Notes under the pieces: generated by a model
Seen by the model: the letters and a program-made list of their open reading frames with translations, nothing else
What the model was told of the DNA's origin: nothing
The model's database searches: none
Part shown: piece by piece, positions 1 through 64,000 of the stretch
Numbering within the stretch: the first letter of the stretch is position 1
How the letters are laid out: the number at the start of each line of letters is the position of its first letter
Translations under genes and position numbers: made by a program
NCBI GenBank assembly: GCA_963718235.1
Contig: CAVQYR010000002.1
Span: 842,244 to 906,243 of the forward strand
DNA from: an uncultured Actinomycetota bacterium
GTDB lineage: Bacteria; Actinomycetota; Actinomycetes; JAHEKZ01
Reading direction: 5' to 3'
DNA: 64,000 nucleotides

Positions 1-892
1 CGGAGTCCCAGTCGCAGGCGAACATCTTGCCGGTGCGGGCGAACCCGGTCTGCACCTCGTCGGCGATGAACACGATGCCGTTGGCCTTGGCGAACTCGGC
101 CAGCCCGGAGAGGAACCCCTCGCCGGGAACGATGAACCCGCCCTCACCGGCGATCGGCTCGATCAGGATGGCGGCCACCTGGTCGGCCCCGATCTCCTTC
201 TCGATCTTGCTGATGGTCTGGGCGAGCGCCTCGTGGCCGGAGTTCTCCGCGCCACCGGGCCAGCGGAACGGGTAGGCCAGGGGCATCCGGTAGATCTCGC
301 CGGCGAACGGGCCGAACCCGTACTTGTAGGGCATCGACTTGGCGGTGAGGGCCATGGTCAGGTTGGTGCGGCCGTGGTAGCCGTGCTCGAACACGACGAC
401 GGCCTGTCGCTTGGTCGCGTACCGGGCGATCTTCACCGCGTTCTCCACGGCCTCGGCGCCGGAGTTGAACAGCGCCGTCTTCTTGGCGTGGTCGCCGGGG
501 GTCAGCCGGTTGAGCTGCTCGGCCACGGCGACGTAGCCCTCGTACGGAGTGACCATGAAGCAGGTGTGGGTGAACTGGGCGACCTGCTGCTGCACGCCCT
601 CGACCACCGCGGGTGCGGCGTTGCCGACGCTGGTGACGGCGATGCCGGAGCCGAGGTCGATCAGGGAGTTGCCGTCGACGTCGACGACGACGCCCCCACC
701 GGCGGCCGTGACGAAGATGGGCAGGATCGTTCCGACCCCGTCGGCCACGGCACCGGTCTTGCGGCCGAGTAGCTCCACAGACCTCGGGCCGGGGATCGCG
801 GTGACGACGCGGCGCTCCTGGGGCAGGTCGGGCCCGCCGAGGGGTGCGCTGGGCGCGCCGGCGATGGCACTGCCGGTGGTGGTGTCGCTCAT
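1..892 (-). CDS. gabT: 4-aminobutyrate--2-oxoglutarate transaminase (3' end outside window)
   Basis: Minus-strand translation from ATG 892: MSDTTTG...IDLGSGIAVTSVG...FTHTCFMVTPYEGY...LFNSGAEAVENAVKIAR...HGYHGRT...MPYKYGFGPFA. These are class-III aminotransferase/GabT motifs. AAGGA RBS upstream. Not in the ORF track because it runs off the edge. Confidence 0.92.
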   Translation of the reverse strand, partial: MSDTTTGSAIAGAPSAPLGGPDLPQERRVVTAIPGPRSVELLGRKTGAVADGVGTILPIFVTAAGGGVVVDVDGNSLIDLGSGIAVTSVGNAAPAVVEGVQQQVAQFTHTCFMVTPYEGYVAVAEQLNRLTPGDHAKKTALFNSGAEAVENAVKIARYATKRQAVVVFEHGYHGRTNLTMALTAKSMPYKYGFGPFAGEIYRMPLAYPFRWPGGAENSGHEALAQTISKIEKEIGADQVAAILIEPIAGEGGFIVPGEGFLSGLAEFAKANGIVFIADEVQTGFARTGKMFACDWDS

Positions 893-996
893 GGGAATCG
901 CCGTCCTTGGTTGCGAGGGTGCGGCCAGGGTAAGCACAGGGCCGCCAACTCGTCGCCCTGACCCGATGGACAATCAGTCCGCTACGCTTGGCCGCC

Positions 997-2601
997 ATGT
1001 CCACCTCCGGGTCCACCTCCAGGTCGGACGCACCACCGACCCCGACCGGCCGCCTTCGGGCTCCCACGCTGCGCACCGTGCTCGGCATGCCGGGGCTCTC
1101 GGTCGTGCTGCGGTGCGGGCGCGACGCGCTCGACCGGCCGGTGCGCTGGGTCGCGGTCAGCGAGCTGGAGGACCCCACCCCCTATCTCGAGGGCGGTGAG
1201 CTGCTGCTGACGACCGGCCTGCGGCTCACCGACGACAACGCAGCCGAGTACGTCTCGCGACTGGTGGACGTCGGTGTCACCGGGCTCGGGCTCGGGGTTG
1301 GACTCACCCACGACGTCGTGCCCGAGCCGTTGCTGGACGCTGCCGAGCGGGCGGGTCTCCCGGTCCTGGAGGTGCCGGAGCCCACCTCGTTCATCGCGAT
1401 CAGCCAGGCCGTCTCGGACCTGCTGGCCGCGGCGGAGTACGAGGCGGTGTCCCGGGCGGTCGGGGCCCAGCGCGACCTGACCCGTGCGGCGCTCGCCCCC
1501 GATGGTGCGGGCGCGGTCGTTGCCCGGCTGGCCAAGGAGCTGGCTGCCCAGGTGGTCCTGCTCGACGCCGCAGGTCGGATGGTCCACGCGGCACCGCGCG
1601 AGGCCGAGGCCCTGCTGGCGTCCCTCGGCCCGCAGGTCGAGCGGCTGCGCGGTCACGGGGCCAATTCGTCGGCGGCCTTCGACCACGAGGGGCGGTTCGT
1701 CGTCCTGCAACCCCTGGCTGCGGCAGGTCGGGTCCGTGGTTACCTGGCGCTGGCCCGACCGGCGCCGTTCACCGTGCCCGACCACCAGCTCATCGGGGTG
1801 GGGGTGGCCCTGGTCGGGCTGGCACTCGAGCGACCTCAAGGCACCGACACCGCTCGTCGCGACCTGCGGGATGCCGTCTTTGCGCTCCTGGCCGACGGTT
1901 CACCCGCGACGACACTGCCGATGGCCGCGGTGGGTTGGCACGAGCTGATGGCCGGACCGATCCGGGTGCTGGTCACCGAAGGGCCGGGCGCGCGACTGCT
2001 GGAGCTGCTGGAGGCGGTGGAGGACTCCGCGGCCGACCCCGGGTGGAGGGGCGCCGCGCGCGACGAGGACCGCCTTGTCGTGCTGGTCGCCTCGGTGACA
2101 CCCGACGAGCCCGAGGGCGGGACCACCTCACTCGACCCATCGGTGCCGCCCGAGGTGGCCGAGGTCGTGTCGCTCGGTCCAGACCTGGCGTGGGGCGTGA
2201 GCGACGTCGTGGTGGCCGACCATGGGCTGGCCGACGGGCTCCGGCAGGCCCGCCGGGCGTGGGCAGCGTCCGAGCCCGGCGCGGTGCGGGTGTTCGGGGA
2301 GCTGGGGCGAGGCGGCGTGGTCGGCCTGATCGACCCCGAGGCCGGTCGCGGCTTCGCCGACCGCCTGCTGGCTCCGCTGGAGTCGCGCGACCGGGGCGAC
2401 CTCGTGGCCTCGGTGCGGGCCTGGCTGGCCCACCTGGGGCAGTGGGACGCCGCCGCGACCAGCCTCGGGGTCCACCGGCACACCCTGCGCTACCGGATGC
2501 GGCGGGTCGAAGAGCTGTTGGGCCGAAGCCTCGACGACGCGGGCCTGCGCGCCGACCTGTGGGTCGCCCTGGCGATCCGCGACCGGGACGCTGCCGACTG
2601 A
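997..2601 (+). CDS. PucR-family transcriptional regulator
   Basis: N-terminal PucR domain (VRWVAVSELEDPTPYLEGGELLLTTG) and C-terminal HTH (WDAAATSLGVHRHTLRYRMRRVEELLG). Divergent from gabT. Confidence 0.92.
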   Translation: MSTSGSTSRSDAPPTPTGRLRAPTLRTVLGMPGLSVVLRCGRDALDRPVRWVAVSELEDPTPYLEGGELLLTTGLRLTDDNAAEYVSRLVDVGVTGLGLGVGLTHDVVPEPLLDAAERAGLPVLEVPEPTSFIAISQAVSDLLAAAEYEAVSRAVGAQRDLTRAALAPDGAGAVVARLAKELAAQVVLLDAAGRMVHAAPREAEALLASLGPQVERLRGHGANSSAAFDHEGRFVVLQPLAAAGRVRGYLALARPAPFTVPDHQLIGVGVALVGLALERPQGTDTARRDLRDAVFALLADGSPATTLPMAAVGWHELMAGPIRVLVTEGPGARLLELLEAVEDSAADPGWRGAARDEDRLVVLVASVTPDEPEGGTTSLDPSVPPEVAEVVSLGPDLAWGVSDVVVADHGLADGLRQARRAWAASEPGAVRVFGELGRGGVVGLIDPEAGRGFADRLLAPLESRDRGDLVASVRAWLAHLGQWDAAATSLGVHRHTLRYRMRRVEELLGRSLDDAGLRADLWVALAIRDRDAAD

Positions 2602-2688
2602 GCACTTGTCCATGATGGCGGCACGAGTGCCTCCTTCTGGACGCGGCGGCCATCAGGTCCTCGAGACCACTCGACCTAACGTCGGCCC

Positions 2689-4131
2689 ATGACCGACATC
2701 CATCCGTTCTGGCTCGCCGGCCGCCCAGCCACCAGCGAGGCGACCCTCGACGTCTTCAACCCCCACACCGGTGCGGTCGTCGGCGCCGTGTTCGTCCCCA
2801 CCCCGGCCCAGGTCGAAGCGGCCGTCGCTGCGGCGCACGACAGCGCGGAGGCGGCGCAGCGGCTGACCCTGGCCCAGCGCGCCGACGCCCTGGCCCACGT
2901 CTCGCGGCGGATCACCGAGCGGGCCGAGGAGATCGCCACCCTGATCACCGCCGAGAACGGCAAGCCGATCACCTGGGCCCGGGTCGAGGCGACCCGGGCC
3001 GCCAGCGTGTTCCGCTGGGCCGCCGAGGAGACCCGTCGCTGGAACGGTGACGTGCAGCGCCTGGACACCGAAGCCGCCAGCGCGGGGCGGATGGCGCTGG
3101 TCCGGCGGGTCCCCAAGGGTGCAATCCTCGGGATCGCGCCGTTCAACTTCCCGTTGAACCTGGTGGCCCACAAGGTGGCGCCGGCGATCGCCGTCGGTGC
3201 ACCGATCCTGGTCAAGCCCGCTCCGGCGACCCCGCTGTCGGCGCTGCTGCTGGGAGAGCTGCTCGCCGAGACCGACCTGCCCGAGGGCATGTGGTCGGTG
3301 CTGCCCGTGCCGAACGACGCCATGCCTGACCTCGTCGCCGACCCGCGGCTGCCGATCATCTCGTTCACCGGCTCCGCGCCGGTCGGCTATGCGATCCAGG
3401 CCTCGGTGCCCCGCAAGCACGTCGTCCTCGAGCTGGGCGGCAACGCCGCTGCCGTCGTCCTGGCCGACTACTCCAGCGACGCCGACCTGGAGTGGGCGTC
3501 CTCTCGCATCGCGACCTTCGCCAACTACCAGGCGGGGCAGTCGTGCATCTCGGTGCAGCGGGTGCTGGTCGACCGTTCGCTGTACGACACGCTGGTCCCG
3601 ATGGTGGTCGAGAAGGTCCAGGCCCTGCCGACGGGTGACCCCACCGACGACGCCACGGTCGTCGGCCCGCTCGTCGACGAGAACGCCGCCCGCCGGGTGG
3701 AGCAGTGGATCGACGAGGCCGTGACGGCCGGAGCGATCGTGCTGACCGGGGGACAGCGGGACGGGGCGCATGTCGCACCCGCCGTCCTGGTCGACGTGCC
3801 CGCAGACGCCAAGGTCGCCTGCGAGGAGGTCTTCGGACCGGTGGTCATCCTGAGTCCGGTCGACGGCGTCGACGACGCGGTCGCCACGGTCAACGCCTCG
3901 CGCTTCGGTCTGCAGGCCGGGGTGTTCACCCACGACCTGCAGACTGCGTTCCGGCTGCACCGTGACCTGCACGTCGGCGGCGTGGTGATCGGTGACGTGC
4001 CGAGCTTCCGGGCCGACCAGATGCCCTACGGCGGGGTGAAGGAGTCCGGCGTGGGCCGCGAGGGCGTGCGCTACGCGATGGAGGACTTCACCGAGGAGCG
4101 GGTCCTGGTGCTCACCGGCCTCGACCTCTGA
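2689..4131 (+). CDS. NAD(P)-dependent aldehyde dehydrogenase
   Basis: PFNFPLNL, FTGS, LELGGN, AGQSCIS (catalytic Cys), EEVFGP and PYGGVKESG motifs. Confidence 0.95.
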   Translation: MTDIHPFWLAGRPATSEATLDVFNPHTGAVVGAVFVPTPAQVEAAVAAAHDSAEAAQRLTLAQRADALAHVSRRITERAEEIATLITAENGKPITWARVEATRAASVFRWAAEETRRWNGDVQRLDTEAASAGRMALVRRVPKGAILGIAPFNFPLNLVAHKVAPAIAVGAPILVKPAPATPLSALLLGELLAETDLPEGMWSVLPVPNDAMPDLVADPRLPIISFTGSAPVGYAIQASVPRKHVVLELGGNAAAVVLADYSSDADLEWASSRIATFANYQAGQSCISVQRVLVDRSLYDTLVPMVVEKVQALPTGDPTDDATVVGPLVDENAARRVEQWIDEAVTAGAIVLTGGQRDGAHVAPAVLVDVPADAKVACEEVFGPVVILSPVDGVDDAVATVNASRFGLQAGVFTHDLQTAFRLHRDLHVGGVVIGDVPSFRADQMPYGGVKESGVGREGVRYAMEDFTEERVLVLTGLDL

Positions 4132-4169
4132 CGCACTCCCCGGCAGCCCAGAAGCACAGCACCGCCCCG

Positions 4170-4221
4170 TTCCGGAGTCATGGCTGGAATCGTGGCCCGG
4201 ATTCCAGCCACAGCTGCGGAA
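4170..4221. repeat. REP-like palindrome, copy 1
   Basis: TTCCGGAGTCATGGCTGGAATC-8 nt-GATTCCAGCCACAGCTGCGGAA, 18/22 arm complementarity. Related to the element at 12947-13004. Confidence 0.6.
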
Positions 4222-4236
4222 TGCAGACCTGTGTCG

Positions 4237-4263
4237 TGAACCGAAGAGCACGCCGGGTGCGAC
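4237..4263 (+). promoter_or_regulatory. putative ECF-sigma promoter
   Basis: TGAACC-N17-CGAC, resembling the ECF -35 (AAC) and -10 (CGT/CGA) elements, upstream of an ECF sigma gene. Confidence 0.35.
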
Positions 4264-4388
4264 AGGGAGGGTGACTGCCACCTTTGGAGGCTACCGATGA
4301 CCCGTCGCGCTCACCACCATGGTGGTCACCGGCGGCCAGGTTCTGCGGGCGCTGGTCGTTGGGGCCGGTGAGGGGCACAGTGACGGAC

Positions 4389-4967
4389 ATGGCGTCGGCC
4401 GGGCACGCACATGGCACCGGGTACGGGAGCGAACCGCGCCCGGACGGCCGCAGCGACGCCGATCTGCTGCTGGCGCTCGGCGGCGGTGACCGCAGTGCGC
4501 TCGAGCCGCTGTACGAGCGGCACGCGCCGTGGCTGTTGCTCCGGCTGCAGCGTCGCTGCGCGGACGCCGGTCTCGTCGACGAGGTGGTGCAGGACACGTT
4601 CGTCGCTGTCTGGCGATCAGCGCGGCGCTACGACGGGCGTGGTGAGGTCGCCGCGTGGATCTGGGGGATCGGCGTTCGACGACTCGTCGACGCCGTGCGA
4701 CGTCGCCCCCGGGGAGTACCGGTGGCGGAGGTTTCGGGCGACGGCGTTGAGCTGTCGGCCGAGGAACGGGTGCTGCTCGGCGTGGAGTACGGCGACTTGG
4801 CGGGCGCACTCGATCGCCTGTCACCTGAGCTGCGGGCCGTGGTCCAGGCGACGGTCCTCGACGGGCTGACCACCAACGAGGCGGCGCGTCTGCTCGGCAT
4901 CCCCCAGGGGACGGTGAAGACCCGCATGTCGCGCGCGCGGGTGCAGCTAAGGGAGGAACTGGCATGA
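4389..4967 (+). CDS. ECF RNA polymerase sigma factor (sigma-70 family)
   Basis: Region 2 (DEVVQDTFVAVWRSARRY) and region 4 (GLTTNEAARLLGIPQGTVKTRMSRAR). Start uncertain (4380 GTG or 4389 ATG). Confidence 0.92.
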   Translation: MASAGHAHGTGYGSEPRPDGRSDADLLLALGGGDRSALEPLYERHAPWLLLRLQRRCADAGLVDEVVQDTFVAVWRSARRYDGRGEVAAWIWGIGVRRLVDAVRRRPRGVPVAEVSGDGVELSAEERVLLGVEYGDLAGALDRLSPELRAVVQATVLDGLTTNEAARLLGIPQGTVKTRMSRARVQLREELA

Positions 4968-5788
4968 CTTGGCATCTCAGCGACGGTCTCGTGGACCAGT
5001 ACGTGACAGGCACTCTCGCGGGAGCCCGAGCGGCGTCGGTCGAGGCCCACACGATGGCCTGCGACCAGTGCCGGGCGGAGCTGGTCGAGTCCGCCCGACA
5101 GGCGGTTCCTTCCGCCCGGCTCAGTGCGGTCTGGGCCGAGGTCCAGGCGGAGGTCGACGCGCCGCGTCCCACCTGGGGGGAGCGCCTGGCGCTTAGGCTC
5201 GGAGTGGACGCCGACGAGGCTCGGCTGGTCGCGACCGCACCGTCACTGCGGGCTTCCTGGTTGGCGGCGCTGGTGTTGGTCCTGGGGTTCGCCGGCTTGG
5301 CGCCGGCGATGCGCGACGGGACGCCGCTGCTCCTGCTCGTCGTCGCACCGTTGGTCCCGGTGCTGGCGGTTGCCGGCGCCTACGGACGACTGGTCGACTC
5401 GTCATTCGAGGTGGCGCAGGCGACGCCCTACCCCGCAGGTCGGCTTCTGCTGCTGCGGGTGCTTGCCGTGCTCGTCGTGTCACTCGCCATCACCGCCATG
5501 TTCACCCTTGCCTTCTCGCAGGGCTGGCGGCCCTTGGTGTGGCTGCTCCCGGCCTTGGCGATGGTGTCGTTGTCGTTGGTGTTGGCGCGGTGGCTGCCGC
5601 TCGCCCTCGCCGCGGCGGGAGTGTCAACCACCTACCTGCTGGTCGTCGCGACCAGCATTGTTGAAGGCCCGGACGTCACCGTCGTCTTCGAAGGCACCGC
5701 AGGCTGGGCCTGGGCGGCGGTCCTCGTCGGCTGTCTCGCGATCCTGGCCTCCCCACCCCATCGGCGCGCCATCAGGAGGTTGTCGTGA
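4964..5788 (+). CDS. zinc-finger (ZAS/zf-HC2) anti-sigma factor, multi-pass membrane protein
   Basis: HxxxCxxC motif (HTMACDQC) followed by about six hydrophobic segments. ATGA overlap with the sigma gene. Confidence 0.85.
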   Translation: MTWHLSDGLVDQYVTGTLAGARAASVEAHTMACDQCRAELVESARQAVPSARLSAVWAEVQAEVDAPRPTWGERLALRLGVDADEARLVATAPSLRASWLAALVLVLGFAGLAPAMRDGTPLLLLVVAPLVPVLAVAGAYGRLVDSSFEVAQATPYPAGRLLLLRVLAVLVVSLAITAMFTLAFSQGWRPLVWLLPALAMVSLSLVLARWLPLALAAAGVSTTYLLVVATSIVEGPDVTVVFEGTAGWAWAAVLVGCLAILASPPHRRAIRRLS

Positions 5789-6642
5789 ACGATTCCATCG
5801 TGGTGCAGGACCTGGCCAAGCGGTTCGCCCGCACCCGGGCGCTGGAGGACGTCTCCTTCTCACTGTCGCGCGGCGTCACCGGCCTGCTCGGGCCCAATGG
5901 TGCGGGCAAGACCACGCTGCTTCGCATCCTGGCGACCGTCCTTGCTCCCGACGCCGGCCGGCTGTCGGTGTGCGGTCACGACCCCGCGCACCTCGACGGC
6001 CGCACCGAGATCCGTCGCCAGCTCGGCTACCTGCCGCAGGACCCCGGGTTCCAGCGCGGTTTCAGTGCGTTCGAGTTCGTCGACTACCTGGCGATCCTCA
6101 AGGAGCTCGGCCCGGCGCGGGCGCGCCACGACGAGGTCCGCCGCGTCCTCGAGCTCGTCGACCTCACCGCCGTCAGCGGCAAGCGCATCCGTGCCCTGTC
6201 CGGGGGGATGCGCCGTCGAGTCGCCTTGGCCGCGGCGCTGCTCGGCGACCCCGCACTCCTGGTCCTGGACGAGCCCACTGCCGGGCTCGACCCGGAGCAG
6301 CGGCTTCGCTTCCGCGAGCTCGTGTCCCGTGCCGGAGAGGGGCGCACGGTGGTGCTGTCCACCCACCAGACCGAGGACGTCGCGGCGTTGTGCCACGACG
6401 TCGTGGTGCTGCACCACGGTCGGGTGCACTTCCAGGGAGGGCCGGCCGAGCTGGCGTCGGTGGCCAACGGGCGGGTGTGGTTCGGGCCAGAGCGCGACCC
6501 CCAGGCCCGGATCGCCTGGCGCGGGGGCGACGGGCAGTTCCGGCACCTGGGCGAGCCGCCCGCGGGGGTCATTGTCAGCAGCCCGACGCTGGAAGACGGG
6601 TACCTGTGGCTGGTCGGGGACTCCGAGGCGGCAGCGGCATGA
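5785..6642 (+). CDS. ABC transporter ATP-binding protein
   Basis: Walker A GPNGAGKTT, signature LSGGM, Walker B LLVLDEPT, H-loop STH. Confidence 0.95.
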   Translation: MNDSIVVQDLAKRFARTRALEDVSFSLSRGVTGLLGPNGAGKTTLLRILATVLAPDAGRLSVCGHDPAHLDGRTEIRRQLGYLPQDPGFQRGFSAFEFVDYLAILKELGPARARHDEVRRVLELVDLTAVSGKRIRALSGGMRRRVALAAALLGDPALLVLDEPTAGLDPEQRLRFRELVSRAGEGRTVVLSTHQTEDVAALCHDVVVLHHGRVHFQGGPAELASVANGRVWFGPERDPQARIAWRGGDGQFRHLGEPPAGVIVSSPTLEDGYLWLVGDSEAAAA

Positions 6643-7487
6643 CGGCCGAGGCCCTCACCGCGGGTCCTGTGGTCGACCGCGGTAGTCGTTCGCTGCGCAG
6701 CCGGTGGGCGCTGGGCCGCGTCGAGGCCCGGCGCATGCTCACCAACCCCGCCTACGCCGTGCTCCTGGCGTTCATCCTGCTGAGCACCGGCGGGCTCACC
6801 GTGAGTGGTGACCAGCGTGGCTGGGTGCCGACGAGGCCGGAGGCGTACGACCGGCTGCAGGGCCTGCTCGTCCTCTACGCCGGGCTGGCGACCTACGTCG
6901 TCGCCCACCTGGTGTCGACGTCGGCCCGGCGCAGCGGTGCGCAGGCACAGCTGGCGTCGGCGCCCGGGGGGGAGCGGACCCGGATCCTGGGCCTGGTGCT
7001 GGGGATCGTCAGGGGACCGCTCGTCGTGGCAGCTGCGCTGCTGGCCGTGCTCGCGTGGCTGGGCAACGACGTCCGGCTGGCGTCCGGCCAGGCCCCGCTG
7101 AGCGGGCTCCAGCTGGTCCAGCTCGCCCTCATGGTGCTGGGCGGTGGCGTGTTCGGGGTCATGGTTGCCACCTGGCTGCGCTTCCCGGGGTCCTTGCTCC
7201 TCGGCCTGTTCACCCTCGTGTTCGTCACCGGCTGGTTGGCGGGTGACGCGGCGGCCTACGCAGGGTGGTTGCCCCCGCTGGTGCCGTTCCTCACGGCTAC
7301 CGACTGGTTCGACGCGGTGCCGCTCACCGGAGCGGTTCACGCCTGGCACACGGTGTACATGGTCGGTCTCTGCGGGCTCGGCGTGGTGGCGGCAGCGCTG
7401 CACGATCCGGCGCGCCGGGTGCCGTGGGTCATCACCGGGGCCGTCGTCCTCGCCGTGACCGCCGCCGCAGCGACGGCGCAGGCATGA
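6639..7487 (+). CDS. membrane protein, probable ABC permease
   Basis: C-terminal part of ORF 5124..7487, from MTAEALTAG. Multiple TM segments. ATGA overlap with the ATPase gene. Confidence 0.75.
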   Translation: MTAEALTAGPVVDRGSRSLRSRWALGRVEARRMLTNPAYAVLLAFILLSTGGLTVSGDQRGWVPTRPEAYDRLQGLLVLYAGLATYVVAHLVSTSARRSGAQAQLASAPGGERTRILGLVLGIVRGPLVVAAALLAVLAWLGNDVRLASGQAPLSGLQLVQLALMVLGGGVFGVMVATWLRFPGSLLLGLFTLVFVTGWLAGDAAAYAGWLPPLVPFLTATDWFDAVPLTGAVHAWHTVYMVGLCGLGVVAAALHDPARRVPWVITGAVVLAVTAAAATAQA

Positions 7488-8203
7488 CCCGAGCCACGCC
7501 GGCGCCTGGCCGGTGGGACGCCCCGACCCGCGCGAGCTTCGCGGAGCTGCTGAGCTGGCTGCCGCGTGCGGCGAACCCGGTTCCGGCGCTCGTAGCCGTC
7601 GCAGGCGCCCTCGCGCTGGTGTGGTGGCAGTGGCAGTACCTGGAGTCGTTGGACCGTCGGCTCTGGCTGGTGCGAGAGGGCAGCGTCATGGTCGTGCTGG
7701 GTGTGCTGTACCTGCTCGATGACCCCGCGCGTCGCTCGACGGCGGCGGCCGTCACGACGCTGCGGCGCCGGACGACCGTGACTCTTGCGGTGGCGGCCGC
7801 CGTCATCGCCGGGGCGTTCGCGGTGCTGGTCGCCGTGGCGAGCCTGCGGGGTGACATGGGTGCCGCGGTGGGTGGCCTGGCCGTCGAGGTCGCCACCGTG
7901 GCAACGGCCGGGGCGGCCATCACCCTGCTGCTGCAGCGCACCCAGGACCTCGACGAGCCGGCGACCGCGGGGGCGATGACCGTGCTCGCCCTGCTCGCGG
8001 TGGTGCCGGTCGTCGCCCTGCGTTGGCCGCTCCTGGTCGCCCCTGGACCGGAGTGGGCGGCCGCTCACATGCGGTGGGCCGTCGTCACCGGCGCCGCCGT
8101 CCTGACGCTGGTCTGGGTCACGCGGGACCCGGCCACCACGCTCCGGGGCATTGTCCGGGCAGCCGGGTCGAGACCGGTGGCGGTAGGTGCGGTGAGTCGA
8201 TGA
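7484..8203 (+). CDS. membrane protein, probable ABC permease
   Basis: From MTRATPAPG. Hydrophobic segments with an LLDDPA motif. ATGA overlap with the previous gene. Confidence 0.72.
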   Translation: MTRATPAPGRWDAPTRASFAELLSWLPRAANPVPALVAVAGALALVWWQWQYLESLDRRLWLVREGSVMVVLGVLYLLDDPARRSTAAAVTTLRRRTTVTLAVAAAVIAGAFAVLVAVASLRGDMGAAVGGLAVEVATVATAGAAITLLLQRTQDLDEPATAGAMTVLALLAVVPVVALRWPLLVAPGPEWAAAHMRWAVVTGAAVLTLVWVTRDPATTLRGIVRAAGSRPVAVGAVSR

Positions 8204-9129
8204 GCGACGGTCGTGACGCGGCGCTGCCTCCCCTGCAGTACCTCGAGACGGCTCTCGACGTCATGCAGCAGCACGCATTGATGTCGCCCTCGGTGGACTG
8301 GGACGGGCTTCGCGGCGAGGCGATGGCGCGCAGCGGGGGTGCCTCGAGCACAGCCGACTGCTACCCGGCGATCGAGTGGGCCCTGGTGCAGCTGGGCGAC
8401 CACCACAGCTTCTTCGAACCGCCCGATCGCGGCAGCGGGGCGATCCGTGACGGCACCTATCGGGACGAGCTGAGTCTGCCCTCGTTCGAACGCGGCGACG
8501 GGGACACCGCGACCCTCGTGGTGCCGGCGTTCCGGGGCTCACCGACCGCCGCCCGTACCTACGCCGACACACTGCGCGGGCTGGTGCACGAAGCGTCGGC
8601 CGACGGCGTGACGAGCTGGGTCGTCGACGTCGCCCAGAACGGTGGGGGCAGCATGCTTCCCATGATCGCGGGGCTTGCACCGCTGCTCGGCGCCGGGACC
8701 GTGGGCGGGTTCTTGTCGGCTGACGGTGCCGTGACGCCATGGACGCTCGACCCCGCGGGTGCGCTGTTCATCGGGGACGAGGCGATCGTTCCCGGCTGGC
8801 ACCATCCGTTGGACCCCGCACTGGCCAAGGCGCCGGTGGGTGTGGTGACCGGACCGGTGACTGCGAGCTCCGGTGAAGCCGTTGTTCTCAGTCTTCGGGG
8901 CCGCCCCCGAACCCGAAGCTTCGGAGCGGCCACTCGGGGGCTGGCGACCTCCAACGAGGTGTTCGACCTGGCCGACGGTGCCTCTCTCATGGTCATGACG
9001 GCCTGGATGGTGGATCGTCAGGGGGCCAAGTACCCCGGGGCGGTCGTTCCGGACGTCGTCGTATCGAGTGGCGAAGACCCGCCACGGGCCCAGGCTGCTC
9101 GCTGGGCTGCTGGCACGAGCCGACTCTAG
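8200..9129 (+). CDS. S41-family peptidase
   Basis: From MSDGRDAA. LGDHHS, VVDVAQNGGG (DLRxNxGG-like), TASSGE (catalytic Ser) and VVPDV motifs. Confidence 0.82.
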   Translation: MSDGRDAALPPLQYLETALDVMQQHALMSPSVDWDGLRGEAMARSGGASSTADCYPAIEWALVQLGDHHSFFEPPDRGSGAIRDGTYRDELSLPSFERGDGDTATLVVPAFRGSPTAARTYADTLRGLVHEASADGVTSWVVDVAQNGGGSMLPMIAGLAPLLGAGTVGGFLSADGAVTPWTLDPAGALFIGDEAIVPGWHHPLDPALAKAPVGVVTGPVTASSGEAVVLSLRGRPRTRSFGAATRGLATSNEVFDLADGASLMVMTAWMVDRQGAKYPGAVVPDVVVSSGEDPPRAQAARWAAGTSRL

Positions 9130-9137
9130 GAGCGCCC

Positions 9138-9743
9138 ATGTTCCTCGCCGACCCGCCGCTGGACCCGCAGGTGCGTGCGATGTACGACCGCGACCTCGTC
9201 GACGACGGGTACGTCGCCAACAGCACGCGGATGTGGGCCTGGCGCCCCGACGTGTTCGACGCCTTCAAACACACGCGGGTGGTCACCGGCGAGGCCATGA
9301 CGTTGTCCGACCGAGAGTTCGCCCTGCTGCTGGCGTCGACGGTCTCGGCGGAGCGCGACGGCTACTGCTCCCTCGCTTGGGGGTCGGCACTGGCTCTGCA
9401 GACCAGCGACGAGGTGGCCGCGGCCGTGCTGTCGGGTGAGACACCGGCCGAGCTGACGCGGCGGGAGGTCACCCTCGTCAACTGGTGCCGAGCGGTCGTC
9501 CGCGACGCCGCGGCGACCACCGCGACCGATGTGGACGAGCTGCGCGCCGTGGGCTTCGGCGACCGCGACATCTTCGAGGTGACCGCGATCGTCGCGTTCC
9601 GGATCGCCTTCTCGACGGTTCGGCTCGCGCTGGGTGTGCAACCCGACGTCCAGCTCGCCCAGGGTGCCAGCAGTGCCGTCCGGGAGGTGGTCGACTTCGG
9701 GCGACCGGTGGCCGACGAGCCCTCCGCCACGGTGGTCGGCTGA
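9138..9743 (+). CDS. carboxymuconolactone decarboxylase/AhpD-like protein
   Basis: LSDREFALL...DGYCSLAWG and DVDELRAVGFGDRDIFE patterns typical of the CMD/AhpD-like fold. AGGAG RBS. Confidence 0.75.
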   Translation: MFLADPPLDPQVRAMYDRDLVDDGYVANSTRMWAWRPDVFDAFKHTRVVTGEAMTLSDREFALLLASTVSAERDGYCSLAWGSALALQTSDEVAAAVLSGETPAELTRREVTLVNWCRAVVRDAAATTATDVDELRAVGFGDRDIFEVTAIVAFRIAFSTVRLALGVQPDVQLAQGASSAVREVVDFGRPVADEPSATVVG

Positions 9744-9770
9744 GGACGACCCGGCGAACGGGACGACGGC

Positions 9771-10532
9771 CTACCGGGGCAGGGGTGGCCGGTAGCTGTC
9801 GGCGTGACCGATCGACTCGGCGAGGCTGAGCATGATCTGCTCGAACATCGGCTCGCCGTCGGGCATCGCCCAGTTCAGGTGGCCGAAGGTCTCCATGGCG
9901 ACGCAGCCGTAGATGCGCACCCAGCCCTCGAGGAACCGCACGACCGCACCGAGCGGCATCCCGGGGGCGAGCGTGTCGGTGAGCCAGGTCCAGTACTGGA
10001 GCAGGCCCTCCTCGATCCCCGGGACGAGCGCGTCGCCCTCGGGCACCTCGAACGGCGCGACGGCCCACATCTGCATGAACGCCGCCGCGAACAGACTGCC
10101 GAAGCGGCTGCTGGCCTCCTGGCATGCGTTGCTGGGGGTCTCGCCGAACGCGGTGGGCGGGGTGGCGAACATGAGCGCGAACTCGTGGGGGTGCGCCATG
10201 GCCCACCGCCGGAACGCCCGGCCGAGCTCGAGGATCTGGCCGAACGGGTCGTCGTCGGGCACCCCCTCGCGCGCCGCCTCGAGCTGGTCGCACAGCTCGC
10301 CGTACAGGTCGACCGTGACCGCCTCGACGAGGTCCTCGAGGCTGGGGAAGTAGCGGTACAGGGCGGGAGCAGTCAGGCCGACCTCGCGGGCGACCGCCCG
10401 CAGCTGGATCCCGCTGGGTCCGTGCGCCACGAGCTCCTGGCGGGCCGCCGCCTTGATCTCCTGGACCGTCTGGGCCCGCACCCGGTCACGGCGCGGCTGC
10501 AGCGGCGTGGGGGTGGTGGCCGCGGTGCTCAT
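9771..10532 (-). CDS. TetR/AcrR-family regulator (WHG-type C-terminal domain)
   Basis: HTH IQLRAVAREVGLTAPALYRYFPS, plus RRWAMAHPHEFALMF and WVRIYG. Divergent from the MMPL gene. Confidence 0.92.
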   Translation of the reverse strand: MSTAATTPTPLQPRRDRVRAQTVQEIKAAARQELVAHGPSGIQLRAVAREVGLTAPALYRYFPSLEDLVEAVTVDLYGELCDQLEAAREGVPDDDPFGQILELGRAFRRWAMAHPHEFALMFATPPTAFGETPSNACQEASSRFGSLFAAAFMQMWAVAPFEVPEGDALVPGIEEGLLQYWTWLTDTLAPGMPLGAVVRFLEGWVRIYGCVAMETFGHLNWAMPDGEPMFEQIMLSLAESIGHADSYRPPLPR

Positions 10533-10553
10533 CAGACCTCCGGAGAAACGTTC

Positions 10554-10619
10554 GTGAACGGGCTTGACAACTGTGAACGACGTTAGCATAGTGAACGCCG
10601 TTAAGTAAACGTCGTTCAC
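10554..10619. promoter_or_regulatory. array of four 15-bp TetR operator-like palindromes overlapping a TTGACA promoter
   Basis: Consensus GTGAACG-N-CGTTCAC at 10554, 10573, 10591 and 10605. TTGACA at 10564-10569 with CATAGT 17 bp downstream. Confidence 0.7.
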
Positions 10620-10675
10620 CGATCGTCCGCCTCTCAGGGTAGACCCGGTGGCCCGCCCGGAAGGTCCTCCACGCC

Positions 10676-12937
10676 ATGTCCCTGCTCCTCTCCCGCTCCG
10701 GCCCTACCCCGCAGCGCGACCTCACCCCCTCCGACCCCGCCATCGACCGGGGCCTGTTCCCCCGGCTGGGCCGGGTCATCTACCGGCACCGGCGCCTCAC
10801 CCTCGGGCTCACCGGCCTGCTCCTCGTCGTGGCCGGCGTCTGGGGCACGAGTGTGTTCGGCGCCCTCGGTGGGGGTGGCTTCGAGGACCCGGGCAGCGAG
10901 TCGTCGAGGGCCGCGGCCGTGATCGACAACCGGTTCGGCCACCTGGGGGCCGACGTGATCGTGGTCTACAGCGCTCCTCAGGGGAGCACATTGACCGTCG
11001 AGGACCCGGCCTTTCGGTCATCGGTGGAGGACGCGCTCGCGACGGTTCCGCCGTCGGACCTCACCAGCGTGAGCACCTACTGGTCGTCGGGTCGTTCACC
11101 CACGTTCGTCACTGCCGACGGCCGCACCACCTACGCGGTGCTGCAGCTGGCGGGTGACGACGCCCAGGCCCGCGAGGACGCCTACACGGCCGTGGCCGAC
11201 GGTCTCGTGGCCGACGGTCTGACCACGCTGCGTGGGGGACCGGTCCCGGTGTTCGTCGCGATGAACACCCAGGTCGAGGAGGACATTGCGCGAGCCGAGT
11301 CGTTGTCGTTCCCGCTGCTCCTGGTGCTGCTCGTGGTCGTGTTCGGCTCACTCGTGGCGGCCAGCCTCCCGTTGGCGGTCGGCGCAGTAGCGATCCTTGG
11401 TGCGTTCACCGTCCTCAAGCTGCTCACCCTGTTCACCGACGTCAGCATCTTTGCGGTCAACATCGTCACCATGCTGGGCCTGGGCCTGGCGATCGACTAC
11501 GCCTTGTTCATCGTCGGCCGGTTCCGTGAGCAGCTGGCGGCGGGGGACAGTGTCGAGGACGCCGTCGTGCACACCGTGGCCACCGCAGGGCGCACCGTCG
11601 CGTTCTCGGGGCTCACCGTGGCGGTGGCCCTGGGCGCCCTGCTCCTGTTCCCGATGAACTTCCTGCAGTCGATGGGCTACGGAGGTATAGCCGCGGTGCT
11701 CGTGGCCATGCTGGCCGCGCTCACCATGCTGCCCGCGCTGCTCGGAGTGCTCGGCCCGCGCGTCAACAAGCTGGCCATGCCCTGGGCCCGTTCGCGCGTC
11801 ACCTCGGAAGCCGACCCCTCGCAGGGGATGTGGGCCCGGGTTGCGCGCGTCGTCATGCGCCGTCCGCTGATCGTGGCCGGGGGCACGGTGGCCCTGCTCG
11901 CCGTCCTGGGCCTGCCGTTCTTCTCCGTCGCCTTCGGTGGGGTCGACCAGCGCGCGCTGCCTGAAGGCACCGAGTCACGGGTGGCCATGGAGACCCTTCA
12001 GCGGGAGTTCCCCGCCACGTCAGCGCAGCCGATCCAGGTCGTCGTTCGCGGTGCGGACGAGTCGGCCGTCGCCGGGTATGTCGACGAGCTCGGCGCACTG
12101 CCGGGCGCGACGTCGGCCCAGGTCGTGGCGGTCGACGGAGACGCAACGCTCGTCGACGTGACGTTCGACGGGATCGCGACGTCGGACAGTGCACGAGCCC
12201 TGGTCGACGACGTGCGCGCGACGCCCACTCCGGCCGGTGCATCGTCGGAGGTCGCGGGTGAGTCGGCGCGGTTGACCGACCTGCTGTCCAGCCTCGGCGA
12301 CCGGCTGCCGTGGGCAGGGCTGTACCTGTTCGTGACGACGTTCGTGCTGCTGTTCATGGCGTTCGGGTCGGTCGTGCTGCCGATCAAGGCGATGGTCATG
12401 AACGTGCTCTCCCTGTCGGCCACGTTCGGCGTGCTGGTGTGGGGCTTCCAGGACGGAAACCTGTCCGGACTCCTCGGGTTCACCTCGACCGGCACGCTCG
12501 AGGCCACCCAGCCGGTGCTGATCCTGGCCATGGCGTTCGGCCTGTCCATGGACTACGAGGTGTTCCTGCTCAGTCGGATCCGCGAGGAGTGGGACCGCAC
12601 CGGCGACAACTCCCTGGCCGTCGAGCGCGGCCTGCAGAAGACCGGGCGGATCATCACCAGCGCCGCGCTGCTGTTCGTCGTGGTCGTCGGGGCGTTCGCC
12701 ACGAGCGGGATCACCTTCATCCAGATGATCGGGGTCGGACTGGCGGTCGCCGTGCTCATCGACGCCACCGTCGTCCGGGCGCTGCTCGTGCCGGCCACGA
12801 TGCAGCTGCTGGGTCGCTGGAACTGGTGGGCGCCGGCCCCGCTCGCGCGCTTCTGGGAGCGGTTCGGCGTCCGCGAGTCCGACCAGGTCGCCCTTCCCGC
12901 GCAGTCACCGGAGGTGCCGCAGCCCAGCACCGCCTGA
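10676..12937 (+). CDS. MMPL-family (RND) transporter
   Basis: [56 protein letters not shown] and WNWWAP motifs. Confidence 0.95.
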
Positions 12938-12946
12938 CCCATGCGT

Positions 12947-13004
12947 CGACTCCGGAGCCGTGGCGGCTACGAGCACCTCCGAACCCGCCACAGCTCCGGA
13001 GTCG
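12947..13004. repeat. REP-like palindrome, copy 2 (possible terminator)
   Basis: CGACTCCGGAGCCGTGGCGG-18 nt-CCGCCACAGCTCCGGAGTCG, 19/20 complementary arms, 10 nt after the MMPL stop. Confidence 0.65.
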
Positions 13005-13028
13005 CGTCGATGGGGGACACTGGTCGGC

Positions 13029-14237
13029 ATGCGTGACGTCGTGCTCCTCGGGTCGACCGGGTCGATCGGGACCCAGGCCGTCGACGTCGTGCGGGCCAAC
13101 CCCGACCGGTTCCGGGTCGTGGGCCTCGCCGCCGGCGGGGCGAACGTCGAGCTGCTGGCCCGACAGGCCCTCGAGCTCGACGTCGACGTCGTTGCCGTGG
13201 CCCGGGCCACCGCCGCCCAGGACCTCCAGCTCGCCCTCAACGCCGAGGCCCAGCGGCGTGGATACGAGACGGGCGACGCTGCCCTGCCGAAGGTGCTCGC
13301 CGGGCCCGACTCCGCGGCCGAGGTGGCGGCCTGGCCCTGTGACGTCGTGCTCAACGGCATGACCGGCTCGATCGGGCTCGCCCCCACGCTGGCCGCGCTG
13401 CGGGCGGGGAGCACGCTGGCGCTGGCCAACAAGGAGTCGCTGATCGTCGGTGGCCCGCTGGTGAAGGCCGCCGCTCAGCCCGGTCAGATCGTCCCGGTCG
13501 ACTCCGAGCACTCGGCGTTGGCCCAGGCGCTGCGCGGCGGCTCGGCCCAGGAGGTCCGGCGGCTGGTGCTCACCGCCAGTGGTGGCCCCTTCAGGGGGCG
13601 CCCGGCCGAGGGCCTGGCCGACGTCACCCCCGAGCAGGCCCTGGCGCACCCCACGTGGGACATGGGTCCGGTCGTCACCGTGAACTCGGCCACCCTGATG
13701 AACAAGGGGCTGGAGCTCATCGAGGCGCACCTGCTGTTCGACGTGGCGTACGAGCGGATCGCGGTCGTCGTCCACCCGCAGTCGGTCGTGCACTCGATGG
13801 TCGAGTTCATCGACGGGTCGACGCTGGCCCAGGCCAGCCCGCCCGACATGAAGCTGCCGATCGCTCTTGGCCTGGGCTGGCCCGACCGGGTGCCCGACGC
13901 TGCTGCCGCCTGCGACTGGACGACGCCCGCCACCTGGCAGTTCGCCCCGCTGGACGACGAGGCGTTCCCGGCAGTGGGGCTGGCCCGCCGGGCCGGTGAG
14001 GCAGGCGGAACCACCCCCGCGGTGCTCAATGCGGCCAACGAGCAAGCGGTGTCGGCCTTCCTGGAGGGGAACCTGGCGTTCCCCCGGATCGTCGCAACCG
14101 TGGAACAGGTCGTTCGCGAGCACCTGACCACCCGATCGGGTGAGCCGCTTGAGGTCGAGCTGTCCGTGGCCGACGTCTTGAAGGCCGAGACCTGGGCCAG
14201 GACCAGGGCCGACCAGCTGCTCGAGGGAGTCCGATGA
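13029..14237 (+). CDS. dxr: 1-deoxy-D-xylulose-5-phosphate reductoisomerase
   Basis: [41 protein letters not shown]. Confidence 0.97.
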
Positions 14238-15529
14238 ACGTGGCCGCACTGCTCGGTGTGCTGTTCTTTGCCGTGGGCGTGGCCGCCTCGATCGCCCTGC
14301 ACGAGGTGGGACATCTGCTGCCCGCCAAGCGGTTCGGGGTCAAGGTCACCCAGTACATGGTGGGGTTCGGCCCGACGATGTGGTCGCGTCACAGGGGCGA
14401 GACGGAGTACGGCCTCAAGGCGGTGCCGCTGGGTGGTTACATCCGGATGATCGGCATGTTCCCGCCCAGGCGCAACGCCGAGGGCCAGCTGGTGCACAGC
14501 ACGGCGACCACCGGCCCGATCCAGTCGATGATGGAGAGCGCCCGCAGCCAGAGCGCCAGCGAGGTGCAGCCCGGTGACGAGGACCGGGTCTTCTACAAGC
14601 TCAAGACCCGCCAGAAGCTCGTCGTCATGCTCGGCGGGCCCACCATGAACCTGTTCATCGCCGCAGTCCTGTTCACCATCGCCATGAGCGGGCTCGGCAC
14701 ACCCCAGCTCACCCCCACTGTCGACGCCGTCGTGCCGTGCGTGCCAGCGGTCGGTGCCACCGACTGCGCCGACACCGACCCGCAGAGCCCGGCGCAGGCG
14801 GCCGGCGTCCAGGCCGGCGACGTGGTGGTGGCCATCGACGGCGAGCCGGTCTCGGACTGGACGACAGCGTCCGACGTCATCCGGGCCTCCGGTGGCCAGC
14901 AGGTGACGCTGACCGTGCTGCGCGACGGCTCCGAGCAGGACCTCACCGTCGACGTCGTCGCCACCAAACGACCGAGCGTGGACGACCCGGACACCTACGT
15001 CGACGCCGGCTTCGTGGGCATCCGCCCCACCATCGAGCAGGTGCGCCAGCCGTTGACCGCGGTGCCGGCCCAGATGTGGGACTTCGGCGTCAAGTCCGGC
15101 CAGGCCGTGCTGAGCATCCCGGCGAAGATGGTCGGTGTGTGGCAGGCCGCCTTCGGTGACGCCGAGCGCGACATCAACGGACCGGTCAGCGTGGTCGGCG
15201 TGGGGCGGTTCAGCGCCGAGGTGGCGGCCGACCAGGCCAGCATCTCGTGGCGCATGTCGAACCTGCTCATGCTCCTCGCAGCGCTCAACATGGCGCTGTT
15301 CCTCTTCAACCTCATCCCGCTGCTGCCGCTGGACGGCGGTCACGTGGCCGGCGCGCTGTACGAGGGAGCCAAGCGTGAGGTCGCCAAGTGGCGTCATCGC
15401 CCCGACCCCGGCCCGGTCGACGTCGCCAGGGCGCTCCCGCTGGCCTACGGGGTGGCGTTCCTGCTGATCGGCATGTCCGCGCTGCTGATCTACGCCGACG
15501 TCGTGAACCCGATCCGGCTGAGTGGCTGA
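14234..15529 (+). CDS. rseP: M50 intramembrane zinc metalloprotease (RIP/RseP-like) with PDZ domain
   Basis: HEVGH and [11 protein letters not shown] motifs. Canonical position between dxr and ispG. Confidence 0.93.
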
Positions 15530-15582
15530 CCCTCGCCGAGATCGGCTGCGCGCCCGGGGATCGGCCAGGGGATACTGGCTCC

Positions 15583-16764
15583 ATGACGTCGACGCCCATC
15601 GCTCTCGGCATCCCAGCCACACCGCCGAAGCCGCTGGCCCCCCGGCGCCACACCCGACAGCTCGTTCTGCGCCACCCGACGCACCCGGTCGCGGTCGGCG
15701 GCGACGCCCCGATCTCGGTGCAGTCGATGACGACCACGGTCACCGCCGACGTCAACGCCACCCTGCAGCAGATCGCCGAGCTGACTACCTCGGGCTGCCA
15801 GATCGTGCGGGTCGCGTGTCCCAGCCAGGACGACGCCGAGGCGCTCTCCGCGATCGCCACGAAGTCGCAGATCCCGGTGATCGCCGACATCCACTTCCAG
15901 CCCAAGTACGTGTTCGCGGCGATCGACGCCGGGTGCGCCGGCGTGCGGGTGAACCCCGGCAACATCAAGCAGTTCGACGACAAGGTCGGTGAGATCGCCC
16001 GAGCCGCCGGCGACGCCGGAGTGCCGATCCGGATCGGCGTCAACGCCGGGTCGCTCGACCCGCGGCTGCTCGCCAAGTACGGCAAGGCCACGCCCGAGGC
16101 GTTGGTCGAGTCGGCCCTGTGGGAGTGCTCGCTGTTCGAGGAGCACGGCTTCCGCGACATCAAGATCTCGGTGAAGCACAACGACCCGGTGGTCATGGTC
16201 GCGGCGTACCGGCAGCTGGCCGAGCAGTGCGACTACCCGCTGCACCTGGGGGTCACCGAGGCCGGCCCCACCTTCCAGGGGACGATCAAGTCCGCCGTCG
16301 CCTTCGGGGCGCTGCTGTCCGAGGGGATCGGCGACACGATCCGCGTGTCGCTGTCGGCACCCCCGGTCGAGGAGGTCAAGGTCGGTTCGGCGATCCTCGA
16401 GTCGCTCGGCCTGCGCGAGCGCGGGCTCGAGATCGTGTCCTGCCCGTCCTGCGGACGGGCCCAGGTCGACGTCTACACACTGGCCGAGCAGGTGACCGCA
16501 GGTCTCGAAGGACTCACCGTTCCGCTGCGCGTCGCCGTCATGGGCTGCGTGGTGAACGGGCCGGGGGAGGCGCGTGAGGCCGATCTGGGCGTTGCTAGCG
16601 GAAACGGCAAGGGCCAGATCTTCGTCAAGGGTGAGGTGATCAAGACGGTGCCCGAGGCGGCGATCGTGGAGACCCTGATCGAGGAGGCCCTCAAGCTCGC
16701 CGAGCAGATGGGCTTCGACCCGGATGCGACAGCCGACGGGTCGCCGCAGGTCGTCGTCGGCTGA
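15583..16764 (+). CDS. ispG: (E)-4-hydroxy-3-methylbut-2-enyl-diphosphate synthase
   Basis: [45 protein letters not shown]. Confidence 0.97.
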
Positions 16765-16768
16765 CCCG

Positions 16769-17611
16769 ATGCTCACGACGTCCACCCTTCGGCTGCTCGG
16801 CGAGCGCGACCTGGACGCAGCGCTCGCGATCTTGGCCCAGGACCCGGTGTCCAACGTGTTCGTCGAGTCACGCGTGCGCGCCTGCGACGGGCGGGCCTGG
16901 CGGCTGGGCGGTGAGCTGTGGGGCTACATCGACCGTGGACAGGTCCGGTCGTTGTGCTACGCCGGCGCGAACGTCGTGCCGGTGCAGGCCGACGACGCGG
17001 CGATCGTCGCCTTCGCCGACCGGCTCCTGCGCCAGGGCCGGCGCTGCTCGTCGATCGTGGGTGACGCCTGGCAGGTCGCATCGCTGTGGAGCCTGCTCGA
17101 GCCGGCCTGGGGTCCTGGCCGGGAGGTCCGAGGCGACCAGCCGCTGCTCGCCATCGACCACGACCCCCTGGTGGCGCCGGACCCGCTGGTCCGGCCCGTG
17201 CGGCCCGACGAGCTCGACGTGCTGCTCCCGGCCAGCATCGCGATGTTCACCGAGGAGGTCGGCGTCTCACCGCTGGCCCACGACGGCGGCGGGCTGTACC
17301 GGGCCCGGGTGAGCGAGCTGATCACCACCGGTCGCGCGTTCGCCCGGATCGAGGACGGCCGGGTCGTGTTCAAGGCCGAGGTGGGTGCGGTGTCGCCGTC
17401 CGCGTGCCAGGTGCAGGGGGTGTGGGTGGAGCCGAGCCGTCGCGGTGAGGGTCTGTCGACGCCGGGCATGGCTGCGGTGGTCGCCCTGGCCCGGGCGTCG
17501 CTCGCGCCGACGGTGAGCCTCTACGTCAACGGGTTCAACGCGCCCGCGCGGCGCGCGTACGACCGGGTCGGCTTCACCCAGGTCGGCACCTTCACCACCG
17601 TCCTCTTCTGA
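16769..17611 (+). CDS. GNAT acetyltransferase (DUF4081-type) downstream of ispG
   Basis: MFTEEVGVSP, FKAEVG, QVQGVWV...RRGEGLS, SLYVN...A...Y.RVGF. Usual actinobacterial synteny. Confidence 0.88.
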   Translation: MLTTSTLRLLGERDLDAALAILAQDPVSNVFVESRVRACDGRAWRLGGELWGYIDRGQVRSLCYAGANVVPVQADDAAIVAFADRLLRQGRRCSSIVGDAWQVASLWSLLEPAWGPGREVRGDQPLLAIDHDPLVAPDPLVRPVRPDELDVLLPASIAMFTEEVGVSPLAHDGGGLYRARVSELITTGRAFARIEDGRVVFKAEVGAVSPSACQVQGVWVEPSRRGEGLSTPGMAAVVALARASLAPTVSLYVNGFNAPARRAYDRVGFTQVGTFTTVLF

Positions 17612-17705
17612 CCCCCACCCCCAAGTTGATCTTGGACTTGATGTGCAGGTTCGACGGTGCTGGGCAGCATCTTCTGCATGATCAACTTTGTTCTGGGGGG
17701 TTGGG
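17612..17705. repeat. palindromic intergenic element with GTTGATC-type inverted repeats
   Basis: AAGTTGATCTTG (17623-17634) and CATGATCAACTT (17677-17688), flanked by C-rich and G-rich arms. AT-richer than its surroundings. Lies between convergent genes. Confidence 0.6.
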
Positions 17706-18203
17706 CTAGCGGTAGTGGATGGTGGCGAACGGCCAGGCGTCGTCCAACCACTGCTGGACGACGGCCGCCAGCTCGGCGTCGAGGGGAGCCCGAGACACCC
17801 GGACCCAGGACCGCACCAGCGCGTCGACGTCCGCGTCCTCGCTGGGGTACACGTACACGCACCCGATGACGTCGTCGTCAGCCAGCGCGCGCACCGTGTA
17901 GGTGAAGCCCAGCCGTTGCTCGAAGTGCCGGGCGTGCATCTCCAGGTCGCCGAGGTTCTCCGCCAAGGACATGGGGTGCGGCCATCGCCGGTGCTCGAAG
18001 CCCGGGGTCGCGTGGATGTGCTCCACCGACGACGTCCAGGCGGCGTAGTCGGCCTCGTTGTGCTGGGGGCCCAACGGCTCCAGCCAGAACTGGTCGGTGC
18101 GCGGCGGGCCGGGCAGGACGAACGAGTCGGGCACGAACGGCCCGCCGTGCCCCGGCTGCGGCTCGTCGAGCTCGTCGATATCCGGTAGGTCGGGGTCGGC
18201 CAT
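17706..18203 (-). CDS. GNAT-like N-acetyltransferase domain protein
   Basis: LEPLGPQHNEADYAAWTSS...FTYTV...VIGCVYVYP...VRSWVR. High-GC3 codon usage and a TACTGT -10 element 7 nt upstream of the ATG. Confidence 0.75.
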   Translation of the reverse strand: MADPDLPDIDELDEPQPGHGGPFVPDSFVLPGPPRTDQFWLEPLGPQHNEADYAAWTSSVEHIHATPGFEHRRWPHPMSLAENLGDLEMHARHFEQRLGFTYTVRALADDDVIGCVYVYPSEDADVDALVRSWVRVSRAPLDAELAAVVQQWLDDAWPFATIHYR

Positions 18204-18285
18204 GGGTGGGACAGTAGTGCGACGTCGATAGTCTCGGCGCGAGCCACACCCACGTCAGAACGACCTTCGGACCGAGGAGCACCCG

Positions 18286-20055
18286 GTGCTGCAACGCATG
18301 TCGACCCTGTTCCTTCGCACCCTGCGCGAGGACCCGGCCGACGCCGAGGTGCCCAGCCACCGGCTGCTGGTGCGGGCCGGCTACGTGCGCCGGGTCGCGC
18401 CGGGCATCTACAGCTGGCTGCCGCTGGGTTACGAGGTGCTGCGCAACATCGAGCGGATCGTCCGCGAGGAGATGAACGCGATCGGGGCCCAGGAGGTCCA
18501 CTTCCCGGCGCTGCTGCCGCGTGAGCCGTACGAGATCAGCAACCGCTGGACCGAGTACGGCGACAACATCTTCCGGCTGAAGGACCGAAAGGACGGCGAC
18601 TACCTGCTCGGCCCCACCCACGAGGAGCTCTTCACGCTTCTGGTCAAGGACCTCTACTCCTCGTACAAGGACCTCCCCGTCTGGCTGTACCAGATCCAGA
18701 CGAAGTACCGCGACGAGACCGCGCCCGCGCGCCGGCATCCTGCGAGGCCGGGAGTTCGTCATGAAGGACTCCTACTCCTTCGACGTCGGCGACGAGGGGC
18801 TGCAGAAGTCCTACGACGCCCACCGCGACGCCTACATCCGGATCTTCGACCGGTTCGGCTTTGACTACGTGATCGTCGAGGCGATGTCCGGGGCGATGGG
18901 CGGCTCGGCCAGCGAGGAGTTCCTCGCGTCCGCCGAGCACGGCGAGGACACCTACGTGCGCTGCACTTCGTGCGACTACTCGGCCAACGTCGAGGCCGTG
19001 CGGGTGCGCGGTGCCCGACCCCATCGCGTGGGACGAACCTGCCTGCCGCGCACGTCGAGGACACTCCCGACACCCCGACCATCGACACGCTCGTGGCCCA
19101 CCTCGACGTGGCGTTTCCCCGCGACGACCGTCCGTGGCATGCGGCCGACACGCTCAAGAACGTCATCGTGATGCTGCTGCACCCCGACGGCACGCGCGAG
19201 CCGCTGGCGATCGGCGTCCCGGGCGACCGCGAGGTCGACGAGAAGCGCCTGCAGGCCCAGGTCGAGCCGGCCGAGCTGGCCGCGTTCACCGAGGACGACT
19301 TCGCCGCCAACCCGGCCCTGCGCAAGGGGTACATCGGCCCGGCGGCGCTCGGGGCGAACAACCCGTCCGGCATCCGCTACCTCGTCGACCCCAGGGTCGT
19401 CGACGGCACCCAGTGGGTCACCGGTGCCGACCAGGACGGCCGCCACGTGCTCGGCCTGGTCGCCGGGCGCGACTTCACCGCCGACGGGCTGATCGAGGCC
19501 GCCGAGGTGCGCGAGGACGACGAGTGCCCGCGGTGCGGCGAGGCGCTGTCGATCGCGCGTGGCATCGAGATCGGCCACATCTTCCAGCTCGGCCGCCGGT
19601 TCGCCGAGGCGCTCGACCTTCGCGTGCTCGACGAGAACGGCAAGCTGGTCACGGTCACCATGGGCTCGTACGGCATCGGCATCTCGCGCGCCGTTGCAGC
19701 CATCGTGGAGAACTCCCACGACGAGCAGGGCATCGTGTGGCCGCGTGAGGTGGCCCCCGCCGACGTCCACCTGGTCGCCACCGGAAAGGACGAGGCGATC
19801 TTCTCCGCCGCCGAGGCGCTCGCGGTTGACCTCGACCGGGCCGGGGTGCGGGTCATCTACGACGACCGGCCCAAGGTGTCGCCCGGTGTGAAGTTCAAGG
19901 ACGCCGAGCTGATCGGTGTTCCGACCATCGTGGTGGTGGGCAAGGGCCTCGCCGACGGCGAGATCGAGGTGCGCGACCGGGCCACCGACCTGCGCACGAC
20001 GGTGCCGGCCGACGAAGCCGCAGCGCGCATCGTCGAGGCCATCCGGGAGAGCTGA
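18286..20055 (+). CDS. proS: proline--tRNA ligase (two apparent frameshifts, ~18720 and ~19010, probably sequencing errors)
   Basis: Three consecutive ORF pieces give [42 protein letters not shown], the insertion (editing) domain, [11 protein letters not shown] and MGSYGIG. Confidence 0.93.
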
Positions 20056-20057
20056 GC

Positions 20058-20768
20058 GTGCCGGTCGAGGCGGTCATCTTCGACTGGGGCGGCGTGCTGA
20101 CACCGTGGCACACGATCGACCTGCGCGAGCAGTGGCACGCCTACAGCGCCGTCCACGAGCCGGCACGCGCCGACGAGCTCGCGGTGCTGCTGCTCGAGGC
20201 CGAGGACGCGTGCTGGCGAGCTGGCCGCCAGCACCAGCGGTCGGCGACGCTCGACGAGGTGTTCAGGGGGGTTGGGATCGAGCCAACGGGGCCACGGCAC
20301 GAGGCGGCGCTGGCCGCGTACCACGCATTCTGGATGCCACACACCATGGCCGACCCCGACGCGACAGCGACCCTGACGGCGCTGCGGGAGCGTGGCATCA
20401 AGGTGGGCGTGCTCTCCAACACGTTGTGGAGCCGGGAGTTCCACGAGGCCGTGTTCGAACGGGACGGTCTGCTGCCGCTCATCGACGGTGCCGTCTACTC
20501 CAGCGAGATTCCCTACACCAAGCCCCACCCTGGGGCCTTCACCTCCGCGATGGCGGTCGTGGGGGTCAGCGACCCGGCCGTGGCCGTGTTCGTCGGTGAC
20601 CGTCCCTTCGAGGACATCCATGGCAGCAAGTCGGTGGGCATGCGCGGGGTGCTGGTTCCTCACAGCGACATCCCGACCAGCCAGCGCGGGCACGTCGAGG
20701 GCGAGCCGGACGCCGTGATCCACCGGCTGCTCGACCTGCTCCCGCTGGTAGACGCGTGGTCAGCCTGA
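20058..20768 (+). CDS. HAD-superfamily hydrolase
   Basis: IFDWGGVL (motif I), LSNT, KPHP, FVGDRPFEDI. Confidence 0.9.
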   Translation: MPVEAVIFDWGGVLTPWHTIDLREQWHAYSAVHEPARADELAVLLLEAEDACWRAGRQHQRSATLDEVFRGVGIEPTGPRHEAALAAYHAFWMPHTMADPDATATLTALRERGIKVGVLSNTLWSREFHEAVFERDGLLPLIDGAVYSSEIPYTKPHPGAFTSAMAVVGVSDPAVAVFVGDRPFEDIHGSKSVGMRGVLVPHSDIPTSQRGHVEGEPDAVIHRLLDLLPLVDAWSA

Positions 20769-21170
20769 CGCCAGGCCGGGCAGGGCAGGTACCTCGCCGC
20801 TCCAGCGGTAGGAGCGGACGGCGGAGTCGCGCAGCCAAGCGGCCGCCGTCCGTCGCCACAGCTCGTCGCCGGTCGCGACGAGCTGGGCGTAGGCGGTCGC
20901 GGACGCCGCCTCGATCTGGGCGGCCAGCGCGCGTGCCTGGGCGGCCGCGACGACGGGGGAGTCCGGCTCGTACGCCGGTGCGGCTGGGGTGGGCGTCGCT
21001 GACGCCTCGACCAGGGCTGCGGTCAGGAGGTCGCGACGCTGCCGGTGCACGTCGTAGGACTCGCGCGCCAGCTGGTCGTCCGGCCCGAGCCGACCTCCGA
21101 CGATGCCGTACCCGAACACCGCCGAGTGCTCGACGGCGAGCGCGCCCTGCAGCGACGCGAGGTCAGCCAC
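20760..21170 (-). CDS. DUF4439 ferritin-like domain protein
   Basis: From GTG 21170: LQGALAVEHSAVFGYG...HRQRRD...AAPAY...W....ALPGL. Conserved neighbour of rimP in actinobacteria. Confidence 0.8.
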   Translation of the reverse strand: MADLASLQGALAVEHSAVFGYGIVGGRLGPDDQLARESYDVHRQRRDLLTAALVEASATPTPAAPAYEPDSPVVAAAQARALAAQIEAASATAYAQLVATGDELWRRTAAAWLRDSAVRSYRWSGEVPALPGLASG

Positions 21171-21648
21171 GCGTGCCTCGCAACGACGCAGCCAGGGCCG
21201 CATCGCTCGCCGCGATCGAGGCGAGCAGGGCGGCGTCGGACCCGGACTCCGGTTCGGTGACCGCGCGCTGCGTCTGGTCGGCGGCCAGGTCCAGGGCCCG
21301 GACGAACGCCGCGGCGGTGCGGGGACCGGTCGGAGCACCGTCCAGCGCACCCAGCGCACCAGCCGCGCGCAGGGCGTCGACATGCGCGCCCAGCACCCGC
21401 TGCGCCTCGCTGAGGGTCAACGACTCGGCCCAGTCGAGCAGGGCCAGCTCGCGCAGCAGCACCGCGTCCAGCTCCGGCCGCCGGACCGCGCTCGTCGTCG
21501 AGTCCGGAGCGGTCGAGGACGCGTCGGGTCCTTCGGCCTCCGTGCACCCGACCAGCGCGACTGCACCGGCCAGCCACGGCACCGCGAGCACGGTCCGACG
21601 GGAGAGGGCGGGAACACCGCCGGTGTCGGGGCGGTCGGGCTCGGTCAC
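21163..21648 (-). CDS. putative Tat-exported lipoprotein
   Basis: SRRTVL twin-arginine motif, hydrophobic stretch, LVGC lipobox, C-terminal ALLASIAAS. Overlaps the DUF4439 gene. Confidence 0.6.
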   Translation of the reverse strand: MTEPDRPDTGGVPALSRRTVLAVPWLAGAVALVGCTEAEGPDASSTAPDSTTSAVRRPELDAVLLRELALLDWAESLTLSEAQRVLGAHVDALRAAGALGALDGAPTGPRTAAAFVRALDLAADQTQRAVTEPESGSDAALLASIAASDAALAASLRGTRG

Positions 21649-21734
21649 CGCGGCAGCATCGCACGAGCGGTCCCTCCCCGGACCGTTAGGCTGGCCGGAC
21701 AACCGATCACACAACTGGACCCCTCGGAGGCACC

Positions 21735-22208
21735 ATGAGCGCCGTCGCCGACCGCGTCGAACGCGTGCTCACTCCGGTGGTGTCCGCGGCCGGCTACGAC
21801 CTCGAGGCACTGGAGGTCCAGCCCGCCGGACGCCGACGTCTGCTGCGCGTGATCGTCGACCGTGACGGCGGGATCGACCTCGACGCCGTGGCCGGGCTCT
21901 CCCGCGACCTGTCGGCCGCCCTGGACGCCTCCGACGCGATGGGCGACCAGGCCTACGTGCTCGAGGTCACCTCTCCCGGCGTCGACCGCCCGCTGACCGA
22001 ACCGCGGCACTGGCGACGCAACAAGGACCGTCTGGTCACGGTCACCCTCAAGGACCACAGCACCGTGAAGGGGCGGATCGGCGACTCCGACGAGACGACC
22101 ACCACCCTGCTGACCGACGACGGCGTGCGCACCCTGACCTACGACGGCGTCCAGCGCGCCCACGTCGAGGTGGAGTTCCGCCGTCCCGACCCGACCGAAG
22201 GAGAGTGA
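21735..22208 (+). CDS. rimP: ribosome maturation factor RimP
   Basis: [14 protein letters not shown] motif; first gene of the nusA-infB operon. Confidence 0.96.
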
Positions 22209-22209
22209 C

Positions 22210-23208
22210 GTGGACATCGACATGGCCGCCTTGCGCGGACTCGTGAGCGAACGGGACATCTCCTTCGACCTGGTGGTCGGTGCGATCGAGAAGGCCCTGG
22301 AGACCGCGTACCACCACAGCCCCGGTGCCCAGCCGGTCGCCCGGGTGGAGCTCGACCGGTCCAGCGGCCACGTCACGGTCTGGGCGGCTGAGACCGACGA
22401 AGAGGGCACCGTGCTGCGCGAGTACGACGACACCCCGGAGGGGTTCGGACGGGTAGCGGCGACCACCGCCCGTCAGGTGATCCTGCAGCGCCTGCGTGAC
22501 GCCGAGGACGAAGCGGTCTACGGCACCTGGTCCGGGCGGGAGGGCGACATCGTGTCCGGGGTCGTGCAGCAGGGCCCCGACCGTGACGTCGTGCTGGTCG
22601 ACCTCGGCGGTGTCGAGGCGGTGCTGCCGGTCGGTGAGCAGGTGCCCGGGGAGATCTACGAGCACGGACTGCGGCTGCGCTGCTACGTCGTGGCCGTCCG
22701 CAAAGGGGCCCGCGGTCCGCAGATCACCGTGTCGCGCACCCACCCGAACCTGGTCAAGCGGCTGTTCGCCCGCGAGGTGCCCGAGATCGCCGACGGCAGC
22801 GTGGAGATCATGGGGATCGCCCGGGAGTCCGGGCACCGCAGCAAGCTGGCCGTGGCCTCCCACACGCCGGGGGTGAACGCCAAAGGGGCCTGCATCGGTC
22901 CGATGGGGCAGCGGGTGCGGGCGGTGATGGCCGAGCTGCACGGCGAGAAGATCGACATCGTCGACTGGTCGGAGGACCCGGCCGAGTACGTGGGCCACGC
23001 GCTCAGCCCGGCGCGGGTCAGCTCGGTGCGGGTGGTCGACCTGGACACCAAGCAGGTCAGGGCGGTCGTGCCGGACTACCAGCTGAGCCTGGCCATCGGC
23101 AAGGAGGGCCAGAACGCGCGGCTGGCGGCCCGGCTCACCGGCTGGCGGATCGACATCCGACCGGACACCGCACCGGAGCCGATCGCCGAGGCTGGCCGGC
23201 CGGAGTGA
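22210..23208 (+). CDS. nusA: transcription termination factor NusA
   Basis: [57 protein letters not shown]. Confidence 0.97.
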
Positions 23209-23228
23209 CCGACGGGGTAGACTGCCCG

Positions 23229-23609
23229 GTGTCCGGTCGTCCGGGCCCGGTCCGCACGTGCGTGGGGTGCCGGGAGCGGGCGGCCAAGGCTGATCTGCTG
23301 CGTGTGGTGGTCTCGTCGGACACCGACCCTCCTCGGGTCGTGCCCGACCCCACCAACCGGCGGCCCGGTCGGGGAGCCTCGTTGCATCCCCGGCGGGCCT
23401 GCCTCGACCTCGCTGTGCGTCGCCGGGCGTTCGCGCGGGCCCTCCGGCTCGTCGGGCCGGTCGACGTCGACGAGGTCAGGCAGTATCTGTCCCGACACCC
23501 AGCACCACCCACCAGCACGACCACCAGCACGACCACCAGCACGACCCCTACACCCGCAACCGAAGGCGGCGACGACAGCGATGAGCGCTCGATGAGCCAG
23601 CAGCGATGA
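23229..23609 (+). CDS. ylxR: YlxR/DUF448 family RNA-binding protein
   Basis: PVRTCVGCR and PGRGASLHP...C...A.RRRAF.RALR motifs. Thr/Ser low-complexity tail from a 12-bp repeat (ACCAGCACGACC x3). Start uncertain (23205 or 23229). Confidence 0.88.
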   Translation: MSGRPGPVRTCVGCRERAAKADLLRVVVSSDTDPPRVVPDPTNRRPGRGASLHPRRACLDLAVRRRAFARALRLVGPVDVDEVRQYLSRHPAPPTSTTTSTTTSTTPTPATEGGDDSDERSMSQQR

Positions 23610-23669
23610 GCATGCGCATCAACTAGGGGTCCGCACCCGACAGGGGTCCGGACCGAAGACAGGAGAGCA
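23579..23669 (+). promoter_or_regulatory. infB leader: three ATGA-overlapping mini-ORFs, then a hairpin, then the SD
   Basis: MSAR* 23581-23595, MSQQR* 23592-23609, MSMRIN* 23606-23626. Hairpin GGTCCG-C-ACCC/GGGT-C-CGGACC at 23628-23654. AGGAG at 23661-23665. Confidence 0.6.
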
Positions 23670-26369
23670 GTGGCAAAGGTCCGGGTCTACGAGCTCGCAA
23701 AGGAGCTCGGTGTCGAGAGCAAGGTCGTCTTGGCCAAGCTCAGTGAGATGGGTGAGTTCGTCCGGTCGGCGTCGTCGACCGTCGAGGCACCCGTCGTCCG
23801 AAGGCTGCGCGAGGCGATGCCAGCAGCGCCGGCAGCGCCGGCCGCCGAGAAGCCCGCCAAGAAGGCCGCCGCGAAACCGGCCGCCAAGAAGGCTGCGCCC
23901 GCTCCCGAGCCGCTGCCCGACGAGCTGGTGGCTGCCGCCACCGCCGCCGTGGCGGCCCAGGCGCAGCCCGCCCCGGCGGCGTCGGCACCCGCAGCAGTCG
24001 CAGCCGAGGCCGCCGCCCCGGCGCCGGCCCGTCCCGCGGGTCCGCGTCCGGGCAACAACCCGTTCACGTCCCGTGAGCCGGCCCCGCCACGTCCCGCGGG
24101 TCCGCGTCCGGGCAACAACCCGTACACCTCCCGCGAGCCGGCCCCGCCGCGCCCGGCGGGGATGCCCCCACGTCCGGGTGGCGGGGCTCCTAACCCCGGC
24201 ATGATGCCTCCGCGCCCGCAGCCGGGCGCCGGTCGTACCGGAGCCCCCGGCCGACCGGGAGCACCCGGTCGCCCCGGAACCGGCGGCGCCCGTCCGGGCA
24301 CCGGCGGAGCCCGACCCGGTGGCGGTGGTGGCTACGCCGGCCGTCCCGGTGGTGGCGGTGCGCCCAGCGGTGGTGGCGGCTACGCCGGTCGTCCCGGTGG
24401 TGGCGGTGGCCGACCCGGTGGTCCCGGTGGTCGCGGCGGCACCCAGGGTGCGTTCGGTCGCGGCGGCGGCAAGCCGCGTGGGCGCAAGTCGCGCAAGCAG
24501 CGGCGTCAGGAGTTCGACAACCTGCAGGCCCCGACCATCGGTGGGGTCTCGGTCCCGCGCGGACAGGGGCAAACCGTTCGGCTGCCCCGAGGCGCGTCGC
24601 TGACCGACTTCGCCGACAAGATCGGCGCCAACCCGGCGTCGCTGGTGCAGGTGCTGTTCACCCTCGGCGAGATGGCCACGGCCACGCAGTCCCTCGACGA
24701 GGACACGTTCGCGCTGCTGGGCTCCGAGCTCGGCTACGACGTCGAGGTGGTCAGTCCCGACGACGAGGACCGCGAGCTGCTGGAGTCCTTCGACATCGAC
24801 CTCGACGCCGAGGTGGCCGAGCAGGACGACGACGATCTCCTGCCGCGACCGCCGGTCGTCACGGTCATGGGCCACGTCGACCACGGCAAGACCAAGCTGC
24901 TCGACGCCATCCGCTCGACCGACGTCGTCGCCGACGAGGCCGGCGGGATCACCCAGCACATCGGCGCCTACCAGGTGCACGTGCCGCACGACGGACGCGA
25001 CCGCGCCCTGACCTTCATCGACACCCCCGGCCACGAGGCGTTCACCGCCATGCGTGCCCGCGGGGCGAAGGTCACTGACATCGCGGTGCTCGTGGTGGCT
25101 GCCGACGACGGCGTGATGCCGCAGACGATCGAGGCGCTGAACCACGCGCAGGCGGCCGAGGTGCCGATCGTGGTGGCGGTCAACAAGGTCGACAAGGAGG
25201 ACGCCAACCCGGCCAAGGTGCGCCAGCAGCTGACCGAGTACGGACTGGTGGCCGAGGAGTACGGCGGCGAGACGATGTTCGTCGACGTCTCCGCCAAGAG
25301 CCGGCTCAACATCGACAGCCTGCTCGAGGCCGTACTGCTCACCGCAGACGCGGCGCTCGACCTCCGGGCCAACCCCAACACCGAGGCCCGAGGTGTCGCC
25401 ATCGAGGCCCACCTCGACCGCGGCCGCGGTCCGGTGGCCACGGTGCTGGTCCAGCGGGGCACGCTGCACGTCGGTGAGGCCATCGTGGCCGGCGACGCGT
25501 TCGGCCGGGTCCGGGCCATGCTCGACGAGCACGGTGACCCGGTCGAGCAGGCCGGCCCGTCGCGACCGGTGCAGGTGCTGGGCTTCAGCTCGGTGCCCGG
25601 CGCCGGTGACCGGTTCATCGTTGCCGAGGAGGAGCGCGTCGCTCGCCAGATCGCCGAGAAGCGACAGGCGATGGAGCGCAACGCCGCCCTGGCCAAGGCC
25701 CGCAAGAAGGTCAGCCTGGAGGACCTCCAGAAGATCCTCGAGCAGGGCAAGATCGAGACGCTGAACCTGATCCTCAAGGGCGACGTGTCGGGTTCGGTCG
25801 AGGCCCTCGAGGACGCCTTGCTGAAGATCGACGTCGGCGAGGAGGTGTCGATGCGGATCATCCACCGCGGGGTCGGCGCCATCACCCAGCACGACGTCAC
25901 CTTGGCGTCGGCGTCCGACGCGGTCATCATCGGCTTCAACGTCCGACCGGAGGGTCGGGCTCGTGAGCTCGCCGAGCGCGAGGGCATCGACATCCGGTAC
26001 TACTCGGTCATCTACCAGGCGATCGACGAGATCGAGCAGGCCCTCAAGGGAATGCTCAAGCCGGAGTTCGAGGAGGTCGAGCTGGGTACCGCCGAGGTCC
26101 GCGAGGTCTTCCGGTCCAGCAAGTTCGGCACCATCGCCGGCTCGCTGGTCCGCTCCGGGGAGCTCAAGCGCGGCACCAAGGCGCGCGTGGTCCGAGATGG
26201 CGCGGTCGTGGCCGAGAACGTCGAGATCACCGGGCTGCGACGGTTCAAGGACGACGTCACCGAGGTTCGCGAGGGTTTCGAGTGCGGCATCAACCTGGGG
26301 TCGTTCAACGACGTCAAGGTCGACGACGTCATCGAGACGTTCGAGATGCGCGAGAAGCCTCGCGCCTGA
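23670..26369 (+). CDS. infB: translation initiation factor IF-2
   Basis: [47 protein letters not shown]. Confidence 0.98.
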
Positions 26370-26411
26370 TCGAGGTCGCGAGCAGGTCCGGTTTCGACCC
26401 AGGGATGGCGG

Positions 26412-26708
26412 ATGGTCATCGGCACGCTGAGACTGGACCTGCTGCTCGGCGACGTCTCGTCGCTGAAGCAGAAGCGGTCGGTCGTGCGACCAGTGGTCGC
26501 CGAGCTGCGACGGGTGTTCGCCGTCGCCGTCGCGGAGACGGGCGACCAAGAGCTGTACCGAAGGGCCGAGATCGGCGTGGCGTGCGTCTCGGCCGACTTC
26601 GCGCACTGCCGTGACGTTCTCGACGCGTGTGAGCGCGCCGTGGCCGAACGGCCTGAGCTGGAGCTGCTGTCGGCGCGACAGCGGCTCTTCGACGAGGAGG
26701 ACCTGTGA
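26412..26708 (+). CDS. DUF503 (YlxP) family protein
   Basis: SLKQKRSVVRP...AVAETGDQEL.RRAEIG. Canonical position between infB and rbfA. Confidence 0.9.
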   Translation: MVIGTLRLDLLLGDVSSLKQKRSVVRPVVAELRRVFAVAVAETGDQELYRRAEIGVACVSADFAHCRDVLDACERAVAERPELELLSARQRLFDEEDL

Positions 26709-27145
26709 CCGAGATGGACGCCCGCGCTCGCAAGCTGGCCGACCGCATCCGCGAGATCGTGGCCGAGACGCTCGAGCGCAGGGTCAAGGACCCTCGGCTG
26801 GGGTTCGTGACGATCACCGACGCGCGGATCACCAACGACCTTCGCGACGCCACGGTCTTCTACACCGTCTACGGCGACGAGACCGAGCGCGTGGACACCG
26901 GGGTCGCTCTGGACAGCGCCAAGGGCATGCTGCGCAGTGAGGTCGGCAAGCAGACGGGAGTCCGGTTCACCCCGACGCTGGCCTTCATGCTGGACGGTGT
27001 GCAGGAGAACGCTCGGCACATCGAGGACCTGCTGCAGCAGGCCCGCGAGGCCGACGCCCAGGTGCACCGGCAGGCGGCAGCGGCCCAGTACGCGGCCGGC
27101 GCCGACGCCTATCGCACCGACGAGCCCGAGGCCGACGCCCAGTGA
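26705..27145 (+). CDS. rbfA: ribosome-binding factor A
   Basis: KDPRLGFVTITD, DLRDATVFYT, VRFTPTLAF. Confidence 0.96.
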   Translation: MTEMDARARKLADRIREIVAETLERRVKDPRLGFVTITDARITNDLRDATVFYTVYGDETERVDTGVALDSAKGMLRSEVGKQTGVRFTPTLAFMLDGVQENARHIEDLLQQAREADAQVHRQAAAAQYAAGADAYRTDEPEADAQ

Positions 27146-28173
27146 CCGACACTCTCCCTTGCCCCGGGGTCGACGACTCCACCTGGGACACCATCGTCGC
27201 GGTGATCCTCGGCGCCCCGCGCGTCCTCCTGCTCGGGCACGTGTCACCCGACGGTGATGCGCTGGGGTCTGCGCTGGCCGTCGGACTCGCGCTGAGGCAG
27301 CTGCCCGGCGCCCGCCAGGTGCAGGTGTCGTTCGGCGACGAGCCGTTCGTCGTCCCGGCCAACCTCGCCGGGCTGCCGGGGCTGTCGCTGCTGGTCGAGC
27401 CCTCGCAGGTGGCCGCCCCCGACGTCACCGTCACCTTCGACGCCAGCAGCGCCGACCGGCTCGGCGTGCTCAGGCCGCTCGCCGAGGCCGGCCAGCACCT
27501 CGTCGTGGTCGACCACCACGCCTCCTACGACGGGTTCGGCACCCTGGCCGCCGTCGACGTGCGCGCACCGGCCACCGCGGTGCTGGCCGACGAGCTGATC
27601 CGTCGGCTGGGCGCCACCGTCGACCACGACGTGGCGGCGAACCTCTACACCGGCCTGGTCACCGACACCGGGTCGTTCCGCTACGCCGGCACGACGCCAG
27701 ACACCCACGCACTGGCGGGCCGGCTCCTGGAGACGGGGATCCGGTTCGACGTCATTGCCCGTGAGCTGTTCGACAACGTGCCGTTCGGCTACCTCGGCCT
27801 GCTGGGACGCGCACTCGACCGCGCCGTGCTGGAGCGTGACGCCGCGGGCGGGCTCGGCCTGGTCTGGACGGTCGTCCCGGCGCTGGAGCGCCAGCAGCTC
27901 GGGCTCCCGTTCGACCTCGTCGAACCGATCATCGACAGCGTGCGCAAGGCCGAGGAGGCGGAGGTCGCCTGTGTGGTCAAGGAGGACGACTTCGGCCAGC
28001 TGCGGGTCTCGATGCGCAGCAAGGGTCGGCTCGACGTGAGCCTGGCAGCGATCGCCCTGGGCGGCGGCGGCCACCGCTACGCAGCCGGGTTCACCGCGGA
28101 CACCCACGACCTGGATGCGGTGATCCGCGGCGTCCGCGAGCAGCTGGACGAAGCCCCGCACCTGCAGCCGTGA
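27142..28173 (+). CDS. nrnA: DHH-family phosphoesterase (NrnA-like)
   Basis: HVSPDGDALGS, VVDHH, TDTGSF, GGGGHRYAAG. Confidence 0.9.
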   Translation: MTDTLPCPGVDDSTWDTIVAVILGAPRVLLLGHVSPDGDALGSALAVGLALRQLPGARQVQVSFGDEPFVVPANLAGLPGLSLLVEPSQVAAPDVTVTFDASSADRLGVLRPLAEAGQHLVVVDHHASYDGFGTLAAVDVRAPATAVLADELIRRLGATVDHDVAANLYTGLVTDTGSFRYAGTTPDTHALAGRLLETGIRFDVIARELFDNVPFGYLGLLGRALDRAVLERDAAGGLGLVWTVVPALERQQLGLPFDLVEPIIDSVRKAEEAEVACVVKEDDFGQLRVSMRSKGRLDVSLAAIALGGGGHRYAAGFTADTHDLDAVIRGVREQLDEAPHLQP

Positions 28174-29045
28174 GCGGTCCCGACGGGCTCCTCGTCGTCG
28201 ACAAGCCCAAAGGGCTGACGTCGCACGACGTCGTCGCCCGGGTGCGTCGTCTGGCCGGCACGCGCAAGGTGGGGCACGCCGGAACGCTCGACCCCATGGC
28301 CACCGGTGTGCTCGTCGTCGGGCTGGGCCGGGCCACCCGGCTGCTGGGGCACCTGGCCGCCACCGACAAGGAGTACACGGCCACGATCCGGCTGGGCGAG
28401 TCGACGCTCACCGACGACGCCGAAGGTGAGGTCGTCACCAGGGCTGACGCCTCGGCGACCGTCGACGCAGACGTGCTGGCCGCGATCGGTGACCTGACCG
28501 GCGACCTCGAGCAGGTGCCGTCGTCGGTCAGCGCGGTGAAGGTCGACGGCGAGCGGGCTTACCGCCGGGTGCGTGAGGGCGAGACGGTGCAGCTGAGGCC
28601 GAGGCGGGTGACGGTGTCCCGGTTCGACGTCCTCCAGACCCGGCGGCCGACGCCTGAGCTGCTCGACGTCGACGTCGTCGTGCAGTGCTCGACCGGCACC
28701 TACGTGCGCGCACTGGCCCGCGACCTCGGCGCCGCTCTGGGCACCGGTGGGCATCTGACCGCGTTGCGCCGCACGCGCGTGGGTGGGTTCGACCTCGGCT
28801 CGGCGCACACGCTCGACGCTCTCGCCGAGTCGTTCTCCGTGCTCGGCCTCGACGACTCGATCGCCGCAGCCTTCCCGAGGCGTGACCTGAGTGCGGAGGA
28901 GGCCGTCGACGTCTCGCACGGTCGGCCGTTGCCGCTGCACGAGGAGGCCGGCCCAACCGGTGCCTTCGACCCGGACGGACACGTCGTGGCGCTGATGGCC
29001 CCCGACGGCGAGCAGCTGCGGGTCCTCGTCGGGCTCGTCGGGTAG
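28170..29045 (+). CDS. truB: tRNA pseudouridine(55) synthase
   Basis: DKPKGLTSHDVV, GHAGTLDPMATGVL, CSTGTYVRALARDLG. Confidence 0.97.
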   Translation: MSGPDGLLVVDKPKGLTSHDVVARVRRLAGTRKVGHAGTLDPMATGVLVVGLGRATRLLGHLAATDKEYTATIRLGESTLTDDAEGEVVTRADASATVDADVLAAIGDLTGDLEQVPSSVSAVKVDGERAYRRVREGETVQLRPRRVTVSRFDVLQTRRPTPELLDVDVVVQCSTGTYVRALARDLGAALGTGGHLTALRRTRVGGFDLGSAHTLDALAESFSVLGLDDSIAAAFPRRDLSAEEAVDVSHGRPLPLHEEAGPTGAFDPDGHVVALMAPDGEQLRVLVGLVG

Positions 29046-29049
29046 GACC

Positions 29050-30060
29050 ATGACGATCTGGCAGGGTGACCGGGTGCGCTCACCGGAGGCTCGGCCGCTG
29101 CGGTTCGACGGGATCACCGCCGTCCCCGCCGACTGGCCGCGTTCGGTCGTCACGATCGGGGTCTTCGACGGTGTGCATGTCGGGCACCGGTCGATCCTGG
29201 CCCAGGCCCACCGCCACGCGGTGGCGCTGGGCGGCGTGCCGGTCGTGGCGGTCACCTTCGACCCGCACCCCAGCGAGGTGGTGCGACCCGGCAGCAGTCC
29301 GCGGCAGGTCTCCACCCTCGACCACCGGGTCGAGCTGTTGGGGGAGGCCGGCGCCGACGCCGTGCTCGTGCTGCCCTTCACCCGTGAGCTGGCGTCGCTG
29401 TCGCCGCAGGATTTCGTCGAGCAGGTCCTCACCGGTCGGCTGCACGCGGTGGCGGTGGTCGTCGGCGCCAACTTCCGGTTCGGCCACCGGGCTGCCGGGA
29501 CGGTCGAGACGCTGGCCGGGCTCGGCGAGCAGCTCGGCTTCACCGTCGAGGGCGTGACCCTCGTCGCAGGCACCGACGGCGCGGCGACCGCCGCGTCGTC
29601 CAGCTACGTGCGTCAGTGCGTGCTCGAGGGTGACGTCGTGGAGGCGTCCCTGGTGCTGGGGCGACCGCACCGAGTCGAGGGCCCGGTCGTGCACGGCGAC
29701 CACCGCGGCCGCGACCTCGGCTACCCGACGGCGAACGTCGCGGTCGACCCGGGCGCCGCGGTGCCCGACGACGGCGTCTACGCCGGCTGGCTCCTCGTCG
29801 ACCCGCACGCGGGCGACCCCAAGCATCGGTACCCGGCGGCGATCTCGATCGGCACGAACCCGACCTTCGACGGCGCCGAGCGGCGGGTGGAGGCCTACGT
29901 CCTGGACCGCGACGACCTCGACCTGTACGGGAAGACCGTGGCCGTGGAGTTCCGTTCCCGGCTGCGACCCACCCTGAGGTTCGACTCGGTGGACGACCTG
30001 CTCGTCCAGATGGCCGACGACGTCGAGCAGACCCGTCACCTCACCGCGACTCCGGAGTAG
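29050..30060 (+). CDS. ribF: bifunctional riboflavin kinase/FAD synthetase
   Basis: GVFDGVHVGH, VGANFRFG, SSSYVR, GRDLGYPTAN, GTNPTF. Confidence 0.96.
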   Translation: MTIWQGDRVRSPEARPLRFDGITAVPADWPRSVVTIGVFDGVHVGHRSILAQAHRHAVALGGVPVVAVTFDPHPSEVVRPGSSPRQVSTLDHRVELLGEAGADAVLVLPFTRELASLSPQDFVEQVLTGRLHAVAVVVGANFRFGHRAAGTVETLAGLGEQLGFTVEGVTLVAGTDGAATAASSSYVRQCVLEGDVVEASLVLGRPHRVEGPVVHGDHRGRDLGYPTANVAVDPGAAVPDDGVYAGWLLVDPHAGDPKHRYPAAISIGTNPTFDGAERRVEAYVLDRDDLDLYGKTVAVEFRSRLRPTLRFDSVDDLLVQMADDVEQTRHLTATPE

Positions 30061-30163
30061 CGGCGCCCACCGGGGCCGACGAAGGCGCCGTCCTCTCGTC
30101 GGCCACTCGTAACGGCCTCGTAACGGACGCCTGCCCAGGCTGGGGCATAGGAGGTGGTCGACG

Positions 30164-31357
30164 GTGTCGTGGCTCGGCCGACTGCGCGGCGTCGTCATCT
30201 GGGCGTTGGCCCTGGCTGTGCCGGTCCTCTCGGTCTTCGCCTGGGTGGGGAGTCTCGGCGCCACCACGGTGTTCGCGCCGGCCACACAACGGGTCGTTCC
30301 CGCGGGGATCGGACTCGTCGGGATGACCGCGACGACCTTCGCCCTGGTCGGCGGGCTTATCGCTGTGCGAACCAGGCACAACGTCGTCGGCGGGCTGCTG
30401 CTCGGTATCGGCGGTTGGATCTCGATCACGCTGGCAGGCATGACGGCGGTTGCGTTGGACCTGCCGGGGGGCCAGTGGATGGAGTGGCTGACCAACTTCG
30501 CCTTGGTGTTTCCCCTGATTGCGTACCTGCTGCTGCTCTATCCGGACGGGCACCTGCTCAGTCGTCGATGGCGGCCGGCTCTGTGGCTCACCCATGTCTC
30601 GATGGTCGCAGCCGTCATCGGCGTCTTCGCAACTGCCTACGTGGCGGACGATGTGTACGCCTACGACAACCCGCTGCTGGTTCGTGCCCTGTCCGGCTCG
30701 GTGCTCGACAATTCGCTGCTTGCCTTCATTCTCTTCCCGTGTGCTCTCGTGCTTGGTACGGCGTCGTTCTTCGTTCGCTTCCGTGCAGCGCGCGACGTCG
30801 AACGAGCACAGGTGAAGTGGTTCGCGTTCGCTGCTGTGATCGTCCTCGCTGGGTATCTGTTCCAGATGGCAACCTGGCTGCTCACCGGCGCACTCGACGT
30901 AGATATCGCTGGACTTGGGCTCGTCGTCCTGGCCCTTTCCTTCAACGCCGTGCCGATCGCCTGCGGCTTCGCGATCTTGCGCTACCGGCTCTACGACATC
31001 GACCGAGTGGTCAGCCGCTCGGTCGCCTACGTGCTCGTCACCGGCGTCGTGCTGGCCGTCTATGCCCTCGTCATCGGGGTGACCACGACCTTCGTGTCCG
31101 CGGACTCCAACCTGGTCGTGGCGGGTGCCACGCTCGTGGCCGCGCTGGCCTTGGAGCCGACCCGGCGACGGGTCCAGACGCTCGTGGACCGACGGTTCAA
31201 CCGGGCTCACTACGACGCGATGCGGATCCTCGACGGCTTCGGCACGCGGCTGACGCGCGAGATCGACCCGACCACGGTCCGCGCGGACCTCCTCGACACG
31301 GTCACGCTCACGCTCCAACCACAGTCGGTGGCGGTGTGGACACACCGGCCGACGTGA
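30164..31357 (+). CDS. multi-pass membrane protein resembling a stand-alone histidine-kinase input domain
   Basis: About 10 TM segments; LLLYPDGHL..RRW, AILRYRLYDID, RRRVQ..VDRRFNR..YDA. No H-box or ATPase domain. Visibly lower GC3. Confidence 0.72.
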   Translation: MSWLGRLRGVVIWALALAVPVLSVFAWVGSLGATTVFAPATQRVVPAGIGLVGMTATTFALVGGLIAVRTRHNVVGGLLLGIGGWISITLAGMTAVALDLPGGQWMEWLTNFALVFPLIAYLLLLYPDGHLLSRRWRPALWLTHVSMVAAVIGVFATAYVADDVYAYDNPLLVRALSGSVLDNSLLAFILFPCALVLGTASFFVRFRAARDVERAQVKWFAFAAVIVLAGYLFQMATWLLTGALDVDIAGLGLVVLALSFNAVPIACGFAILRYRLYDIDRVVSRSVAYVLVTGVVLAVYALVIGVTTTFVSADSNLVVAGATLVAALALEPTRRRVQTLVDRRFNRAHYDAMRILDGFGTRLTREIDPTTVRADLLDTVTLTLQPQSVAVWTHRPT

Positions 31358-31414
31358 ACTGACGAGCCAGGCTCGAGACTTCACACCACTCTGGGAGCCC
31401 GGACGTGCGACGCG

Positions 31415-33487
31415 TCAACGCAGGTTGCGGACCCAGGTGCCGCCACGGTGGCCGGCATCGCGGACCCACTCCCAGCGCGCCCCAGCTGCGACGAGGACGC
31501 CACCGGCGACGGCGAACGAGACCCACTGCGGCAGGAAGCGGCCCAGCTCGACCAGCTGCACGGCGGTGACGATGAGGACCGCGAGGGCGGCCGGGGCCAG
31601 GACACCGGCCAGCCGCTGCCAGGCTCCCACCACGACCAGCCCTGTCCCGACGACGAACAGGCCGACGACGCGCACCTGGTACGCGGTACCTGGGTCCTCG
31701 CCCGCCCACCACTGGCTGGTGGCGGCGTCGAGCATGGCCAGCGTGGTGGGTGCGAGCAGCAGGGTGACTGCAGGACCGACGGTCACGAGGGTCGGAGTGG
31801 GTGTCGGACGGCGCACCCACCAGCAGAGGACACCGGCCACGGCCGCGACGGCGGCGAGGGCGAGCCCGTAGACCTCGGGCGCGATCGCCGGGTCGAGCGT
31901 GGTCACGCCGCCCAGGAGTGCCATCGACGCCGACCCGGCGAGGGCCCCGAGCCACACGCTCCACGCAGGCAGGTGACGACGAAGGGCCTCGAACCAGACG
32001 GCCAGCGCCAGAAGAGCCAGGGTGGCGGCGATACCGACCTGCACGTCGACGGGTGCCACCTGGTAGTCGCTGAGCACCGAGACGAGCCACACACCCAGTC
32101 CGGCCACCGCCGCTGCGAGGGCTGGGATCCCGCGCAGCCTGAGGGCGTGCGCGGTGAACCGATGGACCTCGGCCAGCACCACCAGCAAGCCGCCGATCGC
32201 CAGTCCGGCTACCAGGCCCCGCCACAGGTTCCAGGTGTCGGTCCAGGGAGCGACCAGGAAGCCCACGGCTGCGCCGAGAGGAATCGAGGCGACCAGCGCG
32301 ACCTCGTCCCGCCGGGCGCTGGCCACATGGACGCGGGCCCAGAGCACGAGGCCGGTGGCCGCCGCCAGGGCAAGCGCCGAACCCGGCCGGCTGGCCGGTT
32401 CGGCGACACCGGACACGAAGGCGCTCACGGCTGCGAACACGGTGATCACTGCCGCGACATAGCCGGGTTCGGGCCGGTGTCCGGGAAGCAGCCGCACCAG
32501 GAGCGCCTCGGCCGGAGCGAGGACGAGCAGCACCCCCGCGAAGAAGAGGGGGCGGACGGTGTCGTCGACCGTAGCCCGGTCGGCCACGAAGCCGGCGAGC
32601 ACGAGAGACCCGACGAGCAGGGAGAGCCCGGCCAGTGCCGGCCAGGTCACCACGGTCCACCGGTGGGCCAGCAGGAGCAGGACGAGGCTGCCGACCAGCA
32701 AGATGGCAGCGGGCCACCAGGCCCAGTGGTCGCCGAGCGGGAGGGCGTCGTCGACCGGCGCCGACGCCAGCACCCCCAGGGTGAGGGCGGCACCCACCAG
32801 TGCCCCCACCTCGCCGACGGCCTGCAGGCGGCTGCGGAGGACGACCCCCACCACCGTCAGCACCACTGCGGCCGTGAGGCTGGCGACCAGTGCTGCCGTC
32901 TCGCCGAGGGGGTCAGCGGCCAGCAGCCGGGTCGCGACGGCGCTCACGGCGACCAGCAGGGTGCCGACCATGCCGAGCGTCGTCGCGGTGCCGGGGAGAC
33001 GGTGGCGCAGTCGGACCCCGGCGACCAGGGCCAGCCCGCCGAGGAGGTAGAGGGTGAGCAGCTGCCCGGTCGGCCCCAGGGCGTCCCAGGCGAAGGCGAC
33101 GAACGCGATGCCGGCCAGCACCAGCAGGGTCGCGCCGCCGGCGAGCAGCAGGCTCCCGACACTGGGTGCGACCCGTTCCGGCCGCGCTGCGCGGGGCGAA
33201 GTCGTGGCGACCCCGAGGGTGCGCGGGAACTGCTTCTCCGCCAGCGCCGACCAGTGGTCGGCCGGCAGGTCCCCGGCCGAGAGCCGGTCGGTCAGCCACG
33301 TGGCGCGGTCCCTGGCCCAGTCCGACCACTCGGTCAGCTGCTGCCGCTCCACCAACGCGGCCACCGGCATCTCCCGGCCGCAGCTCGGGCAGGTGACCTG
33401 CGGACCCTCGGGCGGGGTGGCCAGAGCGGCGCCGCAGCCTGGGCACGACCACTGGGTGGTCGTGGAGGTGAGCTGGGCGGTCTCCAC
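31415..33487 (-). CDS. large multi-pass membrane protein with N-terminal zinc ribbon (DUF2157/SCO7613-like)
   Basis: CPGCG...CPSCG, LLLAGGATLLVLAGIAFVAFAW, C-terminal LPQWV..AVAG..L...GARWE. Start uncertain. Confidence 0.8.
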   Translation of the reverse strand: METAQLTSTTTQWSCPGCGAALATPPEGPQVTCPSCGREMPVAALVERQQLTEWSDWARDRATWLTDRLSAGDLPADHWSALAEKQFPRTLGVATTSPRAARPERVAPSVGSLLLAGGATLLVLAGIAFVAFAWDALGPTGQLLTLYLLGGLALVAGVRLRHRLPGTATTLGMVGTLLVAVSAVATRLLAADPLGETAALVASLTAAVVLTVVGVVLRSRLQAVGEVGALVGAALTLGVLASAPVDDALPLGDHWAWWPAAILLVGSLVLLLLAHRWTVVTWPALAGLSLLVGSLVLAGFVADRATVDDTVRPLFFAGVLLVLAPAEALLVRLLPGHRPEPGYVAAVITVFAAVSAFVSGVAEPASRPGSALALAAATGLVLWARVHVASARRDEVALVASIPLGAAVGFLVAPWTDTWNLWRGLVAGLAIGGLLVVLAEVHRFTAHALRLRGIPALAAAVAGLGVWLVSVLSDYQVAPVDVQVGIAATLALLALAVWFEALRRHLPAWSVWLGALAGSASMALLGGVTTLDPAIAPEVYGLALAAVAAVAGVLCWWVRRPTPTPTLVTVGPAVTLLLAPTTLAMLDAATSQWWAGEDPGTAYQVRVVGLFVVGTGLVVVGAWQRLAGVLAPAALAVLIVTAVQLVELGRFLPQWVSFAVAGGVLVAAGARWEWVRDAGHRGGTWVRNLR

Positions 33488-33552
33488 CCCTTCAGGCTGG
33501 CACGGTCGGCGGCGTGGGATTAGGGCCGAATGCCCCCCACTGGTAGCCTGAG

Positions 33553-33636
33553 CAGGCCGTTTGATCGGCCGCGGACGTCGAAGTGCCCGGGTGGACCTGC
33601 CCCGGAGCGCCGCGCAACGAGACACCGAGGAGATTC
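33553..33636 (+). promoter_or_regulatory. putative rpsO 5' leader (S15 autoregulatory RNA)
   Basis: TAGCCT -10 at 33544-33549, then hairpin GGCCG-TTTGAT-CGGCC and a GCGG...CCGC-closed stem ahead of the GAGGAG SD. Confidence 0.5.
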
Positions 33637-33906
33637 GTGTCGCTCGACACTGCCACCAAGAAGCAGATCATGACCGACTACGCCGTGCATGAGGGCGACA
33701 CCGGTTCCCCCGAGGTCCAGGTTGCCATTCTGAGCCGCCGCATCGCCGACCTGACCGAGCACCTCAAGAGCCACAAGCACGACCACCACAGCCGGCGCGG
33801 CCTGCTGCTCATGGTCGGTCAGCGCCGTCGGCTGTTGAACTACCTGTCCGACATCGACGTCGAGCGCTACCGCAGCCTCATCGCGCGGCTCGGTCTGCGC
33901 CGGTGA
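33637..33906 (+). CDS. rpsO: 30S ribosomal protein S15
   Basis: [34 protein letters not shown]; 89 aa. Confidence 0.98.
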
Positions 33907-33911
33907 CCATC

Positions 33912-33950
33912 GAAGGGGAGTGACCCACAGGGCGCTCCCCTTCTGCTTTT
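33912..33950 (+). terminator. intrinsic terminator after rpsO
   Basis: GAAGGGGAGTG...CGCTCCCCTTC stem followed by TGCTTTT. Confidence 0.75.
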
Positions 33951-34030
33951 CCGCTCCACCTCAGCTCAGCATCATCAACTGAACAAACCGCCCTCGGGGT
34001 GGCACGTAGACGGGTTCGCCGTCGTCGTCG

Positions 34031-34092
34031 CCGGTCCTCGGTAGTGGCGCCCCGGGCCACCAGGTGTCCCGGGAGCCTCGATCGAAGACCGG
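34031..34092 (+). ncRNA. Actino-pnp cis-regulatory RNA motif
   Basis: CCGGTCCTCGGTAGTGGC...GCCTCGATCGAAGACCGG long stem-loop in the pnp 5' region, matching the known motif as recalled. Confidence 0.75.
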
Positions 34093-34147
34093 ACGCTCGA
34101 CCCGGACTCCTTGGCGTGCCTCCCCTTGACACCCAAGGAGGAGACCC

Positions 34148-36364
34148 ATGGAGGGTCCCGACGTGCAGTACAGCGAAGCCGTGATCGACAACGGGTCGTT
34201 CGGCAAGCGCATCATCAAGTTCGAAACCGGGCGTCTCGCCCGCCAGGCGGCCGGCTCGGCCGTCGCCTACCTCGACGACGACACCATGGTGCTGTCGGCG
34301 ACCACCGCGTCCAAGCGACCCAAGGACCAGCTGGACTTCTTCCCGCTGACCGTCGACGTCGAAGAGCGCATGTACGCGATCGGCAAGATCCCCGGCTCGT
34401 TCTTCCGCCGTGAGGGTCGGCCCAGCGAGGAGGCCATCCTCACCTGTCGGCTGATCGACCGGCCGCTGCGTCCCTCGTTCGCCAAGGGCCTGCGCAACGA
34501 GATCCAGATCGTCGAGACGATCATGTCGCTGAACCCCAACGACCTCTACGACGTCGTGGCGATCAACGCTGCCTCGATGTCGACCATGATCGCCGGGCTG
34601 CCGTTCAGCGGCCCGATCGGCGGGGTCCGGGTGGCCCTGATCGAGGGGCAGTGGGTGGCCTTCCCGACCCACGCCGACCTCGAGCAGGCCGTGTTCGACA
34701 TGGTCGTCGCCGGTCGCGTGGTCGGAGACGACGTCGCGATCATGATGGTCGAGGCCGAGGCCACCGACCAGACCGTGGCGCTCGTCGCCGATGGCGCCCT
34801 CGCGCCGACTGAGGAGGTCGTCGCCGCCGGACTCGAGGCGGCCAAGCCCTTCATCCGGGCGCTGTGCGACGCGCAGAGCGAGCTCGCCGCCAAGAACTCG
34901 AAGCCGGTGGGCGAGTTCCCTCGGTTCCTCGACTACCAGGACGACGTCTACGTCGCGGTCGAGTCGGCGGCCTCAGCCCCGCTCGCCGAGGCGCTGACGA
35001 TCGCCGGCAAGCAGGAGCGGGAGTCCACCCTCGACGCCGTCAAGGCGCAGGCCGTCGAGGACGTCGCGCCGAAGTTCGAGGGTCGCGAGAAGGAGATCAG
35101 CGCGGCGTTCCGTGCGCTGACCAAGAAGCTGGTCCGCCAGCGGATCCTGCGCGACAAGGTCCGGATCGACGGGCGCACGCCCACCGACATCCGCAGCCTG
35201 TCCGCCGAGGTCGGCGTCGTCCCACTGGCTCACGGCTCGGCCCTGTTCGAGCGCGGCGAGACCCAGATCCTGGGCGTCACCACGCTGAACATGCTGCGCA
35301 TGGAGCAGATGCTCGACACGCTGTCGCCGGAGAACCGCAAGCGCTACATGCACAACTACAACTTCCCGCCCTACTCGACCGGTGAGACCGGCCGGGTCGG
35401 TTCGCCCAAGCGCCGCGAGATCGGTCACGGCGCCCTGGCGGAGCGGGCGCTCAAGCCGGTGCTGCCCAGCCGCGAGGAGTTCCCCTACGCGCTTCGTCAG
35501 GTGTCGGAGGCACTCGGGTCCAACGGCTCGACGTCCATGGGCTCGGTGTGCGCCTCCACCTTGTCGCTGCTGAACGCCGGTGTGCCGCTCAGGGCGCCGG
35601 TGGCCGGCATCGCCATGGGCCTGGTGTCCGACGAGGTAGACGGGAAGACCGAGTACGTCGCACTGACCGACATCCTGGGTGCCGAGGACGCCTTCGGTGA
35701 CATGGACTTCAAGGTCGCCGGTACCAAGGACTTCGTGACGGCGCTGCAGCTGGACACCAAGCTCGACGGCATCCCGGCGTCAGTGCTCGCTGGTGCGCTG
35801 ACCCAGGCGAAGGACGCCCGGCTGACCATCCTCGCCGTGATGGCCGAGGCCATCGACGCACCCGACGAGATGGCTCCGAACGCCCCGCGCGTGATCAGCG
35901 TGAAGATCCCCGTCGACAAGATCGGTGAGGTCATCGGGCCGAAGGGCAAGATGATCAACTCCATCCAGGAGGACACCGGCGCCGACATCACGATCGAGGA
36001 CGACGGCACGATCTACATCGGTGCGGTCGACGGCCCCTCGGCCGAGGCCGCCCGGGTTGCCATCAACTCGATCGCGAACCCGACCATGCCGGAGATCGGC
36101 GAGCGCTACCTGGGCACCGTGGTCAAGACCACGACGTTCGGTGCGTTCATCTCGCTGATCCCGGGCAAGGACGGCCTCCTGCACATCTCCGAGGTCAAGA
36201 AGCTGGCCGGCAAGCCCCGGATCGACTCCGTCGACGAGGTGCTCAAGGTGGGCGACAAGGTCCGGGTCGAGATCAAGGACATCGACGACCGCGGCAAGCT
36301 GTCGCTCGCCCCCGTGCTGGAGGAGGCGGCCGACGCCGCAGCCCCCGCCGAGGTCCCTTCCTGA
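34148..36364 (+). CDS. pnp: polyribonucleotide nucleotidyltransferase
   Basis: [40 protein letters not shown]; KH and S1 domains. Confidence 0.98.
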
Positions 36365-36366
36365 CC

Positions 36367-37713
36367 GTGGGTCGCCAGCGAACCGCCGCCGAGCAGCGCC
36401 CCGGCAGCACGCTGACCTTGCACCACGGGAACGACGGCTCCGTGGTCAAGCGAACGGTGCTGCCGGGTGGGCTGCGGGTGGTCACCGAGTCGGTGCCTGC
36501 CGTGCGGTCGGTCTCGTTCGGGCTGTGGGTGGGGGTCGGCTCCCGCGACGAGCGCCCGTCGCAGGCCGGTGCCACGCACTACCTGGAGCACCTGCTGTTC
36601 AAGGGCACCAAGCGCCGGTCGGCGTTGGACATCTCGGCGTCGATCGACGCACTGGGCGGCGAGATGAACGCCTTCACCGCCAAGGAGTACACCTGCTACT
36701 ACGCGCGGGTGCTCGACGCCGACCTGCCCGTCGCCGTCGACGTCGTCACCGACATGGTCACCTCCTCGACGCTGATCGGTGGCGACATCGAGTCCGAGCG
36801 CGGTGTCATCTGCGAAGAGATCGCGATGCACGAGGACGACCCCGGCGGCGCCGTGCACGACACGTTTGCCGCGACCGTGTTCGGACCCAGTCCGCTCGGT
36901 CGACCGATCCTCGGCAGCGTGGAGTCCATCGAGACCCTCTCGGCGGAGTCGATCCGTCGCTACTACCGCCGCTGGTACCGACCTGAGCATGTCGTGGTCG
37001 CTGCGGCGGGCAACCTCGACCACGCCACGGTGGTCCGCCTGGTGCGCAAGGCCTTCCGCGAGGCTGGGGTCGACCTCGCGGGCGACACCCGCCCCGCCGC
37101 CCCGAGGCTGGGTGGTCGCAAGCCTGCCTACGGCCCCACGGTGCAGCTGGAGCCACGCACGAGCGAGCAGGCCAACCTGGTCCTGGGCATGCCGGGGATC
37201 AGCCGCACCGACGACCGGCGGTTCGCCCTCGGCGTGCTGAACGCGGCGCTCGGTGGCGGCATGAGCAGCCGACTGTTCCAGGAGGTGCGCGAGAAGCGTG
37301 GCCTGGCGTACTCGGTGTACTCCTACAGCTCCCAGTTCGCCGACACCGGGCTGTTCGGCGTCTACGCGGGATGTCTCCCGCAGAAGCTCGACGAGGTGCT
37401 GGACCTCTGTCTGGGCGAGCTGGTCGAGGTGGCCGAGCACGGCATCACCGACGACGAGCTGGCCCGGGGCCAGGGTCAGCTGCGTGGTGGGCTCGTCCTG
37501 GGCCTGGAGGACACCGGTTCGCGGATGACCCGGATCGGCAAGAGCGAGCTCGTGCACGGCGAGCTGCTCGGCGTCGACGAGCTGCTCGACCGGATCGACG
37601 CCGTCACCCTCGACGACGTGCGCGCTGTGGCCGCCGACGTCCTGGGTGCCGCCCCGTCGTTGGCCGTGATCGGACCCTTCGAGCCCGACCGGGTGTTCGC
37701 CGCCGTCGGATGA
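36367..37713 (+). CDS. M16-family zinc peptidase
   Basis: Inverted zincin HYLEHLLFKGT, NAFT.KEYTCYY, GGGMSSRLFQEVREKRGLAYSVYS. Confidence 0.94.
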   Translation: MGRQRTAAEQRPGSTLTLHHGNDGSVVKRTVLPGGLRVVTESVPAVRSVSFGLWVGVGSRDERPSQAGATHYLEHLLFKGTKRRSALDISASIDALGGEMNAFTAKEYTCYYARVLDADLPVAVDVVTDMVTSSTLIGGDIESERGVICEEIAMHEDDPGGAVHDTFAATVFGPSPLGRPILGSVESIETLSAESIRRYYRRWYRPEHVVVAAAGNLDHATVVRLVRKAFREAGVDLAGDTRPAAPRLGGRKPAYGPTVQLEPRTSEQANLVLGMPGISRTDDRRFALGVLNAALGGGMSSRLFQEVREKRGLAYSVYSYSSQFADTGLFGVYAGCLPQKLDEVLDLCLGELVEVAEHGITDDELARGQGQLRGGLVLGLEDTGSRMTRIGKSELVHGELLGVDELLDRIDAVTLDDVRAVAADVLGAAPSLAVIGPFEPDRVFAAVG

Positions 37714-38480
37714 CCGACCGCCAGGGAGGCGCTGTGGTACGCGTGGCCGTGATCGGCGCAGCCGGTCGCATGGGACGAGCGGTCTGCGGCGCTGTGCGCG
37801 AGGCCGACGGTCTCGAGCTCGTCGCGTCGATCGACCGCTCCGGGTCGGTCGACGACGCCGTGGCGGCAGGCGCGGAGGTCCTCGTCGACTTCACCACACC
37901 GGCGACCAGCCCCGCTCTCGTGAGCGAGGCGGTCTCCCGTGGCCTGAACGTTGTCGTCGGAACGAGCGGCTACGACGAGACCCGGCTGCAGCAGGTGCGC
38001 GACACCCTGGCCCAGCACACCGCCGTTGGTGTGGTCGTGGCCCCCAACTTTGCCCTCGGCGCAGTGCTGCTCATGAGGTTCGCCCGCGAGGCCGCCCCAT
38101 GGTTCGAGTCGGTCGAGATCGTCGAGCTGCACCACCCCGACAAGCTCGACGCACCGTCCGGAACCGCGAGCCACACCGCCCACGAGATCGCTGCGGCACG
38201 CCGTGGCGCGGGACTTCCGCCGGCTCCCGACGCCACGACGACCACTCTGCCGGGCGCCCGCGGCGCCGACGTCGAGGGCATCCCGGTCCACTCGGTCCGG
38301 CTGCGTGGTCTCGTGGCCCACGAGGAGGTCCTCCTCGGCAACGCCGGCGAGGCCCTGACCGTGCGCCACGACTCCTTCGACCGCGCGTCGTTCATGCCCG
38401 GGGTGCTGCTGGCGGTGCGCGAGGTGCCGTCGCGTCCCGGACTGACGGTCGGACTGGAACCGCTCCTCCAGCTCGGCTGA
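37710..38480 (+). CDS. dapB: 4-hydroxy-tetrahydrodipicolinate reductase
   Basis: GAAGRMG, VDFT, ELHHPDKLDAPSGTA, RHDSFDRASFMPGV. Alternative GTG start at 37734. Confidence 0.96.
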   Translation: MTDRQGGAVVRVAVIGAAGRMGRAVCGAVREADGLELVASIDRSGSVDDAVAAGAEVLVDFTTPATSPALVSEAVSRGLNVVVGTSGYDETRLQQVRDTLAQHTAVGVVVAPNFALGAVLLMRFAREAAPWFESVEIVELHHPDKLDAPSGTASHTAHEIAAARRGAGLPPAPDATTTTLPGARGADVEGIPVHSVRLRGLVAHEEVLLGNAGEALTVRHDSFDRASFMPGVLLAVREVPSRPGLTVGLEPLLQLG

Positions 38481-38484
38481 CCCC

Positions 38485-38934
38485 GTGACCGCCCGCCGCG
38501 TCGTCTTCGTCCTGCTGCTGGCCACCGCGGTGTACCTGCTGCTGCTCGGCCAACGCGCCTGGCTGCTGCTCACCTCCGGTGAGCCTCTGGGTGTCGGGCT
38601 CGGGGTCGGCGTCTTGCTGGTCCCCGTCGTGGGCACGGTGCTGGTGGTCAAGGAGGTGCAGTTCGGTCTCGCCACGCAGCGCCTTGCTCGTCGGCTCGGC
38701 GCCGAGGGCGGGCTGCCGGTCGACGACCTGCCGCGCAGGGCCAGCGGTCGGGTCGACCGGGCGGCTGCCGACCAGGCGTTCGAGCGCTGCCGGGTCGACG
38801 TCGAGGCGCACCCGGACGACTGGGGCTCGTGGTACCGCCTCGGCGTCGCGTACGACGATGCCGGCGACCGACGTCGGGCCCGCTCGTCGATGCGCCAGGC
38901 GATCGCTCTGGAGCAGGCGCAGTCCGGCAGCTGA
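38485..38934 (+). CDS. small membrane protein with C-terminal TPR-like motif
   Basis: Two TM helices, then LPRRASGRVDR..AD..F...PDDWGSWYRLGVAYDDAGDRRRAR. Usual dapB neighbour. Confidence 0.85.
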   Translation: MTARRVVFVLLLATAVYLLLLGQRAWLLLTSGEPLGVGLGVGVLLVPVVGTVLVVKEVQFGLATQRLARRLGAEGGLPVDDLPRRASGRVDRAAADQAFERCRVDVEAHPDDWGSWYRLGVAYDDAGDRRRARSSMRQAIALEQAQSGS

Positions 38935-38955
38935 CCGTGCCCAGGCTCGGTGCCG

Positions 38956-39258
38956 TCAGCCGGCGACGGCGCGAAGCCCCGCGGCCACAGCAGCAGCGCC
39001 CACGACCACCACCAGGAACGGTGCTCGCAGCAGCAGGGCGACGACAGCGAAGGCGAGACCGGCCGCTCGGGCGTCGAGGACCAGGGTGGTGCCGGAGACG
39101 AAGACCTGGACGGCGGTGAGCGCAGCCAGCAGCGCGACCGGGACCAAGGTGGCGATCCGACGCACCCGGGGACGGTCCAGCGTCTGCTGGGAGACCGAGA
39201 GCCCGAGCAGCTTCAACAGGTACGCGCCCAGCGAGGTGGCCAGGACCGCGGGCCACAT
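38956..39258 (-). CDS. azlD: AzlD-domain branched-chain amino acid exporter subunit
   Basis: MWPAVL...YLLKLLGLSV...LVPVALLAALTAVQ...RAPFLVVVV. Confidence 0.85.
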   Translation of the reverse strand: MWPAVLATSLGAYLLKLLGLSVSQQTLDRPRVRRIATLVPVALLAALTAVQVFVSGTTLVLDARAAGLAFAVVALLLRAPFLVVVVGAAAVAAGLRAVAG

Positions 39259-39977
39259 CAGCCGCTCCCCGCCGGTGCGCGGTCCGGGTCTCCTCGGCGC
39301 GGCGCCGGCCAGGCGACGACGACCGCTACGGCAGCGGCCAGCAGCACCGGGACGCCCGGGGGGAGGAGTGGGGTCAGCGCGAGCGCCACGGCGGCGCCGA
39401 GGGCGGCGGTGACCCGGGCGTTGCGTTCGCCCAGCCGGGGCCACAGCAGGGCCAGGAAGGCGGCCCCGACCGCGGCGTCGAGCCCGAACGTCTGCGGGTC
39501 CCCGATCGCCTCGGCGCCGAGCGCGCCCAGGGCGGTGGCGGTGTTCCAGCACACGAAGACCGCCACTCCCGTCGACCAGAAGCCCAACCGCGCAGCGCGG
39601 GGACCGGGCTGGCTGATCGTCATGGCGGTGGACTCGTCGATGACGAGGTGTGCAGCGAGCAGCCGACGGGCGCCATGGACCTGCAGGAGAGGTGCCAGTG
39701 ACAGCCCGTAGAGCGAGTTGCGGACTCCGAGGAACAGGGCTGCGAGCACACCGGCCAACGCGGAGCCGCCCGCTCCGATCACCCCGACGAGTGCGAACTG
39801 GCTGGCCCCGGTGAAGGTCAGGCTCGACAGGGCCATCGTCTGGCCGAGGCTGAACCCCGAGGTGACGGCGAGCGCCCCGAACGACAACCCGTAGGTGCCG
39901 ACCGCGACGCCGATGCTGGTCGCGTCGACGAGGATCCGCCGGTGCTCCTGCCGCCGAGCCGATGCCTCGTCGGTCAC
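39258..39977 (-). CDS. azlC: AzlC-family exporter permease
   Basis: YGLSFGALA, FTGASQFA, RNSLYG, IDESTAM, GLDAA...FLALL. Confidence 0.9.
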   Translation of the reverse strand: MTDEASARRQEHRRILVDATSIGVAVGTYGLSFGALAVTSGFSLGQTMALSSLTFTGASQFALVGVIGAGGSALAGVLAALFLGVRNSLYGLSLAPLLQVHGARRLLAAHLVIDESTAMTISQPGPRAARLGFWSTGVAVFVCWNTATALGALGAEAIGDPQTFGLDAAVGAAFLALLWPRLGERNARVTAALGAAVALALTPLLPPGVPVLLAAAVAVVVAWPAPRRGDPDRAPAGSG

Positions 39978-40540
39978 GCAGGGTCCTGGCGCACGTCGGT
40001 GGCGAACCTCAGCTCGCGCACGACGTGACCGTCGAGCTCGACCGTCCGGTGCGCACCGTCGGGCGCCCATCCGGAGTCGACGAGCCAGGTGCGTGCGTCG
40101 TCGTCGGACGCCGGGACCCACGTCACGAGCGTGGGCACGCCGCCCGCGCGGACGAGATCGACCACGGCTGCCATCAGCCGGGAGCCGTGGCCGCTTCCTC
40201 GGTGCTCCGGGTCGACCACCAGGAGGGCCAGCTCGTCGGCCAGCGACTCGTCGGAGTCGTCCGCGGCCACGGTCTCGGACAGGTCCGGGTCGTCGGCGGG
40301 GGTGGTCGCCGCGCCCCCGACCACGGTGTCGCCGTCCAGCGCGACGAGCAGCCGGTGGCGTGGGGTGGGCGGAAGCAGCACCGCGCGCTCCCAGCTGCGC
40401 CGCATCGCGTCCGGGTCGAGGTCCTCGACGTCGGGGACGGCCCAGAGACCGGTCGGCAGCGACTGCCAGGTCCGTCGCTGCACCTCGACGAGGGCCGACA
40501 CGTCGACCAGCCGCCCGCGCCGCACGCTCAAGTCAGCCAT
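39974..40540 (-). CDS. GNAT acetyltransferase
   Basis: VDPEHRGSGHGSRLM acetyl-CoA-binding motif; GWAPDG. Confidence 0.85.
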   Translation of the reverse strand: MADLSVRRGRLVDVSALVEVQRRTWQSLPTGLWAVPDVEDLDPDAMRRSWERAVLLPPTPRHRLLVALDGDTVVGGAATTPADDPDLSETVAADDSDESLADELALLVVDPEHRGSGHGSRLMAAVVDLVRAGGVPTLVTWVPASDDDARTWLVDSGWAPDGAHRTVELDGHVVRELRFATDVRQDPA

Positions 40541-40589
40541 GGCCGCATCCTCTCAACCGCCCACAGGTGCGGGGCTAGGGTGACCCGCC

Positions 40590-41684
40590 ATGCGGGTCGT
40601 CGTCGTCGGAACCGGGGCCATGGGCCTGGCCGCGGCCCGCGTGCTCGCCGAGCGAGGCCACGACGTCGTGGCCGTCGACCAGTTCGGGGTGGGCAACCGG
40701 CTGGCATCGTCGTCTGGGGCGACCCGGGTCTGGCGGCTGGCCGATCCCGACCGGTCGATCGTTCGGCTGTCACAGCGCGGCGTCAGCCTGTGGCGTGACC
40801 TCGAGCGGCGATCCGGCCGCACGGTGCTGCTCGAGCCCGGTCTGCTGTGGCGCGGTGGGCACGCACCGGAGGTGCACACCGCGCTGACCGCGGAGGGAGA
40901 ACCAGCCGAGGTCGTCGGGCTCGCCGAGCAGCAGCGGCTCTTCCCCGAGCTGCGGCCCGACGCCGACCACCCGGTCACCTGGACGCCGCGGGCCGGCGTC
41001 CTGCTCGCCGCCGAGTCGCTGGCCATGCAGGCCGAGCTCTTGGTGCGGGCCGGGGGGATGCTCGTGGCCGGCGAGCGGATCCAGTCGGTGCAGCCCGTGC
41101 CCGGTGGGGGTGTCCAGGTAGTGGGCGGCCGGGCCACCTACGCCGCCGACGTCGCGGTCGTCGCGGCCGGACCCTGGGCCTCGGACTTCATGGGTCCGCT
41201 GGGGGTCGATCTTGCGCTCGAGCCGGTCCTCGAGCAGGTCGGCTACGTGCATGGACCGGAAGGGCCACCGCATCGTCCGTGCGTCGTCCAGGACGCGGCG
41301 TCCCCCAGCGCGCACCCGCTGTACGCGATGCCCAGCCCGGGCAGCGGGTACAAGGTCGGTCTCGACCGTCCACTGCGCGACTGGAGTGCCGCCGACCTCG
41401 AGCGGGCACCGGTCGCCGAGCGCGAACGGGCGATCGAGGAGCTGGTGCGCACGGTCTTCCCTGGCCTGGAGCCACGCCTCACCCGCTCGGAGGTCTGCAG
41501 CTGGACGGGCTCACCGGACGATCGGTTCGTCCTCGACCGGGTCGGCGACGTCGTGATCGGTGCTGGCGACGCGGGTGTCGCGTTCAAGCACAGCCCACTG
41601 ATCGGGGAGATCCTGGCAGACCTGGTCACCGGTGTCCGGCTCGACGCCGACGCCCAGCAGTTCACCCTCGCCCGGTTCGGCTGA
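40590..41684 (+). CDS. FAD-dependent oxidoreductase (monomeric sarcosine oxidase/MTOX-like)
   Basis: GTGAMG, SSSGATRVWR, AAGPW, VCSWTGSPDDRFVLD, AFKHSPLIGE. Confidence 0.85.
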   Translation: MRVVVVGTGAMGLAAARVLAERGHDVVAVDQFGVGNRLASSSGATRVWRLADPDRSIVRLSQRGVSLWRDLERRSGRTVLLEPGLLWRGGHAPEVHTALTAEGEPAEVVGLAEQQRLFPELRPDADHPVTWTPRAGVLLAAESLAMQAELLVRAGGMLVAGERIQSVQPVPGGGVQVVGGRATYAADVAVVAAGPWASDFMGPLGVDLALEPVLEQVGYVHGPEGPPHRPCVVQDAASPSAHPLYAMPSPGSGYKVGLDRPLRDWSAADLERAPVAERERAIEELVRTVFPGLEPRLTRSEVCSWTGSPDDRFVLDRVGDVVIGAGDAGVAFKHSPLIGEILADLVTGVRLDADAQQFTLARFG

Positions 41685-41745
41685 CCGTCGGCCGCCGTCG
41701 CTAGGGTGAGGACGTCCCTTCGAAGCGACCTGTAGGAGCTGTGCC

Positions 41746-42474
41746 GTGCCCGACGAGGCGATGCCGATCGAGTTCCGCAGCGACGTCACCGTCGAGCTCG
41801 TGCGAGCGTCGGCGCAGGACGCCGATGTGCTCTTCGCGGCGCGTGTTTCCACCCAGGGCGAGCAGTCGCTCGACGACGTCGGCGCAGACGCCAGCCGCTC
41901 CCAGGGGCTGATCAACTACCTGATGCGGGACCGGCACGGCTCGCCCTTCGAGCACAACTCGATGACGTTCTACGTGCAGGCGCCGATCTTCGTCTTCCGC
42001 GAGTTCATGCGACACAGGGTGGCCAGTTACAATGAGGAGTCAGGCCGTTACCGTGAGTTAAGGCCGGTGTTCTACGTCCCCGGCCCCGAACGCTTGCTGG
42101 TGCAAGAGGGCAAGCCGGGTCACTACGTGTTCGTCGAGGGCAGCGACGAGCAGCACGCCACGGTCGACCGGGAGACGCGGCGTGCCTGCACCGAGGCATA
42201 CCGGGCTTACCAGGCCATGCTCGATGCCGGCGTCGCCCGCGAGGTTGCCCGCGGTGTGCTCCCAGTGGCGACGTACTCGTCGATGTACGTGACGATGAAC
42301 GCACGGTCGTTGATGAACTTCCTGTCGCTGCGCACCAAACGCGAAGACTCTCGGTTCCCCTCCTACCCCCAGCGGGAGATCGAGATGGTGGCCGAGAAGA
42401 TGGAAGCGGTGTGGGCTGAGCTCATGCCGCTGACCTACGCCGCCTTCGACTCCGGCGGTCGCGTCGCACCTTGA
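41746..42474 (+). CDS. thyX: FAD-dependent thymidylate synthase
   Basis: HGSPFEH, RHRVASYNEESGRY (ThyX motif), NARSLMNFLSLR, QREI. Confidence 0.97.
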   Translation: MPDEAMPIEFRSDVTVELVRASAQDADVLFAARVSTQGEQSLDDVGADASRSQGLINYLMRDRHGSPFEHNSMTFYVQAPIFVFREFMRHRVASYNEESGRYRELRPVFYVPGPERLLVQEGKPGHYVFVEGSDEQHATVDRETRRACTEAYRAYQAMLDAGVAREVARGVLPVATYSSMYVTMNARSLMNFLSLRTKREDSRFPSYPQREIEMVAEKMEAVWAELMPLTYAAFDSGGRVAP

Positions 42475-42534
42475 CCTGCTGCCCCCTTGGGTGGCGAAGG
42501 CGTGACCTCGCCTGCGGGGGATAGCCTGACGACC

Positions 42535-43440
42535 ATGACGCGCACCGCCATGGAGCCCTTCGGTCGGGTGGTGACGGCCATGGTCACTCCCATGCACCCG
42601 GACCTGTCCATCGACCTCGACGGGGCTCAGCGGCTGGCGGTGCACCTGGTCGACGCCGGCAACGACGCCCTGGTCGTCAACGGCACCACGGGGGAGTCGG
42701 CAACGACCACCGACCACGAGCAAGAGCTGCTCGTCCGAGCCGTGGTCGAAGCGGTGGGTGACCGGGCGCTGGTGATCGGCGGCGCATCCAGCAACGACAC
42801 CGTGCATGCGGTCGAACGCGCCCGGATCGCCTACAAGGCCGGGGCCCACGGGCTGCTCGTCGTCACGCCCTACTACAACCGGCCACAGCAGGCGGGGGTC
42901 CAGGCGCACCTCGCATCCGTCGCGGAGGCTACGCCGCTGCCGGTCATGCTCTACGACATCCCCGGTCGCACCGGTGTCGCGATCGAGGTCGAGACCGTCG
43001 TCCGACTGTCGCAGTCGCACCGCCAGATCGTCGCGGTCAAGGACGCCAAGGCCGACTTCGAGTCCGCGTCCTGGGCGATCGCCCGCACCGACCTGGCCTG
43101 GTACTCCGGCGACGACGGACTCACCCTGCCGTTCCTGAGCATCGGGGCTGTGGGTGTGGTCAGCGTCGTGTCCCATGTCGCCACGCGGCCGCTGGTCGCC
43201 ATGGTCGAGGCGTTCCGGGCCGGTCGGGTCGACGAGGCGTCGGAGATCCACCGTCGGCTGATGCCCGTGTTCTCGGGCATGTTCTCCATCCCCGGTGTCG
43301 TGAGCACCAAAGCCGCCCTGGCCCAGCTCGGGTTGCCGTCCGGTCCGGTACGTCCGCCCATGGTCGACGCCACCGAGGTCGAGCTCGCCCAGCTCGTCAT
43401 CGACCTGGCCGACGGTCAGATCGAAGGGTTCCGCGCGTGA
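42535..43440 (+). CDS. dapA: 4-hydroxy-tetrahydrodipicolinate synthase
   Basis: TAMVTP, NGTTGES, VTPYYN, LYDIPGRT, AVKDA, YSGDD. Confidence 0.97.
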   Translation: MTRTAMEPFGRVVTAMVTPMHPDLSIDLDGAQRLAVHLVDAGNDALVVNGTTGESATTTDHEQELLVRAVVEAVGDRALVIGGASSNDTVHAVERARIAYKAGAHGLLVVTPYYNRPQQAGVQAHLASVAEATPLPVMLYDIPGRTGVAIEVETVVRLSQSHRQIVAVKDAKADFESASWAIARTDLAWYSGDDGLTLPFLSIGAVGVVSVVSHVATRPLVAMVEAFRAGRVDEASEIHRRLMPVFSGMFSIPGVVSTKAALAQLGLPSGPVRPPMVDATEVELAQLVIDLADGQIEGFRA

Positions 43441-44037
43441 GCCATCCGCACCCCGAGCTCGAAGGTCCGCCTCCACTCGCCGCCGGTGCGCTGCGCGTCG
43501 TGCCTCTCGGGGGGCTGGGCGAGATCGGTCGCAACATGACGGTCTTCGAGCTCGGGCTCGACGGGTCGGCCACTGACGGTCATCCGCTGCTCATCGTCGA
43601 CGTCGGGGTTCTCTTTCCTGAGGACCACCAGCCCGGAGTCGACCTGATACTTCCCCGACTTCGACTACCTGCGAGGTCGCCTCGACGACGTCGTCGCCAT
43701 CGTGCTGACCCACGGCCACGAGGACCACATCGGGGGTCTCCCCTTCCTCCTGCGGGAGCGGGAGGACATCCCCGTCTACGGGTCGAAGCTGACGCTGGCG
43801 CTGGTCGCCGCGAAGCTGCGTGAGCACCGGCTGAAACCACCGCTCATCGAGGTGGCGGCCGACGAGCGGGTCACCGCCGGTCCCTACGGCCTGGAGTTCG
43901 TCGCGGTCAACCACTCGATCCCCGACGCACTGGCCGTGGCCATCCGCACCCCGACCGGCCAGCTCGTGGTGCACACCGGTGACTTCAAGATGGACCAGCT
44001 GCCGCTCGACCGCCGCCTCACCGACCTGAGGGCGTTC
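43437..44037 (+). CDS. rnj: ribonuclease J, 5' third only (frameshift ~43650; cut at the chimeric junction)
   Basis: PLGGLGEIGRNMT, LTHGHEDHIG, VNHSIPD, HTGDFKMDQLPLD.RLTDLRAF, after which similarity stops abruptly. Confidence 0.92.
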
Positions 44038-44046
44038 GTCACGGTA
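44038..44046. other. junction between actinobacterial and methanogen DNA
   Basis: Abrupt change in GC content and codon usage. rnj (+) and acs (-) are both truncated here. Confidence 0.88.
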
Positions 44047-45524
44047 TCTCCATAGAAGGCTCTGAGCATGGAAGGCCAGGGAGTATTGCTGACGATGTTG
44101 CCTCCTGTGCCGGGCATAACTGGGTTGGCATCTTCATCGAGGATATCGACGTGAATCCGGGCAGTGGGAATGTCGGCGAGCCAGGCTTGAGCGGGGTTAT
44201 GGGCAGGGGAGACACCAGGAATGTTCCGGTCTCGGTCTGCCACCAGGTGTCCATGATCTGGCATTTGTCGGCGCCGAAATGCTTTCTATACCACATCCAG
44301 GCCTCCGGATTAATGGGCTCGCCACAGATCCACAGCCTTATGCTGGAGATGTCGTATTCCTTGGTCCATTTCTCGCCGGCCTTCATGAACATCCTGATGG
44401 CCGTCGGCGCTGTGTAGAAGACGGACACCTTGTTATCCTGGATGATCTTGAACCACCGACCAAAGTCCGGGAAGTCGGGAGCGCCCTCGTACATCATGCT
44501 GGTTGCGCCTAGACAGAGTGGGCCGTAAACTATGTAGGAATGGCCTGTGATCCATCCGATATCAGCCGTGCACCACCATACATCGTTATCCTTTATTCGA
44601 AGACCCAATGCAAAGTCTGAGCCGGTCCCACGCAGTATCCGCCATGGACGTGCTCGATGCCCTTAGGCTTGCCGTGGTGCCCCAAGTGTACAGAATGAAA
44701 AGCCTGTCCTCAGGGTCCATCTTCTCATTCGCACTCCTCAGACTTTCCAGCCACAAGGTCGTGCCAGTAGATATCTCTGCCCTGCTTCATGGGCACTTCA
44801 ATTCCTGTCCTCTTGACCACTATTACGTTCTGCACCGATGGAGTATTGGCTGTGGCCTCGTCAACATTGGGCTTGAGGGGGATAGGCTTGCCGCGCCTGT
44901 ACAGACCATCCGTTGTTATTACCGCTTTGGCCTCGGCATCCAGGATCCTGCTGTTCAAGCCACCGGAGGAAAATCCGGAGAACACAATGCAGTGAATAGC
45001 ACCGATCTTGGCGATGGCTAGCATTGCAATGGGCAGCTGGGGGATCATAGGCATGTACAACATGACTCTGTCTCCCTTCTTCACGCCCAAGCTCTTCAGG
45101 CCGTTGGCGAACTTGTTGACCTCCTTGTAGAGCTGTAGATAAGTGATCTTTTGAGTGGGCTGATCGGTGGGTTCAGGCACGAAAATGTAGGCTACCTTGT
45201 CCTTCTTAGCGCCCAATGCGTGTCTATCTACTGAGTTATAGGCCACGTTGCACTTGCCGCCCAAGAACCACTTGGCATATGGCGGTATCCATTCCAGGGT
45301 TGATCCCCAGGGCTCAAACCAATCGGCATAGGTCTTGGCCATCTCGCCCCAGAACTGGACGTAGTTAGCAGAACACCACAAGCGCAACTCTCTCTCTGTT
45401 TTGAACCCTTTCTCCTTCATCCACTTCATGACATTGGAGTTCTCGACGAGTTCCTTGCTCGGCTCGAATACTCTGTCTCTTCATATAGAACTGATGTTTT
45501 TGCCGTTGCTTTTTGCTCAGCCAT
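44046..45524 (-). CDS. acs: acetate--CoA ligase (AMP-forming acetyl-CoA synthetase), Methanothrix-like; 3'-truncated with several frameshifts
   Basis: [77 protein letters not shown]. Confidence 0.93.
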
Positions 45525-45840
45525 TTTAATCCTCCTTCATAAAATGATGTTTCCAGATTCCCCTCCCCTGTCATTTATGCAGATTTTTGTGGCTAATAGA
45601 TTAAGGACTGGGCCCTAACACACAGGGGGTCTCAGAAACATCATCACGATTGATAATTTTCATCATTAATAAGCTTGGTGGTTTGCAAAACCTTATATAA
45701 AATCAATATTAACAATCAGGAGAGTTTATTTTTAATCGAAGCCTACGTATTTTGGCTGGCCACCTACGGTAATCGAATATCCTTAAAAAATTTATTGATT
45801 TTTTTCTATATTTTACATTAATATACTCAATACGAAGAAC

Positions 45841-47138
45841 CTAGTCGCGATTAAGCGGGGGGGCTGCTCGTGCCGATATATAGAATGGGTTTGATCCCGT
45901 TACCTCGGCTTTAATGGAGGATCCGAGCTTGGGATTGCCCTCAACTACTATTCCCAGATAGTTGGTGGCCCTGGCCTTCATGGTACCTCTCCTGCCGCAC
46001 TCGGTGACCACTGCATCCAGAACCCTGTCCATGTATTCCCTGTTCCTCTTAGCGGCTATCTCCAGCCAGAGCCGGGTCAGCTCTCTCGATCTATCCTTCT
46101 TGATGCGGTCAGGCATGTCATAAAGAAGGGCCGCGGCCGTGCCCGGCCGCCTAGAGAATTTAGTGACATTTACCTTATCCGGTTGCAGGAACTTAATGAA
46201 ATCCAATGTCTCGATGAAATCGAGGTCCGTTTCACCCGGAAATCCTACAATGATATCTGTGACTATTGTGATCTCTGGATAAGCAGATCGAAAGGCATCC
46301 ACAATCTCTGTAAAATCCTTTGCCGAATATCCCCGGCCCATGCTCTTGAGAATTCTGTCCGATCCCGATTGGACAGGGATATGCAAAAATTTGTATATTT
46401 TCGGGCTATGAAATGCTTTTATCAGTTCCTCCTGAAAGGATAGAGCGCTATTAGGATTCATCATGCCCACTCGCAACATGAAGTTTCCCGGGACCTGAAC
46501 CAACCTCTCCAGAAGTTCGGCCAGATTTGTTCCCTGGTCCGATCCGTACGCCGCCGTATCCTGGGCAGAGATTTGCACTTCCACTATCCCACTGGCGGCC
46601 AGCTTTTCCACGTCCTTTATCACTTCATCGGGCTTGCGGCTGACCAGCCTGCCCGGGCCTTTCGAACTATGCAATAGCTGCAGCCTCCGTTGCATCCTTC
46701 AGCCACATTGACAATGCTGCAGAGATCCGGGGCAGGGGAGCGGACGGGGGAAGTAACAGGTGAAGAGACCGGGGAAGAAGGAGTAAGATGCCTGGCGGCA
46801 TGAGAGAAGGAAGGTGAATCCCCAAAGAGATCTGAGATCTTTGCGGCCGCAGATCCATTTAGCGGTCCCAGCCGCTCACGGCATCTTATCTGGCGGATCG
46901 ATTCCGGGAGCGCGGCAGGCAGGCATCCCGCCACCACCAGTCTCTCACTCTGCAGCAATTGAAGTCTTTTCCGGATCTTTCGTTCCGTCCTTTCCGTCAC
47001 AATGCAGGTATTCAGTATAACAACATCCGCCTCTTCCAGAGATGAAGGGATATGGCCCAACTTTTGCAGAGCCTCGGACGTATCCTGCGAGTTGCCGAAA
47101 TTCGCGGTGCAGCCGTAAGTCTCAATATGGAATTTCAT
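45841..47138 (-). CDS. tRNA methylthiotransferase, MiaB/MtaB-like radical SAM (frameshift ~46655)
   Basis: ETYGC, NTC, GC (UPF0004 domain), AEGCNGGCSYC (CxxxCxxC), HIPVQSGS, TDIIVGFPGET, TRAM-like end. Confidence 0.9.
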
Positions 47139-47152
47139 TCTAGAACTCGACG

Positions 47153-48241
47153 CTACTTATTGGCATTGGGATCTTTGCTGCTTTTCACCATGCTCTTCCC
47201 ATATTTGGCCTCAGCTATCTCTTCCTTTCTCACCTGGTAGATTCCTACTATTACCCCCATGATCGCAGGGGCCAGGAAGAAGCCGCCTATACCTGCCACG
47301 AGGGCGCCTCCCAAAAAGGAGAGCAACACCAGCAAAGGATGCAAAGAGGATTTGGCGGAGACCAGATACGGCCTGATGAGCAGCTCTGAAGGTAGGAAGA
47401 TAAGAGCTGAAGCCAGCACAAAGAAGGTCAATGCTTCCCCTAACCCCATTGTGAAATACCTATACGCGGTCACAGGGATGATAACCATCCAGGAGGTGAG
47501 AACTGGGACCATACCGGCCACGAAGACTATGCTTGCCAGGGCAAAAGGCCTGGGCAGTCCAAAGGCATAGAATATGAAAGCCGCGATTAAACTGCCCACG
47601 ATTGAAGTATAGATCGTGCCTATGTAGATCCCGCTCAGGATCCGATCGATGCGATCTATGTACTTTCTATAGGCTTTCATCTCTTCATCCGGAAGCAGAG
47701 ATATTATCGCCTCCACAAACCCTTTGCCATCCATCAGCACAAAGTAGCAGATAGGGATCGAGATGAGGAAGTTCATTATTCCCAAAAAAAACGTTCTTCC
47801 AATTTGAATGACTGGGATTGATGAGGCAAAGGGGGTGATTAAGCCCGCGGCATTCTCCAGGCCGGCGGTCAACAAATCCCTCATCCATGAAGGTAGATCT
47901 ATTGCTGTCTGCTGCATCAGGATGCCAAGCCCTGATCTCATTGCCTCCTGACTGCGGGCCAGAATTGCGATCTGGTTGGCGAGTTCCAGAGTTCCCAGCC
48001 CCAGGATAAGAAATATAGGGACGACTATGCAGATGGCGGCTACCAGTGACCCCAGCCTTCGATGTGAGCCGAATTTATCCCGGATGGGTCTGCCAACATA
48101 AGCGAAGACCGTGCCGAGGATGATGCCGTCCAGGAAAGGAAAGATGAAATAGACAATCATGAGCACTGCAGCCAGGGCTAGGATCAATATCCATCTGTGC
48201 TCCGAACACCATCCACCCAGATCAGAATCTTTATATCGCAC
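47153..48241 (-). CDS. AI-2E (UPF0118) family transporter
   Basis: Multi-TM; IRPYLV...LHPLLVLLSFLGG...GIGGFFLAP. Confidence 0.88.
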   Translation of the reverse strand: MRYKDSDLGGWCSEHRWILILALAAVLMIVYFIFPFLDGIILGTVFAYVGRPIRDKFGSHRRLGSLVAAICIVVPIFLILGLGTLELANQIAILARSQEAMRSGLGILMQQTAIDLPSWMRDLLTAGLENAAGLITPFASSIPVIQIGRTFFLGIMNFLISIPICYFVLMDGKGFVEAIISLLPDEEMKAYRKYIDRIDRILSGIYIGTIYTSIVGSLIAAFIFYAFGLPRPFALASIVFVAGMVPVLTSWMVIIPVTAYRYFTMGLGEALTFFVLASALIFLPSELLIRPYLVSAKSSLHPLLVLLSFLGGALVAGIGGFFLAPAIMGVIVGIYQVRKEEIAEAKYGKSMVKSSKDPNANK

Positions 48242-48346
48242 CAGAAGAGTCCTAGCTTTTCTGATAGATATGAGTAACGCTTATTAAGTCTTGATTAAGT
48301 TTCAAGTATGTTTGGCTCCGTAAGACTGTATGCGCGGAAAGCTAAC

Positions 48347-49459
48347 TTAGCTGCCTGCCAGTGCGATCATCTCCTCCAGTTTCTCCCGGGCCAAACTCGG
48401 GTCCCTGTTTTGCTCCGCCACCCAGGCTTTTAGCTTCTCTATGGGTTTACCACTGTCAATGATGTCCGCAGCCTTATCCATGCCCTCCCTCAGGTCAAGG
48501 GCACGATCCGTGATACAGAGCAATGGAGAGGCATTCAGACATACGATCTCTCTCCTCTGGCCCCTATCAACGCCTGAGAGGATCTGGAGAAGCCTTATCG
48601 CTTCCTCAAATCTATCGCCCTGGTGAAGGATGGAAGGCTCGTCTGCCTTTGCCACACCCAGATCTTTAAGAGTGATGGCATATTCTCTGATCATTCCGTC
48701 TTCGGTCAGCTCTGCCATATGAGTCAGGCCGAGGGTCGAGAGCTCATCCATGCCCCTGGCATCGTCTTCGCTCCGGCCGTGCACGACAAAAGCTTTTTTG
48801 TAGCCTATTTCTCTCATGGCCTGGGCAATCGGCAGGACCATATCTCGGCTATAGACGCCCCGTACTCCATAGACAGGCAGAGCCGGATTGGCGAGAGATC
48901 CGGCGATGTTGAGGATGGTTCCAAATCTGATCTGAGAGAAGATCCTGTAAAGGGCAGAAGGGTGCACTTTTCCGCTCATGCCGTTGAAGATGCCGATGCC
49001 CGCTTTTTCGATGCTTCTCTTAACCAGGCTGACATCGCATTCTACATCGACCCCAAGCGTCTCCAGAATGTCCACTGCGCCGCATCTGGAGGTTATGGCC
49101 CGAGCCCCGTGCTTGGCCATATTTATGCCGTCGGCGGCAGCCACAATCGAGGCGGCGGTGCTGATGTTGAAGGTCTTGATGGTGTCCATGCCTGTGCCGC
49201 AGTTCTCCACCAATGGGCCGTTGACATCAGGGTGAACCTGCACCGTGTCGATTTCGTAGATCGCTTCCCAGATGCCGGCAATCTCCTCGGCGGTAGCACC
49301 TTTGGCGGTTATAGCTGCCAGGAATGCGCCCTGCTGCAGGTCTGGCTGCTCATTATTCAGGATCTGCTTGAACAGATCGTTGGCTTCGCCTCTGGTCAGG
49401 CTCTGGCCTTTTATCAGCGCGTCCACCTTGCTTCCGAAGTACCTCAAATTCTCTTCCAT
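48347..49459 (-). CDS. trpD: anthranilate phosphoribosyltransferase-family protein (divergent TrpD paralog)
   Basis: CGTGMD..KTFNIST, AKHGAR, GMDELS and LNAS motifs of the TrpD fold. Lies outside any trp operon. Confidence 0.82.
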   Translation of the reverse strand: MEENLRYFGSKVDALIKGQSLTRGEANDLFKQILNNEQPDLQQGAFLAAITAKGATAEEIAGIWEAIYEIDTVQVHPDVNGPLVENCGTGMDTIKTFNISTAASIVAAADGINMAKHGARAITSRCGAVDILETLGVDVECDVSLVKRSIEKAGIGIFNGMSGKVHPSALYRIFSQIRFGTILNIAGSLANPALPVYGVRGVYSRDMVLPIAQAMREIGYKKAFVVHGRSEDDARGMDELSTLGLTHMAELTEDGMIREYAITLKDLGVAKADEPSILHQGDRFEEAIRLLQILSGVDRGQRREIVCLNASPLLCITDRALDLREGMDKAADIIDSGKPIEKLKAWVAEQNRDPSLAREKLEEMIALAGS

Positions 49460-49471
49460 CTTCTAATCTCC

Positions 49472-50534
49472 CTAAACCCCAAATAATAGATTTCAGACCA
49501 TGTCTCTGAGAAGAATGACGAAATGCATCCTCAATGCTGGAAAGGGTCGTCCTTTTGGTGATGATCCAGTCCGCCTTTACCTTTCCTGATGTCAGAAATT
49601 CCACTGCCTGTCTATTCTGGCGGCTGCTGCAGCCGTAGGCACCCACAATCATCTGCTCACGGTAGTGCATTGATCGAAGATCTATCGGCTCTTCGTAGTT
49701 TCCCGGACGCGGTCCGAGAAGATGCAGATTCTTCCGCCGGGAGCCAGCAGCTTGATAGGCTGCCGTCCACCTTGACCTCTGGAGTCGCGGTCAGGATGAC
49801 ATCGACTCCCGCTCCGACGATTTCGTTTTGAATTATACTTTCCAGATTATTCGATCGATCCGTCGACTGGTCAATCGACTGGTTAGTAGATTGGTCAATC
49901 ACTCTGGCGCTGGTGTGCTTTTCGATCGCTCGAATGCGTCCTGGCAATTTTTCTACTACCATGACCGACGCGGCTCCCCGAAGTTCTGCCAGGAGGGCGT
50001 GCATAGCGCCAATTGGTCCGCCGCCATAGATCAGGACGACATCTTCTTCTGAGACCCTTGTCAGCTCCTGGCCGTTTATGCAGCAGGCCAGGGGTTCGCT
50101 CAGCGCGGCGAGCGCCGGGTCGACATTTTCAGGCAGCAAGTTCGTGCCTCTGGTCAGGTTAACCCCCGTGCAGGGGCAGTATTCGGCGAAGCCTCCGTCG
50201 CAGTTGAATCCCATGATCTTCATATTCCGGCAGCGGTTGTCTGCCCCTCGCAGGCAGGAGCCGCAGCGTGCGCAGGCGATCCCCGGCCAGACCTGGCACA
50301 GATCGCCTTCTCTAAGCGCAGTCACTATCGATCTCGACAATCCTGCCTACAATCTCGTGCCCCAGGATGCGGGGATAAGCGAGGTCTCTGTGACCCTGCT
50401 GCAGCATCTTGACGTCCGTTCCGCAGACGGCGCAGGCTTCCAGCTTCAGCAGGGCTCCGCCCGGGGGGCACTCTGGGCCCGGGCAGATCCTCCAGCTCCA
50501 TGACTCCCGGGCTCTTCAGAACGGCGGCTTTCAT
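49472..50534 (-). CDS. zinc-dependent dehydrogenase (MDR family, threonine/sorbitol dehydrogenase-like), several frameshifts
   Basis: CGTD, GHE, CARCGSCLRGADNRC, EPLACCING, GGGPIG, IVGAYG across ORF pieces. 3' end approximate. Confidence 0.85.
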
Positions 50535-50555
50535 GCTGATAAATTCATATCCTGA

Positions 50556-51596
50556 CTATTTCCCGGGCAGCTCTACCGTCATCAGCACGCGGTCCGTCTC
50601 CTCGACGAGCTGCTTTTGCGTGAACCCGTAAAGGCCCGCCAGAAGGCTGGCTCCGCCCATGCCCACGCCCTCTTTGACATAGCCCTGGGCATAGATCTGC
50701 ACCCCCGGGATCTTGGATCTCTCCAGGCCCGGATCGGCATAGTAGTAGGGCCTGCCCACGGATTCCACTATCTCCCGGAAGCTGGCGGTCTTGTCGTCCA
50801 TGATATATTTCGTGGTGGCAATGGAGATATCGCCCTCCACTCCCAGGGCCTTGCCAAGAGCCAGCACGGCAGCCATCTGCGTTCCGCCCGCCAGGACGAC
50901 CTTGCAGCTTTTCAGGCCGCTCATCAGGCCGAGCGCGGCAGGCATCATGGGGTCGCCCAGCTCCTTGATCGCATTGAAGGGTTCATCCTTCGAGGCTGCC
51001 CAGGGAAACACCCGCTCTTGTCATTGCTTCTTTGACTACCTGCTCTTTCAGCTCACTGGGGTTGGAGGCAAAGCTGCTGCTCACATTTCCGCTGTAGCCC
51101 AGGGCCCGGAGGACTGCCAGGGCGGTCGTTGTGCCTCCGGCTATGGATTCGCCAATAAAGACGCAGTCAGAGAGCCTGGCGAGCTTCTTCCCAGGAGTTC
51201 GGCTCTTTCATACATTCCACGAGGACCGTCGACGGCACTCTGCTTTCGGATGTCGTTTCCGGCCTGGCCGCCCAGCTCGACGTAAGGAATGGCCGGCTTC
51301 TTGCGCAGGCCCGAGGCCACGAAGAGAGAGGGAATGCCGGTCAGGTTCAGGGCCGCCTTGGTGACGATGGCGGGGGTCGGCGAGCCGCCCGGAGCCTCGG
51401 GCAGCTCGGGCATGGTGATGATCTTGTTGGTCTCCACCAGTTCCGCGTCTGCGCCGGGAGTGTAGTCGGTCAGTTCAGGCGATGTTCCCGCGGCGGAAAG
51501 GCCCGGTATCTTGCCGGTATCCGAGTTGGAGATGATGCAGAGGAATAGAGGCCGCTGGGGACGCGGACCGAAATCGGGGTAGATCCAGTTTGGCAT
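50556..51596 (-). CDS. cobT: archaeal-type nicotinate-nucleotide:benzimidazole phosphoribosyltransferase (frameshifts ~51180 and ~51020)
   Basis: IPGLSAAG...YTP.ADAE, PTPAIVT, GESIAGGTTTAL, GDPM, LAGGTQMAAV, VKEGVGMGG. Confidence 0.88.
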
Positions 51597-51981
51597 GAGA
51601 TGTACTGCGTGAGGTTCCTGTATATTAAATCAACGCAACATTATTTAATTCAAGTGGGATTGTCTGGCGAGAAAGTGGCGTTGAGCGTGGGTGGGCTGGA
51701 GGGCTCCTGCGAAATGTGGGATCAAGGTTATGATCTTGCCGGATGGAGAGAGGATCGCAACTGAGATAACCTAGAGACAGCGCAAAATCATGGATGCCTC
51801 CAGGACTTGCTTGGGAGGGATAGATCTTACCGTTCATGACATGAAGGTGTCTTCCTGCGCCGTCCAAATGTTCTGTTATTGGCATCAAGAGCTAGGCAAG
51901 AACTGAAAATTTCGATCCAATTTACTGGTAATTGATCTAGGAAGTTTGCTCTATAAATCGCTACGCTGCGAACATATATTA

Positions 51982-52066
51982 TGCGGGGAAAGGGATTCGA
52001 ACCCTTGAACTCCTGCGAGAATAGATCTTGAGTCTATCACCGTTGGCCTGGCTTGGTTATCCCCGC
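51982..52066 (-). tRNA. tRNA-Leu(CAA)
   Basis: GCGGGGA acceptor stem, ATAGA-CT-CAA-GA-TCTAT anticodon arm, long variable arm, GGTTCGAATCC T-arm. No encoded CCA. Confidence 0.95.
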
Positions 52067-52592
52067 ATCTGCTATTGTTTCTATGTACCTGTACATGTGC
52101 GCACACCTAGCTGCTGCACAGTACCACTCTAGCAGAGATATATTTCATGCATAAAAAGATATCCTTTGATCTGTCCAGATCGTATGACAGGCTGAATTGA
52201 AGCCTGGCGTTATTCGTTATAATGGATGCTTGTGACGATTGGATTGAAATCAATGTGGAGCGACTCCGAGTAGTTAACGAGCTAAGCAACATCAACTATT
52301 GCCTATATCGCAAATCCGGCCATTGCCTCTTGCAGATGGCATTCAAACAAATCAAGCGAACCCATTTACAGATATAGAGGCAGAATATTGAACGAATCAT
52401 TACATTTAGTTCCGATCTGCCATCTTCTCAATGATGCCACATCAGCAAAGCAATTTATAAATTTATTTTTTTACTGAAATAAGATTGTACCTCAGGATCA
52501 TTGTTTACTGAAGGCAAAATAGGAACCAATCCTTGAACTCATCCTTACAGGAAAAAGTCAGCCCGCGCCCCTAGGCCCGCTCCCTCAGCCGC

Positions 52593-52748
52593 TCACGCAT
52601 CCACATGATTCACGCAGATCCAGTGATAGTACCCGTGAATCCCCGTGCCCGTGACCTCATCGAACTCCTCCAGCTCCTGGCCGCAGATCTCGCATACCTC
52701 GCCATCCGGAACCTCGATCTCGGCATCATTGCATAGTACAATTACCAT
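52593..52748 (-). CDS. 51-aa acidic zinc-finger microprotein (CxxC...HxxC)
   Basis: MVIVLCNDAEIEVPDGEVCEICGQELEEFDEVTGTGIHGYYHWICVNHVDA*. High-GC3 codons inside an AT-rich neighbourhood. Below the ORF-track cutoff. Confidence 0.68.
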   Translation of the reverse strand: MVIVLCNDAEIEVPDGEVCEICGQELEEFDEVTGTGIHGYYHWICVNHVDA

Positions 52749-52849
52749 ATTCAGGCTCTATATCTGTTCGCGAGAAGCCATGAACCTTTCGGCGTTTTTG
52801 AGCTTAATTATAGAAAATTTTTTAACTGTAGAGCGACCAAGTTGCTTTA

Positions 52850-53604
52850 ATGGATTTGATCTATGCTTCTTTGGCGCAGACTGCAGCAACTGCCATCACC
52901 AAGAGACTAGATTCTACAGGCAGAGTCACCGTGGGCGATATAGAGATTTACTACGAGGTCCGCGGCCAGGTAGAGCCATTGCTCCCTATTATGGGCCTGG
53001 GAGGCCACTCTCTTGATTGGGGATGTATCTTGCCTCAAAGATTGGCGGATGATCGCTATAAGGTGATTATGTTTGATAATCGCGGCGCCGGACGGAGCGA
53101 TCGGCGTCCTGGCCTCTGCACCATTACGCAGATGGCCGGAGATACCGTTGGCCTGATGGATACATTAGGAATTGACCATGCCCATTTATTCGGAGGAAGT
53201 ATGGCAGGTATGATTGCCCTGCAAATGGCATTGGATCACCCAAAGCGCATCGATAAGCTGGTGCTCGGGGCCACAACTGCCGGCGGGAGATCCAGGACCT
53301 TTCCGCTGCCAATCTTGCTTACCCGAGCACGCTTGCGTCCTACGAAGCCCAGCTTGAGGCCTTTATGGCTTTCGATGTGGATGGGCGCTTGGATACGATT
53401 CGTGCGCCTACAATGGTGATAATCGGGAATCAGGACGTACTGATTCCGCCGCCAAATAGCTTCCTGATAGCCAGGAGAATCCCGGGGGCACAAATACGGG
53501 AGATTGAGGGAGCTGGGCATATCTTCTGGATCAGCCATTGCGAGGAGACCGTATCGATAGTGACGGACCTCATTTCATGGAGGTGCTTTAAAATAGCTTT
53601 TTGA
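52850..53604 (+). pseudogene. alpha/beta hydrolase, frameshifted and apparently lacking most of the cap domain
   Basis: IYYEVRG, FDNRGAGRSD, GGSMAG (nucleophile), then a second frame with PTMVIIGNQDVLIPP...GAGH. Break at ~53300-53340. Confidence 0.7.
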
Positions 53605-53669
53605 CGGCCACGGTCTTGTGAATTCAGGTAATCGCTAAAGGCATCGGAGAGAAGAACATTATAGCTCAT
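53575..53669 (-). pseudogene. truncated RelE/ParE-like toxin
   Basis: MSYNVLLSDAFSDYLNSQDRGRQKAILKHL resembles a RelE N-terminus, overlaps the upstream gene, then runs into antisense hydrolase sequence. Confidence 0.45.
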
Positions 53670-53862
53670 CCTCTTCGAACCCCAGATCAATCATGAGCTT
53701 ACTTAAGGGTATAGCCTTTCCCTCTTTATATTGCCTGTCTGCAGATTCGAGCATCTTCATGACAACAGGATCCCGAAGAATATCCTCCGTCTCAGAATCG
53801 CCGACGCTCTTGCGCAATCCTGCCGAAGACTCGGCTGGCTTGATCGTCTTTCTTCTTCCCAT
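53659..53862 (-). CDS. putative type II antitoxin
   Basis: 67 aa with ETEDILRDP..MKMLESADRQYKEGKAIPL, a pattern typical of antitoxin C-termini. Overlaps the toxin start. Confidence 0.55.
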   Translation of the reverse strand: MGRRKTIKPAESSAGLRKSVGDSETEDILRDPVVMKMLESADRQYKEGKAIPLSKLMIDLGFEEDEL

Positions 53863-54108
53863 GCATTCTCCAGGAGAACACGTGATCCTCAATCTGCGAT
53901 CGATCTTCCTTTGAGTATCTATGGAGTAATAAGCCTCGTCTCAATTCGGACAACCAAATGCAGGGATGCTCTTGATTACTTCCACCAGCTCCCCTATTCT
54001 TGCGACAAATTCTGTTGTTCGTTCTCGCATTTTGCTTTTGCACAAGAGGCATTCACAGAATCGCATTTTCCGCAAGGTTTTCATACCCGGTTCCAGGAAT
54101 GATTATTT

Positions 54109-56924
54109 GTGAACGTTTTCGGTCAGCTTGATAGCCAGATCAGGGCAAGGCTGTTGGAGCAGTCCATCTTTGAGCCGACGCTGCCGCAGGAGCAGGCCAT
54201 ACCTGCGATTTTGGCCGGAGAAAATGTGCTCCTCATTGCGCCCACCGGCACCGGCAAGACTGAGGCTGCGAGCTTGCCTATCTTTCATAAGATTCTTGCC
54301 GGCGAGCGGAAGGGCATCCAGGCGGTATACATCACGCCCCTGCGCGCGCTGAACAGGGATATGCTGCGCCGATTTCATGATTGGGGAGAGAAGCTTCACA
54401 TCACCGTAGCTGTACGTCACGGCGACACCAGCCAGAGTGATCGGAGGAAGCAGTCGCTCAAGCCCCCGGATTTGCTGATCACGACGCCGGAGACGATGCA
54501 GATAATGCTGACCGGAAAGCGATTGCGCCAAAACCTCTCCACCGTCAAGATGGTGGTAGTCGATGAGGTGCATGAGATGGCCACATCCAAACGCGGCTCG
54601 CAGCTGGCCGTGCTCCTGGAGAGGCTGGCAGAGCTTGCGGGCGACTTTCAGCGTGTAGGTCTCTCTGCCACTGTCGGCTCTCCTCGAGGCCGTGGCCAAA
54701 TTGCTTGTCGGAACCAGTCGCACCTGCAAAATCGTCCAGACCGAGATGGAGAGGGCGAGCGACTTTCGGGTAGTCAGCCCTCAGGCTACCCGGCCAGACT
54801 ATGCCATGGCAAGCCAGCTTGAGTGCGATCCCCGCCTGGCAGCCCAGATTCGCTGGATCAGGGAGATGGTGCATACCAGAAAGTGCCTGATATTCGTCAA
54901 CACCCGGCAGGCGGCTGAGGTTCTGGGCTCACGATTCAGGCAGCTGGGCGAGCCCATCGGCGTCCATCACGGCAGCCTCTCTGTGGAAGCGCGGGTGGAA
55001 GCGGAGGAGGCCTTCAAGGCCGGAGCCCTGCGGGGGCTCATCTGCACCTCGTCCATGGAGCTTGGAATTGATATCGGAGATGTGGATCACGTCATCCAGT
55101 ACAGTTCGCCGCGCGAGGTTTCGAGGCTGCTGCAGCGGGTAGGCCGCGCCGGCCATAAGATCGGCCTCATCTCTTCCGGGACCATAATCGCCACCTGTGC
55201 CGACGACGTGGCCGAGGCCTGCGCTATCTCCCGCAGGGCGGCAGCCATGGAGTTGGAGTCGATCCAGATTCATGAGAAGCCCACCGATGTCCTGGCCAAC
55301 CAGATTGTGGGATTGGAGATGGATTTTGGGGATATCAGCCTGGAAAAGACCCACCAGATTGTCACCCGGGCCTACCCCTTCCGGGATCTGACACCTGAGG
55401 AACTGCAAGGAGTCGTCGACCAGATGGAAGAACACAGGCTGGTTCGACAGTACAACGGGATTTTGCAGAGAACTCGCAAGGCGCGAGAGTATTACATCGA
55501 GAACCTCTCCATGATCCCGGATGAGAAGAGGTTCAACGTCTACGATATCGTGGGCCGCCGGTCTGTGGGAACTCTGGACGAAGCCTTCGTGATCAGCTTC
55601 GCCCAGCCGGGAGCCACCTTCGTCACCAAGGGAGAGATCTGGGAGATCACGGAGATCGGGGAGAACGAGATCAAGGTCGTCCCCATTCACCGCAGCGGCG
55701 AGATTCCCAGCTGGACTGGAGAGGAGATTCCCGTTCCCTTTGATGTGGCGCAGGAGGTCGGCCGGATCCGGCGAGAGATCCGCGAGACCCTGGAGAAGGA
55801 CGAGGGCGGAAGTGGGAATGGGAGCACGCTTGCCATAGAAGAGCTGCGAGGAAAGTATCCGGTAGACCAGGAAGCGGCAGAGGAGCTGGTCGACCTCATA
55901 AAAAAGCAGATGGAAAAGAACCTGCCTGTTCCCGATGAATCACATATCGTTGTGGAGAGCGGTGGCGAGGGGGCCATCATCAACGCCTGCTTCGGCCACA
56001 AGACCAACGATACCCTGGGAAGGGTCATAACCTCCATCCTTTCCGCTCGCTTTGGGAGCAGCGTGGCCCTGCAGATAGATCCCTATCGAATCGAGCTGAC
56101 GCTGCCCAAAGTCCTGCTGGCGGAGGAGATAGAGAAGATGATCCTGGATCTGGACCCGACTTATGTGGAGCCCATCCTGGAGATGACCCTGAAGAATACC
56201 ACGCTCCTGCGCTGGAAGATGGTGCATGTGGCCCGCAAGTTCGGCGCCTTCTCCAGGGACGTGGACTACCAGAGGGTGAGCATGGCGAAATTGCTGGCGG
56301 TCTTCGAGGGCACGCCCATGTACCGGGAAGCGCTGCGGGAGATCTACCACGACCGCCTGGACATAGAGCTTGCAAAACGGGTGCTGGAGAGGATACGGGA
56401 TGGAACGATAGCCATCACGACCAGCGGGCTCTCGCCCATTGGAACCAGCGGCCGCGGTGGAGGCAGAGACGTCACCTCACCGGAGCATGCCGATGCCGCA
56501 GTAATCAACCTTCTTAAAAATAGGATCATGAACGACCGGGTGCTGCTTTTTTGCGTGAACTGCAAGAAGTGGAAGTCCATGCGCCAGGTCGAGCGCGTGC
56601 CCGAGCAGCCGGAGTGCCCCTTATGCGGGTCACGCATGGTGGCCGCACTCAAGCCCTGGGAGGAGGAGGAGATCAAGGTGGTCAAGAAGCCGGAGAAGAA
56701 GAAGACCGCCGAGGAGAAACGCAGGACAAAAAGGGTCTTTCGGAATGCCAATCTGGTCTTGAGCTACGGCAAAACTGCAGCAATAGCCCTGGCCAGCCGG
56801 GGACTGGGGCCGGAGACGGCAGCGAGGGTAGTGGGAAAACGGCAGAGGGATGAGCTGGAGTTTTACAGGGATATTCTGAAGGCGGAGAGGGAGTACTGCC
56901 AGGACGAAGAGGTTCTGGGGATGA
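54109..56924 (+). CDS. lhr: Lhr-like DEAD/DEAH-box ATP-dependent helicase (frameshifts ~54685 and ~56897)
   Basis: [49 protein letters not shown]; C-terminal CxxC...CxxC. Confidence 0.92.
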
Positions 56925-56979
56925 TCTTCGTCCTGACCGTGATAAGAATATTAATAGCTATCGAAGATACTATCCATTA

Positions 56980-57366
56980 CTATGCAGGCTGCAACGAAAT
57001 CAATTCTACCTTAATAAAATTATCTCCATTAATATCCTCCTGATTGCTTAAATAGCCGGTAATAGTCACGCTTGCACCAAGCTCAGGAGTGTATCCTCCC
57101 CATGATTGATTTTCAGATAAGAAATGACCCTGGACGGTGATGTAGTAGTAGGTGCTGTCTGCCAGCACAGCATAAACCATACCGGGCAAACAGGGCTTGG
57201 TCGTACATGGATTGCTGGCATAAGAATACAGCCCGGTAATAGTACGCAGGTCGTCCTCAGACTTGCTTAATGCCAGAAATATTGGGCAAGAAAAAGCTAA
57301 CCAACACAAGTAGGCCAGAGAGGCCCCGTTGAGAGTTAATGGATCAAATAGCATAATGGAGTCCAT
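56980..57366 (-). CDS. hypothetical small, possibly exported protein
   Basis: Hydrophobic N-terminal stretch, then NPCTTKPCLPGMVYAV and a beta-rich sequence. AT-rich. Start uncertain. Confidence 0.45.
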   Translation of the reverse strand: MDSIMLFDPLTLNGASLAYLCWLAFSCPIFLALSKSEDDLRTITGLYSYASNPCTTKPCLPGMVYAVLADSTYYYITVQGHFLSENQSWGGYTPELGASVTITGYLSNQEDINGDNFIKVELISLQPA

Positions 57367-57796
57367 TCTATCACATCACATACTTCATAGATTTGTCAGA
57401 TTGCAACAGATCAGCTTTCGGTTGTTCCTGTCTGCATTGGTTCCAATTAATGAGGAGGGTGCATTGCGAAAAGATGCCGTGCTGCATATTCATCCGGCAC
57501 GAGCAGATCGGCTGGACAATCGAATTGGAAAAGCCCACTGTTTGAGAAGGGCAAGGCCAGACACAGCCCATCCGCATAATCCGGCCCGCTTTGGACGGCT
57601 CGCAGGAACTGCTGCCGCTGCTCCCGGCTCATGCCCCCGAGCACGAACGCTTGCCAGGCGATCCAGCCCGCCAGAACGACATCGCCGCAAGACCGAACGG
57701 CCGACACACGAGCCGCCACGAGCGCAGCTCTAGGCATGGTCAGCCAGCTTGATGACACTTGATTGTTCAATCTCTGATTTATATCTCCTATTTCAG

Positions 57797-58596
57797 TCAC
57801 TCATCTCTCATTCCCGCCATGGCACTTGCCAGCATCACCGGCCCATCAAAACCCGTGCGGGCCCGGCTGGAGTCTATGAAGATTTCGTCCATCAGACACA
57901 GGTGCGCCATAGGACTTGGCCCCGCACAAGAGTAACATCGTCCGGAAGATCAGGTTCCCAGAGATGCCATCCGGAGCTATGACGATGTCGTCTCCCCGGC
58001 AGCTCTCGATGAGTATCCCTTTGTGGCGGGCCTGCAGGCCGGCCTCTTGTGCCCGAGCGGCGATCAGCTCTCCCTCAGCAAGGCTGCGGTCTACACGCTC
58101 GCACCTGCCCAGGTCCTCCATCCTGCCGCCCGAGAGTACAGCCGCCGTTGGCGCTACGCCCATGCTCTGCAAGAGCTTCGCTCCCCCCAGCACCAGACCC
58201 AGACGATCCTGAACCGTCTCCCCCTCGTCAATGCCTACCGGCCCCAGCAAGAAGGCCCAGCCGGATAGCTCCAGCAGGGCTAAACGCCTTACTGGAACTG
58301 TCGAACTGCCCGGCCAGGGCCCGCATGGTCCTTCCGGCTGGCAGGTTCCCGCGCACTGCGCCCTCGATCTCGCCCGCGGCCAGGAGTCGCACCAGCTCCT
58401 TCCAGGGCTCTTTCGTGGGCAAGCAGTCAAAGGAGCATTCGCAGCATGGCTCGCCTACCAGAAGAAGATCAGCGAACTTCGCGGCCGACTGCAGGGAAGC
58501 AATCAGATCTGCGTCTGCATTCCATATACCGATGCCGATGCGAGCTTTCTTGGCCCGGGCCTTATCCCGCAGAGATTTTACAAAGACGGAGTCCAT
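57797..58596 (-). CDS. mtxX: methanogenesis marker protein 4 / MtxX-like (frameshifts ~58295 and ~57895)
   Basis: GAVRGNL, FLLGPVGIDEG, AVLSGGR.ED.GR, IAPDGISGNLIFR, FIDSSRA. Confidence 0.85.
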
Positions 58597-58597
58597 C

Positions 58598-59560
58598 TCA
58601 ATGTATTCCAGTTACGCACTCTTTTGTCAGATCGAAGAGCACAACCTCTTCCGATCCCTGGCGGATGATGAGCCGCCGATCTTCAGACACCCGGCCAATG
58701 ACACTCGCCGTGAGACCGCGCCTCTGGAATACTTCCAAAACCTTTTCGGCATCCTCTGACTTCGCGGTGACGACAAATCCCATTCCAGGATACATCTTCA
58801 GCCAGCTTGTCAGGTCCAAGCCCATCGGAATGGGGATAGTCTCCACATCCACCACAGCACCCACCAGGCTCGTCTCCAGCAGCATGCCGAGCGTCCCCAG
58901 CAGTCCGGGATTGCTGATATCCTTGCCCGCCCTGACAAGGCCTCTCTCGCCAAGCTCCTGCATCGCGCCCAGCTGCATGAGAAGCGTTTTCCGGTCCTTG
59001 AAGCTGGTGGAATCGAAGTTTATGGTGAACTTGGGGTGGGCCTTGCCATCCATGTCTGCTGCCGCAATTATCAATTCACCAGGCTTTGCCGTGCTGCTCA
59101 AGATCACCGCATTCTTCTTCGCCTTGCCGAGAATGGCAACATCCAGAGCGCTGTAGGGAGTGTCCGGATGAAGATGTCCGCCGATAATGGGCACATTGAA
59201 CTTCTCAATACCCTTCTTCATACCCCGCAGAACCTTCTCTGCAATCTCAGGGTCGCCAACCGACAGGACATCCACCATGGCCACCGGCCAGCCGCCCATG
59301 GCCGCGATATCGTGCACATTCACCAGAACCGAACAGTAGCCCGACCATTCCGGATCAACCTCCATCAGTTTGGACCAGATACCGTCCGCGGCCAGGAGCA
59401 TGACCTCTTCGCCGTCGTCTATCACTGCGGCATCCTCTCCGAAAGATGCAATGATGCGCTCGGATTCTATGGGAAAGAATTGCATGAGATCACCAATCTG
59501 CTTTTTGCGAGTGATCCCCACAAATCCGCGCAGCTCAGCTGCCAGAGACTCCAGATTCAT
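58598..59560 (-). CDS. methanogenesis marker protein 2 (PurM/AIR-synthase-related)
   Basis: GITRK, FGEDAAVI, LAADGIW, LVNVHDIAAMGG, GGHLHPD, GKDISNPG. Confidence 0.9.
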   Translation of the reverse strand: MNLESLAAELRGFVGITRKKQIGDLMQFFPIESERIIASFGEDAAVIDDGEEVMLLAADGIWSKLMEVDPEWSGYCSVLVNVHDIAAMGGWPVAMVDVLSVGDPEIAEKVLRGMKKGIEKFNVPIIGGHLHPDTPYSALDVAILGKAKKNAVILSSTAKPGELIIAAADMDGKAHPKFTINFDSTSFKDRKTLLMQLGAMQELGERGLVRAGKDISNPGLLGTLGMLLETSLVGAVVDVETIPIPMGLDLTSWLKMYPGMGFVVTAKSEDAEKVLEVFQRRGLTASVIGRVSEDRRLIIRQGSEEVVLFDLTKECVTGIH

Positions 59561-60127
59561 CAGTGAATGATTGAGCTTTGATCAAAAATAGATGTCGCTA
59601 AAATGCGGCCGCAAAGTTCTTAACCAGGATACTCTGATAAGAAAATGCAACGCTTCAGGATAACGCGTTCTCCATAAGGAAAAGTTCCAGTGGAAGAATG
59701 TCGTAAGAAATTTTAGGATGTTTCTATAGATATCGAAATTTTGGAACATAATAAATAATTGTAGCGAATTCATCTAGCAAAACTCCATATTAACGACATG
59801 CTTTGTAGTATCTGCACATTCGAAGCAGACGGGTAGAATAATAAATTATATTATGAAGTTGGTCGGAAAAGACATCTTTCGTCTCTTTCCAGCAAAAAGC
59901 TTCTATCTGGTATGACCCCCAAAATGAGAGAAAAACCCTTAATCATTTCCAGCATGCTGATAGTTGAGCCCAGTCGCATTCCGGAAGGAATGTGATTCGG
60001 GAAATTGGAAATGAGTACTATGAGAGAGAAGCCTTTGAGGGACAAGCCTTTGAAAGGCAAAACCTTTGAGAGCAGAAAACATTTATGAATCTGTGCCGCG
60101 TTTGGGCTGAGATGGGGTTTTGAAAAA

Positions 60128-60556
60128 TTGCTGATCAGAGATTTCAGGCTAGGTCGCTGTCTGGTGGCCAGGCTCGACCACGGCAAAGACATCATCGGTC
60201 AGATAACCGATCTGGCAGTGGAGAAGGAGATCGAGACAGGCTTCGTGAATGCTATCGGTGCTCTAAGCAGGGCCGAGCTGGGCTACTATGATCAGGCTTC
60301 TCAAAAATACATTGAAATCCAGATCGACGAACCGGTGGAGCTGGCATCCTGTTCGGGAAATATATCCCTGCGGGACGGCCAGCCTTTTGTGCACGCTCAT
60401 GCCGTTCTGTCGGACCGGGAGGGAAGGGTATGGGGAGGCCACCTGACCTCCGGCCCGGTCTTTGCCGCAGAACTCTATATGCAGGAGCTTCTGGGCCTGC
60501 CTCTCAAAAGAGTGCCTGATTCGATAACCGGCTTGAATCTATGGAGTGAAGAGTGA
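60128..60556 (+). CDS. PPC/DUF296 domain protein
   Basis: [30 protein letters not shown]...GGHL. Confidence 0.9.
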
Positions 60557-63500
60557 AGAATTCCGAATACTTCGAGTTCTTGCAGCAAGGCCTGACCAAT
60601 GCCATGACCATAGCCCAGGCGGCTCGCGCCCGAGGGTTGGACCCCACAACGGAGGTGGAGATACCGCTTGCAGTCGACCTGGCGGAACGAGTAGAGAAGC
60701 TGATCGGCATCCCCGGCATAGCTGTGCGGATCCGGGAGCTGGAAGAGCAGGGTTTGAGCCGGGAAGAAGCAGCTCTTGCTATAGGTATCGATTTTGCCGA
60801 AGGCCGCCTGGGAAAAGGCACCTCCAAGATCGAATCCGTGGAAAACGCCATTCGTACATCGGTCGCCCTGCTCACGGAAGGAGTCGTCGCGGCGCCCATC
60901 GAAGGAATCGCTCGCGTGGACCTGGGAAAGAATGACGACGGAACTGAGTACCTCAAGGTCTACTACGCAGGTCCCATAAGATCGGCTGGCGGAACCGCTC
61001 AGGCCTTATCAGTTCTCGTGGCGGACTATGTGCGCAGAAGCGTTGGCATAGCCCCCTGGAAACCGAGACCAGAAGAGGTGGAGCGCTATGTGGAGGAGAT
61101 TGGTCTTTACAAGCGCGTGGCCGGCCTGCAGTACTTCGCCTTCGGATGACGAGATCCGGATCATTGTGCGCAATTGCCCTATCTGCATCGAAGGAGAACC
61201 CACCGAAGAGGAAGAGGTCTCAGGATACCGTGACCTGGCCAGGATCGATACCAATCGAGTGCGGGGCGGCATCGCCCTGGTCTCGGCGGAAGGCATCGCC
61301 CTGAAGCGGCCCAAGCTCAAGAAGCATGTCACAAAACTGGGCATCACGGGCTGGGAGTGGCTCGACTCCCTGGCCAGCGGCAAAAAGGAGGGCGGGGACA
61401 CCACACCCAAGTTCCTGCGCGACCTCATTGCCGGCACGGCCTGTATTCTCTCATCCCTCCCGGCCGGGCGGCTTTCGGCTGCGTTATGGGCGGGCCAGAA
61501 ATACGGGCCTGGCTGCAGCTGGAATCAACCCCGCCAGCATGCTGCTCCTGGGCGAGTTCATGGCCGCCGGAACCCAGATCAAGGTGGAGCAGCCCGGCAA
61601 GGCGGCAGCCGTAGCTCCGGTCAGCTCCATCGAGGGGCCGACAGTGCGACTGCTGAACGGAGATGTGGTTCGGTTCGATTCCGATCAGGATATCCTGGAA
61701 TGGATGCCCATCAGCTGCAAAGATCCCAAGACCATCCAGCTGGCTCTCAAGGCCCATGTTTCCAAGATTCTGGACCTGGGAGAGATACTGATCAGCTACG
61801 GCGAGTTCCTGGAGAACAACCGGCCATTGGCCCCGGCCTCCTATGTCTTCGAGTGGTGGGCTGAGGAGCTGAAGAAAGCGGGTGGCGATCCAGCCGGCCT
61901 GGAGCAGATCGATAGCGTTAAAGCCATAGAGCTTTCCAGAAAATATGGCGTCCCACTTCATCCGGCTTACACCTATCTCTGGCACGATCTGACTCTGGAA
62001 GAGTACGAGCAGCTGGCCGAAGTCGCGATCTCGCAAGGCATTCTGGAATCAGGAAAACTCCTCCTCCCCCTGGAAGCCAAGGATTCTTTGGAGACACTGC
62101 TGGTGCACCATAAGGTCCGGGAAGGAAAGGCGATAATCGAGGATCCCCTGCCGTTCCTGCTCTGCCTGGGGATAACTCTGGAAAATGGCGCCCTGAAGCG
62201 ACTCCCTGACGAGCCGAGGGAAGATGAGCCAGATGAGAATATCAATAAAAATATAAAGAAGATAATAAAGAAAAGGATGTGAAAGCGGATTCGGCGCTGG
62301 CAGCTGTCAACAGGCGATCAGGCCTCGTCGTTCGCGCCCGCGCGCCCACGCGCATCGGCGCCCGCATGGGCAGGCCAGAGAAGTCCGATAAAAGGCTGAT
62401 GCGCCCACCTCCGCACGTTCTCTTCCCGGCAGGAGAAGAAGGCGGCAAGTCGAGGTCGATTCAGGAAGCTGCCAAACACTCCACAGGCAATGTAACCGGC
62501 ATGGTCAATGTGGAGATCGAGAGGCGCGTCTGCAAAGACTGCAAAAAAGAGGGCTTTGCCTTCCGGTGCCCGTGCGGCGGCTACACAGAGAAAAAGAGGG
62601 TCTGCCCCAAATGCAATGTCCAGGCTCCAGAGAAGTGCCCCAAATGTGGAGAAGAGACGAACGCTGCCTCCAAGATGCAAATCGACATGAAAAAGCTCTA
62701 TCACCAGGCGCTGGAGCATCTGGGTGAGCGCGAGCCGGAGACACTAAAAGGGGTCCTGGGCCTCTCCTCCCGGGATAAGACCCCGGAGCCTCTGGAGAAA
62801 GGCATCCTGCGCGCCAAGCATGGCGTGAACATCTTCAAAGACGGCACAGTGAGGTACGACCTCACCGATCTGCCGCTAACTCATTTCCGCCCGGACGAGA
62901 TCGGCACCGGCACCGAGACTCTGCAGAGCCTGGGCTATACGGAAGACATGCATGGCGAAGCTCTGACCATGCCGGATCAGGTCTGCGAATTGAGGGTGCA
63001 GGACATCATTCTATCCAGGGATGCAGGAGACTATCTTCTCAAGGTTGCCATGTTCGTGGATGAGCTCCTGGTCAAGTTCTATGGTCTGGAGCCCTACTAC
63101 AATGCGAATTCGCCCAAGGATCTGATCGGGCACACTGATGGTGGGCCTGGCTCCCCATACCTCGGCAGGCGTTCTCTGCCGGCTCATCGGCTACAGCCCG
63201 GCCTCGGCGGGATTTGGGCATCCCTTCTTTCATGCCGCCAAGCGCCGCAACTGCGACGGAGACGAGGACTGCGTGATGCTGCTCATGGATGCGCTTCTCA
63301 ACTTCTCCATGTCCTACCTCCCAGCAAAGCGAGGCGGCAAGATGGATGCCTGCCTGGTCATGACCACGATCCTCAATCCTGCAGAGGTGGACAAAGAAGC
63401 TCACAATCTGGATCTGACGGCCGTTTATCCGCTGGAGTTCTACGAGGCTACACTTCTCGGCACCAATCCCAAGGACCTGGAAGGGAAGTTCGATCTGGTC

Positions 63501-64000
63501 TCCAAGCGTCTGGGCACTGATGCCCAGTATGAGGGCTTCAACTTCAGCCATGGCACATCGGATATCGCGGCCGGTCCGAAGAACAGCGCCTACAAGACTC
63601 TGGAGACCATGGTCGATAAGATGGATGCCCAGCTGGAGCTGGCGCGCATGATCCGAGCCGTGGACGAGCAGGATGTGGCGGAAAGGGTCATCAACTCTCA
63701 CTTCCTGCCCGATCTGATCGGCAATCTGCATGCCTTCTCCAAGCAGAAGGTGAGGTGCGTGAAGTGCGGCGCCAAATACAGACGCCCACCGCTGAAAGAG
63801 ACCTGCCCCAAATGCGGCGGCAAAATGATTCTCACTGTGCATGAGGGGAGCGTGCGGAAATACCTGGAGGTCTCCATAAAGGTGGCGGAGGAGTATGGCG
63901 TGAGCAGCTATACCAAGCAGAGGCTACAGCTCCTGAAGATGGAGATCAATTCCCTCTTTAAGAACGATAAGGCCAAGCAGACGGGATTGGCGGATTTCAT
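60553..64000 (+). CDS. polC: DNA polymerase D (II) large subunit DP2; several frameshifts; stop codon just beyond the window
   Basis: [64 protein letters not shown], zinc fingers, C-terminal PIP-like QTGLADF. Confidence 0.96.

Follow-up and report, generated by a model that had tools for sequence, protein, structure and literature searches.

A conserved chain of overlapping mini-ORFs and a candidate RNA switch at the infB start in Actinomycetes

The window, a 64,000-nucleotide stretch of DNA from an uncultured bacterium of the class Actinomycetes, carries infB, the gene for IF2, downstream of ylxR. A chain of three mini-ORFs runs from within ylxR to the foot of a hairpin, whose 5' arm we call A and whose 3' arm we call B; a third segment, C, lies inside infB. 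The features are as follows.

23205 to 23609, + strand: ylxR (YlxR/DUF448; PF04296, E 4.9e-22)
23563 to 23570, + strand: Shine-Dalgarno (SD)-like purine-rich site GAAGGCGG, 10 nt 5' of the ORF1 ATG; counterpart of the conserved GGAAGCAGGT-type motif of relatives
23581 to 23595, + strand: mini-ORF1, ATG AGC GCT CGA TGA (MSAR, then stop), within ylxR in a different frame
23592 to 23609, + strand: mini-ORF2 (MSQQR, then stop), its ATG overlapping the ORF1 TGA; identical to the last five ylxR codons, in frame
23606 to 23626, + strand: mini-ORF3 (MSMRIN, then stop), its ATG overlapping the shared ORF2/ylxR TGA; its TAG stop lies 1 nt 5' of the hairpin
23628 to 23638, + strand: segment A, hairpin 5' arm (GGUCCG c ACCC)
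23644 to 23654, + strand: segment B, hairpin 3' arm (GGGU c CGGACC), with A or C as partner
23661 to 23665, + strand: infB SD, AGGAG, a conserved column block in the alignment, inside the loop of the alternative B:C helix
23670 to 26369, + strand: infB (IF2, 899 aa, GTG start), with IF2_N, GTP_EFTU and IF-2 domains
23678 to 23688, + strand: segment C, infB codons 3-6 (G GUC CGG GUC U), complementary to B

Direct reading of the window confirmed the coordinates of the arrangement described in the original prediction, namely three copies of CGATGAGC generating an ATGA-coupled mini-ORF chain, with a hairpin, ahead of infB: the copies start at 23579, 23590 and 23604, and the three ORFs of 4-6 codons (23581-23626), linked through ATGA stop/start overlaps at 23592-23595 and 23606-23609, occupy all three reading frames, each of which is closed by one of their stops. 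The codon CGA, which that prediction had called rare, is better described as uncommon, at 9.3% of Arg codons here. The hairpin ends at 23654, 6 nt before AGGAG. Mini-ORFs of this size are too short for gene callers, and are thus probably unannotated.

The Pfam domain of YlxR covers residues 17-96; residues 97-134 form a low-complexity tail that spans mini-ORF1 and finishes as mini-ORF2. This tail contains a 12-nt repeat and varies by repeats and indels, one unit being absent from an RNA-library contig. Metatranscriptome Logan contigs (X1) cover 23245-23597 and 23568-23659, a weak sign of presence in an RNA library, such contigs carrying no information on ends, strand or translation and being open to DNA carry-over.

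The mini-ORF chain is real and not a product of chance. CGATGAGC occurs 11 times on the two strands of the window (expected 5.4, s.d. 2.3; 11 was reached by 1 of 100 shuffles), and three of those copies fall within 33 nt. Chains of at least three linked ORFs arose in 15 of 2,200 shuffled upstream regions and in 6 of 1,966 tiles of the window. Across the organism's own 3.17-Mb genome there are only three chains of at least three linked ORFs of up to nine codons, one of them a tandem repeat, and the infB-leader chain is the sole non-repeat chain of its kind adjoining a translation gene.

The (A/G)TGA chain upstream of infB, whose conservation the original prediction had proposed as a check, proved to be widespread in the class: of 110 genomes sampled from the class, 101 have at least three linked mini-ORFs in the 260 nt before infB, a number that drops to 97 when only 130 nt are considered. 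Of the 45 families sampled, 41 keep the chain; three further families contributed 15 loci, and all of these have it. Of 79 named Actinomycetes loci, among them Streptomyces, Nonomuraea and Actinomadura, 78 carry the chain, so that the triple mini-ORFs ascribed to Streptomyces in the original prediction are indeed present on named records; the chain was found in 0 of 22 infB loci of the phylum's other classes. Successive ATGAs mostly lie 11 nt (83) or 14 nt (93) apart, and 187 of 208 such spacings equal 2 mod 3; with one genome per family the figure is 84 of 93. Among 362 junctions in 195 distinct upstream sequences, 334 are ATGA, 15 TGATG, 10 GTGA, 2 TAATG and 1 TTGA, and lineages that use other letters (AAAUGAAAC, GUGA, UAAUG, UGAUG) retain the juxtaposition of stop and start. 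In one low-GC family the chain is kept as MRKI, MKLK, MSSFTS and MRSNN, and in family f39 as MSTP, VKSR and MTMRHS, each peptide followed by a stop; the peptide sequences vary between lineages. Since low-GC lineages spell the overlaps differently, selection on translation is more likely than selection on a nucleotide motif.

The lengths of the ORFs are similarly constrained, with four sense codons in ORF1 in 69 of 97 genomes, five in ORF2 in 84 and five to seven in ORF3 in 90. The last codon of ORF1 is CGA in 79 of 97 genomes; this codon has an 81% share of last codons in ORF1 and 69% in ORF2, compared with 17% of NNA codons in genes. The dominant second codon is AGC or AGU, and the 8-mer is conserved beyond what the overlap alone demands. 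An SD-like 4-mer lies at -18 to -5 of ORF1 in 74 of 96 genomes. From the frame-preserving spacing, the kept overlaps and the SD-like site, we infer that the mini-ORFs are translated.

The hairpin alone (A:B, 23628-23654) folds at -19.5 kcal/mol (z -3.2; as good in 1 of 200 shuffles). The whole 131-nt region (23560-23690) is not unusually stable (z -0.5), and the mini-ORF part was therefore not treated as structured RNA. A hairpin with dG of -8 or lower is present in 107 of 110 genomes (median -17.3) and starts 0-6 nt 3' of the last stop in 95 of those 107. Covariation in this hairpin, the other check proposed at the outset, was evident: at the outer A:B pairs, 107 sequences are 90.4% paired, a level that 0 of 500 shuffles matched, and 24 cells are doubly changed. 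An Rfam search of 21000-27500 on both strands returned 0 matches at E <= 1 among 4,227 families. Hammerhead-like and kink-turn-like readings of GAUGAG were set aside for want of an Rfam match. A hairpin pairing an upstream GGUCGAG motif with the ORF1/ORF2 junction (CUCGA), weighed by eye, was set aside because it is missing in family f1.

B is also complementary to C, and folding of the window with A left out gives an 11-bp B:C helix; this second complementarity, to infB codons 3-6 (23678-23685), is what is new here. A:B and B:C are mutually exclusive, and B:C would enclose both the SD and the start codon. An ungapped count at a fixed register finds B:C of at least 8 bp in 87 of 108 genomes and of at least 6 bp in 99; RNAduplex, with the register left free, accepted long interior loops and was rejected as too permissive. 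The end of B coincides with the end of the hairpin in 80 of 99 genomes. B:C cells are 95.2% paired, beyond 500 shuffles, with pair 80-127 varying between CG (65), GC (14), UG (8), AU (2) and UA (2), and pair 84-123 between AU (65), GU (30) and GC (7). Counted per family, infB CGC is matched by G in B in 5 of 6 and CGG by C or U in 26 of 31 (Fisher p 0.003), while GCC is never opposite A (5 of 5); kin are not independent, so this test and the shuffle controls overstate the support. RNAalifold on a plain MAFFT alignment yields B:C unaided, and the leader thus offers two covarying, mutually exclusive helices, one of them over the initiation region.

In silico folding of 99 genomes puts B with C in 78 when the 13 nt that follow the stop are masked. 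Without the mask, the partner of B is A in 38 genomes and C in 48; this split indicates that the two helices are near-isoenergetic, and that a start site open by default fails in some genomes. By single-sequence energy, B:C does not stand out in the window (z -0.26). Some lineages have no clear B:C helix, or none at all (families f39, f47 and f51, parts of f29 and f43, and genomes G110 and G038), and position 7 of the helix is mismatched in nine family states. One further genome, G195, lacks the 5' arm and has its last stop 5 nt ahead of B, a layout whose coupling would be the reverse, an activating one. In the full window fold the SD region (GACAGGA) pairs weakly with infB UCC..GUCU, a pairing discarded for want of clear covariation by eye.

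On balance, we read the leader as a translated relay coupled to an RNA switch that would control infB translation. The SD-like site would load ribosomes onto mini-ORF1, and in about one-third of genomes, including that of the window, ribosomes leaving ylxR would pass straight into the chain. As the UGA of ORF1 and of ORF2 shares letters with the next AUG, a ribosome would have to terminate and reinitiate twice before reaching mini-ORF3, and stops in all three frames would bring ribosomes of any frame to a single, fixed stop at the hairpin's foot. The conserved, covarying B:C helix suggests that the hairpin acts as a switch, and that mini-ORF translation closes the infB start: a ribosome on the end of mini-ORF3 would cover A, leaving B to pair with C and shutting off infB initiation, with the SD and GUG locked in the loop of a G+C-rich closing helix of 8-11 bp over +9 to +19; with no ribosome there, A would hold B and the infB start would be open. 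More relay traffic would then mean less infB output, and ribosome traffic through the leader probably sets the amount of IF2. To this extent there is concrete support for the suggestion in the original prediction that ribosome occupancy beside the hairpin tunes infB expression, since infB codons 3-6 offer B an alternative partner that is conserved and covaries with it.

Whether IF2 is itself the quantity sensed by the relay is more doubtful. Each relay step needs fMet-tRNA delivered by IF2, so that traffic may report IF2 activity steeply and negative autoregulation might follow; initiation on infB also needs IF2, meaning that the net feedback would hinge on relative sensitivities. IF1 together with IF2, reportedly found by Karimi in 1998 to strip short peptidyl-tRNAs from ribosomes, would by such stripping invert the sign of the feedback. 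Excerpts from one study state that reinitiation depends on IF2, and that in E. coli IF2 overexpression raises it and IF3 lowers it (PMC12548453).

The sequence data fit IF2 sensing and a plain ribosome-flux or coupling function equally well. Conceptually, an initiator-tRNA delivery sensor has its nearest parallel in yeast GCN4, which has several very short uORFs and where the outcome is set by regaining initiator tRNA after termination. By analogy, and tentatively, the infB leader could be a three-step termination-reinitiation ladder that gauges the capacity for fMet-tRNA reloading, meaning the activity of IF2-GTP or perhaps the IF2:IF3 balance or IF2 bound to ppGpp. With a multiplicative, steep response, the ladder would translate that capacity into how often a ribosome occupies one stop codon, and this in turn would flip the A:B / B:C switch over the infB start, giving ultrasensitive homeostatic autoregulation of IF2 across Actinomycetes. 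GCN4 works by eukaryotic scanning of spaced uORFs, whereas the infB leader is bacterial, with overlapping ORFs and a helix-swap read-out.

A plain hand-over without factor sensing seems unlikely. Here, the three overlaps would catch ribosomes leaving ylxR in any frame and deliver them to a fixed point, where they would melt the hairpin and reinitiate at, or open, the infB start, coupling infB positively to nusA-ylxR. In 51 of 158 loci, the window among them, ylxR indeed ends on a stop of the chain; the repeats and indels of the ylxR tail, including its 12-nt repeat and the unit missing from the RNA-library contig, and the coverage of all three frames by three stops also speak for it, and in G195 a ribosome terminating just before B would open B:C. 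In 78 of 158 loci, however, ylxR ends upstream of the last three ORFs, and ORF1 there has its own SD-like site; moreover, 35-50 nt and a stable hairpin separate the last stop from the infB start across genomes, and a strong SD serves infB itself. Halting ribosomes needs stops only, yet ATG is retained at 334 of 362 junctions, and in most genomes a ribosome halted at the end of ORF3 would sit over A rather than B, favouring closing over opening.

Control at the level of the transcript is improbable; in such a scheme the hairpin would be a site of pausing, termination or RNase processing, and mini-ORF translation would block Rho or modulate hairpin formation during transcription. The position of the hairpin directly 3' of a stretch predicted to be translated recalls leader-peptide attenuators, and infB has extra regulatory inputs, namely a WhiB7 ChIP peak upstream of it in M. 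abscessus (excerpts of PMC10727445) and membership of the SigR regulon in Streptomyces (excerpts of PMC5472188). Against this, the G+C-rich hairpin lacks the U tract that would complete an intrinsic terminator, GAAGACAGGAG following instead, and a promoter/terminator consensus scan of 23000-23800, little informative for Actinomycetes promoters, returned nothing, terminator-like sites included. Transcript-level control also leaves unexplained the complementarity and covariation of B with infB codons 3-6.

It is more improbable still that the three (C)GAUGAGC copies are untranslated repeats, serving as protein-binding sites or as part of a structured RNA with the ORFs incidental to them. Such a role would account for the conservation of the 8-mer in excess of the overlap's needs, the excess of CGA last codons and the AGC/AGU second codons, but the spacing changes only by steps of three, the stop/start juxtaposition is held with other letters, and there is neither an Rfam match at E <= 1 in 21000-27500 nor an exceptional fold upstream of the hairpin. 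That the pattern arose neutrally, through slippage in the ylxR tail or by chance in G+C-rich DNA, is scarcely credible: tandem repeats do adjoin the chain, and a 14-nt repeat elsewhere in the genome makes ten chained mini-ORFs, but the pattern is kept in 43 of 47 sampled families despite diverged sequence and arose in only 15 of 2,200 shuffles.

The relay and switch that we favour would resemble ermC/cat-type leaders, in which ribosome occupancy of a short upstream ORF chooses between exclusive helices, one of which occludes the downstream initiation region; occupancy of the leader ORFs, predicted here, would likewise choose the helix over the gene's start. In contrast to those leaders, that of infB has three chained ORFs, not one, and shows no sign of a stalling peptide, the peptides being variable; its translation is predicted to close, not open, the start, and it would regulate a core translation factor where those leaders serve resistance genes. 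Autoregulation through a factor's own step is established for infC, with its AUU start codon, and for prfB, with its +1 frameshift at UGA. The likeness lies in a proposed read-out, in the factor's own mRNA, by the reaction it serves, ORF1 and ORF2 ending in UGA and restarting at AUG; IF2 autoregulation of this type was not found in the literature searched.

Termination-reinitiation at NUGA overlaps was reportedly described by Huber et al. in 2019 (as cited in PMC11260477), and the infB leader shares the 4-nt AUGA stop/start overlap. Known cases join one ORF directly to the downstream gene, whereas the infB leader has two successive overlaps among three ORFs of 4-7 codons, the last of which ends at a hairpin 35-50 nt upstream. 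Excerpts from mycobacterial studies describe an AUGA overlap (uPPE2-PPE2) that drives termination-reinitiation in a reporter (PMC11260477), coupled small ORFs (PMC4633059) and an over-representation of 4-nt AUGA overlaps (PMC11260477 / PMC4633059). The rimP-leader (PMC2965389, in excerpt), which precedes rimP in the same rimP-nusA-infB operon, is likewise a conserved regulatory hairpin, in its case a terminator that has GGGc...gCCC and a U stretch; as far as that excerpt goes, the infB element differs in lying between ylxR and infB and in having no U stretch and no Rfam match. No description of the infB leader element was found in Rfam or the literature searched. The terms 'infB', 'Rv2839c' and 'IF2' do not appear in the main text of PMC9094748, nor does 'infB' in that of PMC4633059 or PMC11260477, the supplementary small-ORF tables of which may list the mini-ORFs.

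IF2 is essential, and translational feedback on it was not found in the literature searched. For IF3 (infC) and RF2 (prfB), feedback is textbook knowledge. If the switch is true, RNA-level constraint would act on three positions in infB codons 3-6. The infB leader would also serve as a natural assay of bacterial reinitiation efficiency, in a field where 30S-versus-70S scanning is still open (PMC12548453, in excerpt), and a class-wide leader joining two successive reinitiation steps to a helix swap would be a new regulatory design.

The leader of infB, the gene for IF2, holds a relay of mini-ORFs linked by stop/start overlaps, followed by a hairpin; the original prediction had put these forward as a candidate IF2 autoregulatory leader, and re-reading 23560-23690 recovered every element it described, namely the ORFs, overlaps, hairpin, AGGAG and GTG.

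Features of the infB locus (window positions; leader elements from direct sequence reading; peptides written without the stop, here and throughout)
21735-22208, + strand: rimP
22210-23208, + strand: nusA
23205-23609, + strand: ylxR
23563-23570, + strand: GAAGGCGG
Starts 23579, 23590 and 23604, + strand: three copies of the 8-mer CGATGAGC
ATG 23581, + strand: mini-ORF1, MSAR
ATG 23592, + strand: mini-ORF2, MSQQR; its ATG shares TGA letters with the preceding stop
ATG 23606, + strand: mini-ORF3, MSMRIN; its ATG shares TGA letters with the preceding stop
23628-23654, + strand: hairpin
23661-23665, + strand: AGGAG, preceding the infB GTG
23670-26369, + strand: infB, GTG start at 23670
26412-26708, + strand: DUF503 gene
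26705-27145, + strand: rbfA

The last five codons of ylxR are mini-ORF2, in a shared reading frame, and the YlxR Pfam domain stops at residue 96 of 134, the remainder being a low-complexity tail. TTST repeats in this tail are encoded by a 12-nt tandem repeat (23499-23546, 3.9 copies, consensus CCAGCACGACCA), and an RNA-library contig from a near-identical organism is exactly 12 nt shorter at 23509, indicating that repeat copy number varies in frame. Folded alone, the hairpin reaches -19.5 kcal/mol (z -3.2); the 23560-23690 region folded whole is not unusually stable (z -0.5), and an Rfam search of 21000-27500 gave no match at E <= 1.

The CGATGAGC 8-mer occurs 11 times in the 64 kb (both strands) against 5.4 expected, three of them within 33 nt. 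Chains of at least three stop/start-linked ORFs arose in 15 of 2200 shuffled infB-upstream regions and 6 of 1966 window tiles; the 3.17-Mb genome itself holds only three chains of at least three ORFs, each <=9 codons, the relay included, and the shuffled control gave one chain in three megabases. One of the other two (G000:C1:874092-874235, in the same genome) is an array of ten head-to-tail 14-nt copies, each an ATGA-joined mini-ORF MTERR, which resembles MIRU-type repeats carrying coupled ORFs; downstream lie AGGAGG and then a 269-aa ORF that starts with ATG at C1 874247. The remaining chain (G000:C1:1823054-1823096, minus strand; MRLTDR, MTHR, MTRR) sits 5' of an ORF whose translation looks like a membrane protein.

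Homologous loci were anchored on the IF2 N-terminus, independently of the relay itself; this was matched in 194 of the 201 genomes sampled from the class of the window, and the class sample examined comprised 110 genomes of 45 families, including 60 regions chosen to cover unsampled families. Within 260 nt upstream of infB, the longest run of linked ORFs numbered three in 80 genomes, four in 19, five in 2, two in 8 and one in 1. Conservation of the chain across relatives, which the original prediction had named as a check, was found at three or more ORFs in 101 of 110 genomes (97 of 110 within 130 nt; 99 of 108 without the unpublished G025 and G033) and in 41 of 45 families, and the triple mini-ORFs it had suggested before infB in Streptomyces were present at named loci, where a typical relay reads MSTR, MSTR, MSTPMK. 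Additional loci from families f29, f47 and f43 had the chain in 15 of 15 cases; a separate scan of named loci found it in 78 of 79, one further locus being too short for scoring, with genera including Streptomyces, Kitasatospora, Nonomuraea, Actinomadura, Streptosporangium, Kineococcus and Actinotalea, alongside MAGs of Nanopelagicales, Sporichthyaceae and others. Other classes of the phylum had a chain of three in 0 of 22 loci from 7 families (0 of 17 without the unpublished G213, G229, G257, G289 and G324), the maximum being two, once. Within the class, shorter chains were found in genomes G024 and G062 (f6), part of f12, G031, G137, G195 and locus L186; in G184 the chain is located 116 nt upstream.

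ATGA-to-ATGA distances were 11 nt in 83 cases, 14 nt in 93 and 17 nt in 7, and spacing was 2 mod 3 in 187 of 208 (84 of 93 with one genome per family), which keeps each TGA in frame with the preceding ATG. Among 362 junctions (last three ORFs, 195 distinct upstream sequences), 334 were ATGA, 15 TGATG, 10 GTGA, 2 TAATG and 1 TTGA, so the stop/start juxtaposition is maintained by several different spellings; junctions in f47 are GTGA and TAATG, and a low-GC family with 1.4-Mb genomes has four chained ORFs of quite different letters (MRKI, MKLK, MSSFTS, MRSNN). The spacing rule and the varied spellings suggest that the relay is selected for translation. ORF1 has four sense codons in 69 of 97 genomes, ORF2 five in 84 of 97 and ORF3 five to seven in 90 of 97, the peptides being variable except for Met-Ser and a terminal Arg; an SD-like 4-mer lies 5-18 nt upstream of ORF1 in 74 of 96 genomes. 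The overlap itself dictates NNA before ATGA and ANN after; beyond that requirement, ORF1 has CGA as its final sense codon in 79 of 97 genomes, and ORF2 does so in 67 of 97. In the own genome's long ORFs, CGA accounts for 17% of NNA codons and 9.3% of Arg codons. We speculate that the preference for CGA as final codon stems from weak I:A wobble freeing the A for the next AUG. In 37 of 97 genomes (16 of 41 families), mini-ORF3 (23606-23626 and relatives) has a second in-frame ATG two or four codons before its stop (for example, MSMRIN, MSTPMK), and Met forms 7.7% of non-initial residues; this second ATG may be an extra entry point beside the hairpin.

Downstream of the last stop, 107 of 110 genomes have a hairpin with dG <= -8 kcal/mol (median -17.3; not found in G038, G043 and G195), which begins 0-6 nt past the stop in 95 of 107 and in most ends 11-17 nt before the infB start. 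Covariation, also proposed as a check in the original prediction, was evident in a plain MAFFT alignment (A1) of 107 distinct sequences: the six outer pairs between the 5' arm (A, 23628-23638) and 3' arm (B, 23644-23654) were 90.4% paired with 24 doubly changed cells, equalled by 0 of 500 shuffles. The interpretation as a whole is supported in part, and gains a conserved, covarying alternative partner for the hairpin: B (..CCCGGACC) is the complement of C, within infB codons 3-6 (G GUC CGG G, 23678-23685), a complementarity that is a new point of the present analysis. An ungapped, fixed-register B:C helix has at least 8 bp in 87 of 108 genomes and at least 6 bp in 99 of 108, and in 80 of those 99 the 3' end of B matches that of the hairpin (offset 0 or -1). 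The eight B:C pairs were 95.2% paired on A1 (0 of 500 shuffles equal), falling to 49-56% when the register was slid by one column, and RNAalifold on A1, unprompted, gave B:C as the consensus structure. Compensatory changes included A1 pairs 80-127 (CG 65, GC 14, UG 8, AU 2, UA 2, other 16) and 84-123 (AU 65, GU 30, GC 7, other 4). An infB CGC codon is matched by G in B in 5 of 6 families, and CGG by C or U in 26 of 31 families (Fisher p 0.003, overstated because families were treated as independent); in all 5 of 5 families with Ala GCC in place of Val GUC, B has G, with no C-A mismatch.

Folded without A, the window pairs 23644-23654 with 23678-23688 in a helix of 11 bp whose loop holds the SD and GUG. 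In folds running from the last stop to +36, the partner of B is A in 38 of 99 genomes and C in 48, a split expected of a switch whose two states are near in energy; masking the first 13 nt past the stop, which mimics a terminating ribosome, places B with C in 78 of 99. From these sequence comparisons, the hairpin most likely acts as a switch whose conserved partner lies within infB. At infB codons 4-5 (23678-23685; A1 columns 121-128), synonymous sites are far more uniform than own-genome codon usage suggests, GUC being kept in ~90% of sequences (usage 56%) and CGG in about three quarters (usage 36%), among kin that are not independent; this fits an RNA-level constraint. At 23657-23688, the full fold also allows weak pairing of GACAGGA (including the SD) with UCC..GUCU in infB codons 4-7 when A:B is present.

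B:C was not evident in f39, f47, f51, G110, some f29 and some f43; judged by eye, B in some f43 members pairs with a displaced portion of the infB start. Nine family states carry a mismatch at position 7. In G195 (L094, f52), B:C is retained with a compensatory CGA/UCG pair; A is absent and the last stop of its two-ORF chain lies 5 nt before B, so upstream translation would open, not close, the infB start. Family f39 (L077-L079, L124-L126; 5-7.5 Mb genomes) starts its second mini-ORF with GTG in a GTGA overlap, has hairpin arms GAGGCG/CGCCUC without complementarity to the infB start and, in some members, an IF2 N-terminus AGKARVHEL. Streptosporangiaceae-type MAGs (L152, L171, L175, L187, L190, L206, L220, L221, L223) have a 70-86 nt spacer from the last stop to infB, in which the GGUCCGG/CCGGACC arms occur two or three times; the hairpin module appears duplicated.

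Targeted full-text literature searches found neither mini-ORFs nor a switch described upstream of infB, and infB is unmentioned in the main texts of the mycobacterial small-ORF/uORF papers PMC9094748, PMC4633059 and PMC11260477. The rimP-leader, in the passages of PMC2965389 that describe it, is a terminator upstream of rimP and is distinct from the infB element; separate transcriptional inputs are noted in parts of PMC10727445 (a WhiB7 peak at infB in M. abscessus) and PMC5472188 (infB in the Streptomyces SigR regulon). The leader would work like an erm/cat-type leader-ORF translational attenuator, here built from termination-reinitiation units, and conceptually nearest are GCN4 uORF control and the self-sensing of infC and prfB.

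Passages of PMC11260477 describe termination-reinitiation at AUGA overlaps in a mycobacterial reporter system, and those of PMC4633059 an over-representation of coupled opal-stop/start small ORFs in mycobacteria; in E. coli, reinitiation is raised by IF2 overexpression and lowered by IF3, as summarized in a section of the review PMC12548453 describing Yoo and RajBhandary 2008. In the infB leader, ribosomes would load at ORF1 or arrive from ylxR. The ylxR stop coincides with a stop of the chain in 51 of 158 loci, and in 78 of 158 it precedes the last three ORFs. Two reinitiations would be required, ending at a single fixed stop where the ribosome would cover A; B would then pair with C and close the infB initiation region, and with no ribosome at the last stop A would retain B and leave infB open. 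Three stops close all three frames, so the device would work for any frame of incoming ribosomes, which suits a ylxR tail altered by repeats. IF1 and IF2 are reportedly able to remove short peptidyl-tRNAs from ribosomes, a finding ascribed to Karimi et al. 1998, cited in PMC10192219, and such removal could turn any IF2 effect on the relay into its opposite. We lean, slightly, towards a translated relay joined to an RNA switch that controls infB translation; the quantity it reads may be IF2 activity, as the original prediction proposed, general ribosome flux, RF2 or recycling capacity, or Arg-tRNA(ICG).

Follow-up and report, generated by a model that had tools for sequence, protein, structure and literature searches.

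An actinobacterial rnj joined to a Methanothrix acs at the end of an Actinomycetota contig is probably the product of a chimeric long read

Introduction

Chimeric reads account for 1.70-8.17% of ONT data sets, interspecies chimeras included, according to an excerpt of the Meta-NanoSim paper (PMC10025935), and an excerpt of the myloasm preprint describes how a long chimeric read that is left unsplit can result in a broken or chimeric assembly (bioRxiv 10.1101/2025.09.05.674543). Misassembly is named as a source of chimeric contigs in MAGs in an excerpt of the GUNC paper, whose authors expect mis-binning to be the commoner error (PMC8201837). Genomic islands can likewise present an abrupt change of GC content and codon style, and may hold a tRNA gene inside the foreign block.

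We analysed a stretch of 64,000 nucleotides (the window) from the assembly of an uncultured Actinomycetota bacterium, which consists of two contigs, C1 and C2 (3.17 Mb, 70% GC). The window corresponds to C2:842244-906243 and, since C2 is 906,243 bases long, represents the last 64 kb of that contig. At window position 44038|44039, actinobacterial sequence of 70% GC meets Methanothrix DNA of ~52% GC.

The locus resembles the interspecies chimeric long reads, and the contigs seeded by them, that are described in the excerpts cited above (PMC10025935; 10.1101/2025.09.05.674543): unrelated genomes stand end to end with no common sequence, at a contig tip, with read-level error in the foreign part and with the true path elsewhere in the assembly. 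It differs from them in that we infer the single-read origin, and in that an adapter remnant is absent. As in a chimeric contig of the type set out in the GUNC excerpt (PMC8201837), the contig has genes of two distant lineages (Actinomycetota and Methanotrichaceae) on either side of one switch point, although the error here is a join within a contig and not the mis-binning that the GUNC authors expect to see more often. The locus shares with genomic islands the abrupt change of GC content and codon style and the tRNA gene inside the foreign block, yet it has only one junction, no integrase, IS, att repeats or target duplication, and a host rnj that is intact in the same assembly, and its cargo consists of frameshifted core archaeal replication and methanogenesis genes.

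Results

A single switch of composition and ancestry

GC content ranges from 0.66 to 0.75 left of ~44040 and from 0.46 to 0.62 rightward, and stays low through the window end. The abrupt compositional change noted in the first-pass annotation is thus reproduced (GC 0.70 to ~0.52 at ~44040), and the tetranucleotide comparison it had proposed separates the two halves cleanly (r=0.39 versus r=0.95). Specifically, window 1-44038 correlates with the host bulk at r = 0.997, and the tail to the right of the junction does so at only 0.393 versus 0.948 with Methanothrix loci. Among 158 chunks of 20 kb, the lowest correlation (0.86) belongs to the chunk that bears the junction, and the next value is 0.938. 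Composition and taxonomic affinity therefore change together in one abrupt switch within one contig. Elsewhere, a 30-kb region of C1 (C1:1080000-1110000; GC 0.63-0.65) ranks second from the bottom in its tetranucleotide correlation with the genome bulk (r=0.938) and may be a genomic island.

The breakpoint and the foreign sequence comprise the following features:

44038..44039, no strand: breakpoint, between the last base common to C1 (44038) and the first base attributable to Methanothrix acs (44039), from three-way alignment and acs motif analysis
44039..64000, no strand: foreign tail of Methanothrix-like DNA, 19,962 bases, running to the contig end
44039..45429, minus strand: Methanothrix-type acs (acetate-CoA ligase; NF001208/TIGR02188), N-terminal ~467 residues, in at least three frames through indels of 1-2 bases
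45841-47138, minus strand: MiaB-like methylthiotransferase
47153-48241, minus strand: AI-2E transporter
48347-49459, minus strand: trpD
49657-51596, minus strand: ADH-like and CobT-like fragments
51981-52067, minus strand: tRNA-Leu(caa), without encoded CCA
52832-53601, plus strand: alpha/beta hydrolase
54109-57043, plus strand: Lhr-type helicase
57846-58430, minus strand: Mmp4 (methanogenesis marker 4)
58598-59560, minus strand: Mmp2 (methanogenesis marker 2)
60089-60553, plus strand: PCC-domain protein
60553-63998, plus strand: PolD large subunit, in five pieces, running off the contig end

The PolD large subunit, methanogenesis markers 2 and 4 and the CCA-less tRNA-Leu bear out the earlier description of the right side as archaeal. 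All 54 loci that were found with the acs fragment belong to Methanothrix, Methanotrichaceae, Methanosarcinales or an uncultured archaeon (74-98% protein identity, the 98% being to a Methanotrichaceae MAG). The tail is collinear with one Methanothrix locus (L015) over 44044-51687, at 91% and 87% identity, and the remainder matches the same genome (G001) at 82-96% DNA identity; long matches (over 1 kb) to three further genomes (G002-G004) are at 66-82%. Methanothrix-like DNA is confined to the tail, with 104 HSPs inside it and 0 elsewhere in the assembly.

The acs gene is incomplete. Against the NF001208/TIGR02188 cut-off of 657 for a full-length Acs, its three fragments reach 263.7, 247.9 and 27.5 bits, and together they cover positions 33-482 of the 649 of the NCBIfam model in three frames, so that roughly the last quarter is absent. 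The minus-strand reading (ending in [14 protein letters not shown]) stops at the junction, and the orthologue in L015 extends ~150 residues past this cut. The gene continues past the breakpoint in L015, L004, L006 and others, and for the missing C-terminus the assembly offers nothing closer than the host's own acs (51%). In reference Methanothrix loci (e.g., L004:10001-16039), acs is present as three tandem paralogues, and the window acs matches three places per locus at 71-78%; the truncated copy corresponds to the first of this tandem array.

Within the tail, window 51687-57805 is a patchwork, and in four Methanothrix-type genomes the blocks of the tail are spread over separate contigs or separated by hundreds of kb. 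These blocks are acs-cobT, tRNA-Leu with the hydrolase, a 325-base piece, the helicase, and Mmp4-Mmp2-PolD. There is a sharp internal switch at 53567|53568, where the 3' end of the hydrolase abuts a truncated small ORF. We considered a concatemer of several fragments as the cause of this scatter, which was not established. Three of the four internal block boundaries are intergenic, and G004 shows one of the adjacencies again in inverted form, with 3 kb between the helicase and the acs block. Because of these two observations we lean towards natural rearrangement in Methanothrix as the likelier source of the scatter, although the tail may be more complex than one fragment (a multi-fragment chimera).

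Were the junction biological, at least 20 kb of Methanothrix chromosome would have been inserted very recently into rnj in an actinobacterial subpopulation, living beside cells with an intact rnj. In favour of this stand only the presence of the sequence in the deposited assembly and the plausible co-occurrence of both organisms in anoxic freshwater-sediment habitats. Against such an insertion, the DNA is un-ameliorated: it is 82-96% identical to a Methanothrix genome and retains a Methanothrix tetranucleotide profile.

The truncated rnj continues intact on the other contig

To the left of the junction, the gene order on the plus strand is pnp, M16 peptidase, dapB, azlCD-like genes, GNAT, FAD oxidase, thyX, dapA, and rnj. 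Window 32965-44038 aligns in reverse complement to the final 11 kb of C1, and this part of the window comprises:

32965..38999, plus strand: pnp, M16 peptidase and dapB of C2, intact; the terminal ~5.5 kb of C1 match here at only 73-88% (93% in the 38000-38999 bin; 1-kb identity bins)
39000..44038, plus strand: true overlap of C2 and C1, reverse complement of C1:2254245 to about 2259280, with azlCD-like genes, GNAT, FAD oxidase, thyX, dapA and the start of rnj
43437..44038, plus strand: truncated actinobacterial rnj (RNase J), residues 1-200 of 570 (35%), split into two frames by a 1-base insertion, from ORFs, TIGR00649 and the C1 alignment

Left of the break, the 5,039 columns that align the two contigs contain 13 mismatches and 1 insertion (99.7% identity, 5 kb), and the last 383 bases are 100% identical. 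The match stops exactly at 44038, beyond which C1 continues with rnj and the window with antisense acs. The first-pass annotation had read rnj as normal up to ...LTDLRAF and as stopping at about a third of its length. The plus-strand reading does end in ...LTDLRAF, and the gene is cut after residue 200 of 570; it is not normal up to that point, since an extra C at 43656 relative to C1 causes a frameshift that splits it into two frames.

Scored against TIGR00649 / NF047419, the window rnj yields 115.4 and 30.9 bits in its two frames (model positions 2-179 of 546), well short of the cut-off of 400 for a full-length RNase J. The C1 copy scores 486 bits against the same TIGR00649 cut-off and encodes 570 aa with no stops. 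Relatives of this rnj are from Actinomycetota in 80 of 80 loci, 79 of which have a full-length gene (reaching residue 540 or beyond). The gene dapA is the immediate upstream neighbour of rnj in 65 of the 78 testable actinobacterial loci, and thyX is found within 2.5 kb of it in 26 of 76. Given this conserved dapA-rnj context and the full-length rnj of the relatives, C2 followed by C1 rebuilds the conserved locus.

A short-read contig of public run X1 has a match to the window that ends at 44038, and its 44-letter loose end is identical to the C1 continuation over the 30 letters shown. This supports the intact rnj path, though not independently of C1, since X1 may be the source sample. Both parents thus continue unbroken past the breakpoint elsewhere (rnj in C1 and X1; acs in L015, L004, and L006), as the earlier call for a search for intact continuations had anticipated: rnj on C1, identical up to the breakpoint, and on the public short-read contig, and acs in Methanothrix loci. 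An intact rnj in the same assembly and on a short-read contig speaks against an insertion into this gene.

The join is blunt

The acs side of the join was resolved from 123 instances of an Acs motif in 54 Methanothrix-type loci. Identity of the motif to the window is 36/36 in L006 and 35/36 in L004 and L019 (orthologous copies), and in orthologous Methanothrix copies the motif then reads D-T-V/E-R-Y-Q. The window letters ACC GTG A supply Thr and Val of acs and the opening base of its Arg codon. They fit the orthologous genes, so that acs-derived sequence reaches 44039 and rnj-derived sequence extends up to 44038. The parents are unlike each other at the bases adjoining the breakpoint, both in the three-way alignment and in the acs motif comparison. 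The join is blunt, with zero filler and zero microhomology.

Two details of the first-pass annotation do not survive this comparison. It had placed the start of acs at ~44046, which is to the right of the acs-derived base 44039, and it had proposed GCGTTC as a short microhomology shared by rnj and acs; that motif is 5 bases off and out of frame with the V/E-R codons of acs (44042-44037). A comparison with L015 had also left 44039-44043 as five unassignable filler bases, an assignment ruled out by the orthologous acs copies that read D-T-V-R.

There are no Ns or linker at the join, and no adapter remnant. No meaningful repeat flanks it; the repeats around the join are short and of low identity. 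A 16-base exact direct repeat at 43441 and 43939 has both copies within rnj, and a 26-base, 73%-complementary inverted pair at 43722 and 44202 is one among 40 such pairs. We judged both to be chance occurrences and not junction signals. A search of 122 frames (70 aa or longer) in 44039-64000 and of 56 frames (100 aa or longer) in 34001-44038 gave no integrase, transposase or recombinase domain in any of them. With no flanking repeat and a blunt join, the earlier statement that integrase, IS, att repeat and target duplication are all missing holds.

These observations weigh further against a real insertion. A genomic island would have two host junctions, and here the tail runs to the contig end, with no Methanothrix-like HSP elsewhere in the assembly; mobility genes, att-type repeats and a target-site duplication are likewise missing from the frames and flanks searched. 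Both genes are cut in a mid-codon region at a blunt join. Titles and the opening parts of abstracts retrieved by a literature search on Methanothrix, Actinobacteria and acetyl-CoA synthetase transfer contain no such report. We regard a real insertion as extremely improbable. If true, it would show DNA uptake by a bacterium from an archaeon, through illegitimate end joining, at a stage that precedes any amelioration or selection.

The same bases help to tell apart two technical routes to the join. It could have been produced without a chimeric molecule, through graph traversal, polishing or scaffolding, or through later concatenation with an unrelated low-coverage Methanothrix contig. Errors of overlap or graph normally need common sequence, and the parents share not one base of microhomology at the join. 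Otherwise the tail resembles the host only in acs, which matches at 69% the acs of the host at a distant position on C1, and the Ns or linker that might mark a technical join are absent. With no common sequence between the parents at the join, such an error is less likely than a read that already held both pieces. The absence of an adapter, together with the blunt join, fits a ligation-type chimera; adapter absence by itself argues against an unsplit read of two molecules, not against a ligation chimera.

Both contigs end in conflicting tips

The identity between C2 and C1 switches within 38000-38999 (~38,500), and left of ~38,500 the differences of C1 from C2 are mostly substitutions. The pnp gene scores 1355 bits and is intact in the window versus two fragments on C1. 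The corresponding end of C1 (L065:9800-15288, i.e., C1:~2259800-2265288, opposite window 32965-38500) holds a substitution-rich divergent copy of pnp, M16 peptidase and dapB and forms a second conflicting tip, which probably derives from a related actinobacterium.

Each contig thus overruns the true overlap of ~5.5 kb with a tip that conflicts with the other, which explains why the assembler broke here and how a stray read could extend C2. The messy tips on both contigs also show that the graph was tangled at this locus, and this favours an assembler join without a chimeric molecule, as does the naming of misassembly as a source of chimeric contigs in the GUNC excerpt (PMC8201837).

The opposite end of C2 (L064:1-10000, C2:1-10000) has a GC content of 0.60-0.64 versus 0.70; its genes include those for a GT4 glycosyltransferase and an FkbM methyltransferase, and an NDP-sugar dehydrogenase gene in fragments. 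We considered this region as a second foreign block; with this gene content, these first 10 kb are plausibly a native variable surface-polysaccharide locus, or alternatively another low-quality tip.

The tail carries the error load of raw reads

In five primary alignments of the tail to its G001 counterparts (16,463 columns; one alignment to a paralogous acs copy is left out of the count), 49 of the 51 indel events have a length that is no multiple of three. The 5 kb of actinobacterial sequence left of the join contain, in contrast, 1 indel. Genes broken by indels are acs, the helicase, PolD and the MiaB-like gene. In run X3, the short-read contigs, which come from a close relative, also differ by single bases in this manner. 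Compared with the closest genome, the frame-breaking indels are biased in direction: deletions account for 14 of 16 events at 44.0-48.3 kb, and insertions for 8 of 8 at 60.2-64.0 kb.

By these alignments, the tail is of raw-read quality. Core archaeal genes riddled with frameshifts (PolD and the methanogenesis markers) are a further point against a real insertion. The noisy tail, its terminal position and the intact alternative path, which show an artefact, also fit an assembler join.

Public read data

Among the 22 runs listed, the best share is 0.25 of 205 sampled words (window 43040-45040), and none reaches half. The best holders of parts of the stretch among these runs are freshwater and sediment metagenomes, with shares of at most 0.25. 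Across 37000-53000 in X1-X4, 0 of the 32 contig pieces listed and no listed joint bridge 44038|44039, a result from short contigs that carries no weight as evidence. The same is true of the thin coverage of the tail in X1, X2, and X4 among the pieces listed.

Discussion

The junction is almost certainly a technical artefact of one kind or another and not a case of inter-domain gene transfer. The proposal that it reflects a chimeric read or mis-join is upheld by the contig-terminal position of the tail, the intact rnj on C1, and the raw-read quality of the foreign sequence. We assign a probability of about 0.72 to the reading that the join arose in a chimeric read or molecule at the tip of a long-read contig. 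A single chimeric read appears favoured over an error of assembly or post-processing by about 3:1, and the join looks like a ligation-type chimera made in library preparation. An assembler or post-processing join without any chimeric molecule seems a good deal less probable, notwithstanding the messy tips on both contigs.

In the real chromosome the locus runs from pnp, M16 peptidase and dapB through thyX and dapA to a full-length rnj, so that C2 should continue into the reverse complement of C1. Conflicting tips on both contigs would have blocked the merging of C2 with C1. On the favoured reading, C2 would then have gained its tail from a chimeric read or molecule, made of an actinobacterial piece ending in rnj and, joined blunt to it, a Methanothrix piece starting in acs. 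The Methanothrix strain would have been covered by one or very few reads, leaving the tail unpolished and its raw-read indels in place.

As an artefact, the junction is biologically void, and its value lies in curation. The species-representative genome is rated 95.3% complete and 2.15% contaminated, a contamination estimate that barely reflects the tail. Automated surveys could misreport the locus as inter-domain transfer, as 'methanogenesis genes in Actinomycetota', or as an actinobacterium that lacks rnj. C2 should be trimmed after base 886,281 and the tail assigned to a Methanothrix bin; joining the trimmed C2 to the reverse complement of C1 would remove the contamination and probably close one of the two gaps in the assembly.

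Follow-up and report, generated by a model that had tools for sequence, protein, structure and literature searches.

What do a zinc-dependent dehydrogenase and a TrpD-like protein do next to cobT? This question was raised by three genes on the minus strand of the window (the whole 64,000-nt stretch of DNA analysed here). The original prediction described them as co-oriented, with gaps of 21 and 12 bp, and this was indeed their arrangement. An archaeal-type cobT, encoding an NaMN-dependent phosphoribosyltransferase (positions 51596 to 50556), is followed after 21 nt by the gene of a Zn-dependent MDR dehydrogenase of the Tdh/polyol-dehydrogenase branch (50534 to 49472; PF08240 and PF00107 pieces) and, after another 12 nt, by an intact gene encoding a 370-aa TrpD paralog of the GTGMD/KHGAR type (49459 to 48347). 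A co-oriented gene for an AI-2E family transporter lies downstream (47153 to 48241, minus strand; PF01594, 142.4 bits), and a tRNA-Leu(CAA) gene is found on the same strand 385 nt upstream of cobT (51981 to 52067; ARAGORN, Rfam 50.7 bits). No other trp gene was seen in the 20-kb archaeal part of the window, as had also been claimed. The locus is thus a Methanothrix-type operon, cobT-MDR dehydrogenase-TrpD paralog(-AI-2E transporter), and its MDR/TrpD-like pair probably performs an undescribed step of B12 assembly. Full-text literature searches returned no published description of the cassette; a figure legend (PMC8620254) includes trpD and a dehydrogenase in the genes shown for a Chlorobium cobalamin region, and it does not comment on them.

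We looked at the DNA in which the cassette is embedded. Its surroundings, roughly 20 kb long, are Methanothrix-like DNA of approximately 52% GC (48–58%) at the extreme end of contig C2, whereas the genome carrying this contig has a GC content of 70% and the remaining 3.17-Mb assembly ranges from 67 to 74%, save for one 20-kb bin at 64%. The GC content steps down from 70% to 52% at positions 44040 to 44055 (the chimeric join), and this junction truncates two genes, one metallo-beta-lactamase/RNase J-like and the other for an acetyl-CoA synthetase. The cassette is therefore methanogen DNA mis-joined to the end of another organism's high-GC contig.

Two of the three genes are broken in the deposited sequence. 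The cobT gene, with one base missing and one extra, is spread over three frames (51596-51141, 51207-50983 and 51020-50556) that scored 124.2, 61.6 and 111.2 bits against TIGR00303, and the MDR gene, whose span of 1063 nt is no multiple of 3, also occupies three frames (50515-50312, 50346-49657 and 49790-49353). If these frameshifts were genuine, the operon would be decaying; alternatively, it could be an island acquired at the tRNA-Leu gene, as the original prediction had considered possible. The broken frames, the position of the tRNA and the fact that the contigs of two metagenome runs (X2 and X4) part from the window at 51656 would fit such a history. However, unbroken versions of both genes were found in the contigs of 4/4 independent runs from four studies, which represent related strains (95–99% identical) and not reads of the source sample: in cobT these contigs add a C behind 51186 and omit one base at 50991, and in the MDR gene they lack the indels at 50317, 49713 and 49479. 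Moreover, the essential PolD DP2 gene is broken just as badly, into at least five frame pieces, within the same 20 kb. We discarded long-open-frame coverage as an estimate of the error rate, since high-GC DNA contains long spurious open frames. As for acquisition, no ORF of the region gave an integrase-family match in Pfam scans, and the order cobT-MDR-TrpD-like was conserved across the Methanotrichaceae while none of 16 related loci had a tRNA within 6 kb, so that the tRNA is not a conserved neighbour and this part of the prediction found no support. Judging from these sequence comparisons, the frameshifts in cobT and in the MDR gene are consensus errors and not gene decay, and we regard a decaying or newly acquired operon as very improbable. 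The intact CobT encoded at an orthologous locus, L005 (346 aa), scored 311.4 bits against TIGR00303 (cut-off 240).

The TrpD paralog belongs to the TrpD family by fold and by score. It matched PF00591 (187 bits), PF02885 (56.7 bits) and the NCBIfam trpD model TIGR01245 (272.4 bits, above the curated cut-off of 199.05), and a phmmer search paired it with the TrpD structure 9ucw at 6.9e-55. The AF2 model of the L005 orthologue (pLDDT 90) had only TrpD proteins as its top PDB matches, with TM scores of 0.8 to 0.93 at 28–36% identity. In contrast, the match to YbiB/TrpD2 and to the AMP/thymidine phosphorylases, which resemble the paralog in the N-terminal helical bundle and in a portion of the alpha/beta domain, was weak (40–54 bits against cut-offs of 185–535) and confined to residues 11 to 160. 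The motifs GTGMD, FNIST, KHGAR, DE and RIFSQIRFGTILN could all be read in the 370-aa translation.

Comparing 36 paralog rows with 69 canonical TrpD rows, we found that both groups share the PRPP/Mg2+ residues G88, T89, G90, D92, N98, S100, T101, K116, H117, G118, R120, D238 and E239, whereas acceptor-site positions that are 97–100% conserved in canonical TrpD are replaced in the paralogs. The predicted combination of an altered acceptor site and retained PRPP/Mg residues was thus borne out. The second Gly of GTGGD, invariant in the canonical rows, is M91 (the motif reads GTGMD in 77/77 paralogs), and the equally invariant Asn of KHGNR is Ala or Ser (A119 in the window). The Arg of VRxxLG, found in 100% of the canonical rows, is L/F174. 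All three positions belong to the anthranilate site of canonical TrpD, where this Asn and Arg hold the substrate. Further changes are F157I, A162S, F183L and P188S, together with the paralog-specific residues Arg178, Arg200 and Lys147; Arg178 lies four residues past the lost Arg. In the HMMER alignment to 9ucw the canonical VRKELGIRT pairs with IFSQIRFGT, therefore Phe174 occupies the position of the first conserved Arg, and Gly180 that of the second. The prediction of a Phe at this site was correct for the window, but it does not extend to the family, since 97% of the paralog rows have Leu here, as do the contigs of 4/4 runs (position 48938). The PDB also contains the Mtb TrpD variants N138A, R193A/L and R194A. 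The three new basic residues may point to an acceptor with an anionic group, which agrees poorly with the neutral aromatic amine of the original prediction.

Could the paralog simply be a second, ordinary TrpD isozyme of the tryptophan pathway, with cobT as a chance neighbour? It passes the trpD cut-off, so residual anthranilate activity is possible, and every public name that we saw is 'anthranilate phosphoribosyltransferase'. This explanation, however, does not account for the replacement of the conserved acceptor positions, for the linkage to MDR and CobT genes kept across phyla, or for the control by cobalamin riboswitches and not by tryptophan (see below). As the assembly belongs to a different, high-GC organism, the search for a canonical trpD was made on relatives instead, and all five related genomes that carry the cassette had a second, higher-scoring trpD (311–436 bits, compared with 271–281 for the paralog), inside trp operons in four of them and beside trpC in the fifth. 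The paralog itself was never in a trp operon among the loci seen, its neighbours being the MDR and cob genes, and the paralogs formed a clade apart from canonical TrpD (SH-aLRT 98–99). The proposal that it is not the tryptophan enzyme is supported by these data, and we consider chance proximity of a second isozyme extremely improbable.

The partner dehydrogenase is less conserved than the paralog (mean column identity of 51%, compared with 73%). Its intact L005 orthologue (355 aa) fell below every NCBIfam equivalog cut-off, including those of IolM (170.8 versus 450 bits) and of the Tdh models TIGR00692 (150.9 versus 458) and NF003808 (146.2 versus 380). The Zn ligands C37, H59, E60 and E147, the structural cysteines C88, C91, C94 and C102, the GxGxxG motif and E195 (L005 numbering) were invariant in 35 orthologues; the acidic residue suggests NAD as the cofactor. 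The catalytic Cys-His-Glu-Glu set, the structural Cys4 zinc site and GxGxxG are common to L-threonine 3-dehydrogenase and polyol dehydrogenases (4ej6, 2d8a, 2dfv), and L-threonine dehydrogenases are among the best solved relatives (about 1e-42). Unlike them, the cassette MDR, only about 30% identical, invariably comes with a PRPP enzyme, either as a separate partner or in a fusion.

The module occurs in methanogens, ANME-1, Syntrophoarchaeum, Methanomassiliicoccales, Dehalococcoidales and Firmicutes, and the pairing of the two enzymes was examined in 80 loci. An MDR match adjoins the TrpD-like gene in 77 of these, and in the other three a contig end cuts off the side on which the MDR gene is expected; both genes are intact in 70. 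The module retains at least 60% identity between archaea and bacteria. Longer TrpD-like forms were rare: we found only P0121, a single 732-aa fusion of an MDR (50% identity) and a TrpD-like part (55%), and P0122, which is fused to PF03415. No direct fusion of a TrpD-like protein to CobT turned up in these searches or in those for long CobT forms. The AI-2E homologue follows the TrpD-like gene in 36/80 loci, all of them among L004-L050.

We then asked how firmly the pair is tied to cobamide synthesis, as the original prediction had it, and neighbourhoods, riboswitches and fusions all upheld this link. In 52/80 loci a same-strand CobT gene is no more than 3 kb away, 46 of the archaeal TIGR00303 type and 6 of the bacterial PF02277 type, two types that look unrelated; none was found within this distance in 27/80 loci, and the Methanomassiliicoccales loci had no cob neighbours. 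In Dehalococcoidales the order is cbiB-cobD-[riboswitch]-MDR-TrpDl-cobT-cobS-cobC-...-cobU, and at L065 and L075 a full loop operon surrounds the pair. A cobalamin riboswitch (RF00174, 98–116 bits) was detected 20 to 133 nt upstream of the MDR gene in 5/6 bacterial loci, that is, in every one with upstream DNA, the sixth having none; two of these five loci have no other cob gene nearby. One protein, P0321, is an MDR-CobT fusion whose MDR part is 31% identical over its full length, and the commonest long forms of CobT are BluB-CobT fusions, in which a base synthase is joined to CobT. The function of the TrpD paralog and its MDR is thus very probably related to cobamides.

Several simple roles within cobamide metabolism were tried and rejected. 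The cassette does not replace CobT: among 10 cassette genomes without a full CobT neighbour at the locus, a CobT search gave 7 clear hits, 2 weak ones and 1 without any. Nor does it mark corrin-ring auxotrophs, since CbiC was present in 5/5 genomes and this argument falls away. NAPRTase (PF04095) was found in 0/5 and 1/5 cassette genomes (the latter weak, 23.2 bits) compared with 8/14 control genomes, but across one bacterial class it occurred in 4/8 cassette genomes and in 69/104 others, a distribution without clear complementarity, and the cassette was discarded as a NAPRTase substitute. BzaB exceeded its cut-off in 3/8 cassette genomes and 38/104 others of one bacterial class; as the two co-occur, the cassette is no simple BzaB substitute, and the complementarity with known base routes that a base-supplying role would predict was not seen. 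ThiC-like proteins numbered 2, 2, 1, 1 and 0 in five genomes, none reaching the BzaB cut-off, in a count whose models do not separate BzaF from ThiC.

The explanation we favour overall, and hold to be reasonably likely on the basis of sequence and gene context, is that cobamide lower-ligand or nucleotide-loop metabolism includes a conserved two-enzyme module, made up of the TrpD paralog and the Zn-dehydrogenase that is its obligate partner. In such a module the paralog would still be a PRPP-dependent phosphoribosyltransferase, its acceptor would be a different nitrogen nucleophile lacking the ortho-carboxylate, and the NAD-type dehydrogenase would act on the same metabolite, one step before or after it. 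We know of no common metabolite that serves as the acceptor of the paralog. The resulting base or ribotide may be passed to CobT, which would make the module a CobT supply unit with a role comparable to that of BluB or of BzaAB/BzaF; that it provides CobT with its base is a tentative proposal. More speculative, and somewhat unlikely, is the idea that the pair constitutes a fourth lower-base route, independent of oxygen and of radical-SAM chemistry. It would start with the PRPP-dependent N-ribosylation of a simple nitrogen compound by the paralog, after which the MDR would process the sugar-amine adduct and the base would go to CobT. Benzimidazole, 5-methylbenzimidazole and purine are candidate bases for this route.

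Other assignments within the pathway have to be weighed against this one. CobT uses NaMN and frees nicotinate, and the paralog could be a nicotinate phosphoribosyltransferase that returns the nicotinate to NaMN, the alpha configuration of PRPP being restored in the alpha-ribotide by two inversions. The chemistry suits a PRPP enzyme with inversion at C1, the new Arg178 could hold a more distant carboxylate, and NAPRTase was scarce in the first cassette genomes relative to the controls. But this recycling leaves no role for an obligate and sometimes fused dehydrogenase, NadC was present in the 5/5 genomes tested, so NaMN is made anyway, and the scarcity of NAPRTase gave no clear complementarity in the class-wide count; we think it unlikely. 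If instead the paralog made the beta-ribotide of the lower base from PRPP, and the MDR epimerised C1' through a transient 2'-keto intermediate, the alpha-ribotide would arise without NaMN. Such an activity would put both enzymes on one metabolite, in keeping with their fusion, and would agree with the hydrophobic residues that have entered the acceptor site. It would, however, make CobT dispensable, yet CobT adjoins the cassette in most loci, was clearly encoded in 7/10 of the genomes searched and is fused to one MDR; moreover, epimerisation at C1' is not known for any MDR enzyme, and the route appears very unlikely.

The dehydrogenase alone might also explain the cob context, if a Tdh-like MDR converted threonine to aminoacetone or aminopropanol for the linker of the nucleotide loop, with the TrpD-like protein as an accessory. 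The relatedness to L-threonine dehydrogenases and the position of the Dehalococcoidales pair directly after cobD agree with this, but the scores against the Tdh models lie far below their cut-offs (146–151 bits versus 380–458) and the PRPP enzyme, which is the more conserved partner, would be left without a role. In addition, the known route to the cobamide linker runs via threonine phosphate and CobD. We therefore hold linker supply to be highly improbable and retain the two-enzyme lower-ligand or nucleotide-loop module.

How does this module compare with known systems? With TrpD (EC 2.4.2.18; 9ucw, 1zyk, 3qr9) the paralog has in common the fold, GTGxD, NxST, KHG, R120 and the DE pair, but it differs by its separate clade, its remodelled acceptor site, its MDR partner and, in bacteria, its cobalamin riboswitch. 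The BluB-CobT and bzaAB/bzaF-cobT arrangements resemble it in that accessory enzymes adjoin or are fused to CobT and are riboswitch-controlled in bacteria; in contrast, the cassette contains neither a nitroreductase fold nor a radical-SAM ThiC fold, and the enzyme families are unrelated.

These results have consequences for annotation as well as for cobamide biology. One contig end in this assembly proved chimeric and rich in errors, and as every public name seen for the paralog is that of the tryptophan enzyme, reconstructions of the tryptophan pathway miscount it. Several of the lower bases found in nature, namely benzimidazole, 5-methylbenzimidazole and purine, are not known to have an assigned origin. 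Cobamide lower ligands decide which microbes can share B12-type cofactors, and the module that would act on them is widespread, strongly conserved, linked to CobT and, in bacteria, controlled by a riboswitch.

The window carries cobT (51596-50556), the Zn-dependent MDR dehydrogenase gene (50534-49472) and the TrpD-like gene (49459-48347), all on the minus strand and separated by 21 and 12 nt, which agrees with the gaps of about 21 and 12 bp in the original prediction. The TrpD-like frame is intact (370 aa); cobT and the MDR gene are each broken into three frame pieces, the MDR span (1063 nt) not being divisible by 3. We aligned short-read contigs from four metagenome runs, each from a different study, over positions 48300-51700; their identity to the window is 95-99%. 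All four had an extra C behind 51186 and one base fewer at 50991 in cobT, and all four differed from the window by indels at 50317, 49713 and 49479 in the MDR region. In the same 20 kb, the PolD DP2 gene lies in at least five frame pieces, and acs, a MiaB-like methylthiotransferase gene and Lhr are also frame-split (split genes at 60553-63998, 44039-47138 and 54109-57043); the archaeal part of the window looks like unpolished consensus. L005, a close relative with intact genes (87% protein identity), encodes CobT of 346 aa, MDR of 355 aa and TrpD-like protein of 370 aa, with gaps of 2 and 13 nt. Because the four runs lack the frameshifts, neighbouring genes are also split and L005 is intact, the cobT and MDR frameshifts are most likely consensus errors. 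The MDR gene also has, at about 49876-49900, a 24-nt in-frame additional segment relative to the compared locus L004, inside the repetitive run QSTNQSIDQSTD.

The window is the final 64 kb of C2, one of the two contigs of this 3.17-Mb assembly, whose GC content is 67-74% apart from one bin at 64% (20-kb bins, last two bins of C2 left out). Within the window GC is 68-74% until about 44 kb and then 48-58% to the contig end. Each side of the step (about 44040-44055) holds a truncated gene: the plus strand has an incomplete metallo-beta-lactamase/RNase J-like gene, and the minus strand an incomplete acetyl-CoA synthetase gene. The low-GC part (44050-64000, about 20 kb) is archaeal: among its genes are those for the PolD large subunit DP2, a CobT of archaeal type and an Lhr helicase. 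The named nearest relatives of its TrpD-like protein belong to Methanothrix, Methanosaeta or Methanotrichaceae (71-98% identity among the matches listed). We read this part as Methanothrix-like DNA chimerically joined to another organism's contig, and the window copy of the cassette is an error-laden fragment within that chimeric end. The other contig, C1, carries a high-scoring trpD (368.6 bits) within the 70% GC part of the assembly, which is therefore uninformative about the methanogen.

Acquisition at the adjacent tRNA-Leu, which had been proposed, was not borne out: no tRNA was found near the cassette in any of 16 related loci, so the tRNA-Leu is not a conserved neighbour, and the operon is conserved across the family, so nothing points to an island that was acquired. 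The similarity to the closest locus ends just upstream of cobT. Contigs from runs X2 and X4 depart from the window at 51656 with one shared sequence, and that from X1 follows the window onward; either the region upstream of cobT has been rearranged between strains, or there is a second join.

All the motifs originally listed for the TrpD-like protein (GTGMD, FNIST, KHGAR, DE and RIFSQIRFGTILN) are present in the window translation, and HMMER pairs IFSQIRFGT with VRKELGIRT of the solved TrpD 9ucw. Phe174 of the window is Leu in 97% of family rows and in the contigs of all four runs. When 36 paralog rows were compared with 69 canonical TrpD rows, the PRPP/Mg residues proved common to both. The two sets part (window numbering, canonical frequency in brackets) at M91 for G, A119 for N, L174 for R and L183 for F (100% each), S162 for A and S188 for P (99%), I157 for F (97%), R178 for G (78%) and G180 for R (75%), and further at W64, N86 and E286; GTGMD occurs in 77/77 paralogs drawn from the loci. 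The Asn of KHGNR and the Arg of VRxxLG are the positions that bind anthranilate in TrpD. The PDB includes the M. tuberculosis TrpD variants N138A, R193A, R193L and R194A, and the top structure matches of an AF2 model of the L005 orthologue (pLDDT 90) are TrpD only.

A scan of 1.84 billion protein representatives gave 9420 matches. At the top of the score range are sequences with GTGMD (in a few cases GTGAD) plus (K/R)HGAR or (K/R)HGSR, and those from about 207 bits down carry GTGGD, KHGNR and VRxxLGxRT. Tree reconstruction from 127 rows set the two types apart with SH-aLRT values of 98-99, and 30 of the 31 GTG[MA]D rows fall in one clade of 34-36 rows in which bacteria and archaea are interleaved. 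A second trpD was found in each of five paralog-bearing genomes searched (Methanothrix, the closest Methanosarcinales MAG, Methanomassiliicoccaceae, Dehalococcoidales and Syntrophoarchaeum), scoring 311-436 bits vs 271-281 for the paralog; it is flanked by trp genes in four of them and adjoins trpC in the fifth. The separate clade, the altered conserved positions and these second copies argue that the TrpD-like protein is, as predicted, a paralog and not the tryptophan enzyme. The window protein matches PF00591 and PF02885 and reaches 272.4 bits with TIGR01245 (cut-off 199). Every source name seen for the family is 'anthranilate phosphoribosyltransferase', likely a systematic mis-annotation, since the family exceeds the TIGR01245 cut-off. 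One metagenome protein (P0122, 787 aa) joins a TrpD-like domain to a peptidase C11 domain (PF03415) and may be a gene-calling artefact.

A one-genome-per-species scan yielded 243 relatives, from which 80 loci were retained; in 77 of these an MDR homologue directly adjoins the TrpD-like gene; at the other three (L024, L059, L072) a contig end falls on the side expected for it. Both genes are full length in 70/80 loci, and P0121 (732 aa) unites them in one protein. The MDR gene precedes the TrpD-like gene in Methanotrichaceae, Methanomassiliicoccales, Dehalococcoidales and Firmicutes, and the order is opposite in ANME-1 and Syntrophoarchaeum. The MDR protein keeps both zinc sites and GxGxxG, and an acidic residue suggests NAD as cofactor. 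It scored below every NCBIfam cut-off in the profile search; among solved structures it is closest to 4ej6 and threonine dehydrogenases. One Methanotrichaceae MAG has two MDR-TrpD-like pairs (L009 and L017), with cobT upstream of one copy only.

In 52/80 loci a same-strand CobT gene is found no more than 3 kb away (46 archaeal TIGR00303, 6 bacterial PF02277); the other 28 comprise one CobT remnant and 27 loci without CobT within 3 kb. The Dehalococcoidales nucleotide-loop operon holds the pair in the order btuCD-cbiB-cobD-MDR-TrpDl-cobT-cobS-cobC-(PF01902)-cobU. In five of six bacterial loci a cobalamin riboswitch (RF00174, 98-116 bits) was found 20-133 nt 5' of the MDR gene, the sixth ending without upstream DNA; two of the five (Peptococcaceae, Desulfitobacteriaceae) lack any further cob gene in the vicinity. 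No riboswitch was found in the archaeal part of the window. BluB-CobT fusions predominate among the 120 best long CobT relatives; one of these relatives, P0321, joins CobT to an MDR part that shares, over its full length, 31% identity with the cassette MDR. The searches for long forms of CobT and of the TrpD-like protein showed no protein in which these two are fused directly. The cobamide reading of the original prediction is thus supported in outline, through CobT linkage, the bacterial riboswitch and the fusions. The remnant (L056, 5563-5976), just upstream of the TrpD-like gene, matches the L079 CobT over residues 97-170 and 317-390, a pattern suggestive of an internal deletion; that genome has an intact CobT at another site. 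The PF01902 gene (PP-loop, 'diphthamide synthase'-like; L065 9703-10389, L072, L056 2902-3609) inside the Dehalococcoidales cobT-cobS-cobC-cobU operon also occurs near the cassette in ANME-1 and may be an additional cobamide-linked gene.

The paralog has a PRPP-type site, its acceptor pocket is remodelled, and it is obligatorily paired with a dehydrogenase; the cassette is under cobamide control in bacteria and, in several lineages, tied to CobT. The paralog would phosphoribosylate a nitrogen nucleophile that is not anthranilate, a redox step would act on that same metabolite, and CobT would use the product. Nicotinate recycling was unsupported. NAPRTase was absent or weak in all of the first ten cassette genomes, but within a class of 112 genomes it is present in 4/8 carriers vs 69/104 non-carriers; NadC is present in 5/5 genomes searched, and recycling gives the dehydrogenase no role. 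As a substitute for BzaAB the module shows no complementarity (BzaB above cut-off in 3/8 carriers vs 38/104 non-carriers), and a substitute for CobT fares no better, a clear CobT match being found in seven of ten carrier genomes searched (two weak, one none). An AI-2E transporter gene (PF01594) is conserved downstream in 36/80 loci and L052 has an SSF transporter; these leave room for a salvage variant.

Full-text literature searches returned no paper describing the MDR/TrpD-like pair; a figure legend of cobalamin-region genes in a Chlorobium paper (PMC8620254) names trpD and a dehydrogenase, without comment in that legend. We regard the gene family finding as real. Since the recycling, BzaAB-substitute and CobT-substitute ideas are all unsupported, the module adds something beyond known routes. 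By analogy with the BluB-CobT and bza-cobT arrangements, its most likely role, which we put forward tentatively, may be that of a supply unit for CobT; that it has a cobamide function of some kind is highly probable.
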